A stretch of DNA of 64,000 bases from Corallococcus sp. AS-1-12. Lineage in GTDB: Bacteria > Myxococcota > Myxococcia > Myxococcales > Myxococcaceae. Below the pieces are notes generated by a model, which saw only the letters and a list, made by a program, of their open reading frames with translations, made no database searches and was not told the origin of the DNA. Positions 1 through 64,000 of this stretch are shown here, in pieces. The stretch lies in NCBI RefSeq assembly GCF_020036995.1, contig NZ_JAIQDD010000010.1, positions 97,433 to 161,432 on the forward strand, in the 5' to 3' direction. Position 1 is the first letter of the stretch; every line of letters starts with the position of its first letter. The position numbers and the translations under genes are program-made.

Positions 1-70
1 CCGGAGTCGAAATCACAGCATCCTCCAACGTCAACGGCGTGAAACCTGTCCCGGAGGGAAGGGTCCCTGC

Positions 71-1111
71 TTAGAAGAACAGGCGAAGCAGGTCGTACCG
101 GGTCTCCGCGCCCAGCTTCCGGAGCAGGTTGGCCTGGTGGAACTTCACCGTGCGCTCGGTAATCCCTAGCACCGTCGAGATGTCGGTGGGCGAGCGGCCG
201 AGCGCGAGATATCGCAAGACATCTCCCTCCCGCTCGGACAGCCGCGCGGCGTTCGCCATGCGCCGCACCTTGGCCTCGAAGAGGCCGCTGAGCGTGTCAT
301 CCCCGATGGTGTGCACGCTGACGCGCGCGGTGCCGGCGCCCGTGGGCGTGGCGGTGATGACCTCATAGCCCTCGGCGTGCCCGGCGGCCTGCCGCACGAC
401 GGTGTGCGGCCAGGAGGAGGGCGCCGCCGCCATCAGCGGACAGTCCAGGCAGGGCGCGTCGCGGTGCGCGAAGGCGCCGAAGCACGGCCGGCCCACCATC
501 TCCTCCAGCCGCGCCTCCCCGGAGGTCCACACCGCCTTGAGGGTCCCGAAGGACGACAGCTCGGTGGAGATTTCGTAGCTCAGGTCCCCTCGGGGCCCGT
601 GGGCCGCGGCCACGTCGGGAACGGCGCCTGGCTCGGGGACGGGGAGGGGCGGCGCCGAGCGCGTGACGATGGCCACCAGCCGCAGGGGAGGGCGGCCCAC
701 GGCGGCCACGTCCAGCTCCACTGGCAGCCGCTCACCGTCGCGCGTGAGCACCTGTGTCTCCATCCGGGGCTCGGCGCTGGTGAAGAGGGCCCGCAGCGCC
801 CGCCCCACCTCGCGCCCGTGCTCGCGCGGCGTGCAGACCTCCGCCCAGCGGCGCCCCAGCAGCTCCTCACGGGGCCGGCGCAGGAGCGCGGTGAACGCGC
901 TGTTCGCCAGCTCGATGCGGCCTCGCCGGTCCATCACGACGATGGGCCGCGTGTCCCGCTCCGCGAGCAGCGACGCGGTCAACGACCAGTCCATGATGCC
1001 CCCCAGCCGTTGCAACCCCGTGCAAGCCTCACACGGGTAGTGCTGAATTACTCGCTTTGAGAAGCTTACCGCGAGACGCCTGCGTTTGCATTTGGACAAA
1101 CGTTCAATCAC
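71..1111 (-). CDS. LuxR-family transcriptional regulator with N-terminal PAS-like domain
   Basis: C-terminal LuxR/FixJ HTH (LSEREGDVLRYLALGRSPTDISTVLGITERTVKFHQANLLRKLG). PAS-like region (IVVMDRRGRIELANSAFTALL). The likelier start is the internal Met at ~994 (MDWSLTASLL). Confidence 0.7.
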   Translation of the reverse strand: MIERLSKCKRRRLAVSFSKRVIQHYPCEACTGLQRLGGIMDWSLTASLLAERDTRPIVVMDRRGRIELANSAFTALLRRPREELLGRRWAEVCTPREHGREVGRALRALFTSAEPRMETQVLTRDGERLPVELDVAAVGRPPLRLVAIVTRSAPPLPVPEPGAVPDVAAAHGPRGDLSYEISTELSSFGTLKAVWTSGEARLEEMVGRPCFGAFAHRDAPCLDCPLMAAAPSSWPHTVVRQAAGHAEGYEVITATPTGAGTARVSVHTIGDDTLSGLFEAKVRRMANAARLSEREGDVLRYLALGRSPTDISTVLGITERTVKFHQANLLRKLGAETRYDLLRLFF

Positions 1112-1282
1112 AGACCGTCGCGTTCAGGGGAGGACGGTCCGTGTGCGCGCCTGTCCGCCTGGGGGGCGTGCCGGAAACCTGGAACGTCCCCCTGAATCCG
1201 GGCAACCTGCTGCATCGCCTGGGCCCGGGGATTACTCCCAGGGCTTCCCCGCCGTCCCCTCCGTGGGAGAGGAGCTGCACGC

Positions 1283-2341
1283 ATGAGCGCACCGCGACGA
1301 CCCGCGCAGTTCGACCTCTTCACCGGCGCGCTGGAGGAGCCACCCGCTTCGTCGCGGCGCAGGACCCAGCCGGTCGGGCCCGCCGCGCCGTCCGACAGCC
1401 TGCGCATGTTGGGGGAGCAGCTCCCGCGCGGCGTCTACCTGGGCACGTCGTCGTGGACGTTCCCGGGGTGGAACGGGCTCGTCTACGACCATGAGGCCAG
1501 CACGACCCAGTTGGCGCGCGAGGGCCTGGCCGCCTACGCGCACCACCCGGTGCTGCGCACGGTGGGCATCGACCGGACCTTCTACGCGCCGGTGCCGGCC
1601 AGCACCTTCGCCGAGTACGCGCAGCAGGTCCCGGACGGCTTCCGCTTCCTGGTGAAGGCGCATGAAGCCTGCACGCTGGCGCGCTTCCCCGTGCACGAGC
1701 GGTACGGCGCGCACCGGGGGCAGGTGAATGACCGCTTCCTCCAGGCGGCCTACGCCGTGGACCACGTGGTGGCGCCGTTCCTGGAGGGGCTGGGCGACAA
1801 GGCCGGGCCGCTCGTCTTCCAGTTCCCGCCGCAGGACCCCGCGGCGCTGGGCGGCGCGGGCCGCTTCGTGGAGCGGCTGCACGCGTTCTTCTCCGCGCTG
1901 CCCCGGGGGCCGCTGTACGCGGTGGAGGTGCGCAACGAGGAGCTGCTCACGGAAGGCTTCGCCCAGGCGCTCGCGGACACGGGCGTGAGCCCGGTGCTCG
2001 CGGTGTGGGCGCACATGCCGCCCGTCGCGCGGCAGGCGAAGCTCACGCGCGCCTTCGAGGCCCGCGCCGTGGTGGTGCGCTGGATGCTGCCGCCGAACCT
2101 GGGCTACGAGGAGGCCTACGCCCGCTACGCGCCCTTCAACCGGCTGGTGGACGAGGACGTGGGCACCCGCGACGTGCTGGCCCGCGTGTGCATGGCCGCG
2201 GTGCGGCGCGACCGGCCCGTCTTCGTGACCATCAACAACAAGGCGGAAGGCAGCGCCCCCCTGTCCGCCGTCCGGCTCGCGGAACGCGTCGTGTCACACA
2301 AGGAGGAGGGCGGCCAGCGAAGCGTTGCTCACGCAACATGA
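1283..2341 (+). CDS. DUF72 (YecE-like) family protein
   Basis: Characteristic DUF72 N-terminal motif (YLGTSSWTFPGWNG). Long ORF with high GC3. Confidence 0.8.
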   Translation: MSAPRRPAQFDLFTGALEEPPASSRRRTQPVGPAAPSDSLRMLGEQLPRGVYLGTSSWTFPGWNGLVYDHEASTTQLAREGLAAYAHHPVLRTVGIDRTFYAPVPASTFAEYAQQVPDGFRFLVKAHEACTLARFPVHERYGAHRGQVNDRFLQAAYAVDHVVAPFLEGLGDKAGPLVFQFPPQDPAALGGAGRFVERLHAFFSALPRGPLYAVEVRNEELLTEGFAQALADTGVSPVLAVWAHMPPVARQAKLTRAFEARAVVVRWMLPPNLGYEEAYARYAPFNRLVDEDVGTRDVLARVCMAAVRRDRPVFVTINNKAEGSAPLSAVRLAERVVSHKEEGGQRSVAHAT

Positions 2342-2379
2342 CTTGCGCGCGAGCACGGCGCTTGCTTACGTGATTGGCC

Positions 2380-2688
2380 ATGAAGGTGATGACCCTGGCC
2401 GCGCTGTTGATGCAGATGACCTCCGCCGGTGGCGCCGGCTCGGAGGGCAGGCGTGCGGGCAATCACGTGGACCTGGTGGGTGAAGGCCACCCGCGCGCGG
2501 TGAAGGAGGACATCACCTCGCTCAAGGGGGAGATCACCAGCCTGAAGGAGCAGTTCCGGCTGGCGCGCGAGCGTCAGCGCCTGGCGGCCGAGGAGAAGCA
2601 GCGCCAGGAGGAGGCCCGCTACGGTGTCACGCCGAAAGCCACCCCCGCCGCTGCCACCCGAGGGGCCGGAGCCTCCACCCACCCCTGA
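2380..2688 (+). CDS. small coiled-coil ORF; possibly the frameshifted 5' part of the downstream Smr gene
   Basis: GC3-rich ORF with a heptad-like segment ([37 protein letters not shown]). It ends inside a Pro-rich tract where the Smr reading frame begins. Confidence 0.35.
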
Positions 2689-2962
2689 GGAGCTGGGGGC
2701 GGTAGAAATTCCGGTCGATGGGAACCTCGACCTGCATCTCTTCCAGCCTCGCGAGGTGAAGGAGCTCGTCGCCGAGTACCTCTGGGCCTGCCGCCAGAAG
2801 GGCGTGCTCGACGTGCGCATCATCCACGGCAAGGGCACGGGCGCGCTGCGGCGCACCGTGCAGTCCCTGCTGCCCACGCTGCCGGAGGTCGAAAGCTTCC
2901 AGCCGGCCTCCGAGGCGGACGGAGGCTGGGGCGCGACGTGGGTGCGGCTCAAGCCCCTGTGA
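2624..2962 (+). CDS. Smr-domain protein
   Basis: Smr signature (LDLH...[23 protein letters not shown]). GTG start at 2624 overlaps the upstream ORF in another frame. Confidence 0.7.
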
Positions 2963-2977
2963 CGGGGCCCGCGCTCC

Positions 2978-5806
2978 TCAGGACAGCCAGAAGTACGCGG
3001 AGGCGATGAGGGTGCGCTTCTCCGTCACGCGCGCCTTGTTCGCCAGCTCCGCCATCTGCCGGTCCTTGGAGGCGTAGCGCTTCTCCTCTTCGTTGCGCAG
3101 CGACGCCAGCTTGCGGCGGTAGTCGCGCTCCATCCGGTCCGAGTGCGCCCGCGCCTTCGCGCGCTCCGCGACGTCCTCGATGCCAGAGACCTCCTTGCGC
3201 GCGTCGAACCACGCCTGGCGGGCGGCCTCCACCACCTCGCGCGACTCCATCAGGCAGTCCTCGACGTAGCGGTCCGCGCGCTCCTTGGCCTTGTCCAGCT
3301 CCAACGCGTTGCGCCGTTCCGCGGCCCGAATCAGCTCATCCTTGGCGGTCATGAGCGACTGCTCTTGCATGAGCTGGACCGACACCGGCGCGGGCTGCCG
3401 CCGCTTCTCCTCCTTGGCGTCGAGCTTCGTGAAGTGGACCCCGTCCGTCAGCGGCAGGGCGCGGAAGCCGCCGTCCCGGTCCTTCACCAGCACCAGGTGG
3501 ACCAGCTTCTCCTCCGGCTTCAGGCCCGTGGTCTCGAACTTGTAGACGAACCACCAGCCCTCGCTGCCGGCCAGCCGCGCCAGCCGCGAGGGCAGGCCAG
3601 CCGCGTCCAGTTGCAGGTAGCTGACGGTGTCCTGGGTGCGGTCGCGCACCGCGTAGGCGGCCTTGGCCACCTGGAGCCGTCCGGAGGTGCGGCTGCCCAG
3701 CACGGAGCCGGTGAGCGCCTTCGCCTCCTGCTGGCGCCTGGCCACGACCTCCTTGGCGGCGTCACCCGCCACGCGCAGGCGGCGGCGCACGTCACCGTCG
3801 AAGCGCTCCAGCACCACCGAGCGCATCGACGTCATGCGCTGGTTGATGCTGCCCTCCAGCTCCTCGCGCAGCTTGTCGAAGGCGCTGTTGATGTCCTTCG
3901 GGTCGCGGCAGGACTGGTAGATGTCCAGCACGCGCCGCTCGAAGTCGACGCCGCTCTCCAGCGCGCCCAGGATCTCGTCGGACGCGCCGAACACGCCGTC
4001 GAAGAGGTTGAGCTTCTTCTCCAGGAGCTCGAACAGGCGCGCGTCCGCCGCGTTCTGCCGGTTGAGGAAGTTCACCACCAGCACGTCGCGCTGCTGGCCG
4101 TAGCGGTGGCACCGGCCGATGCGCTGCTCCACGCGCTGCGGGTTCCACGGCAGGTCGTAGTTCACCACCAGGTTGCAGAACTGGAGGTTGAGGCCCTCCG
4201 CGCCCGCTTCCGTGCAGATGAGGATCTGCGTCTTGTGGCGGAACTCCTCCACCAGCGCCCGGCGCTCCTCGGGCGTGCCGCCGGCGTCGCCGGACAGCAG
4301 GGAGATCTTCCCCTTGTAGCCGTGCTCCGACAGCAGGTTGAACAGGTACTGCTGCGTGCGCTTGGACTCCGTGAAGATGAGCGCCTTCTCCGGCCAGGAG
4401 TGCGTGCGCATCACCGCGAAGGTGCGGTCCAGGGCGCGCTTGAGCGCCTCACCCTTGGCGTTGATGCGGATGGAGTCCGCGAGGTCCGCGTACTGCCGCA
4501 GCTCCCAGACCTCCTGCTCCAGCGTGCGGACCTGGGGCGCCTTGGCGGGGTCGTCGGACCACTCCTCGCCCTCCTCCACGAACTGCTTGGCCTCTTCCGG
4601 CTCGAAGAGCGACAGGGCCTGCTGCCCCAGCCGCGCGGCCGTCAGGCGCTTCTCCAGGTTCTCCGACAGCCGCCGCAGCGTGGGCGCGATGGCGAACGTG
4701 GAGGAGGCCAGCAGCTTGCGGTAGCACAGCGTCAGCAGCGTCTTCTTGCCCGGCTCGATGGCCGCGGCCTCCGAGCGCTGCAGGTACTCGCTGACCTTCT
4801 CGTAGAGGTCGTGCTCCTCCGGGGAGGGGTGGAAGTCCTCCACGATGCTGCGGCGGTTGGTGTAGCGGACGTACTCGCGCACCTGCCGGCGCAGCGTGCG
4901 CTGCACCACCGGGGCCAGCCGCTCCTTGAGCTCGCAAGCGGCGGCCTCCGTCATGCCGCCGCCCTCGTCCGCGCGGTAGCGGCTGCGGAAGGCGTGCTCG
5001 GGGCCCAAAATCTGCTCGTCCAGCAGCGACATCAGGCCGAACAGCTCCATCAGGTCGTTCTGGAGCGGGGTGGCGGTGAGCAGCAGCTTGGGGCGGCCCG
5101 CGAGCGACGCGCGCAGCGCCTGGCCCGTCTTGTTGTTGGCCCGGTGCGCGTTGCGCAGGCGGTGGGCCTCGTCGATGATGACCAGGTCCCAGGGGATCTC
5201 CGCCACGAGCGCGGACTTGTTCGCCGCGAACGGGTGCGAGCAGATGACGGGGAAGGGCTGGTCGAAGCAGTTGTTGTGCTTCTTCACGTCGCGGCCGTCG
5301 ACGAGGACGCTGTCCAGGTCGAACTTCTCGCGCAGCTCCGCGTTCCACTGCGCGCGCAGCACGGCGGGGGCCAGGATGAGGATGCGGTTCTTGCCCTCCG
5401 CCATGAGCTGGGCGACGACGAGGCCCGCCTCGATGGTCTTCCCCAGGCCCACCTCGTCCGCGAGCATGCAGCCGCCGCGCGACAGCGTGTCGAGCGCGAA
5501 CATCGCGGCCTCGACCTGATGCGGGTTGAGGTCCACCTTCGCCTCGGCCAGCGCGTTCGCCAGCCGCTGCTGCGTGTCTCCGCTGCGCGCGAGCAGCTCC
5601 TCGGCGAGGAGCCGCTCGTGGAAGGGCGTCAGCCCCGCCTCCACCAGCTCCTCCGCGGCGCGGGCCGCGATGGCCGCGGCGTCCGCCTCGACCTCCAGCT
5701 TCAAACCCCTCACGACCTCCGCCAAGTCCCGCCTCCCGTCCGGTTTGGAGCGTGCGCGCGTGCGCGCGAACAGTTGAGGCGCGCCATTCTGGGCAGCGAT
5801 CGGCAT
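2978..5806 (-). CDS. SNF2-family DEAD/H helicase (Swi2/Snf2 ATPase)
   Basis: Helicase motif I (LADEVGLGKTIEAG), motif II (DEAHRLRN), and C-terminal helicase motifs (LNLQFCNLVVNYDLPWNPQRVEQRIGRCHRYGQ). Start set at ATG 5806 (MPIAAQNG...). The longer ORF to 6823 is a low-complexity upstream read-through. Confidence 0.85.
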   Translation of the reverse strand: MPIAAQNGAPQLFARTRARSKPDGRRDLAEVVRGLKLEVEADAAAIAARAAEELVEAGLTPFHERLLAEELLARSGDTQQRLANALAEAKVDLNPHQVEAAMFALDTLSRGGCMLADEVGLGKTIEAGLVVAQLMAEGKNRILILAPAVLRAQWNAELREKFDLDSVLVDGRDVKKHNNCFDQPFPVICSHPFAANKSALVAEIPWDLVIIDEAHRLRNAHRANNKTGQALRASLAGRPKLLLTATPLQNDLMELFGLMSLLDEQILGPEHAFRSRYRADEGGGMTEAAACELKERLAPVVQRTLRRQVREYVRYTNRRSIVEDFHPSPEEHDLYEKVSEYLQRSEAAAIEPGKKTLLTLCYRKLLASSTFAIAPTLRRLSENLEKRLTAARLGQQALSLFEPEEAKQFVEEGEEWSDDPAKAPQVRTLEQEVWELRQYADLADSIRINAKGEALKRALDRTFAVMRTHSWPEKALIFTESKRTQQYLFNLLSEHGYKGKISLLSGDAGGTPEERRALVEEFRHKTQILICTEAGAEGLNLQFCNLVVNYDLPWNPQRVEQRIGRCHRYGQQRDVLVVNFLNRQNAADARLFELLEKKLNLFDGVFGASDEILGALESGVDFERRVLDIYQSCRDPKDINSAFDKLREELEGSINQRMTSMRSVVLERFDGDVRRRLRVAGDAAKEVVARRQQEAKALTGSVLGSRTSGRLQVAKAAYAVRDRTQDTVSYLQLDAAGLPSRLARLAGSEGWWFVYKFETTGLKPEEKLVHLVLVKDRDGGFRALPLTDGVHFTKLDAKEEKRRQPAPVSVQLMQEQSLMTAKDELIRAAERRNALELDKAKERADRYVEDCLMESREVVEAARQAWFDARKEVSGIEDVAERAKARAHSDRMERDYRRKLASLRNEEEKRYASKDRQMAELANKARVTEKRTLIASAYFWLS

Positions 5807-5940
5807 CTGTAAAGGGGGTCCTCCCGGAGGCCGAAAACTCGGCCTCCGCGCGATTGGCAAGCCCGCTGTTCGGCGGAGCGACGCATGCGCGCGCGAGCAC
5901 TGGAATGTCTCAAAGGGCTTGACGAATGCGCCGTGAGCGC

Positions 5941-7266
5941 TCAGAGCCGCCCGCGCGCCTTCACGTCCAGGTACACGTTGAGTGCAGCGGCGCCGAAGCC
6001 GCGTGCCGGCGCGCGCACCACCAGGGCCCCCGCGTCGCGCAGCGTGGTGGCGGTGCGGCGGTACTCGGCCTCCATGCGGGAGGCGGCCTGCCGTGCGTAG
6101 GCGGACGTCGCGTCGCCGGGCACGTCCGTGGCGGCGGCCTCCAGGTCCTCGTCCAGCAGCGACGCGACGACGGGCAGGTGCCGGGGGCGCAGGGCCAGCG
6201 TGCGCGTGAGGAGCGCGGAGGACGCGTCCGGATCCACCAGGTCGGTGAAGAGCACCACCAGCGCGCGGCGCGTCTGGCGGGCGAAGGCGAAGTCGAACGC
6301 GCGGCCGTAGTCGCTCTCCTCCAGGCCGGCCTCCGCGCGGTAGAGGGACTCGGTGATGAGGCGCAGGTGCTCCGCGCCCTTGCGCGGGGGCAGGAAGGCG
6401 CGCACGTCGCTGGCGAACGCGAGCACGCCCACCACGTCGCCCGCGTCCAGGCTCACGCGCGCCAGCCGCAGCGCCGCGTCCACCGCGTGGTCCAGCTTCC
6501 TTCGCCCCTGCACCCGGCCCGCCATGTGACGGCCGCAGTCCAGGAGCAGCAGCACGGGCTGGTTGCGCTCCGGCTGCCACGTGCGCACCAGCGTGTGGCC
6601 GTGGCGCGCGGAGGACTTCCAGTCGATGTGGCGGTAGTCGTCGCCGGGGCGGTACTCGCGCAGCGATTCGAACTCGCGGCCCTCCACGGACTTGCGCGGC
6701 AGCGTGCGCGCGGAGACTGCCTCCGACGCGCGCGCCAGCGTCAGCGCCTCGCGCGACAGGGCGCGCAGGTCCGGATACACCTTCACGTCCTGGCCCGCGG
6801 GCAGCCGCACCTGCCGCGAGCACAGGCCCAGCGGCCCCATCAGCCGCAGGTTCACGTCGCCGAAGCGCGCGTCGCCCCGGGAGAGCGGGTGCACGCGGTA
6901 TGTCAGCCGCGTGGCGTCGTGGGGCTCCAGCGTGAAGGGCTGACGGTGGCCATGGCTCTCCACGTCCAGGGGCGGCTCGTCTCGCAGCTCGCCGCGCACG
7001 GGCCCGTCCGCGCGCGAGCGCAGCTCCCAGCGCACGGTGTTGTCCACGCCGGAGGAGAGGATGGGCTCCACCTCGCGGCGCGCGTCGACGTCACGGGCCT
7101 GCGGCGCGCGCAGGAAGTCCACCGCGCACAGGAGCAGGACGGCCACGTCCACCGCGAGCGCCAGCCACCCGAAGGCGGGGCTCGCCACCGCGAGCGCGGC
7201 GGGCACGAGCGCCCCGGCGAACAGCGCCACGGCGAGGCCGCTGGGGACGGGGCGCCCTGGGCTCAC
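5941..7266 (-). CDS. DUF58 (vWA-like) protein, MoxR partner
   Basis: DUF58 motifs ([24 protein letters not shown]; [11 protein letters not shown]) plus N-terminal TM helices. GTG start at 7266 overlaps the MoxR stop (GTGA). Confidence 0.8.
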
Positions 7267-8198
7267 CGGGGCACTCGCACCCGTTCGAGCAACTGCTTCA
7301 GCACGTCGTCCGCGGTGACGCCCTCCACCTCCGCCTCGGCCTTGAGGAGGAGCCGGTGGTTGAGGACGCTGGGCGTCACGGCCTTCACGTCGTCCGGGGT
7401 GACGAAGTCGGTGCCCCGGAGCGCCGCGTGCGCCTTGGCCGCCGCGAGCAGGGCCTGGGCGGCGCGGGGGCTCGCGCCCAGCCGCACGCGGGGGTGGGCG
7501 CGGGTGTCGCGCACGAACTGCACCACGTACTGGAGGATGGAGTCGTCGCACGCGACGCGCGCCGCGCGGTCCTGCAGCTCCGTCAGCGTCCCCGCGTCCA
7601 GCACGCGGGACACGCCGGGCGGGCGGCCCTCGCGCTGATGGAAGGCGCGCAGGAGCGACGTTTCGGCGTCGCCGTCCGGGTAGCCCACGCGCACGCGCAT
7701 GAGGAAGCGGTCCAACTGCGCCTCGGGGAGGGGATAGGTGCCCTCCAGCTCCAGCGGGTTCTGCGTGGCCACGACGAAGAAGTGGGGCGGCAGCGCGTGG
7801 GTGACGCCGTCGATGGTGACCTGCCGCTCCTCCATGGCCTCCAGGAGCGCCGCCTGCGTCTTGGGCGGCGTGCGGTTGATCTCATCCGCGACCAGGACCT
7901 CCGTGAAGACGGGGCCCTTCATCAGGCGGAAGGACTGCGACTGCGGCTGGAAGACGTTGGTGCCCAGGATGTCCGCGGGCATCAGGTCCGGGGTGAACTG
8001 CACGCGGGAGAAGGACAGGCCCAGCGCCCCCGCCATGCTGCGCGCGGTGAGCGTCTTGGCGACCCCGGGCACGCCCTCCAGCAGCACGTGACCGCGCGCG
8101 AGGAAGGCCGTCACCAGGTCGGCCAGCACGCGGGGCTGGCCCACGACGGCCGAGCCCAGCGCGTCGAGGAGGCGGGAGAGGGGCGTGGCGTCGGACAT
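7263..8198 (-). CDS. moxR: MoxR-family AAA+ ATPase
   Basis: Walker A ([11 protein letters not shown]), Walker B ([23 protein letters not shown]). Typical MoxR length of ~311 aa. Confidence 0.9.
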
Positions 8199-8257
8199 GG
8201 TGGCGGGCGACGGTAGCCCGCCTCACGTCCGGCGCGGCAGCGAAAAACCGGTGGGGC

Positions 8258-9232
8258 CTACTCCTGGCGCTTCAGCCCCATCAGGCTGCCCAGCACCGCG
8301 ATGACGCCGCCGAGGATGCCCAGGAAACAGCCGATGCTCGGCGACGAGTTCATCATCTCCGAGTTGCCGAGCGGCGACGGCACGAGCGTGGTGTCCGAGG
8401 ACAGCTTCAGGAACACCAGCGACCAGACGAGGGTCACCACGCTGCAGACCATCTGCGCGCCCCACGGCAGCATGGGGTTCACCCAGGTCATCACCTGACG
8501 CGCCCGCAGGCCCACGAAGACCATGGTCGCCACGGCGAAGAGGAAGGAGATGAACCCCAGGCTGATGAGGCCCAGGAAGTCGCCGTCCGCCGCCGTCTCC
8601 TTCCACGGCATGAAGCAGGAGAGCACCACCAGCGTCGCGCCCCAGAACGCGATGCGGTCTCCGCCCTCCAGCTCGCGCAGGAACGAGCGCGCGTCGTCCA
8701 GCAGGACCTCCGGATCGTCGATGGGCGAGCGGGGCGACTCCAGCTCACGCGCCTCGCGGGACCAGGGATCCGCCACCGCGTCGCCCACGTCGTCCTCGTC
8801 CTCCTGGACGGGGGCGGGAGCCGGGGCGCGGCGGGCCGGCGCGCGAGCGGCCTTGGCGGCGCCACCGGCCCGGGCGGGAGCGGCGCGCTGGGCCTTCTCC
8901 CGGGCGATGTCGTCCATGCTCCGCACGTTGGTGGCGTCATCGCTCGGCGGCGGCGCGGCGGGGCGGGCGCCCGTCCTGGCGCGGGCCGGGGCGGGGCGTG
9001 CACGGGGCTCCGGAGCGGCGCGGGCCGGAGGGGGCCGCGAGCGCGGCGGAGGACGGACGCCGGTGCTCTCGTCATCGCCGCCGGAGTTCCCCTCATCCCC
9101 GGTTCCCCCAAGGAAGGACTCGTCGATGATGTGGTCGCAGTGGGGGCAGATGGCGGTGTCTTCCGCGACCTTGCGATTGCAGCCTGGGCAGTTCAGGGCC
9201 GGTGCTCCGGGAGGGGGGAAACGGCCCGGCAT
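8258..9232 (-). CDS. zinc-ribbon / proline-rich / C-terminal multi-TM membrane protein (hypothetical)
   Basis: N-terminal CPGC...CPHC zinc ribbon. Long Pro/Ala/Arg-rich linker. About 4 hydrophobic helices at the C-terminus. Co-oriented with MoxR-DUF58. Confidence 0.6.
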   Translation of the reverse strand: MPGRFPPPGAPALNCPGCNRKVAEDTAICPHCDHIIDESFLGGTGDEGNSGGDDESTGVRPPPRSRPPPARAAPEPRARPAPARARTGARPAAPPPSDDATNVRSMDDIAREKAQRAAPARAGGAAKAARAPARRAPAPAPVQEDEDDVGDAVADPWSREARELESPRSPIDDPEVLLDDARSFLRELEGGDRIAFWGATLVVLSCFMPWKETAADGDFLGLISLGFISFLFAVATMVFVGLRARQVMTWVNPMLPWGAQMVCSVVTLVWSLVFLKLSSDTTLVPSPLGNSEMMNSSPSIGCFLGILGGVIAVLGSLMGLKRQE

Positions 9233-9318
9233 CTTCCCGGCCCCGGCGCGCGGCTGTCAAACCCGTTCAGCGCCATAACCCCTGGATTTTCGCGGGGAAT
9301 TGACCTAGCCCCTCGGGC

Positions 9319-11415
9319 ATGGCCCGCCTGCCCGCCGCAGTGTCCGCCGGAGTCCTCCTCGTGAGCGCCTGTGTCCGCTCGGTGCCGACGCCCGACGTGC
9401 CTCCGCCCCCGGTCGAGCCCTCGAAGGTCATCGCCCAGATTCAGGACTGGGAGGACCGCCGGTCGCTGGGGGGCGGTGAGCTGCCGCGGCTCGCCACCTC
9501 CGCGCCGGAAGCGGCCGTGCGCGTGCGTGCGCTCCGGGCCCTGGCGCGCATCCAGGACGTGGAGACGCTGGAGGCCGTCCTCGTCGGGCTGACGGCGCCG
9601 GAAAAGGCCGTGCGCGACGAGGCCGCCTTCGCGGCGGGTGAGCTGGCGCAGTCGTGGGAGCCGCTCCCGGAGGCCGCACGGACGGCGCTCACGGAAGCGC
9701 TGGTGCGCGCCGAGGCCTCGGAAGCCTACGCCCGGGTGCACAACACGCTGCTGGAGTCCCTGGGCAAGCTGGCCACGCCTGGCGCCGTGGAGGTGCTGAC
9801 GGCCCGGCTGTCTCCGGCCAATGGCCCCTGGGCCGCGGCCGCGGCGACGGCGTTGGGCGTGGCTGCGCGCAAGGCCGGACCCGCGGTCGTGGCGAACGTC
9901 CCCCTGGAGACCATCCGCGTGCTGCTGGATCCCCGCTTGCGGAGCGAGGTGAACGTCGCCGGGGCGTACCTCCTGGCGGCGTCGAAGCGGCTGGACGGCG
10001 TGGATGCGCTCCGCTCCTGCATGGCCAGTTCGATACCGGATGTGATGGCCCCGTGCGTGAAGAGCCTGGGCGACCTGGGCAGCCCGCGGGACGCGCTGGC
10101 GCTGAACCTGCTGTCGGGCGAAGCCACGTCCCGCGCGTCAGCGGAGGTGGCGCGTGCGCTGGCGAAGCTCGCCGCGAAGTGCGAGGCCGGCGCGCCCTGT
10201 GAGCCGCTGCTCGCGCTGGAAGGCCAGGCGCACCTGGCGAAGCAGGTGGCGGAGGGGAAGGCGGCGAAAGGCCACGTGTTGCTGGCGGTGGCGCAGCAGG
10301 GCCTTCCGCTCCAGGGCCGGCCGGTGTTGTCGCGCCTGAGGCGTGCGCTGGCGGAAGCCGACCTCGCCGCCGTGTCCGAGGAGGCCCACGCGGACCTCGC
10401 CTGGCTGGACTGCCGTTTCGCGGCGGCCATGGACCGGCAGCAGGGCGCGCTGGAGCAGGTGCGCCAGTGCGGCTACGGCCGCGTCCCCGAGGCCCGATGG
10501 CTCGCGCTGGGACTGCACGAGGTGGCGCAGTCCAAGGGACAGCCCGCTGGAGCCGCGTTCGCGGTGCCCTACCTGGACCACGTCAGCCCCATCGTGCGCG
10601 GCGCCGCGCTGGACGCGCTCTCCGAACGCCCGGTGCCTGAAGCGATGGCGCCCATCCGCGCGCTCATCGGCGGAGGGGACGCGGTGGTGGCGGGGCTGGC
10701 CGCGTCCGCCGCCGGCAAGCTGAAGGACGCCGAGGCCCTGACCGCGGTGCAGGCCCTGGCCGACCGCGTCCCCAAGGAGCCGGATCTGGCGGAGGCGGTG
10801 GCCGGCGCGCTCGTCGCGTTGCAGGGGCAGGCCGCGGAGCCCCGCCTGCGCGAATGGCTGAACCACCCGCACGCGAACGTGCGCCGGGTCGCGGCCGAGT
10901 CCCTCACGGCGCTCACGGGCGCTCCCGTCCGCTCCGCCCGCGTGGAGCTGCCTCCGGAGACGTACCGCCCGCCGGCCGCGTCCCCCGGGACGACGCTCAC
11001 GCTGCGCACGCGCAAGGGCGACATCAAGGTCCTTTTGGATCCGGAAGCGCCGCTCACGGGCGGCAACCTGGCGGCGCTCGCGAAGCAGGGCTACTTCCGG
11101 GGCGTCACCTTCCACCGCGTGGTGCCGGACTTCGTCGCGCAGGGCGGAGACCCGCGCGGAGACGGGGAGGGTGGCCCCGGGTACTCCATCCGCTGCGAGA
11201 TGACGCGCCGGCCGTATGCGCGTGGCACCGTGGGGATGGCGCTGTCGGGCAAGGACACCGGCGGCAGCCAGTTCTTCTTCACCCACTCGCCGCAGCCGCA
11301 CCTGGACGGCCGCTACACGGCCTTCGGCGAGGTCGTCCAGGGCATGGACGTGGTGGACGCGTTGCTGGAGGGCACGGTCATCGACGACGTCATCGTCGGC
11401 ACGCGCGCCCCCTGA
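9319..11415 (+). CDS. lipoprotein with HEAT-like repeats fused to a C-terminal cyclophilin-type peptidyl-prolyl isomerase
   Basis: Signal peptide plus lipobox (LLVSAC). Repeated Ala/Leu-rich HEAT/PBS-lyase-like helices. C-terminal cyclophilin motifs (FHRVVPDFVAQGGDP; GTVGMALSGKDTGGSQFFF). Confidence 0.85.
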   Translation: MARLPAAVSAGVLLVSACVRSVPTPDVPPPPVEPSKVIAQIQDWEDRRSLGGGELPRLATSAPEAAVRVRALRALARIQDVETLEAVLVGLTAPEKAVRDEAAFAAGELAQSWEPLPEAARTALTEALVRAEASEAYARVHNTLLESLGKLATPGAVEVLTARLSPANGPWAAAAATALGVAARKAGPAVVANVPLETIRVLLDPRLRSEVNVAGAYLLAASKRLDGVDALRSCMASSIPDVMAPCVKSLGDLGSPRDALALNLLSGEATSRASAEVARALAKLAAKCEAGAPCEPLLALEGQAHLAKQVAEGKAAKGHVLLAVAQQGLPLQGRPVLSRLRRALAEADLAAVSEEAHADLAWLDCRFAAAMDRQQGALEQVRQCGYGRVPEARWLALGLHEVAQSKGQPAGAAFAVPYLDHVSPIVRGAALDALSERPVPEAMAPIRALIGGGDAVVAGLAASAAGKLKDAEALTAVQALADRVPKEPDLAEAVAGALVALQGQAAEPRLREWLNHPHANVRRVAAESLTALTGAPVRSARVELPPETYRPPAASPGTTLTLRTRKGDIKVLLDPEAPLTGGNLAALAKQGYFRGVTFHRVVPDFVAQGGDPRGDGEGGPGYSIRCEMTRRPYARGTVGMALSGKDTGGSQFFFTHSPQPHLDGRYTAFGEVVQGMDVVDALLEGTVIDDVIVGTRAP

Positions 11416-11433
11416 GGCGAAGGCCCTCGCGCG

Positions 11434-12555
11434 TCAGGCCCCGGCGGCGCGCGCGGGCATGGGCTGGCCGTTCGCGTCGAGCTTCGCGCCCGTCCAGCGG
11501 TGGCTCTCCGCCTCCTCCATCATCTCCACCTCGCGGCGGATGCGGGCCCACTCCGTCTCCGGCAGGCCGAGGAACGCCTCCGCGAGCATCGGGTCGAACT
11601 GCGTGCCCGAGCAGCGGCGGACCTCGTCGCGCGCCACGCTCATGGGGCGCCCCTTGCGGTAGGGCCGGTCGGACGTGATGGCGTCCAGCGTGTCCACGAG
11701 GCAGAAGATGCGCGCCCCGATGACGATCTCCTCGCCCTGGAGCCCCAGCGGGTAGCCCTTGCCGTCCCAGCGCTCCTGGTGCTGCAGGACGATGAGCGCC
11801 GCCTCGTGCAGGTAGGGCATCTTCGCCAGCATCCGGTAGCCGAACTCCGGGTGCAGCTTCATCTCCACCCACTCATCCGGCGTGAGCGGCCCGGGCTTGA
11901 GCAGGATGGAGTCCCGCACGCCGATCTTCCCGATGTCGTGCAGGAGCGCGCCCTGCTCCACCACGTCCAGCGCCGGCCCGGTGAGGCCGATCTCCTGCGC
12001 CAGCCGCCGCGCGTACAGCGACACCCGCCGCGAGTGCCACTGCGTCTCCGTGTCCCGGTAGTCCAGCGCGCTGATGAGCCCGTCCAGCAGCCCCGTGGTG
12101 CGCTCGATGACCCGGCGCTCCAGCCCCTCGTTGATGGACAGGAGCTCCGCGTTCTTCTCCGCCACCTCGCGCGTCAGCCGCTCGTTGGCCGCCACCAGCC
12201 GGTGGTGCTCGATGGCCTGCCGCACGCTGCTGGTCAGCTCGCTCAGCGCCCACGGCTTGCCCAGCAGCCGGAAGACCTCGCCCCGGTTCACCGCCTCCGA
12301 CGCCGTCTTGAAGTCCGCCGCCGCCGTCAGCATCAGCCGCACCGCGCGGGGGTTCTTCTCCCGCAGCGCCGACAACAGCTCGATGCCGTTGAGGTACGGC
12401 ATCATGAAGTCCGTCAGCACGACGTCGAAGCCCTGCTCCCGCGCCGCCACCACCGGGTCGCTGTGCGTCACGACCTCGTAACCCTCCGCCTGGAGGATCC
12501 GGGACAGCGCGGCGAGGATGAGCACGTCGTCGTCCACCACGAGGATTCGGGCCAT
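11434..12555 (-). CDS. response regulator with HD-GYP phosphodiesterase domain
   Basis: Receiver domain (MARILVVDDDVLI...DFMMPYLNGIEL). HD-GYP motifs (LHDIGKIGV...; GYP-type HD domain). Confidence 0.85.
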   Translation of the reverse strand: MARILVVDDDVLILAALSRILQAEGYEVVTHSDPVVAAREQGFDVVLTDFMMPYLNGIELLSALREKNPRAVRLMLTAAADFKTASEAVNRGEVFRLLGKPWALSELTSSVRQAIEHHRLVAANERLTREVAEKNAELLSINEGLERRVIERTTGLLDGLISALDYRDTETQWHSRRVSLYARRLAQEIGLTGPALDVVEQGALLHDIGKIGVRDSILLKPGPLTPDEWVEMKLHPEFGYRMLAKMPYLHEAALIVLQHQERWDGKGYPLGLQGEEIVIGARIFCLVDTLDAITSDRPYRKGRPMSVARDEVRRCSGTQFDPMLAEAFLGLPETEWARIRREVEMMEEAESHRWTGAKLDANGQPMPARAAGA

Positions 12556-12802
12556 GGGCTGATACGCTCCGAGCGAGTGGGCTGCGTTTTTTCTCAGAGT
12601 CTTATAGCCGGTCCGCAGACGGGCAAACAGGCCCCCCCAAGCTTTCCAGTGCCGCTAAACTGCCGGAATTCTTGAGGTTTCCCCGAAACAGGCGGTCGCC
12701 GGATTCCACGTCCTGCTTGCCTGCCCGAGGAGCCGTGTTCTATGGTGGCCGCCTACCCGACGTAAATGGCTGTAACCCCTTGGAATTCGGGAGCAATCTC
12801 CG

Positions 12803-13804
12803 ATGGCTAGAGCCCCTGAAGGGCCGGTGCCGGTGGTGGTGATGGGGCTGGGGTTCATCGGGCAGGAAATTGCCAGGGCCGCCCTGTCGTCCCCCGAAGT
12901 GGAGCTGATGGGCGCGGTGGACTCGCAGGCCTCCCTGGTGGGTCGTCCCCTGGGCGACGTGCTGGGGCTGGCCGGTCCGCGCTTCAAGGTCGCGGACTCG
13001 CTGGAGCGCGCCGTGGGGCGCCGCAAGGGCGTGGTGGTGCTGCACGCCACCAGCTCCCGGCTGTCCCAGGTGATGGATCAGCTCCTGGACGCGCTGAAGC
13101 TGGGCCTGCCGGTGGCCAGCACCTGCGAGGAGCTGGCGTTCCCGCACCTCAAGTACCCGGAGCTGGCGGACAAGCTGGAGCGCGCCGCGCAGAAGGCGGG
13201 CGTCGCCATCGTGGGCACGGGCGTGAACCCGGGCTTCGTGCTGGACCGCCTGGTGGCCACCGCCGGTCAGGTGTGCGGCCCCGTGCGCAAGGTGCTGGCC
13301 AGCCGGGTGGTGGACGCCCGCACGCGCCGTGAGGCCCTGCAGCGCAAGGTGGGCGCGGGCCTGACGGAGGAGGAGTTCTTCGACCTGGTGGACCGCGAGG
13401 AGCTGGGCCACGTGGGGCTGGTGGAGTCCGCGGCGATGGCGGCGGTGGGGCTGGGGCTGGACTGCGACGACTTCGAGGAGGAGGTCGCGCCCGTGTTCGC
13501 CGAGGAGGACATCACCGGCGGCGCATTTGTCGTGAAGAAAGGCCGCGTCGCGGGCATGTTCCAATCCGTGGTGGGTTTGGAGGAGGGGCAGGAGCGGGTC
13601 CGCCTGGAGCTGACCATCGCGATGGGGGCGGACAACCCACGGGATCGCATCGAGATCGACGCGGATCCCAAGCTGGTGCTGGAGATACCGGGGGGAGTGG
13701 CGGGTGACCGGGCCACCGCGAACGCGCTGGTGAATGCCGCGCCACGTTTGACGGCCGCGGAGGCCGGGCTCCTGACGGTGCTCGAGCTTCCGGCAGGCCG
13801 CTGA
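12803..13804 (+). CDS. DapB-like NAD(P)-binding oxidoreductase (dihydrodipicolinate reductase / amine dehydrogenase family)
   Basis: N-terminal Rossmann motif (VVVMGLGFIGQEIA). DapB-like size of 333 aa. Confidence 0.65.
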   Translation: MARAPEGPVPVVVMGLGFIGQEIARAALSSPEVELMGAVDSQASLVGRPLGDVLGLAGPRFKVADSLERAVGRRKGVVVLHATSSRLSQVMDQLLDALKLGLPVASTCEELAFPHLKYPELADKLERAAQKAGVAIVGTGVNPGFVLDRLVATAGQVCGPVRKVLASRVVDARTRREALQRKVGAGLTEEEFFDLVDREELGHVGLVESAAMAAVGLGLDCDDFEEEVAPVFAEEDITGGAFVVKKGRVAGMFQSVVGLEEGQERVRLELTIAMGADNPRDRIEIDADPKLVLEIPGGVAGDRATANALVNAAPRLTAAEAGLLTVLELPAGR

Positions 13805-13824
13805 AGACTCATCAGGAGAGGGAA

Positions 13825-14274
13825 ATGCTGGACAAGAACGCGATTGGCCGCGCCTCGCCGCCGACGCTCAACGAGGTGGAGAAGGGCGCCATCCGGCGCT
13901 TCGCCGAGGCAATCGGCGACTACAATCCCATCTACTACGACGAGGAGTACGCCCGCGCGTCGGGCTACCCCACCATCGTCGCGCCTCCCACGTTTCCCGC
14001 GTCGTTCCATTCCGCCGCGGACCTCCGGGAGCTGTTGGGGGTGGGCATCAAGAGCCTGCTGCACGCCGAGCAGGGCTTCGACTACGAGCGGCCCATCTTC
14101 GCGGGGGACCGCATCTACGTGTCCACCCGCGTGTCGGACGTCTTCGAGCGGCCGGGCATGTCCGGCAAGATGGACATCGCGGTCATCGAGGACGAAGGCC
14201 GGGACGAAGAGGGCAACCTCGTCTTCCGCGCCCGCCGGACCCTCGTGGTGCGTGCCGCCAAGGAGAACGCCTGA
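13825..14274 (+). CDS. MaoC-like (hot-dog) dehydratase, N-terminal-type subunit
   Basis: Hot-dog fold motifs (FAEAIGDYNPIYYDEEYA). TGATG stop/start overlap with the next gene. Confidence 0.8.
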   Translation: MLDKNAIGRASPPTLNEVEKGAIRRFAEAIGDYNPIYYDEEYARASGYPTIVAPPTFPASFHSAADLRELLGVGIKSLLHAEQGFDYERPIFAGDRIYVSTRVSDVFERPGMSGKMDIAVIEDEGRDEEGNLVFRARRTLVVRAAKENA

Positions 14275-14978
14275 TGCCCGCGCGCAAGCTCTACTTCGAA
14301 TCCATCCGCGTCGGTGACGAGCTGCCGGCGCTGGCCAAGGCCCCGGTGGACCGCGTCCAGTTGTCGCGCTACGCGGGCGCCTCCGGCGACTACAACCCCG
14401 TGCACGTGGACGAGCTCTACGCCAAGAGCGTGGGCATGCCGTCCGTCTACGCCCCCGGCATGCTCGTCATGGGTATGTTGGGCCAGCTCATCAGCGACTG
14501 GGCCCGGGGCGGCCAGCTCCGGCGCTACAATGTCCGCTTCATCAAGATGGTGTGGCCGGGCGACACCGTGGTCTGCAAGGGCCGCGTGAGCGACCGCCAC
14601 GGCTCCGGCGGCCGGTACTTCGTGGAAATCGACCTCTGGGCGGAGAACCAGAAGGGCGAGCTCGTCATGAAGGGCGGCTCGCAGATCCAGCTCTTCTACT
14701 CCCTGGAGGACGAGAACCGGCAGCGCTCCGGCCAGTCCCCCATCGTGGTGGAGGTCCCCCGCGAGAGCCTGGTCGTCCCGGCGCCCGCCACCCCGGAAGC
14801 CGCTACCAGCGCCCCGGCGCCCGCCGCCCCGGAGCGCGACCGGGACGAGGACGACGAGGACGATGACGAGGAGTCGGGCGAGCCCCGCTCCGGCGCCTCG
14901 TCCAAGAAGACCGCGCCCCGGGAGAAGCCCGCCGCGAAGACAGCGTCCCTCCCGGCCGCGAAGAAGGCCAGGAAGTAG
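14274..14978 (+). CDS. MaoC-like (R)-specific enoyl-CoA hydratase/dehydratase with acidic/lysine-rich C-terminal tail
   Basis: MaoC motif (YAGASGDYNPVHVDELYAKSVGMPSVYAPGML). About 80 aa disordered D/E/K-rich tail. Confidence 0.8.
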   Translation: MPARKLYFESIRVGDELPALAKAPVDRVQLSRYAGASGDYNPVHVDELYAKSVGMPSVYAPGMLVMGMLGQLISDWARGGQLRRYNVRFIKMVWPGDTVVCKGRVSDRHGSGGRYFVEIDLWAENQKGELVMKGGSQIQLFYSLEDENRQRSGQSPIVVEVPRESLVVPAPATPEAATSAPAPAAPERDRDEDDEDDDEESGEPRSGASSKKTAPREKPAAKTASLPAAKKARK

Positions 14979-15165
14979 GCGTTCCAAGACGAAATCCCGC
15001 GTTCGAGAAGGACGGCTTCGACCGTCCGTCAACGCGGGGTGTCATCTTGGGTTGACTCAAAAATCAGTCGACGCCACACTTCCTGCGTCACATGTGCCGC
15101 TGACCCTTACTTTTTCCCGCCCTGCGGGAAGCAGGCAGGCAGCGAGCCCCTACGCAGGAGTGGCC

Positions 15166-17010
<1,845 letters not shown>

Positions 17011-17035
17011 GGCACTTGAAGTCCTGAAGTGAAGA

Positions 17036-17069
17036 AGGCCCTCCGGCGCATGCGCCGGGGGGCCTTTTG
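17036..17069. terminator. bidirectional rho-independent terminator between convergent genes
   Basis: AGGCCC-T-CCGGCGCATGCGCCGG-G-GGGCCT stem containing a perfect 16-nt palindrome, followed by TTTTG. A-rich on the other side. Confidence 0.6.
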
Positions 17070-17070
17070 C

Positions 17071-17526
17071 CTAGTTGCCTTCGCGCACGCCGATGGCGAG
17101 CTGCGCGAGCCCGGCCTTCTTCGCCAGCTCCATCACCTGCACCACGGTGCCGTGGGGGACGCCTTCGTCCGCCTGGACGATCACCACGGTGTCGGGGTTC
17201 TGGTTCTTCGCGGTGTCGAAGGCCTGCTTCAGCTCCGCTTCCGCGACGACGTTGCCCGCGAGCACGAAGCGGCCGTCCGCCAGCACCGCCACGGACAGGT
17301 CCGTGGTGCGCGCGGTGACGTCCGCGGCGCCGCCCTTGGGCAGGTTCACCTTGAGGCCCGCCTTCGCGCCGCCGCCCGGGCCCTGCTGGGTGATGACCGA
17401 GCTGGTCACCATGAAGATGATGAGCAGCACGAGCATCACGTCCGTCAGCGGCGTGATGTTGATCTCCGCGAAGCCCGCGCCCTCCACCTCGTCGTCGCCC
17501 GAGCCGGGCGTCTTTCCCATGGCCAT
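17071..17526 (-). CDS. exbD: ExbD/TolR biopolymer transport protein
   Basis: Single N-terminal TM helix (ITPLTDVMLVLLIIFMV) plus an ExbD periplasmic domain. Confidence 0.85.
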   Translation of the reverse strand: MAMGKTPGSGDDEVEGAGFAEINITPLTDVMLVLLIIFMVTSSVITQQGPGGGAKAGLKVNLPKGGAADVTARTTDLSVAVLADGRFVLAGNVVAEAELKQAFDTAKNQNPDTVVIVQADEGVPHGTVVQVMELAKKAGLAQLAIGVREGN

Positions 17527-17541
17527 GGTGGGCGTGTCTCC

Positions 17542-18273
17542 TTACGAGGCGGGCTGCGGATCCGGGCGGGGAGCGGGGGGCGGGGTGCTCTCGCGCGGGG
17601 GCGGCGTGGTTTCCGGCAGCGGGCCGCCGGCGGAGCGCTCCTTGAGGACCTCCGCGAACTCGTCGCCCAACAGGCGCAGCTCCACCAGCACGCGGGACAG
17701 CCGGGCCTGGAAGTAGTTGTAGAAGACCATCGCCTGCACGGCGACGAGGATGCCCACGGCGGTGGCGACGAGCGCCTCGGAGATGCCCGTCATCACGGCC
17801 GCGGAGCCGCCGGTGCCGCCGGCCTCCACGTCCACGCCCAGGTCCTTGAAGGAGCGCATGATGCCGGCCACGGTGCCGAAGAGGCCCACGAAGGGCGTCG
17901 TCGAGCCGATGGTGGCGAGCAGCCACAGGTTGCGGCGCAGCTTCAAGCCCACCTGGGCGCGCTCGCGCTCCACGGCGGACTCGATGCCGTTGCCGCCGCT
18001 GGAGCGGGAGCGCTCCCAGCGATCGAACCCGGCGAGGAAGATGTCGGCCGCCACGGCGTCGGAGCGCTCGGCGGCGGTGCGGGCGGCGGCCACGTCCCCC
18101 CGGAGGAGGTGCTTCTGGACGATCTCCCCCAGGTTGCGGGAGCGCTCGCTCACGCCCCAGAGGGCGATGAGCCGCTCGATGGCCACGCCCAGGGCCACCA
18201 CGGAGGCGCCCAGGAGGAGGGCGAGGGTGACGCCGCCCAGGCGAAGGTAATGAAGTAGATCGTTCAGGCTCAT
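17542..18273 (-). CDS. exbB: MotA/TolQ/ExbB proton-channel protein
   Basis: ExbB/TolQ signature (TIGSTTPFVGLFGTVAGIMRSF) with 3 TM helices. Confidence 0.85.
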   Translation of the reverse strand: MSLNDLLHYLRLGGVTLALLLGASVVALGVAIERLIALWGVSERSRNLGEIVQKHLLRGDVAAARTAAERSDAVAADIFLAGFDRWERSRSSGGNGIESAVERERAQVGLKLRRNLWLLATIGSTTPFVGLFGTVAGIMRSFKDLGVDVEAGGTGGSAAVMTGISEALVATAVGILVAVQAMVFYNYFQARLSRVLVELRLLGDEFAEVLKERSAGGPLPETTPPPRESTPPPAPRPDPQPAS

Positions 18274-18315
18274 GATGGATGACCGGGCAGGCGGCCCTGG
18301 CTCACACTAGGACAT

Positions 18316-19146
18316 ATGAACCGCGCAGCCGCCGCAATCTTCCTGGCCCTCCTCTGTTCGGCCTGCCCCAAACGTCTCGAGTTCGGTCCGGAGGGCCGCA
18401 TCGAGGACGCCCAGACGCTCTACCAGCACGTGCGCGAGCGGCAGGCGAAGGTGGTGAACCTGGAGGGCGACGCCAAGCTCCACGTGGACTCCCCGCAGGG
18501 CAGCGGCACGCTCTCCACCTATCTCTCCATCACCCGCCCGGCCCTCATCCACCTGGAGACGTACGACTTCTTCAACCGCCCGGTGGCCTCGCTCGTCTCC
18601 GACGGTGAGCGCTTCGGCATCTACCAGGCGCGGGAGAACACGTACCTCCAGGGCCCCGCGAGCGCGGAGAACGTGTCCCGCTTCCTGCCCGTCGTCCTGC
18701 CGAGCGAGGAGCTGGTGGCGGTGATGCTGGGCCAGGTCCCCCTCCTGCCGCCGGAGTCCATGACCCTGGAGCTGGACGAGAAGGAGCGGGTCTACGTGCT
18801 CAAGCTCCAGCGGGGGCCGGCGACACAGACACTGCGCGTGGACCCCAAGCACCTGCGCGTGGTGAAGAGCGAGGTCCGGGGCGTGCCGGGCTACGACCTG
18901 GCGTTCGAGGACTTCCAGCAGCGGGGCGACCAGTTCTTCCCGGACAAGGTGCACCTCATCGCCGCCTCGGCGGACACGAAGCTGGACCTGAAGTACACGG
19001 ACATCCGCCTCAACGGCCGCCCGGACCTGACGCTCTATGAAATGGGCGCGCCCGAGGGGGCGAAGGTGGTGGACGTCGACGCGCGGGGCCAGGAGGTCCG
19101 CCCGGAAGGGGCGGTGTCGCAGCCGCCCCCTGCGCCGGGTTCCTGA
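18316..19146 (+). CDS. lipoprotein, LolB/DUF4292-like (uncertain)
   Basis: Signal peptide plus lipobox (FLALLCSAC). Function is not assignable from motifs. Confidence 0.55.
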   Translation: MNRAAAAIFLALLCSACPKRLEFGPEGRIEDAQTLYQHVRERQAKVVNLEGDAKLHVDSPQGSGTLSTYLSITRPALIHLETYDFFNRPVASLVSDGERFGIYQARENTYLQGPASAENVSRFLPVVLPSEELVAVMLGQVPLLPPESMTLELDEKERVYVLKLQRGPATQTLRVDPKHLRVVKSEVRGVPGYDLAFEDFQQRGDQFFPDKVHLIAASADTKLDLKYTDIRLNGRPDLTLYEMGAPEGAKVVDVDARGQEVRPEGAVSQPPPAPGS

Positions 19147-19205
19147 GCTTCCAGGCGTCGAAAGGCAGCGTCCCGGCGCAAACCGGGTACTATGGCGCGC
19201 ACGAC

Positions 19206-19955
19206 ATGGCACAGATCAAGCTTGGAGAACTGCTGATCAAGGCGAACGTCCTGCAGGAGAGCCAGCTCAAGGCGGCGCTCGCCGAGCAGGCCAAGTGGGG
19301 CGGGAAGCTGGGCGAGATCCTCGTCCGGATGAACCTCGTCTCCGAGGACATCCTCGTGCGCGCCCTGTCGAAACAGTTGGGCATGCCGGCGGTGAACCTG
19401 GACTCCGTGCAGATGGTGCCGCCGCACGTGAAGGCCAAGATTCCGGCGCAGACGGCGCGCGACTTCTCCGTGGTGCCGCTGCAACTGCGCGACGACGGCA
19501 AGACGCTGGTCGTCGCCATGTCGGATCCGCTCAACGTGCGCGTGCTGGACGAGCTGCGCGCCCTGTCCAAGTGCCGCATCGTGGCCAACGTGGCCGGGCG
19601 CACCTCCGTGGCGCGGGCGTTCGCGCGCCTCTACGAGGAGACGGCGGAGCTGGAGGACGCGGACACCAACTTCAAGGTGGTGGACGCCCAAGGCCGCACC
19701 GTCGTGAAGAACCTCAAGGACCTGGACCCGGCCGCCGCCGTCGCCATGTCCCCCAAGCCCGCCGCCGCTCCGCCGCCCCGTCAGGCCCCTCCGCCGGAGG
19801 CGCCGCGCGCGGCCTCGGGCAGCCCCGCGGAGCTGCTCAAGAGCGTGGAGGAGGTCCAGCGCAAGGAGGTCGCGGCGCTGAAGGCCATGGTGGAGCTGCT
19901 CATCGAGAAGGGCGTTTTCTCCCGCGAGGAATACCTCGCCAAGGTCAAGCGGTAG
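19206..19955 (+). CDS. MshEN / GspE-N-terminal domain protein (predicted c-di-GMP receptor)
   Basis: Tandem MshEN motifs (KLGELLIKANVLQESQLKAALAEQ...KLGEILVRMNLVSEDILVRALSKQ). No ATPase domain. Confidence 0.75.
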   Translation: MAQIKLGELLIKANVLQESQLKAALAEQAKWGGKLGEILVRMNLVSEDILVRALSKQLGMPAVNLDSVQMVPPHVKAKIPAQTARDFSVVPLQLRDDGKTLVVAMSDPLNVRVLDELRALSKCRIVANVAGRTSVARAFARLYEETAELEDADTNFKVVDAQGRTVVKNLKDLDPAAAVAMSPKPAAAPPPRQAPPPEAPRAASGSPAELLKSVEEVQRKEVAALKAMVELLIEKGVFSREEYLAKVKR

Positions 19956-19964
19956 CCCCCGGCC

Positions 19965-20968
19965 ATGCGCAAGAAGATTGGTGAACTCCTCGTCCAGGCC
20001 GGAGTGGTGACGGACGAGCAGGTGAAGCAGGCCCTCGCGTCCGGACGGCGCGGCCAGGGCCGCAAGCTGGGTGAGGTGCTGGTGTCCATGGGCCTGTGCA
20101 CGGGCCGGGACATCGCGCGGGCGCTGGCGGCGCAGCACGAGCTGCCGTTCGTGGAGATCCCCGAGTACATCCCCCATGCGGTGTCCTCGCTGGTGTCCAT
20201 GGACTTCCAGACCGAGCACCGGGTGCTCCTCTTCGCGGCGGAGCAGGACGGCCGCAGCGAGAAGATCCACGTCGCGGTGGAGGACCCGGGCAACCTGATG
20301 CTGGTGGACGAGCTGCGCTTCCAGCTTCGCAAGCCGCTGAAGGTGTTCGTCGCCGCGCCGGATGACCTGGAGCAGGCGTTGTCGCGCGGCCGGGGCGAGC
20401 CCCTGGACATCGTGGAGGCTGAACCGATGGACATGGACGAGGACGATTCGCCGGACATCCTGACGTCTCCGCCGCCCCCGCCCGCCGCCGCGCGCGCGCC
20501 CACGCCGCCGCGTCCGCCCGCGCCGGCGCTGGACTGGGACCTGCCGCCGCCGCCGCCCAACGAGTCGGGCGTGGACGGCGCGGAGGTGCTGGAGGACATC
20601 CTGGGCTCCACGCCCCGTCCCAAGGTCCCCAAGGCCCCGCGTCCGCCGCCCCCGCCCGCCGCGGCCCGTCCGCCGCCGCCTCCGCCCCCCGCGGAGCCGG
20701 AGGACCCGAGCAAGCCGCGCGTCCCGGTGGTGCTCTTCGGCGGCGCCGCGCAGGGCGTGAAGCCGTCCGTGGCGCTCACGCCCAAGCCGGACTTCTCCGA
20801 GGAGGACCTGGCGGTGCTGGACGACATCGACCGCATCTCGCGCGGCGAAGAGGCCAGCCTGGACACGGAGAAGGTGAAGCCCGCGCGCATGGTCGCGAGC
20901 CTCATCCGCCTGCTCATCCGCAAGGGGCTCATCCAGGAGGCGGAGTTCCTGGAGGAGCTGGCCCAGAA

Positions 20969-20972
<4 letters not shown>
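19965..20972 (+). CDS. MshEN / GspE-N-terminal domain protein with Pro-rich linker (paralog)
   Basis: [24 protein letters not shown]...[24 protein letters not shown]. Conserved C-terminal helix shared with the upstream paralog ([13 protein letters not shown] versus LIEKGVFSREEYL). Confidence 0.75.
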
Positions 20973-21996
<1,024 letters not shown>

Positions 21997-22000
<4 letters not shown>

Positions 22001-23052
22001 GCGAGCCGCTGGTCCAGGTGCGCGACCTGAAGGTGCACTTCCCGGTGAAGGGCGGCCTGCTGGGCCGCACGCGCGGCACGGTGCGCGCGGTGGACGGCGT
22101 GTCCTTCGACGTCGCCCGGGGCGAGACGCTGGGCCTGGTGGGGGAGAGCGGCTGCGGCAAGAGCACCCTGGGGCGCGCGGTGCTGCGCCTCATCGACCCG
22201 ACCTCCGGCTCCATCCGCGTGGCCGGGCGCGAGCTGACCGGCCTGTCGCAGCGCGAGCTGCGTCCGCTGCGCCGCCAGATGCAGCTCGTCTTCCAGGACC
22301 CGTACGCGTCGCTCAACCCGCGCATGACGGTGGGGGACATCCTCGCGGAGCCCTTCGCCATCCACGGCCTGGCGAAGGGCAGGGCGCGCGAGGACGAGGT
22401 GCTGGCGCTGCTCGACGCCATGGGGCTGCCCCGCGAGGCGCGCCAGCGCTACCCGCACGAGTTCTCCGGCGGCCAGCGTCAACGCATTGGCATTGCACGT
22501 GCCATCGCGTTGCGTCCAGACCTGGTGGTGGCGGATGAGCCCATCAGCGCGCTGGACGTCTCCATCCAGGCGCAGATCGTCAACCTGCTGGTGGACCTGC
22601 AGCGCGAGCGCGGCCTCACCTACGTCTTCATCGCGCACGACCTGAAGATCGTCGAGTACGTGTCCACGCGCGTGGCGGTGATGTACCTGGGGCGCATCGT
22701 GGAGGTGGCGCCGTCGCGGGCGCTGTACGCCGGGCCTCGCCACCCGTACACGCAGGCCCTGCTGTCCGCGGTGCCGGTGCCGGATCCGGAGCGCCCCGGC
22801 ACGCGCCTGCTGCTGCCGGGAGAGCCGCCTTCGCCCCTGTCGCCGCCGTCCGGTTGCGCGTTCCATCCGCGCTGCCCGCATGCGATGGAGCGCTGCCGCC
22901 GCGAGTCACCGCCGCTGTATCCCCTGGGCGGTGGCCACGCCGCGGCGTGCTTCCTGGCCGAAGGGGATTCGCGCGACGTACAGGACGGGCCCGCCGTTTC
23001 CGCGTCCGGAGGAGGTGCCGGTGTTCTGGCTCAGCCATCATCACGCGGATGA
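21997..23052 (+). CDS. ABC transporter ATP-binding protein, OppF/DppF-like
   Basis: Walker A (GESGCGKST), signature (FSGGQRQR), Walker B ([12 protein letters not shown]). ATGA overlap with the OppD-like gene. Confidence 0.85.
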
Positions 23053-23428
23053 GTACAACCGCACGTACGTGCTCGCGGGCGTGCGCGTGTGCGCGCGGTG
23101 CCTGGGCACGTACCCGGTGCTCGCGGGCGTGTTCCTCGCGTTGTTCGCGCTGAAGGCGCCGCTGCGGTGGGAGTGGGACGTGCCGGCGGTGCTGGCCCTC
23201 ACGCTGCCCGCGCTCGTGGACTGGGCGGTGGGACGCTTCCGGCCCGCTTCGGGTTCCAACGCGGTGCGCACGCTGACGGGCGTCCTGCTGGGAGTGGGGC
23301 TCGGCCGCTCGCTGTACGTGCATGTGCAGCGCCCGTTGCCGGCGGTGCTGCTGGCGCAGGCACTTCTGGTGACAGGGGTGGCGGTCCCTGTCATTCTCGC
23401 CACTTACCGGCGGCCACGGCCGGAATAG
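23021..23428 (+). CDS. DUF2085-like small membrane protein
   Basis: CARCLGTYP motif typical of DUF2085. 3-4 TM helices. GGAGGAGG RBS 5 nt upstream of GTG 23021. Confidence 0.5.
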
Positions 23429-23459
23429 ACCTTTCGCGCACGGCTGTCCGTTACAGGCC

Positions 23460-24140
23460 GTGGGCGGTGAAGGGGATGGCACCCGTGGCTTCATGGGCAC
23501 TGGGGGAAGTTTGGCACCCGAAACCTCAGACGAGCAGTTGATGCTCGCCTTCCAGGCGGGAAACGCGCGTGCGTTCGAAGCGTTGGTGCGCAAGCACCGC
23601 GCGCCGGTGTTCAACTTCATCCTGCGCTTCGTGGGCCACCGGGCGCGGGCGGAGGACGTGCTGCAGGAGACCTGGCTCAAGGTGGTCCGCAGCGCCCGGG
23701 AATACGAGCCCAAGGCCCGGTTCACGACCTGGCTGTACACCATCGCGAGGAACCTCTGCGTGGACAGCACGCGCAAAGAGAGCTACCGCCAGGCGACGTC
23801 CCTGGAAGCCCCCTCGGCGGGTGCCGACGGCGACGAGGGACGTCCGCTGGGCGAGGGGCTGCCGGATGCCGGGGCCAGCCCGGAGCGCGGCGCGCACAAC
23901 GCCCGCCTCCGGCCCCTGCTGGAGCGGGCCCTGTCGGCCCTGCCGGAGGAGCAACGCGAGGTGTTCGTGCTGCGCGAGTACAGCGGCATCCCGTTCAAGG
24001 AGATCGCCGAGGTGACGGGCGTGTCCGAGAACACGGTGAAGAGCCGCATGCGCTACGCGCTGGAGGGCCTGCGCCGCCGCCTGGGTGAGCTGGGCGTGGA
24101 CGGCGACCTGTCGGAGGATGGAAGGACGGTGGCGGGATGA
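23460..24140 (+). CDS. ECF (sigma-70 family group IV) sigma factor
   Basis: Region 2 (FEALVRKHRAPVFNFILRFVGHRARAEDVLQETWLKV) and region 4 (EQREVFVLREYSGIPFKEIAEVTGVSENTVKSRM). Confidence 0.85.
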   Translation: MGGEGDGTRGFMGTGGSLAPETSDEQLMLAFQAGNARAFEALVRKHRAPVFNFILRFVGHRARAEDVLQETWLKVVRSAREYEPKARFTTWLYTIARNLCVDSTRKESYRQATSLEAPSAGADGDEGRPLGEGLPDAGASPERGAHNARLRPLLERALSALPEEQREVFVLREYSGIPFKEIAEVTGVSENTVKSRMRYALEGLRRRLGELGVDGDLSEDGRTVAG

Positions 24141-25558
24141 ATGCCCAGAATGCCCACGCGCACGAGGACCGGCTCCTCGACTTCGCCTACGGCGAGCTCC
24201 CCGCGTCGGAGGCCCACGCGCTGGAGCAGCACGTCCAGGGCTGCGCGCGCTGCACGAAGGCGCTGGCGGACATCCGCGGCGTGCGCACCGCCATGGCGCA
24301 GTTGTCCTCGGAGCCCGCGCCGGACGCGGGCCTGGAGTCGCTGCTCGCGTACGCGCAGCAGTCCGCGCGCCGCGCCGCCGCCGGCCCCGAGCCGAAGCCC
24401 TCGCGCTGGCGCCGCTTCCTCTTGCCCGCGGTGGGCCTGGCCACGGTGGGCACCTTCGGCCTCCTGACGTTGACGGTGCGCGAGAACCTCGACCTGTCGC
24501 CGAACCTGTCACAGCGGGCCGCCCCCAGCGCGGCGATGGAGGCGGCGAAGGTCGCCCCCGTCGCCCCGGCCCCCGCGCCGTCGAGCGCGCCCCTCGAAGG
24601 GGACGCACCCGAGGGCGGCTCGGAGGCCCTGGCGGCCGCGCCGGGCGCGATGGAGCTCAACCGCAATCAGATGGAGACCAAGGCCCAGCGCAAGGGCACC
24701 GCCGCGGCCCGCCCGTCGGACTGGATGAACGCGGGCAGCGGGGGCGCGCTGCTGGAGCGCCGCGCGGACGCGGAGGCTCCGAAGAAGAAGGTGGCCAAGG
24801 CCGTCCGGGACGCGGACGGCGAGTTCGCCGCGCTCGAGCCGCCTCCGGCCGCGCTGGAGGCGCCGTCGAAGGAAGCGGAGGCCCATGACAGCTTCCTCGC
24901 GAAGGACGAGCCCGCGCGGGGGCGCGCCTCGGCCAAGGTCAGCGACAAGGCGCTGGCCACGAAGGGCGACTCCCTCCGGTTGGGTGAGGCGGCCTATGGC
25001 CGTGGGCTCGTCTCGGATGACGCAGAGGACACGTCCGCGAGCGCGCCTCCGCCGCCGCCTCCTCCCGTTGCCTCCGCGCCCGTGGTGCAGGCCGTGCCCA
25101 TGGCCCCCGCGAGCGTGGGCTCCATCGGCGGTGCGTCGCCGCCGTCCACGCGCGCTCCCGCCGCGCCCAAGGAGGAGTCCGCCCGGGCCGAGGCCGCGAA
25201 GCCCGCTCCCATGGAGAAGTCCGCGTCCCAGGAGGCGATGACGGCGCGCGACCTGTCCGCCCAGGCCCAGGCCGCCGCGAACCAGGGTGACCGCGCCCGG
25301 GAGGCACGGCTGCTGCGCGCCGCGCTCGCGGCCGGAGCCAGCGGCAGCGAGAGGCTGGCCCTGCTCTCACGGCTCTGCGAGTCCGAGTCCGCCCAGGGCC
25401 GGACCCGGGAGGCCGCCGCCGTCTGCGGGCAGATCATCAAGGAGGCCCCCGGCTCCAGCGCGGCGCAGCTCGCCCAGCGCCGCCTGCGTCAGGCCTCGCC
25501 CCCCACGGCGCCGGCGTCCGCGCCGGCCAAGGCCGCTCCTTCCCAGCCCGCGCAGTAG
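24137..25558 (+). CDS. anti-sigma factor (zf-HC2 N-terminus, single TM, long Ala/Pro-rich periplasmic domain)
   Basis: ATGA overlap with the sigma gene. HxxxC...CxxC zinc-finger anti-sigma motif (HALEQHVQGCARCTKAL). TM segment (FLLPAVGLATVGTFGLLTLTV). Confidence 0.75.
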   Translation: MNAQNAHAHEDRLLDFAYGELPASEAHALEQHVQGCARCTKALADIRGVRTAMAQLSSEPAPDAGLESLLAYAQQSARRAAAGPEPKPSRWRRFLLPAVGLATVGTFGLLTLTVRENLDLSPNLSQRAAPSAAMEAAKVAPVAPAPAPSSAPLEGDAPEGGSEALAAAPGAMELNRNQMETKAQRKGTAAARPSDWMNAGSGGALLERRADAEAPKKKVAKAVRDADGEFAALEPPPAALEAPSKEAEAHDSFLAKDEPARGRASAKVSDKALATKGDSLRLGEAAYGRGLVSDDAEDTSASAPPPPPPPVASAPVVQAVPMAPASVGSIGGASPPSTRAPAAPKEESARAEAAKPAPMEKSASQEAMTARDLSAQAQAAANQGDRAREARLLRAALAAGASGSERLALLSRLCESESAQGRTREAAAVCGQIIKEAPGSSAAQLAQRRLRQASPPTAPASAPAKAAPSQPAQ

Positions 25559-25576
25559 GGAAGGGCGGCAGTCCAC

Positions 25577-25879
25577 ATGACCGATGCGGCCGGGGCCCGG
25601 GTCCTGGATAATGGGGACATGACGTCGGACGTGCACGCTCCCCCCGTGAACAGCCCCCGGAAGTCGCCGCCGCGCTCCCCGCGCCGGGCCCGCCGTGGCC
25701 AGGCCATGGTGGAGTACTCGATGATCAACTGGGTGTTGATCGTCGGGCTCGTCATCGGCGCCACGGTGAAGATCCGCTGGACGGACGACCGGCAGACCAA
25801 CGTCATCGACCTGTTCCTCGAGGCGTATCAGATTTATTACGACTCGTTTTACTTCGTGCTGAACCTGCCGTTCCCCTGA
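25577..25879 (+). CDS. candidate Flp/Fap-family prepilin
   Basis: GXXXXEY Flp processing motif (G-QAMV-EY) followed by a hydrophobic stretch (SMINWVLIVGLVIGATV). The predicted mature part is short (~57 aa). It lies immediately upstream of cpaB-tadB-tadC. Confidence 0.5.
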   Translation: MTDAAGARVLDNGDMTSDVHAPPVNSPRKSPPRSPRRARRGQAMVEYSMINWVLIVGLVIGATVKIRWTDDRQTNVIDLFLEAYQIYYDSFYFVLNLPFP

Positions 25880-25991
25880 GGGACGCCAGGGCCGCGGATC
25901 AACCCGCTGCGTCGAGCCGTCCTCCCCCTGGGCGGGCAGGCTCCGTGAGCGCTGGAGGTCCCGGGATTCCGCTTTGTCACGAGAGGTGGTT

Positions 25992-26021
25992 TTGACACCC
26001 GATGTGGGGCATGGCTAACAT
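25992..26021 (+). promoter_or_regulatory. sigma-70-like promoter candidate upstream of cpaB
   Basis: TTGACA, an 18-nt spacer, then TAACAT, located ~90 nt upstream of the CpaB start. Confidence 0.3.
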
Positions 26022-26111
26022 CTTGCTCCGTTCGCGCCCTGGCATCGCCCCCTCGTCCAAAGCAGTCCTGCCGCCACGACGGCGCCCCACCGTTCTGGAG
26101 GACCTTGAACC

Positions 26112-26930
26112 ATGTTGAAGGGTAAGACCCCGCTCGTCGTCGCACTGGTGCTCGGTTTGCTCGCGGGCATCGTGGCCTACTCGGCCATCAAGAAGAAGGA
26201 ATCGGATGTGCGCCGCGGGTGGAACCTGGTGCCCGTGGTGGTGGCGGGCCAGGACATGCCCGAGGGTTCGGTCATCACGTACGAGATGATCTCCCAGCGC
26301 TCCGTGCCGGAGCAGTTCGTCACCTCGTCGGTGGTGAAGCCGGACTCCGCCAACTACATCGTGAACCAGAAGGTGCTGGTGGCGCTGCAGGCCGGCGACC
26401 CCATCCTCTGGAGCCAGTTCGAGACGACGAAGGCCGCCGAGCGCCTGTCCACGAAGGTGCAGAAGAAGGCGCGCGCCATCACCATCGAGGCGAAGCAGAC
26501 CACGTCCGTGGGCGGGTGGATCCGCCCGAACGATCACGTGGACATCATCGGCACGTTCCGCGATCCGCAGACGGACGAGAGCGTCGCGGTGACGCTGCTG
26601 CAGAACATCATCGTGGTCGCCACGGGCAAGATCACCGGCACCACGAACATCAACCTCATCCCGGAGAACCAGCGCGAGTACTCCAACGTCTCGCTGATGG
26701 TGCTGCCGGAAGAGGCGGAGATCCTGGTGCTGGCGGCGGAGCTGGGGCAGTTGACCCTGTCCCTGCGCAACGAGGACGACGTGGACCTCATCGAGGAGCG
26801 TGGCCGCGCGACCATCAGCACGCTGCTCTCCGGTGAGCGCACCCGCGTGCTGGAGCAGAAGCGCCGGGAGATCATCCAGATCATCAAGGGCAGTGGCGGC
26901 GGCGAGAAGGCCTCGGCCGGAGCTCCGTAG
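26112..26930 (+). CDS. cpaB: Flp pilus assembly protein CpaB/RcpC homolog
   Basis: N-terminal TM (LVVALVLGLLAGIVAY) plus an SAF/CpaB periplasmic domain. Confidence 0.85.
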   Translation: MLKGKTPLVVALVLGLLAGIVAYSAIKKKESDVRRGWNLVPVVVAGQDMPEGSVITYEMISQRSVPEQFVTSSVVKPDSANYIVNQKVLVALQAGDPILWSQFETTKAAERLSTKVQKKARAITIEAKQTTSVGGWIRPNDHVDIIGTFRDPQTDESVAVTLLQNIIVVATGKITGTTNINLIPENQREYSNVSLMVLPEEAEILVLAAELGQLTLSLRNEDDVDLIEERGRATISTLLSGERTRVLEQKRREIIQIIKGSGGGEKASAGAP

Positions 26931-26942
26931 TCGTCGCGCGCG

Positions 26943-26971
26943 GGGCCGCTTCGCCAACGCTGAAGCGGCCC
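26943..26971 (+). other. intercistronic stem-loop between cpaB and tadB
   Basis: Perfect 10-bp stem GGGCCGCTTC/GAAGCGGCCC with a 9-nt loop and no U-tract. Confidence 0.4.
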
Positions 26972-27008
26972 TGCCGACCCCTCCCTCATCCCCCGGGGAT
27001 TCGCGCCC

Positions 27009-27854
27009 ATGCTCGCAGGTATCGTCCTCCTTCTCGTCACCGGCTCGGTGTTCTTCTTCAGCCTGGTGATCTTCAGCGTCCTGTCGAAGGCGTATGAGCA
27101 GTACCAGGAGCGCTACGTCGCCAAGTCGATGAACGACTTGAGCGACATGTTCCTCTTCATCGACGCGCGGCAGATGTTGATCCTCAACATCGCCTGCATG
27201 TGCCTTCTGGGCATCCTCAGCTACATCATCTTCAACCCCATCCTGGCGGTGCTCGCGACCATCTTCGGCTTCTTCCTGCCGATGCTGCTCGTGAAGCACT
27301 ACCGCAAGCGCCGCATCAAGAAGTTCAACGTGCAGTTGGTGGACGCGCTGCAGGCCATGGCCAACGCGTTCAAGGCGGGCCTCACGTTCCCGCAGGCCAT
27401 CGAGCACGTGGCGCGCGAGGCGCTGCCGCCCCTGTCCCAGGAGTTCGGCCTCTTCGTGAAGGAAGTGAAGCTGGGCGTGCCGCTGGAGGAGGCGCTCATC
27501 AACATGGGCCGCCGCGTGGGCAGCGACGACCTGGAGCTGGTGGTGGTGTCCACCAACATCGCGCGCCAGTTGGGCGGCAACATGGCGGAGATGTTCGAGA
27601 CCATCTCCACGGTGATCCGCGAGCGCTTCCGTCTGGAAGGCAAGATCGACGCGCTGACGTCCCAGGGCAAGCTTCAAGGCTGGATCGTGGCGGCCATGCC
27701 GGCGGTGCTGGGCATGGTGCTCAACTACATGCGTCCGGACCTGATGGAGCCGATGATGAACCACATCTTCGGCTACATCCTGGTGACCCTGATCGCCATC
27801 ATGGAGATCATGGGCATCCTCATCATCCGGCGCATCGTCAACATCGACATCTGA
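27009..27854 (+). CDS. tadB: TadB-like platform protein (T2SS-F/GspF family)
   Basis: T2SSF-type domain with 3 TM segments (GLTFPQAIEHVAREALPPLSQEFG...). Confidence 0.8.
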   Translation: MLAGIVLLLVTGSVFFFSLVIFSVLSKAYEQYQERYVAKSMNDLSDMFLFIDARQMLILNIACMCLLGILSYIIFNPILAVLATIFGFFLPMLLVKHYRKRRIKKFNVQLVDALQAMANAFKAGLTFPQAIEHVAREALPPLSQEFGLFVKEVKLGVPLEEALINMGRRVGSDDLELVVVSTNIARQLGGNMAEMFETISTVIRERFRLEGKIDALTSQGKLQGWIVAAMPAVLGMVLNYMRPDLMEPMMNHIFGYILVTLIAIMEIMGILIIRRIVNIDI

Positions 27855-27867
27855 AGCGAGGCGCACC

Positions 27868-28758
27868 GTGCAGGAAGTCCTGACATTTCTGCTGATGGGC
27901 GGCTCGGCACTGCTGACCGCGGGCGCGGTGGCGTTCCTGGGCATCGGCCTGTACACCAACCTCCTGGAGCGCTTCCTCACGGAAGTCCGCGACGAGTCCG
28001 CGGGCGGCATGAAGGGCGCGGGCTCCGTCGCCATCCGCAAGCTGGGCGCGATGAACCGGCGCTTCATGTGGCCGGGCTACGAGTCCAAGACGCGCCGCAA
28101 GCTGATCAAGGCGGGCGAGCCGTCCCAGTACAAGCCCGAGGACATCATGGCGCTGCAGGAGGTGAGCGCCTTCCTGGGCCTGCTGGTGGGCCTGTTCGTC
28201 GCCAACGGCATCGGGGCGAACCTGGCGTGGTCGCTGCTGGTGATGCTGCTGGGCCTGTTCTATCCGCTCATCTGGTTGAACGACCAGGTGAAGCGCCGTC
28301 ACCTGGCCATCAGCCGCGCGCTTCCGTACAACCTGGACCTGCTGACGCTGTCGGTGGAAGCGGGCATGGACTTCACGGGCGCGCTGGCGAAGGTGGTGGA
28401 GAAGGGCCGCCAGGGGCCGCTGCGCGAGGAGCTGCAGTTGGTGCTCAAGCAGCTCAAGATGGGCAAGACGCGTGAAGAGGCGCTCAAGGGCATGATCGTG
28501 CGCGTGGACCTGCCGTCGCTGACGACGTTCGTCACGGCGCTGATCCAGGCGGACAAGATGGGCACGAGCCTGGGCAAGGTGCTGCGCATCCAGTCCACGC
28601 AGATGCGCATCGACCGCACGCAGCGCGCGGAGAAGCTGGCGGGTGAGGCACCGGTGAAGATGCTCTTCCCGCTCATCGCGTGCATCTTCCCGACGGTGTT
28701 CATGGTGCTCTTCGGGCCCATCGTGTTCCAGTTCATGTTCGGCAACGTCGGGGGCTAG
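27868..28758 (+). CDS. tadC: TadC-like platform protein (T2SS-F/GspF family)
   Basis: T2SSF-type domain (LPYNLDLLTLSVEAGMDFTGALAKVVEKG). Confidence 0.8.
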   Translation: MQEVLTFLLMGGSALLTAGAVAFLGIGLYTNLLERFLTEVRDESAGGMKGAGSVAIRKLGAMNRRFMWPGYESKTRRKLIKAGEPSQYKPEDIMALQEVSAFLGLLVGLFVANGIGANLAWSLLVMLLGLFYPLIWLNDQVKRRHLAISRALPYNLDLLTLSVEAGMDFTGALAKVVEKGRQGPLREELQLVLKQLKMGKTREEALKGMIVRVDLPSLTTFVTALIQADKMGTSLGKVLRIQSTQMRIDRTQRAEKLAGEAPVKMLFPLIACIFPTVFMVLFGPIVFQFMFGNVGG

Positions 28759-28831
28759 TCCTCTGCCCATCCTGCTCACCATCACCCAGGGGCTCCAGGT
28801 TGGACGGGAGCTCGCCTTCGAGCAGGCCGAA

Positions 28832-31663
28832 GTGAAGATCGGCCGGACCTCGGAGAACGACCTGGTCCTGCATGACCACGGTGTCTCCCGGCGTCATGCC
28901 CGCATCACGGCGAGGGATGGGCGTTACTTCGCCGAGGACGTTGGCAGCGCGAACGGCACGCAGTTGAACGGCCAGCCGCTGGGCGGCCAGAAGCAACTGC
29001 GCGACGGCGACCGCATCACCGTGGGGCCGGTGGAGTTCACCTTCGTGTGGGTGGCGCCGGAGGATGACGACGACGTCACCCGGCCCATCCGGCGGATGCT
29101 CGCGCCGCCGCACGCGAAGGTGTCGCCGCAGGGCGTGGAGCAGGCCTCGCTCGCGGAGATCGAAGCGGCGCCCACGAGCTACCAGCCGTCGATGCCGGCC
29201 ATGGCCCGGCCCGCGTCCCCGCCGCGCCCGGGAATGGCCGTGCCCGCCGCGAAGGGTGGGGCGATGCCAATGCCGGCCGCCACGCCGAAGCGGCCCTCCG
29301 CTCCGGATCTACCGGCGGTCAGTGCCTCCGCGCCGGGCCGGGCTGCACCGGGAACTCCCGTGCTGGGAACGCCCACGCCGGGGGCGGCGGCTTCGCCCAA
29401 GCCTGGTGTGCAGGGAGCCTCTGTTCCGGCGACTCCGCCCCGGCCTCCCTCGGGTCCGCCTGCGCTGGGCGCCTCTGCGTCCTCTGCTTCGGGCAAGGTT
29501 CCCGCCGCGCCTTCCGTGGTGGGGAGCCTGGGGCAGGGCGCGACCGCGCCGGCCAGGACTCCCGCGGGCCCTCCGGTGTTGGGTCCCGCGGCTCCCAACG
29601 AGGGTTCCCCGGCCAGGGCTCCTGCTGCTCCCCCGGTGCTGTCGGCCGGGAACAAGGCCTCGGGAGCTTCCGCCGCCGTCCGTGCCTCCGGGCCGGGACC
29701 GTCCTTGGCGGCCCGGGGCGCAGCGGCTTCGTCACCCGGCCTGCCGTTGATGTCTCCGCCGGGGCTGATGGTTCCGCCTCCTCCCGCACGGCCTCTCGCC
29801 GTGCCTCCTCCCGTGGAGCTGGCCCCCGTGGCGCCGGACGAGCCCGAGGAGCGCACGCTGATGGCGATCTCCACGGTGGACTCGCCCGTGCCCGCCGCCA
29901 CGCCGCCTCCCGTGCTGTCCCTCCCGGACATGGACGAGCCCGAGGAGCGCACGCTGATGGCGATCTCCACGGTGGACTCGCGCGTGCCCGCCGCCGCGCC
30001 GCCTCCCGTGCTGCCTCTCCCGGAGCTGGACGAGCCCAACGAGAGCACGCTGATGGCGATTCCCACGGCGGACCTGGCCGTGCCCGCCGCCACGCCGCCC
30101 CCGGTGCTCTCCTTCCCGGAGCTGGACGAGCCCGAGGAGCGCACGCTGATGGCGATTCCGGCGACCCCGGAAGCGCCACCGGTTCCCGTCGCGCCGCCGC
30201 CGCAGGAGGCCCCGCCCGCGCTGCCCCCGCCGGCGATGGAGGAGCCCGAGGAGCGGACCGTCCTCGACCTCCGGCCCATCACGCCGGTCAAGCCGCTCGT
30301 GGCCCCTCCGGTGCGCATCGTGAGCGCGCCCGCCGCCGCGATCGACTCCAGCGAGCCCTCGACCTTCGTCGGCCAGGACGATGACCTCTCCGCGGCCCCC
30401 GAGGAGACCCGGGCCTCCGGGACCTTCTCGGGCCAGGTCTCGCCCGGACCTGCCGCACCGGCCGCGGCGCCTCCGCCGGTCTGGAGCCCTCCCGTCCCGC
30501 CGCCTTCCGAGGAGCCGGTGACGTTCGTCGGCCACGACCGCGCCCCGCCTGCCCCGGCCCTGGACCCCGGGCTGCTGACGGGCGAAATCCCACTGCTGGC
30601 CCATGTGCCCGCTCCGGACGCGGAGGGTGAAGCCACCCTGCCCGTGCCGGCCAACCTGGATGAGTCCGCCACCCAGCCCGCGCCAAGGGGCCCGGTGACG
30701 GTCGTCGCGAAGGTCGAGCCCTCGTCCGCCGCCGACAAGGCCCGCCAGCGGCGCCAGTTGGGCAAGACGCTCAAGGGCCGGTTCCTCCTCTTCTGGCAGC
30801 GCCAGTCGCTGCCCAGGCGCATCGGCTTCGCGTCGCTGGCGGGCGTGGCCGTGCTGGGCGTGCTGACGCTGCTCGTGGCGCTCGCGGCCCCCTCGGCCAT
30901 CCGGCTCCCGGGCCGCGAACCCTTCACGCTGGGCATGGAGCCGGTGCCGGACTCCTTCGGCCTGGGCGAAGGGGTGCGCTGGGTCCACGCCGACGACAAG
31001 CTCTTCGACTTCCGCTTCGTGTCCCCCACGCGCGCCGTGGCGGTGCTGCACTACCAGGCCAGCAACATCGCCCGGGACGAGGTCAACCTGTCCCTCAACG
31101 GCGTGTCCCTGGGCTGGGTGCCCCCGGATACCGCCCAGACGGCCGAGCGTGAGCTGGAGCAGGTCCTCCCGCCCAGCCTCCTGCGGCGCAACGCCAACAA
31201 CCAGCTCCTCTTCGACAACGCCCTCAACCCGCCCGGCCGCGACCCCTGGCGCATCTGGAACCTGCGGCTGGAGATCATCCCGGTGCCGGAGCTGCCGCCG
31301 GATCAGCTCATCACCTCCGCCCGGGAGGCCGCCAAGGCAGGGGCCCGCTTCTACGAGCTCAAGGACGTGGGCGCGGAGAACCTGTTCAAGGCGTGGCGGG
31401 AGTACCGCGCCGCGTGGATCACCCTGGAAGCGCTGGACGACAAGCCGGAGCTCTACGAGGACGTCCGGGAGCGGATCGCCCAGATTTCAACGGAGCTGGA
31501 CCACCGCTGCAGCCAACTGATGATGCAGTTCCAGCGGGCGGTTCAGTTCCGCAGCCGACGGGATGCGGTCGCCACCCTGGAAGACGTACGGAGACGCTTC
31601 CCTACGGCCGAGCATCGCTGCCACAATCTCGCGCTGGAAAAAGCCTATGAGCACGAGCTTTAG
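28832..31663 (+). CDS. FHA-domain protein, large proline-rich, with internal 32-aa tandem repeats
   Basis: FHA core (IGRTSENDLVLHDHGVSRRHARI...ANGTQLNGQPL). The first canonical start (GTG 28832) would truncate the FHA beta1 strand, which is encoded in-frame upstream (PILLTITQGLQVGRELAFEQAE). The true start is likely non-canonical at ~28763-28769. Confidence 0.8.
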   Translation: MKIGRTSENDLVLHDHGVSRRHARITARDGRYFAEDVGSANGTQLNGQPLGGQKQLRDGDRITVGPVEFTFVWVAPEDDDDVTRPIRRMLAPPHAKVSPQGVEQASLAEIEAAPTSYQPSMPAMARPASPPRPGMAVPAAKGGAMPMPAATPKRPSAPDLPAVSASAPGRAAPGTPVLGTPTPGAAASPKPGVQGASVPATPPRPPSGPPALGASASSASGKVPAAPSVVGSLGQGATAPARTPAGPPVLGPAAPNEGSPARAPAAPPVLSAGNKASGASAAVRASGPGPSLAARGAAASSPGLPLMSPPGLMVPPPPARPLAVPPPVELAPVAPDEPEERTLMAISTVDSPVPAATPPPVLSLPDMDEPEERTLMAISTVDSRVPAAAPPPVLPLPELDEPNESTLMAIPTADLAVPAATPPPVLSFPELDEPEERTLMAIPATPEAPPVPVAPPPQEAPPALPPPAMEEPEERTVLDLRPITPVKPLVAPPVRIVSAPAAAIDSSEPSTFVGQDDDLSAAPEETRASGTFSGQVSPGPAAPAAAPPPVWSPPVPPPSEEPVTFVGHDRAPPAPALDPGLLTGEIPLLAHVPAPDAEGEATLPVPANLDESATQPAPRGPVTVVAKVEPSSAADKARQRRQLGKTLKGRFLLFWQRQSLPRRIGFASLAGVAVLGVLTLLVALAAPSAIRLPGREPFTLGMEPVPDSFGLGEGVRWVHADDKLFDFRFVSPTRAVAVLHYQASNIARDEVNLSLNGVSLGWVPPDTAQTAERELEQVLPPSLLRRNANNQLLFDNALNPPGRDPWRIWNLRLEIIPVPELPPDQLITSAREAAKAGARFYELKDVGAENLFKAWREYRAAWITLEALDDKPELYEDVRERIAQISTELDHRCSQLMMQFQRAVQFRSRRDAVATLEDVRRRFPTAEHRCHNLALEKAYEHEL
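29837..30220 (+). repeat. 4 (+1 partial) tandem 96-bp coding repeats inside the FHA gene
   Basis: Unit gacgagcccgaggagcgcacgctgatggcgatctccacggtggactcg... encodes EPEERTLMAISTVDSPVPAATPPPVLSLPDMD. Units start at 29837, 29933, 30029 and 30125. Confidence 0.8.
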
Positions 31664-31690
31664 GGCTCGTGCCCCCCTCAGCAGGACGCG

Positions 31691-33439
31691 GTGACCTCCA
31701 TGTCGAACGCACCACCCCCCGCCCGCCGACGGCCTACATCTGGCACGCCCTCCTCCGGGACCGGTTCGCGCGCGCCGGTCCGCCGGTCGTCCGCCGGTGC
31801 CGCCGCGGCCCGCCCCGCGAAGCTCGTCGTCATCGCCGGCCCCATGGAGGGTGAGGAGTTCGCGCTCTCCGAGCTCGAGTACACGGTCGGCCGCTCCACC
31901 GACAACCCCATCTGCATCCAGGACACGTCCGTCTCCCGCAAGCACGTGACGCTGCGCAAGGAGTCCGCCGGCTGGATGGTCAGTGACATGGGCTCCGGCA
32001 ACGGCACCATCGTCAACGGCGAGCCCATCTCCGAGGAGACGCTCCTCGCCAACGGCGACGTCATCACGCTGGGCGACTCGGAGCTGCGCTACGAGGACAC
32101 CGCCAACAGCACCGCGAAGGTGCAGGCCCCCACCGGCCCCCGGCCCCGTCCATCCTCGGCGGCGGGCCGCGGTTCCACGGCCGTGCCCCCGCGCCCCGCC
32201 CGCGAGGGCCGCGCGCGCCCGCAGACGTCGCGGGCCGCCGCCGCCGCGGAGCTCTCGCCGGAGGTGCAGCGCAAGCGCATGCGGATGAAGCTCGCGGGCG
32301 CCGCCGTGCTGGTGGTGCTCTTCGCGGGCCTGGGCGTCGCGCGCTCGCGCATGCGGCAACAGGCGGAGGAGCAGGGCCGCATCGAGGCGGAGCAGCGCAG
32401 CTACCGCGAGCAGTTGGGCGGCCTCTTCCAGGAGGCGAAGAACCTGGTGCGCGAGGGCCAGTGGCAGCAGGCCAAGGCGAAGCTGGAGGAGCTCCACGCG
32501 CAGGCGCCGGACTACCCCGGCGTGGCGGACTACCTGAAGGCCGCGGAGCGGGAGATCCCCAACCAGAACCACCTGAGCACGGCCCAGGCGGCGCTGGACA
32601 AGGGCCAGTTGGCCAGCGCGAAGGCGTCCATCGAGAAGGTGACCAGCGACACCCAGCTCTACGAGCAGTTGAAGACGGCGCGCAAGAACCTGACGGACGC
32701 CGCCGACACGCGCACGAAGGAGGCCAAGCGGCTGCTGGACACCCGCCAGTTGGAGAACGTGCAGCAGGCCAAGGCCATCACCGACGACGTGCTCGCGACC
32801 TTCCCCGAGCACCGCGACGGCAAGCTGGTCAACGACGACGCCGTGCGCGTCATCGCGGACCTGACGCGTCCGGACCCCGTGCGCGTGGCCGCGGCGCCCA
32901 AGCCGTGGGAGCCCGCCGTGGACCGCTTCCGCGACGGTGACATCACCGGCGCGGTGGCCATCCTCAACGCGTGCGCGGCCAAGACGTCCCAGTGCAAGCA
33001 GTTGATGGCGCAGGTGACGGAGTTCGGCAACCTCTACAAGAAGCTGGAGGACCTGGACGCCAAGGGCCTCACCCGCCTGCTCGCGCTGGACAAGGACATC
33101 ACCGACGGGCGCGCCAGCAAGATGGCGCGCAACGCGGGCACCCGCGCGGGCAACATCTATTACAAGAGCGCCGCGGGCGCGAAGGCCGCCGGCCAGTGGT
33201 CGCGCGCCATGGAGTTCGCCCGCCGCGCGCTCCAGGCGGACCCCAGCCACGCGGGCGCCGCCAACATCGTCAACGACCTCAAGGGCAAGGCGAAGGACCT
33301 GTACATGCAGGCCTACTCCATCAAGGACTCCAGCCCGGAGGACGCGCTGCCCAAGTTCCGCGACGTCGTCGCGATGACGCCGCCCGACGACGAGCTGCAC
33401 GGCAAGGCCCAGGGCTGGGTCGAGAAGCTGTCGCGATGA
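31691..33439 (+). CDS. FHA-domain protein with TM segment and C-terminal TPR-like helical domain
   Basis: FHA core (YTVGRSTDNPICIQDTSVSRKHVTL...SGNGTIVNGEPI). TM segment (LAGAAVLVVLFAGLGVA). The stop overlaps the xseA start (ATGA). Confidence 0.85.
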   Translation: MTSMSNAPPPARRRPTSGTPSSGTGSRAPVRRSSAGAAAARPAKLVVIAGPMEGEEFALSELEYTVGRSTDNPICIQDTSVSRKHVTLRKESAGWMVSDMGSGNGTIVNGEPISEETLLANGDVITLGDSELRYEDTANSTAKVQAPTGPRPRPSSAAGRGSTAVPPRPAREGRARPQTSRAAAAAELSPEVQRKRMRMKLAGAAVLVVLFAGLGVARSRMRQQAEEQGRIEAEQRSYREQLGGLFQEAKNLVREGQWQQAKAKLEELHAQAPDYPGVADYLKAAEREIPNQNHLSTAQAALDKGQLASAKASIEKVTSDTQLYEQLKTARKNLTDAADTRTKEAKRLLDTRQLENVQQAKAITDDVLATFPEHRDGKLVNDDAVRVIADLTRPDPVRVAAAPKPWEPAVDRFRDGDITGAVAILNACAAKTSQCKQLMAQVTEFGNLYKKLEDLDAKGLTRLLALDKDITDGRASKMARNAGTRAGNIYYKSAAGAKAAGQWSRAMEFARRALQADPSHAGAANIVNDLKGKAKDLYMQAYSIKDSSPEDALPKFRDVVAMTPPDDELHGKAQGWVEKLSR

Positions 33440-35151
33440 AGAAGCGCAAGGGGTTGGAGCCGCCCCCGGCCGACGAGCCGGGGCAGGGCGACCTGTTCGG
33501 CACGTCGCTGCTACCCCCCTTGCGTCCCGCGCCGGCGAAGGCCGCCAGCGGAGGCAGGCCGCCCCCGGCCCCGCCCACCGCGCCGGTGGCTGAAGTCGCC
33601 GCGCCGCCGCCGCCCGCCGCAGTCACCCCGCCGCCGCGCCCCGAGCGCACGGTGCTGTCGGTGGGCGAGCTCACCCGGCAGATCAAGCAGACGGTGGAGT
33701 CGCGCTTCCCGCGCGTGATGGTGCGCGGCGAGGTGTCCAGCTTCCGGGGCGCCAACGCGCGCGGCCACTGGTACTTCACGCTCAAGGACCCGGACGCCTC
33801 CATCGACGCGAAGGTGTGGGCGTCCATGGCCAGCCGCATCCGCTTCGCGCTGCGCGACGGCATGGAGGTCGTGGCCGAGGGCAGCGTGGACCTGTACGAG
33901 CCGCAGGGCCGCTACAGCCTCATCGTGTCCCGGCTGGAGCCGGTGGGCGAGGGCGCGCTGGCGCTCGCGTTCGAGCAGCTCAAGCAGCGGCTGGCGGCGG
34001 AGGGGCTCATCGGCGACCGGCGCGTGCGGCCGCCCCGGCCCGTGCCGTTCCTGCCCCGGCGCATCGGCGTCGTGACGAGCCGCACCGGCGCGGCGCTCCA
34101 GGACTTCCTGCGCGTGCTGCACTCGCGCAACCCCCGGCTGGGCGTGCTGCTGGCGGACGCGCGCGTGCAGGGGGAGGGCTCCGCGGAGGACGTGGCGCGG
34201 GCCATCGAGCGGCTCTCGCGCACCGACGTGGACGTCATCGTCGTGACGCGCGGCGGAGGCTCCGTGGAGGACCTCTGGACGTTCAACGAGGAGCGGGTGG
34301 CGCGCGCCATCTTCGCCTCGCCCGTGCCGGTGGTGTCCGCCATCGGCCACGAGATCGACTTCACCATCTCCGACTTCGTCGCGGACCTGCGCGCGCCCAC
34401 GCCCAGCGCGGCGGCGGAGCGGCTGGCGCCGGTGCTGGCGGACCTGGAGCTGACGCTGGCCACGCAGTCCGGCCGGCTGCGCCGGGCCATGGAGCGCCGG
34501 GTGCTGGAGCTGCGCGAGCGCCAGGGCCAGCTCCGCGCGCGGCTGCCGGACCCTCGCCGCGAGGTGAACCACCAGCGCCTGCACCTGTCCGAACAGGTGG
34601 AGGCGATGATGCGCGTGCTGCGCCCCCGCGTGCGTCAGGACCGGGAGACCTTGCGCGCCTTGCAGGAGCGGCTGCAGCGGGCGCGGCCCCAGACGCGGCT
34701 GTCGGAGCAGCGGGCGCACCTGCTCAAGCTGGCCATGCGCCTGTCGGACGCCGCTCGTGCGGGCGTCACCCGGCGGCGGGGCGCGCTGGCGGACGCGCGG
34801 CTGGGGCTGGAGCGGCAGTCCCCCACGGCGCGGGTGGCGGCCGAGCGGGCGAAGGTGGCCCAGGCGCGAGCGCGGCTCCTGGAGCTCCAGCGGGGAATGC
34901 TGGCCTCCGCGCAGACGCACTTCGGACGGCTGGGCGGCCGCCTGGACGCCCTGAGCCCCCTGAAGGTGATGTCGCGCGGCTACGCGGTGACGTTCCGCCA
35001 GCGGGACGGCGTGGTGGTCCGCTCCATGGCGGACGTGGTGGTGGGGGACGTGCTGGGCATCAAGCTGGCGGCCCACGGGGCGAAAACCCTGGGTGGATGT
35101 GAAGAAATCGAAGCGACCGTTACCAGCCTGAAAGGCCCGGTGGACTGCTAG
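33436..35151 (+). CDS. xseA: exodeoxyribonuclease VII large subunit
   Basis: OB-fold N-terminus (LSVGELTRQIKQTVESRFPRVMVRGEVSSF) and an XseA catalytic region (GVVTSRTGAALQDFLRVL; VVTRGGGSVEDLWTFN). Confidence 0.9.
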   Translation: MKKRKGLEPPPADEPGQGDLFGTSLLPPLRPAPAKAASGGRPPPAPPTAPVAEVAAPPPPAAVTPPPRPERTVLSVGELTRQIKQTVESRFPRVMVRGEVSSFRGANARGHWYFTLKDPDASIDAKVWASMASRIRFALRDGMEVVAEGSVDLYEPQGRYSLIVSRLEPVGEGALALAFEQLKQRLAAEGLIGDRRVRPPRPVPFLPRRIGVVTSRTGAALQDFLRVLHSRNPRLGVLLADARVQGEGSAEDVARAIERLSRTDVDVIVVTRGGGSVEDLWTFNEERVARAIFASPVPVVSAIGHEIDFTISDFVADLRAPTPSAAAERLAPVLADLELTLATQSGRLRRAMERRVLELRERQGQLRARLPDPRREVNHQRLHLSEQVEAMMRVLRPRVRQDRETLRALQERLQRARPQTRLSEQRAHLLKLAMRLSDAARAGVTRRRGALADARLGLERQSPTARVAAERAKVAQARARLLELQRGMLASAQTHFGRLGGRLDALSPLKVMSRGYAVTFRQRDGVVVRSMADVVVGDVLGIKLAAHGAKTLGGCEEIEATVTSLKGPVDC

Positions 35152-35192
35152 CGGGCCACCCTCTACATTCCGCGCCCCGCTCGGGGAGGTGG

Positions 35193-35531
35193 ATGGCCGT
35201 GGCGAAGTCGGACAAGAACCCCAAGGTGGAGCCCGCTCCGGAGCAGTACGGAGACGTGGTGTCGCGCCTGGAAGAGACGGTGGCGCGGCTGGAAGGCGGC
35301 GACCTGTCACTGGAAGAGTCGCTCAAGGCGTTCGAGGAGGGCATCCGCCTCGTCCGCCGGGGCGAGAAGCTGCTCACGGAGGCCGAGCAGCGCATCGAGC
35401 AGTTGCTGGTGGACGAGGACGGCCAGGACGTCGTGGCGCCGCTGGCGGTGGCGGCCCGGCCCGCTCCCCAGGCTGCCCCCCGGACGACCGCGCAGGCGCG
35501 TCCGCCACCGGAGGACGATGTCCCGTTCTAG
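35193..35531 (+). CDS. xseB: exodeoxyribonuclease VII small subunit
   Basis: XseB motif (LEETVARLEGGDLSLEESLKAFEEGIRLVRRGEKLL). Confidence 0.85.
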   Translation: MAVAKSDKNPKVEPAPEQYGDVVSRLEETVARLEGGDLSLEESLKAFEEGIRLVRRGEKLLTEAEQRIEQLLVDEDGQDVVAPLAVAARPAPQAAPRTTAQARPPPEDDVPF

Positions 35532-35558
35532 GCATCAGGGGAAGGGCGGAGGCCGGGC

Positions 35559-35948
35559 ATGTCGAAGCCGAAGATTACGATTGTCGATGACGACCGCGAC
35601 ACGCGCGAGCTGCTCGCCGAGGCCCTGGGGGCCGAGGGCTTCGAGGTCATGTCCGCGGCCAATGGCCTGCGGCTCGTCGCGTCGCTGGAGCTGCACCGCC
35701 CGCACGCCATCCTCCTGGACGTGAACATGTCCTGGATCAACGGCTTCGAGCTGTGTCAGGCCGTGAAGCAGAACAAGCAGTTCCGGGACATCCCCATCAT
35801 CTTCATCAGCGGGCGGGGAGACCCGGAGGACAAGCGGCGTGGCATGGAGGTCGGCGCGGCCGACTACTTCGTGAAGCCGCTGGAGCTGGACGCGCTCGTC
35901 AAGCGCATCCGCGAACTCATCCCCGCCGACGTGGCGAAGGAGCCCTGA
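35559..35948 (+). CDS. single-domain CheY-like response regulator
   Basis: Receiver motifs (KITIVDDDRDTREL...LLDVNMSWINGFEL...ADYFVKP). Confidence 0.85.
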   Translation: MSKPKITIVDDDRDTRELLAEALGAEGFEVMSAANGLRLVASLELHRPHAILLDVNMSWINGFELCQAVKQNKQFRDIPIIFISGRGDPEDKRRGMEVGAADYFVKPLELDALVKRIRELIPADVAKEP

Positions 35949-35953
35949 CGCCG

Positions 35954-36847
35954 ATGGCCGCATTCAACCTGGAACCCTTCATGCGCACGCACCAGGCGCG
36001 GGTGGAGGCGCTCCTGCTCGAACGCGCGGACCGCCTGGGTCCCGCGGGCACGCCGCCCCGGCTGGCGGAGGCCATGCGCTACTCGCTGCTCGCGGGCGGC
36101 AAGCGCCTGCGCCCCGTGCTCTGCCTGGCCTTCGCGGACGCGGTGGCGAAGGCGAGCACCGACAGCGCCGTGGTGTTGGATGCGGCGTGCTCGCTGGAGT
36201 ACGTGCACACCTATTCGCTGGTGCATGACGACCTGCCCTGCCTGGACAACGACGACCTGCGCCGGGGCCGGCCCACGAACCACAAGGTCTACGGCGAGCC
36301 GCTGGCGCTGCTGGCCGGGGACGGGCTGCTCACGGAGGCCTTCCACGTGCTCGCCGGAGGGCCGGAGCCGGTGCGCGGCCTGCTGTGCGCGGAGCTGGCG
36401 CGTGCGGCGGGCGCGAGCGGCATGGTGGGCGGGCAGGTGCTGGACATCGCGGCGGACCGGGCCGCGACGCTGGACTACCTGCTGCGGCTGCACCGGATGA
36501 AGACGGGCGCGCTCATCCTCGCGGCGTGCCGGATGGGCGTCCTGGCGGCCGGGGGCGACGCGGCGGCGCTCGCCAGCGCGGTGACGTACGGTGAGGCGGT
36601 GGGCCTGGCCTTCCAGATCGCGGACGACGTGCTGGACGTGACCTCCAGCGCGGAGGCCATGGGCAAGCCGGTGGGCGCGGACGCGGAGGCCGGGCGCTTC
36701 ACCTTCCCGGCGGTGGTGGGGCTGGACGAGTCCCGCCGCATGGCCGACGAGCTGGTGGCCCGGGCGGAGGCCGCGGTGCGCCCGCTGGAGGGCGTGGACG
36801 GTCCGCTGGCGGCGCTGGCGCGCTACTCGGTGGAGCGGAAGTCCTGA
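35954..36847 (+). CDS. ispA: farnesyl/geranylgeranyl diphosphate synthase (polyprenyl synthetase)
   Basis: FARM motif (LVHDDLPCLDNDDLRRG) and SARM motif (FQIADDVLD). Confidence 0.9.
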   Translation: MAAFNLEPFMRTHQARVEALLLERADRLGPAGTPPRLAEAMRYSLLAGGKRLRPVLCLAFADAVAKASTDSAVVLDAACSLEYVHTYSLVHDDLPCLDNDDLRRGRPTNHKVYGEPLALLAGDGLLTEAFHVLAGGPEPVRGLLCAELARAAGASGMVGGQVLDIAADRAATLDYLLRLHRMKTGALILAACRMGVLAAGGDAAALASAVTYGEAVGLAFQIADDVLDVTSSAEAMGKPVGADAEAGRFTFPAVVGLDESRRMADELVARAEAAVRPLEGVDGPLAALARYSVERKS

Positions 36848-38703
36848 TGGCGGACGTGCTGTCCGGTGTCGAGTCTCCCGCGGATGTGCGCGCGCTCCCC
36901 GAGGACGCGCTGCCCGGCCTGTGCGAGGCGCTGCGCGAGGCCATCATCACCACGTGCGGACGCGTGGGCGGCCACCTGGGCGCGTCGCTGGGCGCGGTCG
37001 AATTGATCGTGGCCCTGCACCGCGTCTTCCACACGCCGCAGGACGCGCTCCTCTTCGACGTGGGGCACCAGGCGTACGCGCACAAGCTGCTCACCGGCCG
37101 GCGGGACCGGATGCACACGCTGCGGCAGGCGGACGGCATCGCGCCGTTCCTGGATCCGCGCGAGAGCCACCACGACGCGCTGGCGGCCGGGCATGCGTGC
37201 ACGGCCATCTCCGCGGCGCTGGGCCTGCTCTCCGGCCGGCGGCAGTTGGGCCACACGGGCCACGTGGTGGCGGTGGTGGGCGACGGCGCGCTCACCGGGG
37301 GCCTGAGCTTCGAGGGGCTCAACAACGCGGGGGGCAGCCCGCTGCCGCTCGTGGTGGTGCTCAACGACAACCAGATGTCCATCAGCGCGAACGTGGGGGC
37401 CATCCCCGCGCTCCTGCGCACGCGCAACGCCCGCGCCTTCTTCGAGTCGCTGGGCTTCACCTACCTGGGCCCGGTGGACGGGCACGACCTGGGCGCGCTC
37501 ACGCGGGCCCTGCGCGAGGCGAAGGCGTCATGCCGCCCGGTGGTGGTGCACACGCTGACGAAGAAGGGGCGCGGCTTCCCGCCCGCGGAGGCGGACGAGC
37601 AGACCCGCGGCCACGCGATGGGGCCGTACGAGTGGCGCGACGGCAAGCTGGTGCGCTCGCGAGGGGGTCGGCCCACGTTCAGCGAGGCCTTCGCCCAGGT
37701 GCTGGGCGACGCGCTGGAGCGCGACCCGCGCGTGGTGGCGGTGACGCCCGCGATGCTGGAGGGCAGTGCGCTCACTGGTTTGAAGGAGCGCTTCCCGGAC
37801 CGCGTGCACGACGTGGGCATCGCGGAGCAGCACGCGGTGACGTTCTGCGCGGGGCTGGCCGCGGCGGGCGCGAAGCCGGTGTGCGTCATCTACTCCACCT
37901 TCCTCCAGCGCGCGTACGACCAGGTGGTCCACGACGTGTGCCTGCCGGGGCTGCCCGTCGTCTTCGCGGTGGACCGGGCGGGGCTCGTGGGCGCGGACGG
38001 CGCCACGCACCAGGGCGCCTACGACGTGTCCTTCCTCCGGCCGCTGCCGGGCCTCACGCAGTGGGCCCCGGTGGTGGGGGAGGACCTGGAGCCCATGCTC
38101 GCCACCGCGCTCCAGGCCTCCGGGCCCTCCGTGCTACGCTTCCCGCGAGGCACGCTGCCGGACCTCCCGCCAGAGCTGGCACAGGGCGACACGGAGGCGC
38201 AGGGGTCGTCCTCGCCCGGGCAGCCGGCCCACGACACGCGCGCTGGCGCGGCAGGGGCCATGGATTCTGCGGCCTCGCGGTTGGCGCCGGCCGCGCTCCC
38301 CATGCCGGGGGCCCGCTGGTTGAAGCGCGTGGCCGGATCTCGGCTGACGCTGGTGACGCTGGGCCCGCTGGGCCTGTCCGCGCTGGAGGCCGCGCGGAGC
38401 GAGCCGGACTGGAGCGTGCTGGACGCGCGCCGGGCGTGGCCCCTGGATGAGGCCGCGCTCCTGGAGGCCGCGGCGGGCGGGCATGTGGTGGTGGCCGAGG
38501 AGGGCACCACCCGCGGCGGCCTGGGCAGCGCGGTGCTGGAGCTGTACGCGGCCTGCGGCGTGTCCCCCCGGGTGACGCTGCTGGGCATGCCGGATGTCTT
38601 CCTGCCGCACGGGGACGCGCGGGTGCAGCGGACGCAACTGGGACTGGACGCGGCGGGCCTGCGGCGCGCGGGCCGTGCGCTGCTGGGAGAGGAGCACCGG
38701 TGA
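36847..38703 (+). CDS. dxs: 1-deoxy-D-xylulose-5-phosphate synthase
   Basis: Dxs N-terminal TPP motifs (GGHLGASLGAVELIVALH; DVGHQAYAHKLLTGRRDRM). ATGA-type overlap with ispA. Conserved xseB-ispA-dxs order. Confidence 0.9.
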   Translation: MADVLSGVESPADVRALPEDALPGLCEALREAIITTCGRVGGHLGASLGAVELIVALHRVFHTPQDALLFDVGHQAYAHKLLTGRRDRMHTLRQADGIAPFLDPRESHHDALAAGHACTAISAALGLLSGRRQLGHTGHVVAVVGDGALTGGLSFEGLNNAGGSPLPLVVVLNDNQMSISANVGAIPALLRTRNARAFFESLGFTYLGPVDGHDLGALTRALREAKASCRPVVVHTLTKKGRGFPPAEADEQTRGHAMGPYEWRDGKLVRSRGGRPTFSEAFAQVLGDALERDPRVVAVTPAMLEGSALTGLKERFPDRVHDVGIAEQHAVTFCAGLAAAGAKPVCVIYSTFLQRAYDQVVHDVCLPGLPVVFAVDRAGLVGADGATHQGAYDVSFLRPLPGLTQWAPVVGEDLEPMLATALQASGPSVLRFPRGTLPDLPPELAQGDTEAQGSSSPGQPAHDTRAGAAGAMDSAASRLAPAALPMPGARWLKRVAGSRLTLVTLGPLGLSALEAARSEPDWSVLDARRAWPLDEAALLEAAAGGHVVVAEEGTTRGGLGSAVLELYAACGVSPRVTLLGMPDVFLPHGDARVQRTQLGLDAAGLRRAGRALLGEEHR

Positions 38704-39440
38704 AGCCGAAGAAGGAACGCCTGGACGTGCTGGTGGTGGAGCGCGGGCTCGCCGAGTCTCGCACCAAGGCCCAGGCGCTCATCCTCGCCGGCCAGGTGGT
38801 GGTGGCGGATCAGCGCGTGGACAAGCCCGGCTCCCTGGTCCCCGTGGAGGCCGAGCTGCGCCTCAAGGGCGAGGTGCTGCCGTACGTGTCGCGCGGCGGC
38901 CTCAAGCTGAAGGCGGCCATGGACCGCTTCGGCCTGGACGTGACGGGCCGCGTGGGCGCGGACATCGGCGCCAGCACCGGCGGCTTCACCGACTGCCTGC
39001 TCCAGCACGGCGCGGTGCGGGTGCACGCCATCGACGTGGGCTACGGCCAGCTCCACGAGAAGCTGCGCGTGGACCCGCGCGTGCGCTCCCGCGAGCGCGT
39101 CAACGCGCGCTACCTCACGGACGAGGACCTGCCGGAGAAGGTGGGCGTCGTCGTCATCGACGTGAGCTTCATCTCGCTCACCCAGGTGCTGCCGTCGGTG
39201 CTGCCGTTCCTCTCACCGGGCGGCCTGCTCATCGCCCTGGTGAAGCCCCAGTTCGAGGTGGGCCCGGAGCGCGTGGGCAAGGGCGGCGTGGTGCGCGACC
39301 CGGAGGCGCGCCAGGACGCCATCGACACCGTGACGGCCTTCGTGCGCGAGCACGGGCTCACCGTGCGCGGGGTGATGGACTCACCCGTGCCCGGGCCCGC
39401 CGGCAACGTGGAGGCGCTCCTCGTCGCCGACAGGCCCTGA
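38700..39440 (+). CDS. tlyA: TlyA-family rRNA 2'-O-methyltransferase
   Basis: S4 domain (RLDVLVVERGLAESRTKAQALILAGQV) plus an FtsJ-like MTase (GADIGASTGGFTDCLLQHGA). GTGA overlap with dxs. Confidence 0.85.
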   Translation: MKPKKERLDVLVVERGLAESRTKAQALILAGQVVVADQRVDKPGSLVPVEAELRLKGEVLPYVSRGGLKLKAAMDRFGLDVTGRVGADIGASTGGFTDCLLQHGAVRVHAIDVGYGQLHEKLRVDPRVRSRERVNARYLTDEDLPEKVGVVVIDVSFISLTQVLPSVLPFLSPGGLLIALVKPQFEVGPERVGKGGVVRDPEARQDAIDTVTAFVREHGLTVRGVMDSPVPGPAGNVEALLVADRP

Positions 39441-39449
39441 GGGCCGCCG

Positions 39450-41012
39450 TCACTGCCTGACGGCGCGGTACTCGGGCAGCGTGAGGGCCTGGACCAGGTT
39501 GTTGCCCACGCGCATCCACAGCCGCCCGCCGTCATCCACGGAGCAGGACAGGCTGCTGGAGACCTCGTAGCGGAACAGCTCGCCCTGCTCGGCGGAGTCC
39601 ACCGCGACGATCTCCTGGGGCAGGGCGCCCGCCACGTTCGGGCCGGTGAGCAGGTAGAACTCCGGGCTCGTCGGCAGGCCCAACTGCACCTGGTGGATGC
39701 GCAACTGCCCGGACGCGTCCACGGACGTGCCGCCCTTGTTCATCACCAGGCCGCTCGTCGAGTTCAGGAACCACACGCGCTGGTCTCCAATGGCCGCCAC
39801 CTTCGAGCCGCCATGGAACGGGAGCAGGAAGCGGATGGGCACCGGGAAGGTGGTGCTGGACCAGCGGTACGCGTTGCCCTCGCAGCCCGCGGCCTCCGTG
39901 GAGCAGGCCTCGATGCGCGACTGGTTGTTGGCGAAGTCGAAGGACATGTAGAGCGTGGACCCGTCCACGCTGAACGACGCGGGCGGCGGCGCGCTGATGA
40001 GGCCGTTGTACGTGTAGATGATGCGCGTGCTCACCGGCTGGAGGTCCGCGCTCGTGGCGTTCGCGTCCAGCGTGGCGATCTCGATCTGCAGGGCGTCCCC
40101 GCCGCCCCCCGCGTTGTTCGGGTAGGCCACCAGCACCTGCTGGCCCTTCTCCTTGGGCGGGGTGATGGGCTGCAGCGGCGCGTTCTCGAACGTCCACTGG
40201 AAGGAGCCGCCGGACGCCGTGTGCTTCAGGCGCGACACCGTGTACAGGTCGTTCACCAGCGCGTCGCCGTTGGCCATCACGGACAGGTTCTGCAGCTTGT
40301 ACGTGGGCGCGGTGCGGCCGGTGATGGCGAAGTTGGCGTCCACCGCCACCGCGCCCGTGCCGGGCGTCCACACCCACCGCTTGCCGCTCTGGGCGTTGAC
40401 GCTGGTGATGACCGTCGCGGAGCTGCACGGGATGCCCATCTCCACCGAGTTGCGCACCACGCCCGCCGAGTCCACGCGGAAGAGCGTGCCGGAGCCCGTG
40501 GTGGGGTTGCCGCACCCGATGAAGGCGACGTTCGTGCCGCTGCCCTCGGCGATGAAGAAGTCCGTCACCACCTGGCCGTTGGGGTCCGGATCCTTGATGA
40601 CCTTCGCCACCGGCAGGAACGTGGCCGCCTGCGGCTGGGACACGTTCGTCCGGCCGTCCGCGCACGTCGCCCGCGCGTTGAGCGACAGGCTCGCGGCGAG
40701 CCCGCGGGTGTACTTGATCTCATTCGAGGCCAGCTCGAAGTCCATGGACCCGCTGGTGTAGGCCACGGTCTTCAGGAACGTGTCCCGGTCGTAGATGTCC
40801 ACCCGCGACACGGCGTCACACCCGGACACGATGACCCGCACCGTCAGCGACGGGGCCGCCGTGTTGGGCTGCGGCACGGTGAGCGTCACCGTCGGCGGGT
40901 CCGGAGTGGGGGCCGGCTTCTCACCACCACAGGCGGTGAACACGGAAGCACAGAGGGTCAGCGAGGCCAGGAGGGCCCGCGGCGCGAACGGGCGCGAAGG
41001 GACGGAGTGCAT
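39450..41012 (-). CDS. large secreted lipoprotein (hypothetical)
   Basis: Signal peptide plus lipobox (LASLTLCASVFTACGG). No recognisable motif. The start is taken at the internal Met (MHSVPSRPF). Confidence 0.6.
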   Translation of the reverse strand: MHSVPSRPFAPRALLASLTLCASVFTACGGEKPAPTPDPPTVTLTVPQPNTAAPSLTVRVIVSGCDAVSRVDIYDRDTFLKTVAYTSGSMDFELASNEIKYTRGLAASLSLNARATCADGRTNVSQPQAATFLPVAKVIKDPDPNGQVVTDFFIAEGSGTNVAFIGCGNPTTGSGTLFRVDSAGVVRNSVEMGIPCSSATVITSVNAQSGKRWVWTPGTGAVAVDANFAITGRTAPTYKLQNLSVMANGDALVNDLYTVSRLKHTASGGSFQWTFENAPLQPITPPKEKGQQVLVAYPNNAGGGGDALQIEIATLDANATSADLQPVSTRIIYTYNGLISAPPPASFSVDGSTLYMSFDFANNQSRIEACSTEAAGCEGNAYRWSSTTFPVPIRFLLPFHGGSKVAAIGDQRVWFLNSTSGLVMNKGGTSVDASGQLRIHQVQLGLPTSPEFYLLTGPNVAGALPQEIVAVDSAEQGELFRYEVSSSLSCSVDDGGRLWMRVGNNLVQALTLPEYRAVRQ

Positions 41013-41453
41013 GGTTTCGCACTCTAGCGCGCTCCCTCGGGAAGCGGGCGGGGCCACCTCCCCCGCGCCTTCCCCCGGCTCCCTGATCGCGAGATCCCCT
41101 GAAAACCCCCAGCGGGCGCCTGCCCGCCCGCCCTGCCTCCGGCCGGACGAAGAGGGTGGTATTGGAAGAAAGTGACAGCCTGGCTGTTTTCATGGGATTC
41201 CCGCCTGGCAAGGGCTGGGCGGGCGGTTTCCGGTCACCGGACCGTCACGCGCGTGCGGGATTCCGGAGGAAGAAGGCCGGTCCGGGGTATACGTCGCGCG
41301 CCTTTTCCCACCCCTCTCTCATGAGGAGAGCCCCGTTCATCCGCTGGCCCGCGGACGGGTTAGACGGCATGATCCGGAATCGACCATGACTCCTTTCGCA
41401 CCCAACGGGTTTCCGCGACGTCGTTCCCTGTCTGGGCGGGGCGGAGGCGCGCC

Positions 41454-43967
41454 GTGAGGATCGAGATGTTGTCGTCGGAGCAGCGGGGGCGGGTGCTCGT
41501 GCTCGCGGCGAAGGCCGCGGGTGACGCGTTGGTGGAGCGGCTCACGGCGAGTGGCTACCAGTGCGCCTCCACGGAGCGGGAGACCGGGCTGGCGGAGATG
41601 GTGGATCAGCTCCAGCCGGAGGTGGTGCTCCTGGCCGTGACGGCCAAGCGGGCGGCGGAGCTGCTGGAGACGGTGCGCAAGACGGACAAGCTCCAGCGCC
41701 TGCCGGTGCTGGTGGATCAGGGCCGCGCGCGCTCGGCGGAGGCCTTCAAGCGCCTGGCGGTGGACGACTTCGTGCGCGGCGCGGATGAGCTGGTGCCCCG
41801 GCTGGAGTCCGCCCTGCGCGCCTGGAGGCTCAAGGAGCGCGAGGAGCGCATCCGGATGCGCATGGGGATGCTGCTCGAAATCACCCAGGCGGCCACCAGC
41901 TCGCTGGAGCTGGAGGAGATCCTCCGCATCGCGGTGGAGAAGGTCGGCCAGGTGACGGGCACGGACCGCTGCTCCGTGGTGCTGGTGGAGGGCAGCCACG
42001 CGCGCACGGCCACGGTCGTCGCGACGCAGGAGGACCCCAGCCTCGTCCAACTGGACATCGAGGTGGCGCGCTACCCGGAGCTGCGCCGCGCGCTGGAGAC
42101 GCGGCAGCCCGTGCTGATTGAAGAGGCGCAGCGCGACCCGCTGATGGCGGAGGTGCGCACGTCGCTGTTGCCTCAGGGCGTGAAGTCCATCCTGGTGCAG
42201 CCGCTCATCTGCCAGGACGACCTGCTGGGCGCGCTCTTCCTGCGCGTGTCCAAGGGCGAGGCGTCCATCGGGCGCGACGAGCAGGAGTTCGCGGAGGCGG
42301 TGGCGGGCGTGCTCGCCAACTCCATCCGCAACGCGCGCCTGCACACGGCGGTGAAGAAGAAGCGCGAGGACCTGGAGCTGGCGTACGTGGAGCGCTACCG
42401 CGAGCTCAACGACGCGAACCGCCGCCTCAAGGAGCTCAACCGCCTCAAGGACGAGATCATCGCGGTGTGCAGCCACGACCTGCGCGCGCCGCTCCAGGTG
42501 CTCCTGGGGCACGGCCGGCTGCTCCTGGAAGGGCCGCTGGAGGCGCAGCAGAAGCAGTCCGCGGAGGCGATGATCCGCCAGGGCCGGAAGATCCTCACCC
42601 TGGTCGAGTCCCTGCTGGAGAAGGGCAAGGGCGAGGCGGCGCGCCTGTCCATCGAGCCCCGCGTGCTGGACGTGGCGCAGTTGTGCCGCGACGCCGTGGC
42701 GGAGCTGGAGATCCTGGCGGCGGAGAAGGCCGTGTCGCTGCGCTCCGAGTGCCCCGACAGCCTCATGCTGATCGGCGACGAGGTGAAGTTGCACGAGGTG
42801 CTGCAGAACCTCATCAGCAACGCCATCCAGCACGCCAGCGACCCGGGCGTGGTGGTGGTGCGCACGCAGCGGCTGTCCCGGCCGGACGGCGACGCGGTGC
42901 GCGTGATGGTGAGCGACAACGGCGTGGGCATCCCGCCGGACGAGCTGCACCTCGTCTTCGACCGCTACCGCCACGGGCCCAAGGGCACGGGGCTGGGGCT
43001 GGCCATCTGCAAGGAGTTCGTGGAGCTGCACGGCGGTGAGATCTGGGCGGAGAGCCCGGCGGACGGCGGCTGCACCTTCGTCTTCACGCTGCCCCTGGCG
43101 CAGGAGGCCGCGCGCAACCCCCGGCCGCAGCCCGCGCCCGGCGCCGCCCCCGAGCAGCCGCGCGTGCTGGTGGTGGAGGACGAGCCGGAGATCGCCGCGG
43201 TGCTGTCGGAGGTGCTGCGCTCGAAGTACCGCGTGGAGGTGGCGCGCGACGGCGCGGAGGGCCTGGCGAAGGCACGCGCGTCCCGTCCGGACCTGGTGGT
43301 GATGGACGTGTTCCTGCCCAAGCTGGACGGCCTGGACGCGGCCATGGCGCTCAAGTCCTCGTCGGACACGGCGCACATCCCGGTCATCCTCCTGTCCGCC
43401 CACCAGGGCGTGGCCGACAAGGTCCGCGCGCTCAACCTGGGCGCGGTGGACTACATGGCCAAGCCCTTCAACGCGGTGGAGCTGCTCAACCGCACCGAGC
43501 GCGCGCTCAAGCTGCGCCAGGGTGAGAAGGAGCAGGACACCAAGACGAACTCGCTCCAGCGCCGCACCGGCAGCGACCCCGTGACGGGGCTGCACGACCG
43601 CCGGGGCCTGCTCCTGCGCCTGGAGCAGGAGGTGGCCCGCAGCCGCCGCTACCACCGCGCCCTCACGCTGGCGGTGCTGCGTCCGGACCGCGAGCTGGAG
43701 GTGATGCCCTCCAACATGGGGGACGTGATGCGCAAGCGCGTGCGCCACCCGGACGCCATCGCCCACCTGGGGCAGGGCGTCTTCGCGGTGGTGCTGCCCG
43801 AGTGCAACGCGGACGCGGCGCGCACGGTCATCAACCGCCTGATGCCGGACGTGGAGCAGGTGACCTCCATCGAGTACCGGGCCGCCATGGCGGACGTCAG
43901 CCAGGACAGCGATCCGGTGGAGAAGCTGCTGGAGAAGCTGGGGGCGCCCCCTCCCGAGGTCCACTAG
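41454..43967 (+). CDS. hybrid sensor histidine kinase / response regulator with GAF and a degenerate C-terminal GGDEF-like domain
   Basis: N-terminal receiver-like domain. GAF (DRCSVVLVEG...). HisKA (ICSHDLRAPLQ). HATPase (GLGLAICKEFVELHGGEIWAESP). Receiver (RVLVVEDEPEIA...DVFLPKLDGLD). GGDEF-like region without the GG[DE]EF motif (GQGVF). Confidence 0.85.
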   Translation: MRIEMLSSEQRGRVLVLAAKAAGDALVERLTASGYQCASTERETGLAEMVDQLQPEVVLLAVTAKRAAELLETVRKTDKLQRLPVLVDQGRARSAEAFKRLAVDDFVRGADELVPRLESALRAWRLKEREERIRMRMGMLLEITQAATSSLELEEILRIAVEKVGQVTGTDRCSVVLVEGSHARTATVVATQEDPSLVQLDIEVARYPELRRALETRQPVLIEEAQRDPLMAEVRTSLLPQGVKSILVQPLICQDDLLGALFLRVSKGEASIGRDEQEFAEAVAGVLANSIRNARLHTAVKKKREDLELAYVERYRELNDANRRLKELNRLKDEIIAVCSHDLRAPLQVLLGHGRLLLEGPLEAQQKQSAEAMIRQGRKILTLVESLLEKGKGEAARLSIEPRVLDVAQLCRDAVAELEILAAEKAVSLRSECPDSLMLIGDEVKLHEVLQNLISNAIQHASDPGVVVVRTQRLSRPDGDAVRVMVSDNGVGIPPDELHLVFDRYRHGPKGTGLGLAICKEFVELHGGEIWAESPADGGCTFVFTLPLAQEAARNPRPQPAPGAAPEQPRVLVVEDEPEIAAVLSEVLRSKYRVEVARDGAEGLAKARASRPDLVVMDVFLPKLDGLDAAMALKSSSDTAHIPVILLSAHQGVADKVRALNLGAVDYMAKPFNAVELLNRTERALKLRQGEKEQDTKTNSLQRRTGSDPVTGLHDRRGLLLRLEQEVARSRRYHRALTLAVLRPDRELEVMPSNMGDVMRKRVRHPDAIAHLGQGVFAVVLPECNADAARTVINRLMPDVEQVTSIEYRAAMADVSQDSDPVEKLLEKLGAPPPEVH

Positions 43968-43972
43968 CCCGC

Positions 43973-45859
43973 GTGCGCCCGCTCCCGCTCCTCAGCCGTG
44001 CCGCGGTGATGTGCCTCGCGCTGGCCGCCGGAGGTTCGGGGGCCGCGCCCGCGAGGAGGGCCCCGGCCCCGCACGTCGACCGCGAGGCGATGCGCGAGGC
44101 CATGGACTCGAGCAGCCGCGACGACGAGCCGTCCGCGTCGTCCGCTAGCTACGCGCACTACCTCCAGGCGCGGCTGATGCACCTGGAGGGCAACCACCGG
44201 GCCTCGGTGGACGAGCTGCGGCTGGCGCTCGCCACCGACGACGGCAACCCGACCCTCCTCACCCAGTTGGGCGAGGAGTACGCGCGCCTGGGCGACCTCA
44301 CGCGCGCCGAGCGCGAGCTGCGCCGGGCCGTGGAGAAGGCCCCCACGCACTACGCCGCCCACGTGCTGCTGGGCCGGGTGCTGCTGGAGTCCGGCCGCAC
44401 GGCGCGCGCGAAGCAGCACCTGCGCCGCGCCGTGACGCTGCGCCCCCGCGAGCCGGAGGCGTACCTCGTCCTGTCGCAGTTGTACCTGGACGCGAAGGAC
44501 CCCGACGAGGCGGTGAAGGTGGTGGAGGCGCTGGCCCACGCGCTGCCGGGCGAGGCCTCCGGCTACCGTCGGCTGGGGCTCGTCCTGGCCGAGCGCGGCG
44601 ACGCGCCCCGCGCCGAGCGCCTGCTCGCGAAGGCCGCCGAGCGCGACCCGGGCGACGTGGAGGTGTGGTCCACGCTGGCCCGGCTCTACGAGGGCTCCGG
44701 CCGGCCGAAGGAGGCGGAGGACGCGCTGGCCCGCGCGCTGGAGGCGGATCCGGACAGCCGCGAGGTGCTCCTGTCCGCGGGCCGCGCCGCGCTCAAGGGC
44801 GGGTCGGTGACCCGGGCGCGAGCGTACTTCGACCGGCTGCTGTCGCTCTCCGCGTCGCCGGAGCTGGCCGTGCGCGTGGCCTTCAGCTACCTGGCCTCCG
44901 GAGAGCCCGCCCCCGCGCGGGAGGTGCTGGACGCCGCGCGCAAGGACGCGCCGGATGAGCCCCGGCTGGCGTACTACGCCGGCCTCGTCGCGGAGCGCAC
45001 CCGCCGCTTCTCCGTCGCCGCCCAGGACTTCGCGGGCGTGCCCCCGGACTCGGAGGTGTTCCCGGACGCCCGCGTGCGCCAGGCCCGCTGCCTGTCGCTG
45101 GCGGGAGACCACCCGCGCGCGCTGGCGCTCTACCGCGCGGCCATGTCGGACGCGCCTGACGACGTGGAGGTGCGCGTCGGCTACGCCCGGGCGCTGGAGC
45201 GCGGCGGGGACGCGGCGAGGGCGGAGGGCGTGCTGCGCGAGGCGCTGGCGGGGGAGGGCGGGGCGCTGGCGTATGACGCGCTGGCCAGCCTGCTGGAGCG
45301 CCAGGGCCGGGCTCCGGACGCGCTCGCGCTCCTGCGGGACGCCGTCGCGAAGGCGCCGAGGAACCAGGACCTGCAGTTCGCCCTGGCCACCCTGCTGGAG
45401 CGCCAGGGCGACGTGGCGGGGGCGCTGTCGCGCATGCGGGCGGTGCTCGCGCTGAAGCCGGACCACTCCGCCGCGCTGAACTTCATGGGCTACGTGATGG
45501 CGCAGCGGGGCCGGGACCTGGACCAGGCGGAGCGGCTGGTGCGGCGCGCGCTGGCGCTCCGGCCGGACAACGCGGCCTACGTGGACTCGCTGGGGTGGGT
45601 GCACTACCAGCGCGGTGACGCCCGGAAGGCCGTGGAGGTCCTGGAGCGCGCGGTGGAGCTGTCCCCGGACGACCCCGCCATCCTGGAGCACCTGGGAGAC
45701 GCGTACCTCAAGGCGGGCCGCGCCCCGGAGGCCGTCCGGACCTGGAAGCGCGCGCTGGAGGTGCTGACGCTGGAGCCGGAGGCCGCCGAGCCCGCCAACC
45801 AGCGCACCACCCTGGAGCGCAAGTTGAAGGCGCTACCCTCGACCGCGCCGGGCCGCTAA
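43973..45859 (+). CDS. secreted TPR-repeat protein
   Basis: Signal peptide from GTG 43973 (VRPLPLLSRAAVMCLALAAGGSGA). More than 10 TPR-like repeats. Confidence 0.75.
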   Translation: MRPLPLLSRAAVMCLALAAGGSGAAPARRAPAPHVDREAMREAMDSSSRDDEPSASSASYAHYLQARLMHLEGNHRASVDELRLALATDDGNPTLLTQLGEEYARLGDLTRAERELRRAVEKAPTHYAAHVLLGRVLLESGRTARAKQHLRRAVTLRPREPEAYLVLSQLYLDAKDPDEAVKVVEALAHALPGEASGYRRLGLVLAERGDAPRAERLLAKAAERDPGDVEVWSTLARLYEGSGRPKEAEDALARALEADPDSREVLLSAGRAALKGGSVTRARAYFDRLLSLSASPELAVRVAFSYLASGEPAPAREVLDAARKDAPDEPRLAYYAGLVAERTRRFSVAAQDFAGVPPDSEVFPDARVRQARCLSLAGDHPRALALYRAAMSDAPDDVEVRVGYARALERGGDAARAEGVLREALAGEGGALAYDALASLLERQGRAPDALALLRDAVAKAPRNQDLQFALATLLERQGDVAGALSRMRAVLALKPDHSAALNFMGYVMAQRGRDLDQAERLVRRALALRPDNAAYVDSLGWVHYQRGDARKAVEVLERAVELSPDDPAILEHLGDAYLKAGRAPEAVRTWKRALEVLTLEPEAAEPANQRTTLERKLKALPSTAPGR

Positions 45860-45871
45860 GGTCCCGGGCTC

Positions 45872-46708
45872 ATGGCCCGCCACGACGAAGGCTTCTTCAC
45901 CGGGAAGGACAACACCCGGCTGTTCTGGACGCTGGACCTGCCGGACACGCCCCCCCGCGCGCACGTCGCCATCGTCCATGGCTATGGCGACCACATCGGC
46001 CGCTACCGGCCCGTCATCGACGCGCTGGTGAAGGACGGCTTCGCCGTGCACGGCTTCGACTACCGGGGCCACGGCCGCGCGGACGGCCGGCGCGCCTACG
46101 CCGCGAAGTGGACCGAGTTCCTCGACGACCTGGACGGCTTCTGGCAGCGCGTGCGCAAGGCCGCGGGCAACGAGAAGATCTTCCTGCTCGCCCACAGCCA
46201 CGGCGGCCTGATGGCCGCGCACGCCCTGACCGGGAGGCTGGAGGGGCTCTCCGGCGCCATCCTCTCCGCGCCCTACCTCAAGCTCGCCATCACCCCGCCG
46301 GCCGCGAAGGTGCTCGCCGCGCGCATGGTGGGCTCCGTGGTGCCCTGGATGAAGGTGCCCTCCGGCCTGGCCCCGGACATGCTCAGCACCGACCCGGAGA
46401 TTCAAAAGGCGGTCGGGGCGGACCCGCTGTACGTGCCCTTCGCCACGCCCCGCTGGTTCGTGGAGTCCACGGCCGCCCAGGCGCAGACGCTCTCGCTGGC
46501 GCCGAAGATTCAAGTGCCGCTGTTCGTGCTGTGCGGCCAGGAGGACGGGGTGGCGCTGCCGGCGGCGGCGCGGGCCTTCTTCGAGGCGGCGGGGACGGCG
46601 GACAAGAAGTTCAAGGAGTACCCCGGAATGCGGCATGAGCCGCTCAACGAGCGGGACCGCGCGACGGTGTTCCAGGACATCTCCGGCTGGATCTCCGCGC
46701 ATCTCTGA
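45872..46708 (+). CDS. alpha/beta hydrolase (lysophospholipase / monoacylglycerol lipase-like)
   Basis: HGYGDH oxyanion region and nucleophile elbow (LLAHSHGG). Confidence 0.85.
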   Translation: MARHDEGFFTGKDNTRLFWTLDLPDTPPRAHVAIVHGYGDHIGRYRPVIDALVKDGFAVHGFDYRGHGRADGRRAYAAKWTEFLDDLDGFWQRVRKAAGNEKIFLLAHSHGGLMAAHALTGRLEGLSGAILSAPYLKLAITPPAAKVLAARMVGSVVPWMKVPSGLAPDMLSTDPEIQKAVGADPLYVPFATPRWFVESTAAQAQTLSLAPKIQVPLFVLCGQEDGVALPAAARAFFEAAGTADKKFKEYPGMRHEPLNERDRATVFQDISGWISAHL

Positions 46709-46761
46709 CATAATCAGGTCGCCCCGCTCCCGACGGAGCAGGCGCTGGCGAGGATCACCTC

Positions 46762-47103
46762 ATGGCACAGGGTGAAACGGGCATCATTGGCAAGGGCATC
46801 GTCATCAGGGGCAACCTCACGGGCGGAGGGGACCTGGTCATCGAGGGGCGCGTGGAGGGGCAGATCGCCCTGAAGAACCACCTCACCATCGAGGGCACCG
46901 GCAAGGTGCAAGCGGACATCCGCGCCGAGGAACTGACCATCAACGGCGAGGCGAGCGGCAACATCGACGCCTCCACGCGCGTGGCCATCAACGCCTCGGC
47001 GAAGGTCGCGGGCGACATCAAGGCCCCGCGGGTCATCATCGAGGACGGCGCCGTGTTCAACGGCTCCATCGAGATGGACGTGAAGTTGCCGGACGACATC
47101 TAG
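46762..47103 (+). CDS. bacN: bactofilin
   Basis: Bactofilin (DUF583) beta-helical repeats. First of three tandem bactofilin genes followed by a ParB-like gene. Confidence 0.8.
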   Translation: MAQGETGIIGKGIVIRGNLTGGGDLVIEGRVEGQIALKNHLTIEGTGKVQADIRAEELTINGEASGNIDASTRVAINASAKVAGDIKAPRVIIEDGAVFNGSIEMDVKLPDDI

Positions 47104-47165
47104 CATCCACCGGGGACCGACCCACGGCCCCCCATGCGCACAGCTTCGAGAAGGCGGACACACTC

Positions 47166-47489
47166 ATGGCGAATACGATCATTGGCTCGAGCATCGTCAT
47201 CGACGGAGAGATTTCCGGTGACGAGGACCTGGTCATCCAGGGCACCGTGAAGGGGAAGATCTCCCTCAAGGAGAGCCTCTACGTGGAGGGCTCCGGCGTC
47301 GTCGAGGCGGACATCGAGACGCAGAACGTGGAGATCGCCGGCCGCGTGACGGGCAACATCGCCGCCAGCGACAAGGTGGAGCTGAAGACGGACTGCCGCG
47401 TGGTGGGCGACATCAAGGCCCCGCGCATCCTCATCGCCGACGGTGCCTCCTTCAAGGGCAACGTCGACATGGACATGAAGGAGCGCTGA
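47166..47489 (+). CDS. bacO: bactofilin
   Basis: Bactofilin domain (DLVIQGTVKGKISL...VVGDIKAPRILIADGASFKGNVDM). Confidence 0.8.
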   Translation: MANTIIGSSIVIDGEISGDEDLVIQGTVKGKISLKESLYVEGSGVVEADIETQNVEIAGRVTGNIAASDKVELKTDCRVVGDIKAPRILIADGASFKGNVDMDMKER

Positions 47490-47492
47490 TCC

Positions 47493-48212
47493 GTGGCGAC
47501 CGCGAAGGATCTTGCAGGCAACGCCGTCGACAACACCGTGGTGGGGCCCTCCATCCTCATCAGCGGTCGGCTCACGGGTGACGAGGACCTCACGGTCCGC
47601 GGGCGCGTCGAGGGTGAGCTCACCCTCAGCCGCACCCTCATCGTGGAGCCGTCCGGCGTGGTGAAGGCCAACGTGGCGGTGAAGAACGCCATCGTCAGCG
47701 GCGTGGTGGTGGGCAACATCAACGCCACGGAGAGCGTGGAGCTCACCCGCGAGGGCCGCATGGTGGGCGACATCCGCGCCCCCCGCGTCATCATCGTGGA
47801 CGGGGCCAGCTTCCGCGGCCGCGTGGACATGGGCGACGTGGAACCGGGCCGGCTGCCGTCCGAGCGCCCCGCCGTGGCCCGCCCCCAGGCGGTGACGCGC
47901 CCCACGGTGCGTCCGGGCGCCACCCCGCCGCGTCCTCCGACGCCGCCGGCAGCCCCGCCGCGCGCCGCTCCGACGCCGCCGCCCCCGCCTCCCGCGCGCA
48001 CGCAGCCCGCGACGACGGCGCCGGCCACCGTCGTGGCCCGTCCGTCGGCCAAGCCGCTGCCGCCGCCCCCGCCGCCCGCCGCCACCACGACCCGGGCGCC
48101 GGAGCCTCCGCGTCCGGCCGCCACTGAGCAGGCGAGCAGTGCTGGCGCGCCCGTTCCCCGCGTGATGGGTGCTGGCGCGAAGAAGAAGGTCGTGGTGAAG
48201 AAGTCCCGTTAG
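47493..48212 (+). CDS. bacP: bactofilin with long Pro-rich C-terminal tail
   Basis: Bactofilin domain followed by a ~110-aa Pro/Ala/Thr-rich tail and a [11 protein letters not shown]-terminus. Confidence 0.8.
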
Positions 48213-48273
48213 AGCCCGCCCGCCGCGCCGTCGTTTCCGGCGGCGCGGGGGTGGAACAACCGGGGGTGCCACC

Positions 48274-49644
48274 ATGGACGCCGAGCACAGGGCCGAGGGA
48301 CAGGAAGGGATGCCGGGCACACCTGGAGAGAACGCGACGCCGTCCCAGCAGGAGGGCGCGGCCGACGCGTCCGCGCCGAAGCATGGCGAGGGCGCGAGTG
48401 GAGACGTGACGCCGGAAGGGGCCGCCCGGGCCGAAGCGGCTGGGGCCCAGACCGGCCTGCCGGCGGAAGGTGGGCAGGTGACCGGAGCCAGCGGTGAGGG
48501 CAACGCGGCCCCGCACGGCACCGACGCCAGCGCCTCCGCCCACGGCACCGACGCGAGCGAGGGCATCGCCTCCGCCCACGGAGCCGGCACGAGCGCGGCC
48601 GGTGGCGAGGGCAACGGATTGGATTCCAGCGAGGCACGCGACGCTGGCGCGGGGACGGATTCCAGCGCGGCCGGTGGTCAGGGTGCGCCGTCTTCGACCG
48701 GAGCGGACGCGGCGGGGCAGGGCGAGGGCACCCGTGCGGACGCGGAGGCCTCCGCGGGCCCCGGCCGCTACGTGGAGCTGTCCTCGGGCGAGAGCGTCCA
48801 GGACGCCTCCGGCACGGGCAGCGACGGTGGCGGCGAGGCGAAGGACGTGCTGGCGGAGCCGCGCTCCGGTCTGGTGTCGGGCGCGGACGACGCGCTCTTG
48901 GGCGCCGGCATCTGGGACGTGGCGAGCCGGGCGAGCCAGGAGGACGCGGGCTCCGGCGAGGGGACGGAACAGGGAGCCAACGACGGCGCGGCGACTTCGG
49001 AAGGGGAGCCCCACGCGCAGGCCATCGAGCCGCGCGTGATGGGACAGGTGACGGCGATGGTGCTGCCGCTGGAGCGACTGGAGGAGGACACGACCTTCCG
49101 CCTGCGGGACGAGGGCGACGTGTCCGAGCTGGCCACGGACCTGGCGCGTCTGGGCCAACTGTTCCCGGTGGACGTGCGCCCGCGGGGCGAGGACCGCTAC
49201 CAGCTCATCTGCGGCTTCCGGCGCGTGGCGGCGCTGCGCTTCCTCAAGCGCGACCAGGTCCAGGTGCGCGTGCACGAGGAGCTGTCCGACGAGGACGCGC
49301 TCCTGCTGTCCCTGGCGGAGGCCATCCACGCCTCGCCGGTGGAGCACGACGTGCTGGAGGCCAAGCGCGAGTCGCTGGAGGCCGAAGGCCGGCTGACGGC
49401 GCCGGTGCGCGACATGCTGGAGAAGGCGCTCGCCACCGAGGAGACGCTGGCTCCGGAGGGCGTCGAGGAGGAGATCGACGCGGACGAGCTGGCGGTGGAC
49501 GTCGCGCAGCGCATGGGCGCCCTCAACCAGGACCTGTCGCTGCTCGCGGACGTGTTCGCGGCGCTGGACGAATCGCGCAAGGCGGAGCTGCTGATGCAGT
49601 TGCGCTACTCGGCGCAGTTGGTGGCGTACCTGGAGGGTCTGTAG
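48274..49644 (+). CDS. padC: ParB/Srx-domain protein (PadC-like bactofilin adaptor)
   Basis: Acidic low-complexity N-terminus. C-terminal ParB-like domain ([16 protein letters not shown]). Confidence 0.75.
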
Positions 49645-49647
49645 GCC

Positions 49648-50223
49648 ATGGCGGAAACGCTCGAACGTGACCGCGCCCGGCTGCTGGAGGTGCTCACCCA
49701 GCGCTCCTTCGAGCGCCGGCGCGTGGTGCTCTCCTCCGGCAAGGAGTCGGACTTCTACATCGACTGCAAGCGCACGGCGCTGCTCGCCGAGGGCCACTAC
49801 CTCATCGGCCGGCTGCTGCTGGAGGCCATCCGGCGCGACGCTCCGTCGGCGGTGGCCGCGGGTGGGCTGACGCTGGGCGCGGATCCGCTCGCGTCGGCGG
49901 TGAGCCTCACCAGCTTCCTGGAGGGCGGCGGCCAGAAGCCCCTGCACGCGTTCATCGTGCGCAAGGAGCCCAAGGGCCACGGCACCGGCCAGTGGATTGA
50001 AGGCCTGTCCGCGCTGGGCCCTGGCGCCCCGGTGGCCATCGTGGAGGACGTCGTCACGACGGGCGCGTCCACGCTCAAGGCCATCGAGCGCGCGAAGCTG
50101 GAGGGCCTGACGGTGCTGGGCGCCTTCGCGCTGGTGGACCGGCTGGAGGGCGGACGCGAGGCCGTGGAGTCCGCCGGCCACCGGCTCACCACGCTGTTCA
50201 CGCGCAAGGACTTCATCCCGTGA
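49648..50223 (+). CDS. pyrE: orotate phosphoribosyltransferase
   Basis: PRPP-binding motif (VAIVEDVVTTGAS). Type I PRTase length. Confidence 0.9.
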   Translation: MAETLERDRARLLEVLTQRSFERRRVVLSSGKESDFYIDCKRTALLAEGHYLIGRLLLEAIRRDAPSAVAAGGLTLGADPLASAVSLTSFLEGGGQKPLHAFIVRKEPKGHGTGQWIEGLSALGPGAPVAIVEDVVTTGASTLKAIERAKLEGLTVLGAFALVDRLEGGREAVESAGHRLTTLFTRKDFIP

Positions 50224-50849
50224 GAAGGCTGCTGGTGGCCGCGGTGCTGCTGGGCGCGCTGGGCGGCTGCTCCACCGCGCCCCCCGTCGTCGGTGAGCCC
50301 GCGCCCACGCTGGATGATCCGAAGCAGGAGTCGGCCTACCTCGCGGTGCTGGACAGGTACTCGGACCGCAAGGAGATCTACGACGGCTTTGACACGCGCG
50401 TCTTCGCGGGGACCACGTTCCAGACCCCCGCCTTCCGCGAGGCCCGCGTCCACCGCCGCGCCATCTTCCAGACGCTGCCCGCCGCGAAGGTGGAGCAGCT
50501 CCTGGAGGAAGAACAGGCCGACGCGGCGAAGTTCCACGAGTTCTTCCTGGCGGTGCACGTCAACGACTACCGCTACGACGACTTCGCCCACCGCAACAGC
50601 ATCTGGCGGATCGCGCTGGTGACGCCCGCGGGCGAAATCACGCCCATGGAGATCCGCCGCCTGGGCCGGGCGGACCTCAACGTGCGCGCCTACTACCCCT
50701 ACGCCAGCCTCTTCTGGGTGGGCTACCGCGTGCGCTTCCCGAAGACCTTCGCCAACGGCCAGCCCGTCATCCCCGAGGGCACGGAGCAGGTGATGCTCCG
50801 CGTCGCCTCGTCGCTGGGCAACGCGGCGCTGAAGGTCCACGCGCGCTGA
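50220..50849 (+). CDS. lipoprotein (hypothetical)
   Basis: GTGA overlap with pyrE. Lipobox (LGALGGCS). Confidence 0.6.
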   Translation: MRRLLVAAVLLGALGGCSTAPPVVGEPAPTLDDPKQESAYLAVLDRYSDRKEIYDGFDTRVFAGTTFQTPAFREARVHRRAIFQTLPAAKVEQLLEEEQADAAKFHEFFLAVHVNDYRYDDFAHRNSIWRIALVTPAGEITPMEIRRLGRADLNVRAYYPYASLFWVGYRVRFPKTFANGQPVIPEGTEQVMLRVASSLGNAALKVHAR

Positions 50850-50874
50850 GCCCGAGGAGCCCGGCCGCGGGCCC

Positions 50875-51477
50875 TCAGGTCTGCTGGCCGTCCTTCAGCC
50901 ACTTCGACGTGAGCGGCATGGTCGGCCCCGCGAGCAGGCGGTCCAGGAGCGCGTCCGGCGAGGCGTTCACCGCGAAAGGGGTGCCCTGCGTCTCCGGGAC
51001 GAAGCCCGCCTCCACCATCTGCTTCGCCATCGCGAGCAGCGGCTGGAAGAAGCCGTCCACGTCCAACAGGCCCATGGGCTTGCGGTGCAGGCCCAACTGC
51101 GCCCAGGTGATGATCTCGAAGAGCTCATCCAGCGTGCCGAAGCCGCCGGGCAGGGCGACGAAGGCGTCCGAGCGCTCGGCCATCAGCGCCTTGCGCGCGT
51201 GCATGGAGTCCACCCGGTGCAGCTCCGTCAGCCGCGGGTGGGCCAGCTCCTTCGCGTCCATGAAGTGGGGCAGCACGCCCACGGCCTTGCCGCCGTTGGC
51301 GATGACCGCGTCCGCCACCGCGCCCATCAACCCCACGCTGGCGCCGCCGTAGACGAGCGTCAGGCCCCGCTTCGCCAGCGCGGCGCCCATCCTGGACGCG
51401 GCCTCGCGGTACTCGGCGCGCACGCCGGAGCGCGAGCCACAGAAGACGCAGACGCTGCGCACGGGGGTCTCAGCCAT
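50875..51477 (-). CDS. LOG-family phosphoribohydrolase (cytokinin riboside 5'-monophosphate phosphoribohydrolase-like)
   Basis: LOG motifs (VCVFCGS; LVYGGASVGLMG; PGGFGTLDELFE). Start at ATG 51477. The longer ORF is a high-GC read-through. Confidence 0.85.
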   Translation of the reverse strand: MAETPVRSVCVFCGSRSGVRAEYREAASRMGAALAKRGLTLVYGGASVGLMGAVADAVIANGGKAVGVLPHFMDAKELAHPRLTELHRVDSMHARKALMAERSDAFVALPGGFGTLDELFEIITWAQLGLHRKPMGLLDVDGFFQPLLAMAKQMVEAGFVPETQGTPFAVNASPDALLDRLLAGPTMPLTSKWLKDGQQT

Positions 51478-51479
51478 CG

Positions 51480-52244
51480 TCAAAGGCCTCCAAGGCGCCC
51501 GGGATGGGCGGCGACCACGGCCAGCGCCGCGGCGATGAACAGCAGGACGGGGATGGCGCGAGCGAAGAACTTCGGGCCCTGGCGCAGCGCCATGCCGCAC
51601 GGCAGGCCGAAGACGAAGCCGCCCAGGTGCCCCGCCCAGCTCACGCCGGGCAGCAGGCTGATGACCGCCACCTGCAACAGCCAGAACATGTGCTCCTTGC
51701 GGCCCTGCTGGGTGAGGATGGGCAGCATCGCGCCGCCCCAGCCGAGGATCATCCCGGACGCGCCCACCGTCACGGTGTCGAAGTTGAAGAAGAGCGCGAA
51801 CGCGGAGCCGCCCAGCGCCGTGACGAGCGACAGCCCCAGGAACCTCAGGCTCCCGATGCCGCGCTCCAGCGACGCGCCCAGCGAATACACCGCGAGCATG
51901 TTGAAGAGCAGGTGCATGGGGCCGCCGTGCTCGAACACCGTGCCCAGCAGGCGCCAGTACTCGCCCGCCTGGACCCACGGCCCGTAGAGCGCCAGCGGCC
52001 CCACGATGCCGTAGTTCGTCCCGCCGATGACCAGCGGGCGGCCCAGGGACTGGCTGACGAAGAACATCCCCACCGCGCCCGCGATGATGGCGTAGCAGAC
52101 GTAGGGCGTGGGCAGCACGCGCCGCGGCTGCGGCGGACCCGGCGGCGGACCGTTGCCGTCACCGGGGCGCGGCGCGCCGTCCTGCGTGTCTCCCAGCCCG
52201 GAGGGGCCGGGGAGGTCATCCAGCATGTTGCGGGGACGGGACAT
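51480..52244 (-). CDS. rhomboid-family intramembrane serine protease
   Basis: GASG catalytic Ser motif (GASGMILGW) and AGHLGG His motif. Confidence 0.85.
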   Translation of the reverse strand: MSRPRNMLDDLPGPSGLGDTQDGAPRPGDGNGPPPGPPQPRRVLPTPYVCYAIIAGAVGMFFVSQSLGRPLVIGGTNYGIVGPLALYGPWVQAGEYWRLLGTVFEHGGPMHLLFNMLAVYSLGASLERGIGSLRFLGLSLVTALGGSAFALFFNFDTVTVGASGMILGWGGAMLPILTQQGRKEHMFWLLQVAVISLLPGVSWAGHLGGFVFGLPCGMALRQGPKFFARAIPVLLFIAAALAVVAAHPGRLGGL

Positions 52245-52250
52245 GGGTGC

Positions 52251-53837
52251 TCACAGCTCCCGGGAGAGGACGGTGTCGCGCGTGCCCTGGTGCTCGTCCG
52301 TGTGGGGGTAGTCCAGGGTGTAGTGCAGGCCCCGGCTCTCCTTGCGGCGGCTGGCGCAGTCCACGATGAGGTGCGCCACCTCCGCGATGTTGCGCAGCTC
52401 GATGACGTCGCGGGTGACCTTGAAGCGCCAGTAGTAGTCGCGGATCTCCTCGCGCAGGAGCTCCAGCCGGCGCCTGGCGCGCATCAGCCGCTTGTCCGTG
52501 CGGACGATGCCCACGTAGTTCCACATCAGCCGGCGGATCTCATCCCAGTTGTGGGTGACGACCACGCTCTCGTCGGAGTCCACCGCGCTGCCGGAGTCCC
52601 AGGCCGGCGGGTCCTCCTTCGGCAGCGTCAGCGACGCCAGCTCCTCGGACGCCACCTGCACCGCGCGGTGGCCGAAGACGAGGCCCTCCAGCAGCGAGTT
52701 GGACGCGAGCCGGTTGGCGCCGTGCAGGCCCGTGCAGGACACCTCTCCAATGGCGTAGAGGCCCGGGATGTTGGTGCGCCCGTGCAGGTCCGTCACCACG
52801 CCGCCGCACTGGTAGTGGGCCGCGGGCACCACGGGGATGGGCTGCACGGCCATGTCGATGTTGAAGGCCTTGCAGGTGGCGTAGATGTTCGGGAAGCGCT
52901 CGGTGAGGTACGCGCGGCCCAGGTGCGTCATGTCCAGGTAGACGCAGTCGTTGCCCGTGCGCTTGAGCTCCGCGTCGATGGCGCGCGCCACCACGTCGCG
53001 CGGGGCCAGGTCCTTCATGGGGTGGTAGCGGTCCATGAACGTCTGGCCGCCCTTGAGCCGCAGCTTGCCGCCCTCGCCGCGCAGCGCCTCGCTGATGAGG
53101 AAGCTCTTGGCCTCCGGGTGGAAGAGGCACGTGGGGTGGAACTGGTAGAACTCCATGTTCGCCACGCGCGCGCCCGCGCGGTACGCCATGGCCACGCCGT
53201 CGCCCGTCGCGACGTCCGGGTTGGACGTGTAGAGGTACACCTTGCCCGCGCCGCCCGTGGCCAGCACCGTCACCTTGGAGAGGAAGCGCTCGATGGAGCC
53301 GTCCTCCATCAGCGCGTACGCGCCCAGGCACCGGCTGCCGGCCGGCATGTGCGGACGCCGGTCCAGGATGAGGTCGATGGCGGCCGTGTTCTGGAAGAAG
53401 GTGATGTGGGGCTGCTCGTCGCACGCGGCCAGCAGCGCGCGCTGCACCTCGCGGCCGGTGATGTCGCCCGCGTGGATGATCCGGCGGGCGGAGTGGCCCC
53501 CCTCGCGCGTGAGGTCGAACTCGCCGCCGCGCTGATCGAACGCCGCGCCCAGCGCCACCAGTTCCTTGAGGCGCGCGGGGCCCTCCCGCACCGTCACCTC
53601 CACCGCGTCGCGGTGGCACAGGCCCGCGCCCGCGACGAGCGTGTCGTCGATGTGCGCGTCGAAGGTGTCCGTGGGGGACAGCACACCGGCGATGCCCCCC
53701 TGGGCGTAGGCGGTGTTGCCTTCACCGCGCTCGCGCTTGGTGAGCACGGCGACCGTGCCGTGCCGGGCCGCCTGCAGGGCGAACGACAGTCCGGCCACGC
53801 CGCCGCCCATGACCAGGAAATCAAACCGATGGGGCAT
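52251..53837 (-). CDS. nadB: L-aspartate oxidase
   Basis: FAD-binding N-terminus (FDFLVMGGGVAGLSFAL) plus a fumarate reductase/succinate dehydrogenase-type flavoprotein. Start at ATG 53837. Confidence 0.9.
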   Translation of the reverse strand: MPHRFDFLVMGGGVAGLSFALQAARHGTVAVLTKRERGEGNTAYAQGGIAGVLSPTDTFDAHIDDTLVAGAGLCHRDAVEVTVREGPARLKELVALGAAFDQRGGEFDLTREGGHSARRIIHAGDITGREVQRALLAACDEQPHITFFQNTAAIDLILDRRPHMPAGSRCLGAYALMEDGSIERFLSKVTVLATGGAGKVYLYTSNPDVATGDGVAMAYRAGARVANMEFYQFHPTCLFHPEAKSFLISEALRGEGGKLRLKGGQTFMDRYHPMKDLAPRDVVARAIDAELKRTGNDCVYLDMTHLGRAYLTERFPNIYATCKAFNIDMAVQPIPVVPAAHYQCGGVVTDLHGRTNIPGLYAIGEVSCTGLHGANRLASNSLLEGLVFGHRAVQVASEELASLTLPKEDPPAWDSGSAVDSDESVVVTHNWDEIRRLMWNYVGIVRTDKRLMRARRRLELLREEIRDYYWRFKVTRDVIELRNIAEVAHLIVDCASRRKESRGLHYTLDYPHTDEHQGTRDTVLSREL

Positions 53838-53925
53838 GGCCAACAGGCTTAATGGCGGTAAGTGCTGGAAACAAGGCGTTTTCTTGAGGACTTTCCGGGC
53901 GTTGTCTAAGGTTTCGCCCGCCGCC

Positions 53926-54615
53926 ATGCGTGTCCTGCCCGCCCTCGTCGTCCTGCTGACCTGTGCCCTCCCGGCCGCCGCCGCGGACGGCATCTACAGC
54001 TACGTGGAGAAGGACGGCACCATCGTCTACACGAACGTGCCGCCTGGAGGCGCGCGCAAGGCCCGCAAGCTGTCCGGGACCTTCACGCCCGCGCCGGCCA
54101 AGTCCGCGCCCGTGCGGGGCCGCTCGCGGACGCCCGCGGAGCTGGATCCGCACATCACCAACGCGGCGCTGCGCTACCGCATCCCGCCCGCGCTGGTGCG
54201 CGCCATCATGCACACGGAGAGCAACTTCAACCCGAACGCGCTCAGCCACAAGGGCGCCAGCGGGCTGATGCAGCTCATGCCGGGCACCGCGTCGGAGATG
54301 TACGTGAAGGACATCTTCGACTCGAAGGACAACATCGAGGGCGGCGTGCGCTACCTGCGCGTGCTGGCCAACATGTTCGACGGCGACATGGTGAAGATGG
54401 TCGCCGCGTACAACGCTGGCCCGGACGCGGTGAAGAAGTACGGAGGCCAGGTGCCGCCGTACGCCGAGACGCAGGAATACGTGCGCAAGGTCCTCCAGCT
54501 CTACCAACACTACAAGGAGCGCGAGCGGCTCGCCCAGGCCGAGGCCAGCAGCCGTGAGCCCACACCCGAGAATGACGACGCGCACGAAGGGGACGAAGCC
54601 GCCGGGCCCCGCTGA
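53926..54615 (+). CDS. lytic transglycosylase (SLT domain) with N-terminal DUF4124-like region
   Basis: Signal peptide. SLT catalytic motif (IMHTESNFNPNALSHKGASGLMQLMP). Confidence 0.85.
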   Translation: MRVLPALVVLLTCALPAAAADGIYSYVEKDGTIVYTNVPPGGARKARKLSGTFTPAPAKSAPVRGRSRTPAELDPHITNAALRYRIPPALVRAIMHTESNFNPNALSHKGASGLMQLMPGTASEMYVKDIFDSKDNIEGGVRYLRVLANMFDGDMVKMVAAYNAGPDAVKKYGGQVPPYAETQEYVRKVLQLYQHYKERERLAQAEASSREPTPENDDAHEGDEAAGPR

Positions 54616-56314
54616 CGAGGAGTTCCTGCAGCAGCTCCAACGCGGGAGCGAGCTGCTGGGCGCCGGCAAGGTCACCGAAGCGAAGGACTTCCTGGAGCGT
54701 GCGCACCAGCTCCAGCCGCGCCACGAGAAGGCCCAGAACCTCCTGGGCCTGACGTATTTCAAGCTGGGCCTCTTCGACCGCGCCGCCGACCTGTACGAGA
54801 TGCTCGTGCGGGACAACCCGGTGGACCCCACGCTGCGGGTCAACCTGGGGCTCGTCTACCTGAAGACGAACGCGCTCCAGCGCGCGGCGCGCGAGTTCGA
54901 GACCGCCACCGACCTGGCGCCGGACCACAAGAAGGCCCACAACTACCTGGGCCTGACCTTCGCCCAGATGGGCGAGTACGGCCGCGCGCGCGAGCACTTC
55001 CTCCTGTCCGGCAGCGACGCCATGGCGGAGAAGATGTCGCGCGCCATCGCGGGCGAGGTCTACAGCCGTCCGCCCGCGGCCCCCGCGCCGGCCCGCCCGC
55101 GCGAGGAGGAGGACGAGACCGCCGTCGTCGTCGCGCCGCCCGCGCCCACGCCGGCTTCCGGTGAGAGCGACTGGGGGGCCCAGTTCGGTCTGGATGAGAC
55201 GCCCCGCGCTCCTCGCGCCGCCGCGCCGCCCCAGGCCGCCGCGAAGGCACCGGAGGACGACCTGCTCTTCGCGGAGGACGAAGGCCCGCCGGCCCCCACG
55301 GATGACCACGCGTTCAGCTTGCCCGCCGCGACGCAGGTCCAGGAGGACGAGGACCCCAGCCTCGCCGCTGGCGCGAGCACCTTCGAGGAGGACGCGGAGC
55401 TCGCCGCCACCACGGACGCGGACACCTCCGGGGCCGACGTCGAGGTCGCCGACGAGCTGCCCCCCACGCCGGTGTCGGAGGAGATTGAAGTCTCCGAGGA
55501 GCCGCCCGTCCTCGCGTCCGACCTGGAGTCGGGCCCCGGCGACGCCTTCGCGGAGACCTTCGCCACGCTGGCCACGAGCGAGCCGCCCCCCACGACCCGG
55601 CCCGCCGGGTCGATTCAGGAGCCCCGGTCCTCCGAGCGGCCTCCCGCGCCTGACGCCGGCACGGGCGCGAACCCGCCCGTGCTCACCGCGTGGGTGCCCT
55701 CGGTGGCGCTGCCGGGCGCGGCGCCGGGCCAGCCCTTCACCCAGGGCGCGTCCGCCATGGCGCTCTCGGTGGAGGGCGAGCTGCTCACGCGCCTGGAGGG
55801 GCTGATCGCCGTGCGCGGCCAGGTCACCTTCGAGCCGGAGATGAAGCGCTTCCGGGGCCGGGCCACGGACAAGCCCTTTGGCGAGGGCGACCAGGCCATG
55901 GTGCGCGCCCGGGGGCAGGGGACGCTGCACCTGGAGCCCGTGTCCGGGCGCCAGTGGGTGGCGGTCTCCCTGGACGACGAGTCCGTCTACCTGCGCGACG
56001 CGTGCGTCTTCGCCTTCGAGGAGCCCGTCGTCTTCGAGAACGGCCGCGTGCCGTCGGACCTGGCACAGGACCTGGACCTGGTGCACCTGCGCGGGCAGGG
56101 GCGGGTGCTGCTCAGCCTGACGGGCCCGCTGCGCTCGGTGCCGGTGGCCATGGACCAGCCGGTGACGGTGCCCCTCACGCACCTGGTGGGCTGGGTGGGC
56201 AACCTCACGCCCCGCGTGGTGCCGCTCGTGACGACCGCTGGCGGGGAGACACTGAAGGCGGCGGTGGAGCTGGGCGGTGAAGGATTTGCCCTCATCGCAC
56301 TCGGGGTCCGGTAG
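54554..56314 (+). CDS. TPR-repeat protein with acidic/Pro-rich linker and uncharacterised C-terminal beta-rich domain
   Basis: N-terminal TPRs (AQNLLGLTYFKLGLFDRAADLYEMLVRDNP...). A C-terminal ~200-aa domain of unknown family. Confidence 0.7.
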   Translation: MSPHPRMTTRTKGTKPPGPADEEFLQQLQRGSELLGAGKVTEAKDFLERAHQLQPRHEKAQNLLGLTYFKLGLFDRAADLYEMLVRDNPVDPTLRVNLGLVYLKTNALQRAAREFETATDLAPDHKKAHNYLGLTFAQMGEYGRAREHFLLSGSDAMAEKMSRAIAGEVYSRPPAAPAPARPREEEDETAVVVAPPAPTPASGESDWGAQFGLDETPRAPRAAAPPQAAAKAPEDDLLFAEDEGPPAPTDDHAFSLPAATQVQEDEDPSLAAGASTFEEDAELAATTDADTSGADVEVADELPPTPVSEEIEVSEEPPVLASDLESGPGDAFAETFATLATSEPPPTTRPAGSIQEPRSSERPPAPDAGTGANPPVLTAWVPSVALPGAAPGQPFTQGASAMALSVEGELLTRLEGLIAVRGQVTFEPEMKRFRGRATDKPFGEGDQAMVRARGQGTLHLEPVSGRQWVAVSLDDESVYLRDACVFAFEEPVVFENGRVPSDLAQDLDLVHLRGQGRVLLSLTGPLRSVPVAMDQPVTVPLTHLVGWVGNLTPRVVPLVTTAGGETLKAAVELGGEGFALIALGVR

Positions 56315-56325
56315 AACGCGCGCCC

Positions 56326-57015
56326 ATGGCCACCGAGCGAGCCCTCAGGAAGCAGCGCAAGCGCGAGGAGCGGGCCCGCCGCCGCGCGTCCCGCCGTCCC
56401 AGCATCCTGGTGCAGGAGTTCTGGAACCTGCCCAACATGCTGACGCTGGGGCGCATCCTCCTCATCCCGGTGTTCGTCTGGCTCACCTACGACGCGGACC
56501 CCCTGCACTCGCTGCTGGCCGCGCTGGTGTTCGCCGTGGCCGCCATCACCGACGTCATCGACGGCTACCTGGCCCGCCGCTGGAACCTCATCACCGTGGT
56601 GGGCAAGTTCATGGATCCGCTGGCGGACAAGCTCATCGCCATGGCCGCCCTGGTGATGATGGTGCGCCTGGGCCGCATCGCCGCCTGGGTCGTCATCGTG
56701 CTGCTGGCCCGCGAGTTCATCGTCACCGGCCTGCGCACCATCGCCGCCAGCGAGGGCATGGTCATCGCCGCGGGGCAGGAGGGGAAGTGGAAGACGTCCC
56801 TCCAACTGGTGGGGATCATCTCCCTGTGCGTCCACTACGTGCACCCGCTGGACATGGGCTTCCGCGTCGTCACCGTGGACTACAACCAGGTGGGCAAGGT
56901 GCTGGTCTACCTGTCCGGCGCGTTCTCCGTGTGGAGCGCCGTCGTCTACTTCCGGGCGTTCCTCGGCATGCTCGCCCGGCGAGGCGGGGCGGATCCGGAT
57001 GCGAAAAGTGTTTGA
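56326..57015 (+). CDS. pgsA: CDP-diacylglycerol--glycerol-3-phosphate 3-phosphatidyltransferase
   Basis: CDP-alcohol phosphatidyltransferase motif (DVIDGYLARRWNLITVVGKFMDPLADK). Confidence 0.85.
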   Translation: MATERALRKQRKREERARRRASRRPSILVQEFWNLPNMLTLGRILLIPVFVWLTYDADPLHSLLAALVFAVAAITDVIDGYLARRWNLITVVGKFMDPLADKLIAMAALVMMVRLGRIAAWVVIVLLAREFIVTGLRTIAASEGMVIAAGQEGKWKTSLQLVGIISLCVHYVHPLDMGFRVVTVDYNQVGKVLVYLSGAFSVWSAVVYFRAFLGMLARRGGADPDAKSV

Positions 57016-57040
57016 CGTGCCTGGGAGGCCTCTGTATATC
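57012..57040 (+). promoter_or_regulatory. sigma-70-like promoter candidate for the tRNA-Gly pair
   Basis: TTGACG, a 17-nt spacer, then TATATC. The -35 element overlaps the pgsA stop. It lies ~45 nt upstream of the first tRNA. Confidence 0.4.
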
Positions 57041-57089
57041 CCGCCCCACTTCCGGGGCGGCACTGACCGGGCAGCACGCGGTACCTGAT

Positions 57090-57164
57090 GCGGGAATAGC
57101 TCAGCGGTAGAGCATCGCCTTGCCAAGGCGAGGGTCGAGGGTTCAAATCCCTTTTCCCGCTCCA
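57090..57164 (+). tRNA. tRNA-Gly (GCC), CCA-encoded
   Basis: Cloverleaf read directly: acceptor GCGGGAA/TTCCCGC, anticodon loop TTGCCAA, T-loop TTCAAAT. Confidence 0.9.
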
Positions 57165-57194
57165 ATCGAAGCACGCAGCACCGCAGTACCTGAT

Positions 57195-57269
57195 GCGGGA
57201 ATAGCTCAGCGGTAGAGCATCGCCTTGCCAAGGCGAGGGTCGAGGGTTCAAATCCCTTTTCCCGCTCCA
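57195..57269 (+). tRNA. tRNA-Gly (GCC), identical tandem copy
   Basis: Identical 75-nt sequence ~30 nt downstream of the first copy. The leader is also duplicated. Confidence 0.9.
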
Positions 57270-57275
57270 ATCGAA

Positions 57276-57309
57276 GGCCCTCTGGGAAACCAGGGGGCCT
57301 TTTTCTTTT
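57276..57309 (+). terminator. rho-independent terminator after the tRNA pair
   Basis: GGCCCTCTGG-gaaa-CCAGGGGGCC hairpin followed by TTTTTCTTTT. Confidence 0.6.
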
Positions 57310-57423
57310 CCCAGCCGGCCTCCTGGCGGCGCGCGAGGCCTGCCGGCCAGACGGGCTTTCGCGTGGATGGCTGGAGTCCCATGCCTGACACCTTCCGGGG
57401 GCATGAGGTATGGATGGCGCCGC

Positions 57424-58203
57424 ATGCTTCGCAACCTCCGTGAGCTCTACCAGTACCGGGGCCTCCTGCTCAGCCTGACCCAGCGGGAACTGAAGGCCCG
57501 GTACCGGAACTCGGTGCTCGGCTTCTTCTGGACGTTCCTCAACCCGATGCTGCAGATGGGCGTCTACTCGCTGCTCTTCACCGTCTACATGCGGCAGAAG
57601 ATCCCCGGGTACACGTTCTTCGTCTTCGTGGGGCTGCTGCCGTGGATCTGGTTCTCCACGTCCCTGGGGACGGGGGCCAGCGCCATCAGCGACCGGCGCG
57701 ACCTGCTCACCAAGGTGCGCTTCCCCGCGCAGGTGCTCCCGGCCACGGTGGTGGTGACCAACCTGTGCAACTACGTGCTGTCCCTGCCGCTGATGGTGGC
57801 GCTGGGGCTCTTGCTGGGCTACGTGCCCAGTTGGCACGTGGTGGCGTTCCCGGTGGTGCTGCTCACCCAGCTCTGCATGACGGTGGCGCTGGTCTACATC
57901 GTGTCCGCGCTCAACGTGACGTTCCGGGACCTGCAGCAGATCATCGCCAACCTGCTGACGATGTGGTTCTTCGTCACGCCGGTGTTCTACCGGGTGGACT
58001 CGCTGCCGGAGGCGGTGCGGGCGCCCGTGGTGCTGCTCAACCCCATGGCGGTGATGGTGACGTCCTACCAGGCCATCTTCTACGAACATCAACTGCCGCA
58101 GCCCGGCCCGCTCCTGATGTGGATGGGCATCTCCCTGGCGCTGCTGTGGATCGCGGCGGGCATCTTCGAGCGCCGCCGCGAGGACTTCGCGGAGTTCATA
58201 TGA
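57424..58203 (+). CDS. wzm: ABC-2 type polysaccharide/O-antigen export permease
   Basis: ABC-2 signature N-terminus (LRELYQYRGLLLSLTQRELKARYRNSVLGFFWTFLNP) with 6 TM segments. Alternative starts at 57403 or 57367. Confidence 0.8.
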   Translation: MLRNLRELYQYRGLLLSLTQRELKARYRNSVLGFFWTFLNPMLQMGVYSLLFTVYMRQKIPGYTFFVFVGLLPWIWFSTSLGTGASAISDRRDLLTKVRFPAQVLPATVVVTNLCNYVLSLPLMVALGLLLGYVPSWHVVAFPVVLLTQLCMTVALVYIVSALNVTFRDLQQIIANLLTMWFFVTPVFYRVDSLPEAVRAPVVLLNPMAVMVTSYQAIFYEHQLPQPGPLLMWMGISLALLWIAAGIFERRREDFAEFI

Positions 58204-59510
58204 CCAGCGCCATCGCGTCTCCGGACGCCATCGTGCTCCGCAACGTGGTGAAGCGCTTCCGGAAGAGCACCATCCGGCGCGAGTACACCACCATCAAGTC
58301 GGAGCTCATCCGCTTCCTGCGAGGCCAGCGCGACACGGACGGCAAGTCCATGATCGAAGCGCTCCGGGGCATCGACCTGGTGGTGCCCCGCGGCAAGACG
58401 GTGGGCATCATCGGGCGCAACGGCTCCGGCAAGAGCACGCTGCTCAAGCTCATCTCCGGCATCTACACGCCGACCACGGGCACCATCGACATCAACGGGC
58501 GCATCAGCGCGCTGTTGGACCTGGGCGCGGGCTTCCACCCGGACTTCTCCGGCCGGGAGAACATCCTCATCAACGGCATCATCCTGGGGATGTCGCGCGC
58601 GGAGGTGAAGGCGCGCATGGAGGAGATCATCGCCTTCAGCGAGCTGGGCGACTTCATCGACGAGCCGGTGCGCACCTACTCCAGCGGCATGTACATGCGC
58701 CTGGCGTTCTCCGTGGCCACGCACGTGGACCCGGACATCCTCATCATCGACGAGATCCTCGCCGTCGGTGACGAGCACTTCGGCAAGAAGAGCCTGGCGA
58801 AGATGACGGAGTTCAAGCGGGCCGGGAAGACCATCGTCATCGTCACCCACGACCTGGGGACGCTGGAGCGCTGGTGCGACCTGGGCGCGTGGATCGACGC
58901 CGGGCGCATCCGCGAGTTCGGCCCGCCCGCGGACGTCATCCGCAGCTACCGCCGCGCGGTGGAGCTGGCGGAGGAGCGCGGCATGTCCATGGAGGCGCCC
59001 GCGCTGGCGTCGGACGGCGGCGCGCTGCCCTCGCTGGCGGCGCCCCAGGCCGAACCGTCCCCGCTCACCCTGGAGGCGGTGACGCTGAAGGGCCGGGACG
59101 GCGGGGCGGTGGAGTGCGTGGACACCGAGGACGGCCTGGAGCTGAGCGTCGCGTACACCGCGAATGCGCCCGCGCCGGAGCTGGGCCTGGGGCTGGAGCT
59201 CCTCCGGGCGGACGGGGTGCTGGTGCACGCCACGGACACGTTCGCGGAGGAGGTGCCCTTCTGCGCGGCGGCGGCAGGCAGCGGGACGGTGCGCTTCGTG
59301 GTGGACCGGCTGGGCCTCACCGCGGGGCGCTACGCGTTCACGGTGGTGGTGCGCGACCGGGCGGGGCAGGTGCGGGAGAAGCGCGAGGCGGCGTGCGCCT
59401 TCGAGGTGCGCTCCGGCGTGCGGGACGGCGGGGTGACGCGGCCTCCACACCGGTGGATTGTCGAGGGCGCCGCGGCTCGCGTGGCGCCGGTGCGAGACGT
59501 CGGCTCGTGA
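58200..59510 (+). CDS. wzt: O-antigen export ABC ATP-binding protein with C-terminal carbohydrate-binding-type domain
   Basis: Walker A (GRNGSGKST), signature (YSSGMYMRLAF), Walker B (ILIIDEILAVGD). C-terminal ~180-aa extension typical of Wzt. ATGA overlap with wzm. Confidence 0.85.
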   Translation: MTSAIASPDAIVLRNVVKRFRKSTIRREYTTIKSELIRFLRGQRDTDGKSMIEALRGIDLVVPRGKTVGIIGRNGSGKSTLLKLISGIYTPTTGTIDINGRISALLDLGAGFHPDFSGRENILINGIILGMSRAEVKARMEEIIAFSELGDFIDEPVRTYSSGMYMRLAFSVATHVDPDILIIDEILAVGDEHFGKKSLAKMTEFKRAGKTIVIVTHDLGTLERWCDLGAWIDAGRIREFGPPADVIRSYRRAVELAEERGMSMEAPALASDGGALPSLAAPQAEPSPLTLEAVTLKGRDGGAVECVDTEDGLELSVAYTANAPAPELGLGLELLRADGVLVHATDTFAEEVPFCAAAAGSGTVRFVVDRLGLTAGRYAFTVVVRDRAGQVREKREAACAFEVRSGVRDGGVTRPPHRWIVEGAAARVAPVRDVGS

Positions 59511-60358
59511 GCGGCCCTGCTTCGGCGAACGGGGGGGGGCCGGGCATCTGGCTGGGCATCGTGCTTTACCGGAACCCGGAGCGGGAGCTGGAGCGACTGT
59601 GGGAGTCGCTCCGGTGGAACCGCGAGGTCCCGGGTGCGCCCGCGTTCCGGGTCGTCTGGCTGGACAACTCGCCGGACGACACGCTGCGCGCGCGGGTTGC
59701 GCGGCTGGACGCGGACGCGGACTACCGGCACGCGGGCGGCAACCTGGGCTTCGGGGCCGCGCACAACCGGCTGATGGCGGAGGCCTTCGGCTCGGGCGGG
59801 GCGCGGTACTACGTCTGCGTGAACCCGGACGGGCTGCTGCATCCGGACTGCGTGCGGGAGCTGGCCCGTGAGGCGGATCAGCGCGCGGACACGGGGCTGG
59901 TGGAGGCGCGGCTGTTCCCGGACGAGCACCCCAAGCCGTACCACCCGGCGACGGGCGAGACGCCCTGGTGCAGCGGCTGCGTGCTGCTGGTGACGAAGCG
60001 GCTGCACGCGCGGGTGGGGGGCTTCGACGAGCGCTTCTTCATGTACTGCGAGGACGTGGACCTGTCGTGGCGCGCGAGGGCCTCCGGGCTGTCCATCCGG
60101 GTGGCGCCCGCCGCGCTGGTGCACCACTACACCGTCACCCGCGAGGAGAGCCCGGTGCGCGAGCGGATGGTCCGCCGCAGCGCGGCCCTGCTCGGGGCGA
60201 AGTACGGGGACGCGGCGTTCATGAACGCCCGCCTGCGGGAGTACGCGCAATTGGGCGGCGAGCCGTTCCCGACGCCGGACGTCCTCAAGCCCGGTCGGAA
60301 GCTCGCGGGCATCGCGGACTTCAGGCACCACCTGGAGTTCGCCCGGAGGCGCTGGTGA
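59507..60358 (+). CDS. glycosyltransferase family 2
   Basis: GT2 motifs (VVWLDNSPDD; YCEDVDLSWR). GTG 59507 overlaps the wzt stop (GTGA). Alternative start at GTG 59561. A G9 tract at 59531-59539 lies within codons 9-11. Confidence 0.7.
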   Translation: MSGPASANGGGPGIWLGIVLYRNPERELERLWESLRWNREVPGAPAFRVVWLDNSPDDTLRARVARLDADADYRHAGGNLGFGAAHNRLMAEAFGSGGARYYVCVNPDGLLHPDCVRELAREADQRADTGLVEARLFPDEHPKPYHPATGETPWCSGCVLLVTKRLHARVGGFDERFFMYCEDVDLSWRARASGLSIRVAPAALVHHYTVTREESPVRERMVRRSAALLGAKYGDAAFMNARLREYAQLGGEPFPTPDVLKPGRKLAGIADFRHHLEFARRRW

Positions 60359-61776
60359 ACGCTCTATCCGAGGAGGCCTCCCCGTCCGCCGCGACCGAGC
60401 GGTGGATGGAGTGGGTGCGGTCGCGTGCGCGCGCGGGCGCGGTGGTGAGCCTGGTGGGCGCGTCGCCCGCGCTGGCGGAGGCCCTGCGGGCCCGGGGCCT
60501 CTCCGTGCGGGCGCTGCCGGGGCCGGAGTGGAAGCGGGGCAAGGGGCCCGCGCCGTCGCTGGTGGTGCTGGAGGGCGACGCGGTCGAGCGGGTGCTGGAG
60601 GAGGGGCTGGAGGCGCTGCGGCGCGAGGCGCCGGGGGCGGAGCTGGTGTTCGGCCTGCGCAACGCGGGCTCGGCGCGGGCGTTGATGGGCGCGCTGACGG
60701 GCGAGGCGCCGGTGCGCGCGGGGCTCTCCGAGCAGCGGATGTTGCGGCGGCTGGCCGAGGCGGGCTACCGCGTGGCGCACCGCGAGGTGGTGCCGTGCGC
60801 GTCCGGAGGCACGGCGCTGGCGGAGGACACCGCGCAGGCGCTGCGGGCGGTGCTGGCCCAGGTGTCGCCGTCCACGCAGGTGGAGGAGGGGCTCTACGTC
60901 GCGGTGCCGGACGAGCCCGTGCGCGCGCTGGTGGCGGGGCTGCTCAGCGTCGTCGTCACGGTGGATCCGGGGGCGCGGGACGCGGCGCTCGACGAGGCGC
61001 TCTTCGCGCTGGCCTGTCAGGAGCAGCAGCCGTTGGAGTTGCTGCTCGCGGCGCCCGAGGGCGTGGACCTGTCCGCGGCGGAGGCGGCGCTGGAGCGCTA
61101 CGGCAGGTTGGGGTCGTTCCAGGCGCGCGTCGTGCGTGCGTCCTCGGGGGCCCTGTACGCGGAGGCCGTGCGCGAGGCGCGGGGACAGTACCTGTCATTC
61201 GTGGACGCGCGGTGCCTGGTGTATCCGCGTCACTACGTGGAGCTGGTGCGCGCGCTCCAGACGGGCCGCGAGGCCTGGGCGGTGGCGCGGGCGTTCCGCA
61301 CCGAGTGGGCGTCCAGTGAGGGAACTCCGCCCTACGTGCGCGCGAAGGTGCCATTCCCGCTGGGTGAGCGGCTGGAGGTGGAGCACCTGGTGCAGCATCC
61401 GGAGCTCGTCCACGCGATGGTGATCGACCGGGGTCGCATCGGTCCCTTCGCGGTGGCGACGGAGTCGGGGCTCGGGGAGCTGCCCGCGCGGCTGGGGGCG
61501 TTGTTTCCGCCGGTGTTCCTGGGCGGCATCGCCTCATGCGAGGTGCGAGGGCCGCGCGAACCGCCGGCGGCCGCGATGGCTCCGGGGACCTGGTTGCTGC
61601 GCCCCCTGGATGCATGGGTGGAAGCCGTGGCGCGGATCCGCGACGAGACGCTCCAGGCCCGGGAGTTCCGCCACCGGATGGTGGACGCGCTGAACGCGCG
61701 AGTCCACGGCATCCCCTGGGTTCACAGCACGCTCAAGACCCTGGCGAACCGGCTCAAGTCCGGCAACGAGCGCTGA
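60355..61776 (+). CDS. hypothetical protein in the O-antigen operon
   Basis: GTGA overlap with the upstream GT. No firm motif. Weak GT-like segment (QYLSFVDARCLVYP). Confidence 0.55.
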   Translation: MNALSEEASPSAATERWMEWVRSRARAGAVVSLVGASPALAEALRARGLSVRALPGPEWKRGKGPAPSLVVLEGDAVERVLEEGLEALRREAPGAELVFGLRNAGSARALMGALTGEAPVRAGLSEQRMLRRLAEAGYRVAHREVVPCASGGTALAEDTAQALRAVLAQVSPSTQVEEGLYVAVPDEPVRALVAGLLSVVVTVDPGARDAALDEALFALACQEQQPLELLLAAPEGVDLSAAEAALERYGRLGSFQARVVRASSGALYAEAVREARGQYLSFVDARCLVYPRHYVELVRALQTGREAWAVARAFRTEWASSEGTPPYVRAKVPFPLGERLEVEHLVQHPELVHAMVIDRGRIGPFAVATESGLGELPARLGALFPPVFLGGIASCEVRGPREPPAAAMAPGTWLLRPLDAWVEAVARIRDETLQAREFRHRMVDALNARVHGIPWVHSTLKTLANRLKSGNER

Positions 61777-61780
61777 GACG

Positions 61781-64000
61781 ATGGGCACCGCCGACAGCGA
61801 GGGCCCACGTAACCCGCGAGGGACGTCAGGAGTCGGGGGCGCGGAGATGGGCCCGGCCAATCCTAAGGCATCCTCTGCTTCGTCCGGAGCTGCCGGTGGC
61901 CGGGCGGGTCCGCCGCACGATGTCTTCGTCGAGGTGCTGGGCTTCGACGTGCCTCGGTCGCACCGCGCGCGCTGGGGCCCGATCATCACCGCCGCCAAAC
62001 GCTGGGGGACACGGGGGCTTTCTCCCTTGCAGCGGTGGGTGCTGGACCGCCAACTGCGCTTTGACCTGCGGCTGAGAGCGTTGATCCGGGCGCCGGACCA
62101 CACGCTTCCGGAGCGAGCCCGTGAGGAACTGTCGCGACTCGCGGATCCGCGTCCCGGGGGCGCGGTGGGCCGGTGGCTTCCCTCCGTGCCGGGGCTGGAG
62201 GCGCAGCGGGCCTGGAACCTCGCGGTCGTGGCCCTGCTCTCCAATGCCGGGTGGCCCCTTCGGACCGAGGGCGCCGCCGAGGCGCTGGACGCACTGGAAG
62301 CCCGCTGCGACGTGCTGTCTCAAGAGGCCCGAGCCGTGGGCCTTCCCCTGTGGCGCGAGCTGTGGCGCCGGCAGGTCGCCTTCAATCACGCGACCGTGCG
62401 CCTGTTGCGGCACCTCCTTGGCGCGGCCCGTCCGGTCGTGCTGTTGCCCGCGCCGGAGTCGTACACGCGCGAGGCCCTGGCGCAGGAGGCTCGCGAGGTC
62501 CGCGACGCGACCGCCGCGCTGACCCGGCTGGCGCACCGGCCTCGGATCAGCCTCGTCACGCCTGCCTGGGAGACGCCGGTGGACGTCCTCCGCGCGTGCG
62601 TCGCGTCCGTGCGCGCTCAGGTGTATCCGCACTGGGAGCTGTGCATCGTGGACGACGGCTCGCGCTCGGCGGCGGTCGCGGACGTGCTGCGTGAGGCCGC
62701 TGCCGGCGACGCGCGGATCCGCTTCGAGCGGCTGGAGTCGAACCAGGGCATCGCCCGCGCCACCAACGCGGCGCTGGCACTGGCCACCGGCGAGTACGTG
62801 GGCTTCCTTGACCATGACGACCTGCTGGCGCCGCACGCGCTGGCCGAGGTCGCGCTGCGGCTCGGGGAGACTCCGGACGCGGATGTCGTCTACTCGGACG
62901 AGGACAAGGTGGACGCGCGGGGGCTGCGCTTCGCGCCCTACCTGAAGCCCGCGCTGTCCCCGGAGCTGCTGCGCGCGGTGAACTACGTGTGCCACTTCCT
63001 CGTGGTGCGCGCATCACTGCTGCGCGAGGTGGGAGGCATCCGCCCGGGCTTCGAGGGCGCGCAGGACCATGACCTGCTCCTGCGCCTGATGGAGCGCACT
63101 CCGCGCTTCGACCACATCCCCCGCGTGCTCTACCACTGGCGGACGCTGCCCGGCTCCACGGCCACGGACGCCAGCGCGAAGCCCGCGGCCTCCGAAGCGG
63201 GCCGCAGGGCCGTGGCGGAGCACCTGGCGCGCATGGGGGAGGGCGGCTCGGCGGAGACGGTCGCGCCAGGGCTGTACCGCATCCGCCACCCGCTCGTGGG
63301 CCGCCCCCGGGTGTCCGTGCTGCTCTCGGAATCACCCACCGACTCCGAGCTCGCGGCGCTCCTCGCCTTCACGGACGACCTGGACGTGGAGGTCCGCGTC
63401 CCTGCTTCGTCTCCCGGCGCCGCCTCCACCAGCAACGTCATCCCCGTCGAAGTGGACGCGGCCTTGAGCCCGGGCGCCGTGGCGAACCGGCTGCTGCGCG
63501 AGGCCCGGGGCGAGCTCATCCTCGTCCTGGAGGCCGGCACGCTCCCGACCGGAGCGGGGTGGCTGAGGGAGCTCGCGTCACAGGCCTCGCGCCCCGGCGT
63601 CGGCGTGGTGGGCGCGCGCATCGTCTCTCCCGGAGGACAGGTGCTGGAGGCCGGCCTGCGCTTCGACGCCGAGGGCCGGGTGCTGCGCCCCTTCGCAGGG
63701 CTGTTCGATCCCACGCTCGGCGCGTTCGGCGGCTCGCATTGGCCCCGGGACGTGCGCGCCGTCTCCAGCGCCTGCGCGATGATCCGCCGCGAGGTCCTGG
63801 AGTCACTCGGTGGTTGGGACGCGGCCTTCACGTCCGACGAGGCCCGGGGCGTGGACCTGTGCCTGCGCGCGGGCGAAGCCGGGCTGCGTGTCCTCTACGC
63901 ACCCCATGCGCGCCTCGTGCGCACCCGTGCGCGGGAGGGCGCACCTGCGGCTTCCCACGATGCCGACCGGCTCCGTGAAGCGTGGGTTCGCGCGGGACGG
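61781..64000 (+). CDS. large multi-domain glycosyltransferase (N-terminal domain + two GT2 domains); 3' end beyond window
   Basis: Frame-2 ORF runs open from ATG 61781 to the window end. First GT2 domain (ISLVTPAWETPVDVLRACVASVRAQVYPHWELCIVDDGS...FLDHDD...YSDEDK). Second GT2-like domain (ILVLEAG...VGVVGARIV...CAMIRREVLESLGGWD). Confidence 0.75.
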   Translation, partial: MGTADSEGPRNPRGTSGVGGAEMGPANPKASSASSGAAGGRAGPPHDVFVEVLGFDVPRSHRARWGPIITAAKRWGTRGLSPLQRWVLDRQLRFDLRLRALIRAPDHTLPERAREELSRLADPRPGGAVGRWLPSVPGLEAQRAWNLAVVALLSNAGWPLRTEGAAEALDALEARCDVLSQEARAVGLPLWRELWRRQVAFNHATVRLLRHLLGAARPVVLLPAPESYTREALAQEAREVRDATAALTRLAHRPRISLVTPAWETPVDVLRACVASVRAQVYPHWELCIVDDGSRSAAVADVLREAAAGDARIRFERLESNQGIARATNAALALATGEYVGFLDHDDLLAPHALAEVALRLGETPDADVVYSDEDKVDARGLRFAPYLKPALSPELLRAVNYVCHFLVVRASLLREVGGIRPGFEGAQDHDLLLRLMERTPRFDHIPRVLYHWRTLPGSTATDASAKPAASEAGRRAVAEHLARMGEGGSAETVAPGLYRIRHPLVGRPRVSVLLSESPTDSELAALLAFTDDLDVEVRVPASSPGAASTSNVIPVEVDAALSPGAVANRLLREARGELILVLEAGTLPTGAGWLRELASQASRPGVGVVGARIVSPGGQVLEAGLRFDAEGRVLRPFAGLFDPTLGAFGGSHWPRDVRAVSSACAMIRREVLESLGGWDAAFTSDEARGVDLCLRAGEAGLRVLYAPHARLVRTRAREGAPAASHDADRLREAWVRAGR

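Follow-up and report, generated by a model that had tools for sequence, protein, structure and literature searches.

The FHA-domain gene that follows tadC on the forward strand of the window (the whole analysed stretch, 64,000 nt long) is likely an intact gene that is translated from a CTG codon at 28763-28765 and probably coupled to the preceding tadC/kilH gene. CTG initiation is already known as a kind of bacterial start. What the locus most likely presents is a rare CTG start that has been kept across many myxobacterial genera, located in Corallococcus in a predation-machinery operon. Most likely, the CTG start also explains the inconsistent annotation of this FHA gene in databases.

The gene belongs to a block of co-directional genes, all on the forward strand, that are arranged in the same order as in the Kil cluster 2 of M. 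xanthus (PMC8460266 supplementary file 18). The block starts with a cpaB/rcpC-like gene, the KilB homolog (26112-26930; Pfam RcpC 7e-23 and SAF), followed by a tadB-like platform gene, the KilG homolog (27009-27854; Pfam T2SSF 1.1e-17), and by a tadC-like platform gene, the KilH homolog (27868-28758; Pfam T2SSF 1.9e-19), whose product ends with FGNVGG. The tadC-like gene has 83% identity to its M. xanthus AM003 counterpart by tblastn, and its GC3 is 0.96 overall and 1.00 over the last 35 codons. The FHA gene itself (28763-31663; 966 codons plus stop; Pfam FHA 9e-20 and Yop-YscD_cpl 7e-18) encodes an FHA/YscD-like N-terminal domain, a Pro-rich repetitive linker, a predicted membrane segment, and a conserved C-terminal domain. 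Inside the gene, a 96-nt tandem repeat of 3.3 copies (29836-30156, +) encodes DEPEERTLMAISTVDSP... units; the repeat copies and the linker length differ among orthologs. The next gene, a MXAN_4648-like FHA-TPR gene (31700-33439; Pfam FHA, YscD, and TPR), has an ordinary ATG start with an SD energy of -8.8 before it, and GTG 31691 is also in frame. Ortholog searches and synteny with the Kil cluster 2 identify the FHA gene after tadC (kilH) as the ortholog of M. xanthus MXAN_4649.

The FHA frame of the window is shifted by +1 against that of tadC. Its last upstream stop, TGA at 28655-28657 (+), lies inside the tadC coding sequence, and the frame is open for 105 nt upstream of the CTG. Direct reading and translation of codons 28658-28831 revealed no ATG, GTG, or TTG in this frame, as had been stated in the preliminary description; the first canonical in-frame start is GTG at 28832-28834 (+), and the open reading frame list accordingly gives an ORF at 28832-31663. 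The same description correctly ended tadC at 28758: its stop is TAG at 28756-28758 (+), 4 nt ahead of CTG 28763. The GGGGG run that it reported upstream of the CTG is found at 28750-28754, but the spacing from 28754 to the C of 28763 is 8 nt rather than 9. Two ATC codons follow at 28769 and 28781, and codons 28763-28831 translate as LPILLTITQGLQVGRELAFEQAE.

The same junction was found in every Corallococcus genome fetched, and the missing canonical start is therefore neither chance nor a one-off defect. Moreover, 36 nt of the junction are identical base for base in about 16 independently sequenced Corallococcus assemblies, complete chromosomes included, so that the sequencing error suggested previously can be rejected. 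A start lost by mutation, or an error of sequencing or assembly, which would make the gene of this genome a pseudogene or an artefact, would agree with the lack of a canonical start, and several Corallococcus orthologs are indeed annotated as proteins of ~580-730 aa without an FHA domain (P0014-P0016, P0022-P0025). We nevertheless consider this explanation effectively refuted and give it almost no credence: in addition to the identical junction, (i) on contigs that span the whole gene, the ORF runs uninterrupted for 484-1380 codons, shorter values reflecting contig ends, (ii) the FHA and C-terminal domains are seen to be under purifying selection, and (iii) the same CTG is present in Archangium, Pyxidicoccus, Citreicoccus, Vitiosangium, and Myxococcus species. 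This CTG does not represent a lesion.

The start codon was compared across 55 orthologous loci, on contigs taken at one genome per species. At the position of CTG 28763, the alignment has CTG in 38 loci, GTG in nine, ATG in seven, and TTG in one; no other codon, for leucine or otherwise, occurs in this column among the 55 loci. Nearby invariant or near-invariant leucine columns are mainly CTC (column 5, CTC 36 and CTG 15; column 11, CTC 33 and CTG 8; column 17, CTC 35 and CTT 6). The 38 CTG loci come from phylogenetic relatives, and a tally of '38 of 38' overstates their independence; CTG is also the type of leucine codon favoured by GC-rich genomes, which counts against reading it as a start. 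An in-frame stop is located 6-24 nt upstream of the CTG in L017, L021, L023, L025, L026, L029, L036, L043, L048, L058, and L061. Archangium, Vitiosangium, and related MAGs have their next canonical in-frame start no earlier than codon 34 (48 in L048), beyond the conserved Gly-Arg and, in most Archangium-type loci, within the FHA core; thus, no alternative start keeps the FHA domain in these lineages. An alignment of ortholog N-termini, set beforehand as a check, revealed that the ATG-start homologs begin at the position equivalent to the CTG, and the NCBI annotation of Myxococcus sp. AM011 already takes CTG as the start of the FHA gene.

All tadC-adjacent loci start with CTG, GTG, or TTG. No tadC match was found within the fetched locus for any of the seven ATG-start loci or for L047, which has a GTG start; in L050, the locus of this group that was checked in detail, the gene comes after a PafC/WYL regulator. 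A rough neighbor-joining tree has only about three start-codon changes within the tadC-adjacent clade, hence the overstated independence of the CTG tally. CTG is likely the long-maintained state in most of the Myxococcus/Corallococcus/Pyxidicoccus/Archangium radiation, with GTG or TTG having replaced it in a few lineages.

The coding signal of the FHA frame begins at the same codon. GC3 in this frame is 0.46 at 28658-28762, as in noncoding sequence, 0.87 at 28763-28831, and 0.88 over the remainder of the gene, the step falling exactly at 28763; in the tadC frame, GC3 is 1.00 up to 28755 and 0.38 thereafter. Codons 2-23 differ between the window and C. terminator by four synonymous and no non-synonymous substitutions, and their dN/dS in other pairs is 0.15-0.7 (0-0.7 overall), similar to that of the FHA core codons 24-94. 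These comparisons indicate that codons 2-23 are under purifying selection.

The preliminary description assigned the stretch 28763-28831 to the beta1 and beta2 strands of the FHA domain, and three lines of evidence agree with this assignment: the Pfam Yop-YscD_cpl match spans residues 7-95 of the protein counted from CTG 28763, the solved FHA domains of GarA and OdhI (PDB) align from residue 4 onward, and an AlphaFold2 model (mean pLDDT 86; 91 for residues 1-20) has beta strands at residues 3-9, 16-19, and 23-27. Residues 1-23 are thus part of the FHA fold, and if translation began at V24 (GTG 28832), an internal beta3 residue, the protein would lack beta1 and beta2 and have a shortened beta3, in line with the truncation foreseen earlier for this start.

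A truncated FHA protein of this kind, assumed by many database entries ('MKIGRTSEND...'), with the conserved upstream 69 nt left untranslated, is quite improbable, although GTG 28832 is the sole canonical start ahead of the FHA core, its equivalent was chosen by gene callers in many genomes (P0002, P0004, P0007-P0011, P0013), and GTG occupies this column in 29 of 53 orthologs. The column varies in the other 24 (GTC 12, ATC 8, GTT 2, GTA 1, CTG 1) and is not conserved as a start; Archangium-type loci have no GTG at this position and no canonical start before codon 34. Orthologs starting with ATG or GTG begin 23 codons upstream of the column, and these 23 codons are coding-like by GC3 (0.87) and dN/dS (<1) and form the confidently modelled beta1-beta2 (pLDDT 91) that aligns to solved FHA domains. 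The SD energy ahead of GTG 28832 (-4.7 kcal/mol) is at the background level. No orthologs truly starting at VKIGR were found, and the database entries with an 'MKIGR' N-terminus reflect choices of annotation and are not evidence.

A Shine-Dalgarno-like element precedes the CTG at a suitable position. The G-run at 28750-28754 (+), which doubles as codons of the C-terminal Gly-Gly of tadC, forms a duplex of -8.6 kcal/mol with the anti-SD 3' tail of 16S rRNA, 8 nt upstream of the CTG; 6% of background positions attain such an energy, and the neighbouring real starts of cpaB, tadC, and FHA2 have the same value. A G-rich run is found upstream in most tadC-adjacent orthologs; Pyxidicoccus has no more than GAGG, and the loci with a GTG start have GGGG. 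The run persists in L017, L021, and L025, where it lies beyond the tadC stop and is hence noncoding. Stronger SDs tend to accompany CTG rather than GTG; the independent transitions behind this trend are very few, and the SDs of the CTG loci in Pyxidicoccus are weaker (-5.6 to -7.0). Compared with shuffled sequences, the RNA surrounding the start shows less folding (z = +1.49), which fits an initiation region.

The same region contains two near-cognate candidates, ATC 28769 (Ile3) and ATC 28781 (Ile7; 28781-28783, +), whose use would shorten the protein by 2-6 residues. We regard such a start as unlikely. ATC 28769 is two codons past the CTG and 14 nt from the G-run, still at -8.6 in the duplex window, and for Corallococcus taken alone it might serve as the start; however, codon 3 is TTC or TTT (Phe) in 23 of 53 orthologs, Archangium-type ones among them, and is not conserved as a start. 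The equivalent of ATC 28781 is the start in the NCBI annotation of C. coralloides KYC2213 ('MTQGLQ...'), and many RefSeq orthologs start with MTQGLQ or MTKGLQ; however, no SD is in range of this codon (+1.4 kcal/mol), and a start there would take away most of beta1 (strand 3-9) in the model. ATC or ATT occupies codon 7 also where an ortholog begins with ATG or GTG at position 1; the conservation of this codon is thus a matter of the protein (beta1), in which Ile7 is an internal residue. AUC initiates at about 1-2% of the AUG level in E. coli, as does CUG, whose weakness there counts against the CTG reading; bacterial annotations occasionally include a CTG start (Hecht et al., bioRxiv 10.1101/063800). 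The restriction to start-capable NTG codons is seen at position 1 only.

The distance from the tadC stop to the FHA start is 4 nt in the window and 3-16 nt in all tadC-adjacent orthologs (3, 4, 5, 6, 9, 10, 11, and 16 nt). Stop-start distances of -8 to +10 nt are taken as predictive of termination-reinitiation (Huber et al. 2023, PMC10666635), and the spacers of 11-16 nt in L015, L017, L021, and L025 are in the range of variable reinitiation efficiency (PMC10666635). In the proposed mechanism, the initiator tRNA would read CTG 28763 as fMet, so that CUG would be decoded as a start in vivo and would define the N-terminus. Since this CUG is placed 8 nt 3' of the SD-like run and 4 nt 3' of the tadC/kilH stop, ribosomes that have just finished tadC would probably supply most of the initiation by translational coupling, or termination-reinitiation; we infer this contribution of tadC from the spacing. 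With so weak a start codon, the FHA protein would be made in low amounts that depend on tadC translation, and low or coupled expression may be a selected property. Non-canonical initiation was among the possibilities raised initially, with CTG 28763 and the G-run singled out, and it is this one that gains support from the ortholog ATG, GTG, and TTG codons at the same site, the onset of the coding signal, and the SD spacing.

The programmed event at the tadC/FHA junction, another of the initial suggestions, is rejected. It would yield a TadC-FHA fusion, whose FHA part would require no separate start, by a +1 frameshift at GGC-UAG stimulated by the G-run as in prfB, or by readthrough in species whose frames coincide, and has very little probability. 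The FHA frame, in the +1 phase, is open for 105 nt upstream, the SD-like G-run immediately 5' of the stop codon is reminiscent of prfB, and one database protein, P0041, carries both T2SSF and FHA domains. P0041, however, originates from an error-rich metagenome contig, with the TadC C-terminus and parts of the FHA domain visibly out of frame. The tadC and FHA spacers cover all three frame relations (0, +1, and +2), and conserved frameshifting or readthrough is thereby ruled out. A fusion would also leave codon 28763 unconstrained, yet this codon is restricted to CTG, GTG, TTG, and ATG; the low GC3 (0.46) that the FHA frame has ahead of 28763 likewise argues against a fusion, and a shift from GGC to GCU would, judging from the sequence, allow no tRNA re-pairing in the +1 frame.

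Initiation at CTG 28763 can be compared with several known systems. In prfB, an SD-like element just upstream of the stop accompanies a programmed +1 frameshift; the window has a similar G-rich run right before a stop and a downstream ORF in the +1 frame. Frameshifting of the prfB type was rejected, since the site lacks a slippery P-site codon, orthologs differ in their frame relation, and what is conserved is a start-capable codon. With near-cognate starts (CUG, AUU, AUC, and AUA of translation table 11), the locus shares a single-base variant of AUG at a site where orthologs have canonical starts, with an SD-like element upstream. The infC and pcnB genes of E. coli have conserved AUU starts, and the weak codon of infC is evolutionarily maintained and not accidental, to which the CTG here may be likened. 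In infC, the AUU is sensed by IF3 for autoregulation, whereas the FHA gene has no known autoregulatory logic; its CTG, known here from sequence, is conserved over several myxobacterial genera and tied to a position 3-16 nt past the upstream stop.

Closely spaced gene pairs linked by termination-reinitiation (Huber et al. 2019, PMC6728339; Huber et al. 2023, PMC10666635; review PMC12548453) resemble tadC and the FHA gene in being co-directional and likely parts of one complex, in a distance (+4 nt) within the range of -8 to +10 nt, and in an SD that lies within the upstream gene or at its end. The commonest coupled pairs, in contrast, overlap by -4 or -1 nt and have canonical NTG starts, whereas the tadC and FHA genes, whose coupling is the putative part of the comparison, never overlap and have CUG as the restart codon in most species.

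A further counterpart is the Tad-like Kil predation apparatus of M. xanthus, whose cluster 2 comprises MXAN_4648-4661 (Seef et al. 2021, PMC8460266) and has the same order as the window: CpaB/KilB, KilG, KilH, FHA, and FHA-TPR. MXAN_4649, directly downstream of kilH, encodes an FHA-domain protein with a PrgH/YscD-like hit (PMC8460266); it shares the FHA/YscD-like N-terminal domain and the conserved C-terminal domain, and its function is not established in that work. An expanded Pro-rich repeat linker makes the Corallococcus protein longer than that of M. xanthus, by about 300-600 residues. The M. xanthus junction, ...CGCCCC GTG CCC ATC CTC CT in the deletion primer oss177 (PMC8460266), corresponds to the site seen in L039 and L037, and it has GTG at the start position where the window and most other genera have CTG.

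The FHA gene (28763-31663) belongs to a co-directional block on the plus strand. According to Pfam, this block starts with a CpaB/RcpC gene (26112-26930) and a T2SSF gene (27009-27854), and continues from 27868 to 33439 with a further T2SSF gene, tadC (27868-28758, TAG stop at 28756-28758), the FHA gene itself, and an FHA-TPR gene (31700-33439). The same order is described for cluster 2 of the Kil system of M. xanthus: KilB (MXAN_4652), KilG (4651), KilH (4650), FHA (4649), and FHA-TPR (4648) (PMC8460266, supplementary file 18), Kil being the Tad-like apparatus needed for contact-dependent prey killing (PMC8460266). The CpaB-KilG-KilH-FHA-FHA/TPR synteny is shared with the collinear locus of M. 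xanthus AM003 (L039), where TadC is 83% identical, and the 3' end of the kilH-deletion primer oss177 (...CGCCCC GTG CCC ATC CTC CT; PMC8460266) matches the junction of the M. xanthus-group loci. The common gene order and junction identify the FHA gene as the ortholog of MXAN_4649 and as a predicted component of the Kil system. The closest protein (P0001; 97% identity) is from Corallococcus coralloides.

A single sigma-70-like match was observed in the region 25400-33600 (25992-26021, plus strand; TTGACA, 18 nt, TAACAT; 10/12 matches), which places it about 90 nt before the start of cpaB/kilB; by consensus match only, it may be a candidate promoter of the kilB-kilG-kilH-FHA-FHA/TPR block. No internal promoter or terminator was found in the tadC-FHA interval. 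The FHA gene also contains a 96-nt tandem repeat (29836-30156; 3.3 copies, 88% matches) that encodes DEPEERTLMAISTVDSP...PPPVL units within a long Pro/Ala-rich linker. The orthologs vary widely in repeat number and in linker length, Corallococcus proteins having about 900-1080 aa and those of Myxococcus and Archangium about 480-680 aa.

The preliminary description stated that the FHA frame, after the TGA at 28655-28657, contains no ATG, GTG, or TTG before GTG 28832, and this was confirmed by sequence reading, ORF listing, and translation from 28658. The other landmarks of the junction are also as described: the tadC stop, the GGGGG run at 28750-28754, CTG 28763, and the ATC codons at 28769 and 28781. 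The sole correction concerns the spacing between the G-run and CTG, which is 8 nt and not 9 nt. The assignment of codons 28763-28831 (translated as LPILLTITQGLQVGRELAFEQAE) to the FHA fold is upheld by three lines of evidence: (i) the match to PF16697, the YscD cytoplasmic FHA-like domain, spans residues 7-95 (Yop-YscD_cpl, 65.1 bits; curated Pfam cut-off 33.2), the PF00498 match beginning at residue 24 only (FHA, 71.3 bits; cut-off 20.7); (ii) residues 4-104 align to GarA and OdhI FHA domains in a phmmer search against PDB; and (iii) residues 3-9, 16-19, and 23-27 are strands in an AlphaFold2 model of the first 115 residues, whose mean pLDDT is 86 (91 for residues 1-20). As had been claimed, strands beta1 and beta2 are lost if translation begins at Val24 (GTG 28832). 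The FHA Gly-Arg, Ser-x-x-His, and Asn residues are present and correspond to G27, R28, S42, H45, and N64, invariant in the ortholog alignment.

To compare the start position among orthologs, 66 loci were fetched as one-genome-per-species contigs, located via ortholog alignment, and anchored on the IGR motif or by tblastn; 55 loci, including the window, were usable. Such an alignment had been named in the preliminary description as a check on the N-terminus, and it yielded a codon at the position of 28763 that is always a start-capable NTG: CTG in 38 loci, GTG in 9, ATG in 7, and TTG in 1. Neither CTC, CTT, TTA, nor any other leucine codon was observed at this position in the 55 loci. Nearby leucine columns are mostly CTC: column 5 has 36 CTC, 15 CTG, one TTG, and one CTT; column 11 has 33 CTC and 8 CTG; and column 17 has 35 CTC and 6 CTT. 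The CTG codon is present in all Corallococcus, Citreicoccus, and Pyxidicoccus loci, in several Myxococcus species, in most Archangium/Vitiosangium loci, and in several metagenome-assembled genomes (MAGs), GTG is found in the M. xanthus group and in the loci L018 and L047, TTG in L049, and ATG in a distant MAG clade. On a rough neighbor-joining tree built from the first 104 residues, the CTG loci are spread through the tadC-adjacent clade; about three changes are seen, of which two yielded GTG (the M. xanthus group and L018) and one TTG (L049), and thus the 38 CTG loci are not independent events. Each change seen in this column led to a canonical start.

An in-frame stop lies 6-24 nt upstream of CTG in 11 CTG-start species. 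The Archangium-type loci reach their next canonical in-frame start at codon 34 or later (codon 48 in L048), past the Gly-Arg of the FHA core, and thus CTG is the only start giving an FHA domain there. Initiation at GTG 28832, the first canonical start in the window, was rejected: this column is not conserved, the codons upstream of it are coding and structural, and Archangium has no such GTG. Both ATC codons were also considered as starts. Ile3, encoded by ATC 28769, is replaced by Phe in 23 of 53 orthologs, which argues against this codon as the start, and it may still contribute to initiation in Corallococcus. Ile7, encoded by ATC 28781, is retained even in orthologs that start with ATG, and this codon lacks a Shine-Dalgarno-like sequence (SD).

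The coding signal also points to position 28763. The GC content of third codon positions (GC3), which separates reading frames sharply in DNA with 65-77% GC, is 1.00 in the tadC frame up to 28755 and 0.38 after 28758. In the FHA frame, it is 0.46 in the 35 codons of 28658-28762, 0.87 in 28763-28831, and 0.88 in the rest of the gene. Hence, FHA-frame coding begins at about 28763: not earlier, as in a long overlap or a fusion, and not at 28832. Codons 2-23 show four synonymous and no non-synonymous differences from C. terminator, and dN/dS values of 0.15-0.7 in other pairs, a range matching that of codons 24-94 (Nei-Gojobori). Taken together with the strand assignments, these values indicate that the residues between CTG and GTG 28832 are under protein-level selection and form beta1/beta2 of the FHA fold. 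A crude and noisy scan detected other long plus-strand ORFs with high GC3 upstream of the first canonical start (14671-14863, 4980-5070, and 19041-19206), which are candidates for overlaps, shadow frames, or additional non-canonical starts; the whole-window GC3 scan is dominated by antisense shadow ORFs in this 68%-GC DNA and would be interpretable only with homolog support.

The ribosome-binding context was assessed by the duplex energy of positions -20 to -3 with the 3' tail of 16S rRNA. CTG 28763, with its 8-nt spacer from the G-run, has -8.6 kcal/mol, a value reached by 6% of positions in 26000-33000 (background mean -4.0). The reference starts have similar energies: -9.3 for cpaB, -8.6 for tadC, and -8.8 kcal/mol for ATG 31700 of the second FHA gene, which was checked for the same anomaly (31691/31700) and proved to have an ordinary ATG with an SD. 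The rival starts ATC 28781 and GTG 28832 have +1.4 and -4.7 kcal/mol, respectively. An upstream G-rich run is present in most tadC-adjacent orthologs; in three of them (L017, L021, and L025) it is 3' of the tadC stop and hence intergenic, so Gly-Gly coding does not explain it there. In most CTG lineages the anti-SD match is -8.6 to -11.3 kcal/mol, versus -6.4 to -6.8 kcal/mol in the GTG loci of the M. xanthus group, the Pyxidicoccus CTG loci (-5.6 to -7.0 kcal/mol) being exceptions. The stronger SD accompanying CTG hints at compensation, anecdotally, given about three independent transitions. A regulatory RNA structure at the junction was rejected, as no structure was found in RNA 28723-28812, whose fold is weaker than that of shuffled controls (-26.1 versus -30.6 kcal/mol; z = +1.49).

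The preliminary description offered three options for this junction: non-canonical initiation, a sequencing error, and a programmed event between tadC and the FHA gene. The start column, GC3, and SD favor the first, and we consider initiation at CTG 28763 to be the probable, best-supported reading. A sequencing or assembly error, or a pseudogene, does not account for a junction that is the same in about 16 Corallococcus assemblies (identical in the window and in loci L001-L009, L041, L044, L045, and L062), with intact ORFs under purifying selection. The programmed event was likewise abandoned because the phase between tadC and FHA varies among orthologs. The distance from the tadC stop to CTG is 4 nt in the window and 3, 4, 5, 6, 9, 10, 11, or 16 nt elsewhere; these spacers cover all three phases, which excludes a conserved frameshift or readthrough. 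A prfB-like +1 frameshift or readthrough fusion is further disfavored by the GGC-UAG context, which lacks +1 re-pairing. One database protein, P0041 (T2SSF + FHA), resembles a TadC-FHA fusion and is the sole such protein. Its source, L067 (ENA ERZ25039572 contig_18739, 3001-4728), is an error-rich metagenome contig in which translation leaves the frame at the 3' end of tadC and a second time within the FHA domain; since P0041 includes out-of-frame stretches (e.g., ...RAEKLAERGAGEDALPADRLHLPHG... and ...HDPVSPGVTCASS...), it reflects an indel-rich contig artefact and not a natural fusion.

The short distance between the tadC stop and CTG fits initiation near a stop. A stop-start distance of -8 to +10 nt is taken as predictive of termination-reinitiation, and coupling falls steeply beyond about 13-20 nt (Huber et al. 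2023, PMC10666635). The genes are co-directional, most orthologs have a spacer of 3-10 nt, four have one of 11-16 nt, and the +4 nt of the window lies within the predictive range. Judged from this arrangement, FHA translation coupled to tadC/kilH is plausible. No tadC match was obtained in the fetched loci of the seven ATG-start homologs or of L047, which has GTG; thus, occurrence of the weak start codon is linked to tadC adjacency. In the ATG-start loci L050-L056, from distant Myxococcaceae/Myxococcota MAGs, the FHA gene is at about 4001 (4361 in L056), and its proteins form a related clade with the same C-terminal domain (MGFQLVIAEGKEAGREF...). In L050, the gene is directly 3' of two PafC-HTH/WYL/WCX regulator genes. 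We regard the L050-L056 gene as a probable paralog or relocated copy that is not part of the Kil cluster.

Public annotations of the orthologs use at least five N-termini: 'MPILL...', with CTG read as M; 'MTQG...' (MTQGLQ...), with ATC read as M; 'MKIGR...', from the GTG at +69; 'MSSRRGSPLPILL...', from a GTG further upstream inside tadC; and 'MLTITQG...', from an internal leucine codon. Several of them cut into the FHA domain. The called gene of Myxococcus sp. AM011 begins on CTG (L068, 1201-1203), and that of C. coralloides KYC2213 (L069) on the ATC that corresponds to 28781 of the window; thus, annotators already use non-canonical starts, inconsistently. In L016 and L027, the 3' end of tadC contains an in-frame GTG 24 nt (8 codons) upstream of CTG, and such a GTG is the RefSeq start in a few Myxococcus/Pyxidicoccus species ('MSSRGDSPLPILL...', e.g., P0026 and P0028). 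Close relatives lack this GTG or have it in another frame (TGA takes its place in L017), and hence it is probably not the conserved start. Seven Corallococcus proteins (P0014-P0016 and P0022-P0025; 579-727 aa) are annotated with a start in the Pro-rich linker and without the FHA domain, possibly because the start was called wrongly here too or because the repetitive, GC-rich linker carries frameshifts. Placing the start of this Kil component at the CTG/GTG position would give it a consistent, complete FHA domain, which is useful for both annotation and Kil-system work; outside M. xanthus, kilH deletions and tagged MXAN_4649 alleles must keep the G-run, the stop, and CTG.

Whether CTG is a selected regulatory device or a tolerated weak start is a separate matter, and we hold the former only tentatively, as the less likely of the two. 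Under a selected device, CTG would make de novo 30S initiation very inefficient, and synthesis of the FHA/YscD-like scaffold would rely on ribosomes ending kilH. This dependence on kilH would set a fixed sub-stoichiometric KilH:FHA ratio in the Kil predation machine, and FHA output might respond to IF3 levels and ribosome state (e.g., upon starvation or prey contact). The retention of CTG in many genera and the stronger SD in most CTG lineages are compatible with such a device and do not prove it. The sister lineages in which this codon is GTG or TTG offer a natural system for asking whether weak starts are kept to enforce coupling or stoichiometry.

CUG is among the alternative starts of translation table 11. 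Our literature search found nothing relevant on CTG starts in Myxococcus and little more widely. In E. coli, CUG initiates at about 1-2% of AUG, and CTG is occasionally annotated as a start (bioRxiv 10.1101/063800). The FHA gene provides a clean, deeply conserved case of probable CUG initiation a few nucleotides 3' of an upstream stop. Its proposed CTG start is a well-supported instance of known CUG initiation and not a new mechanism, unusual mainly for the breadth of its conservation and its constant placement behind a stop codon.
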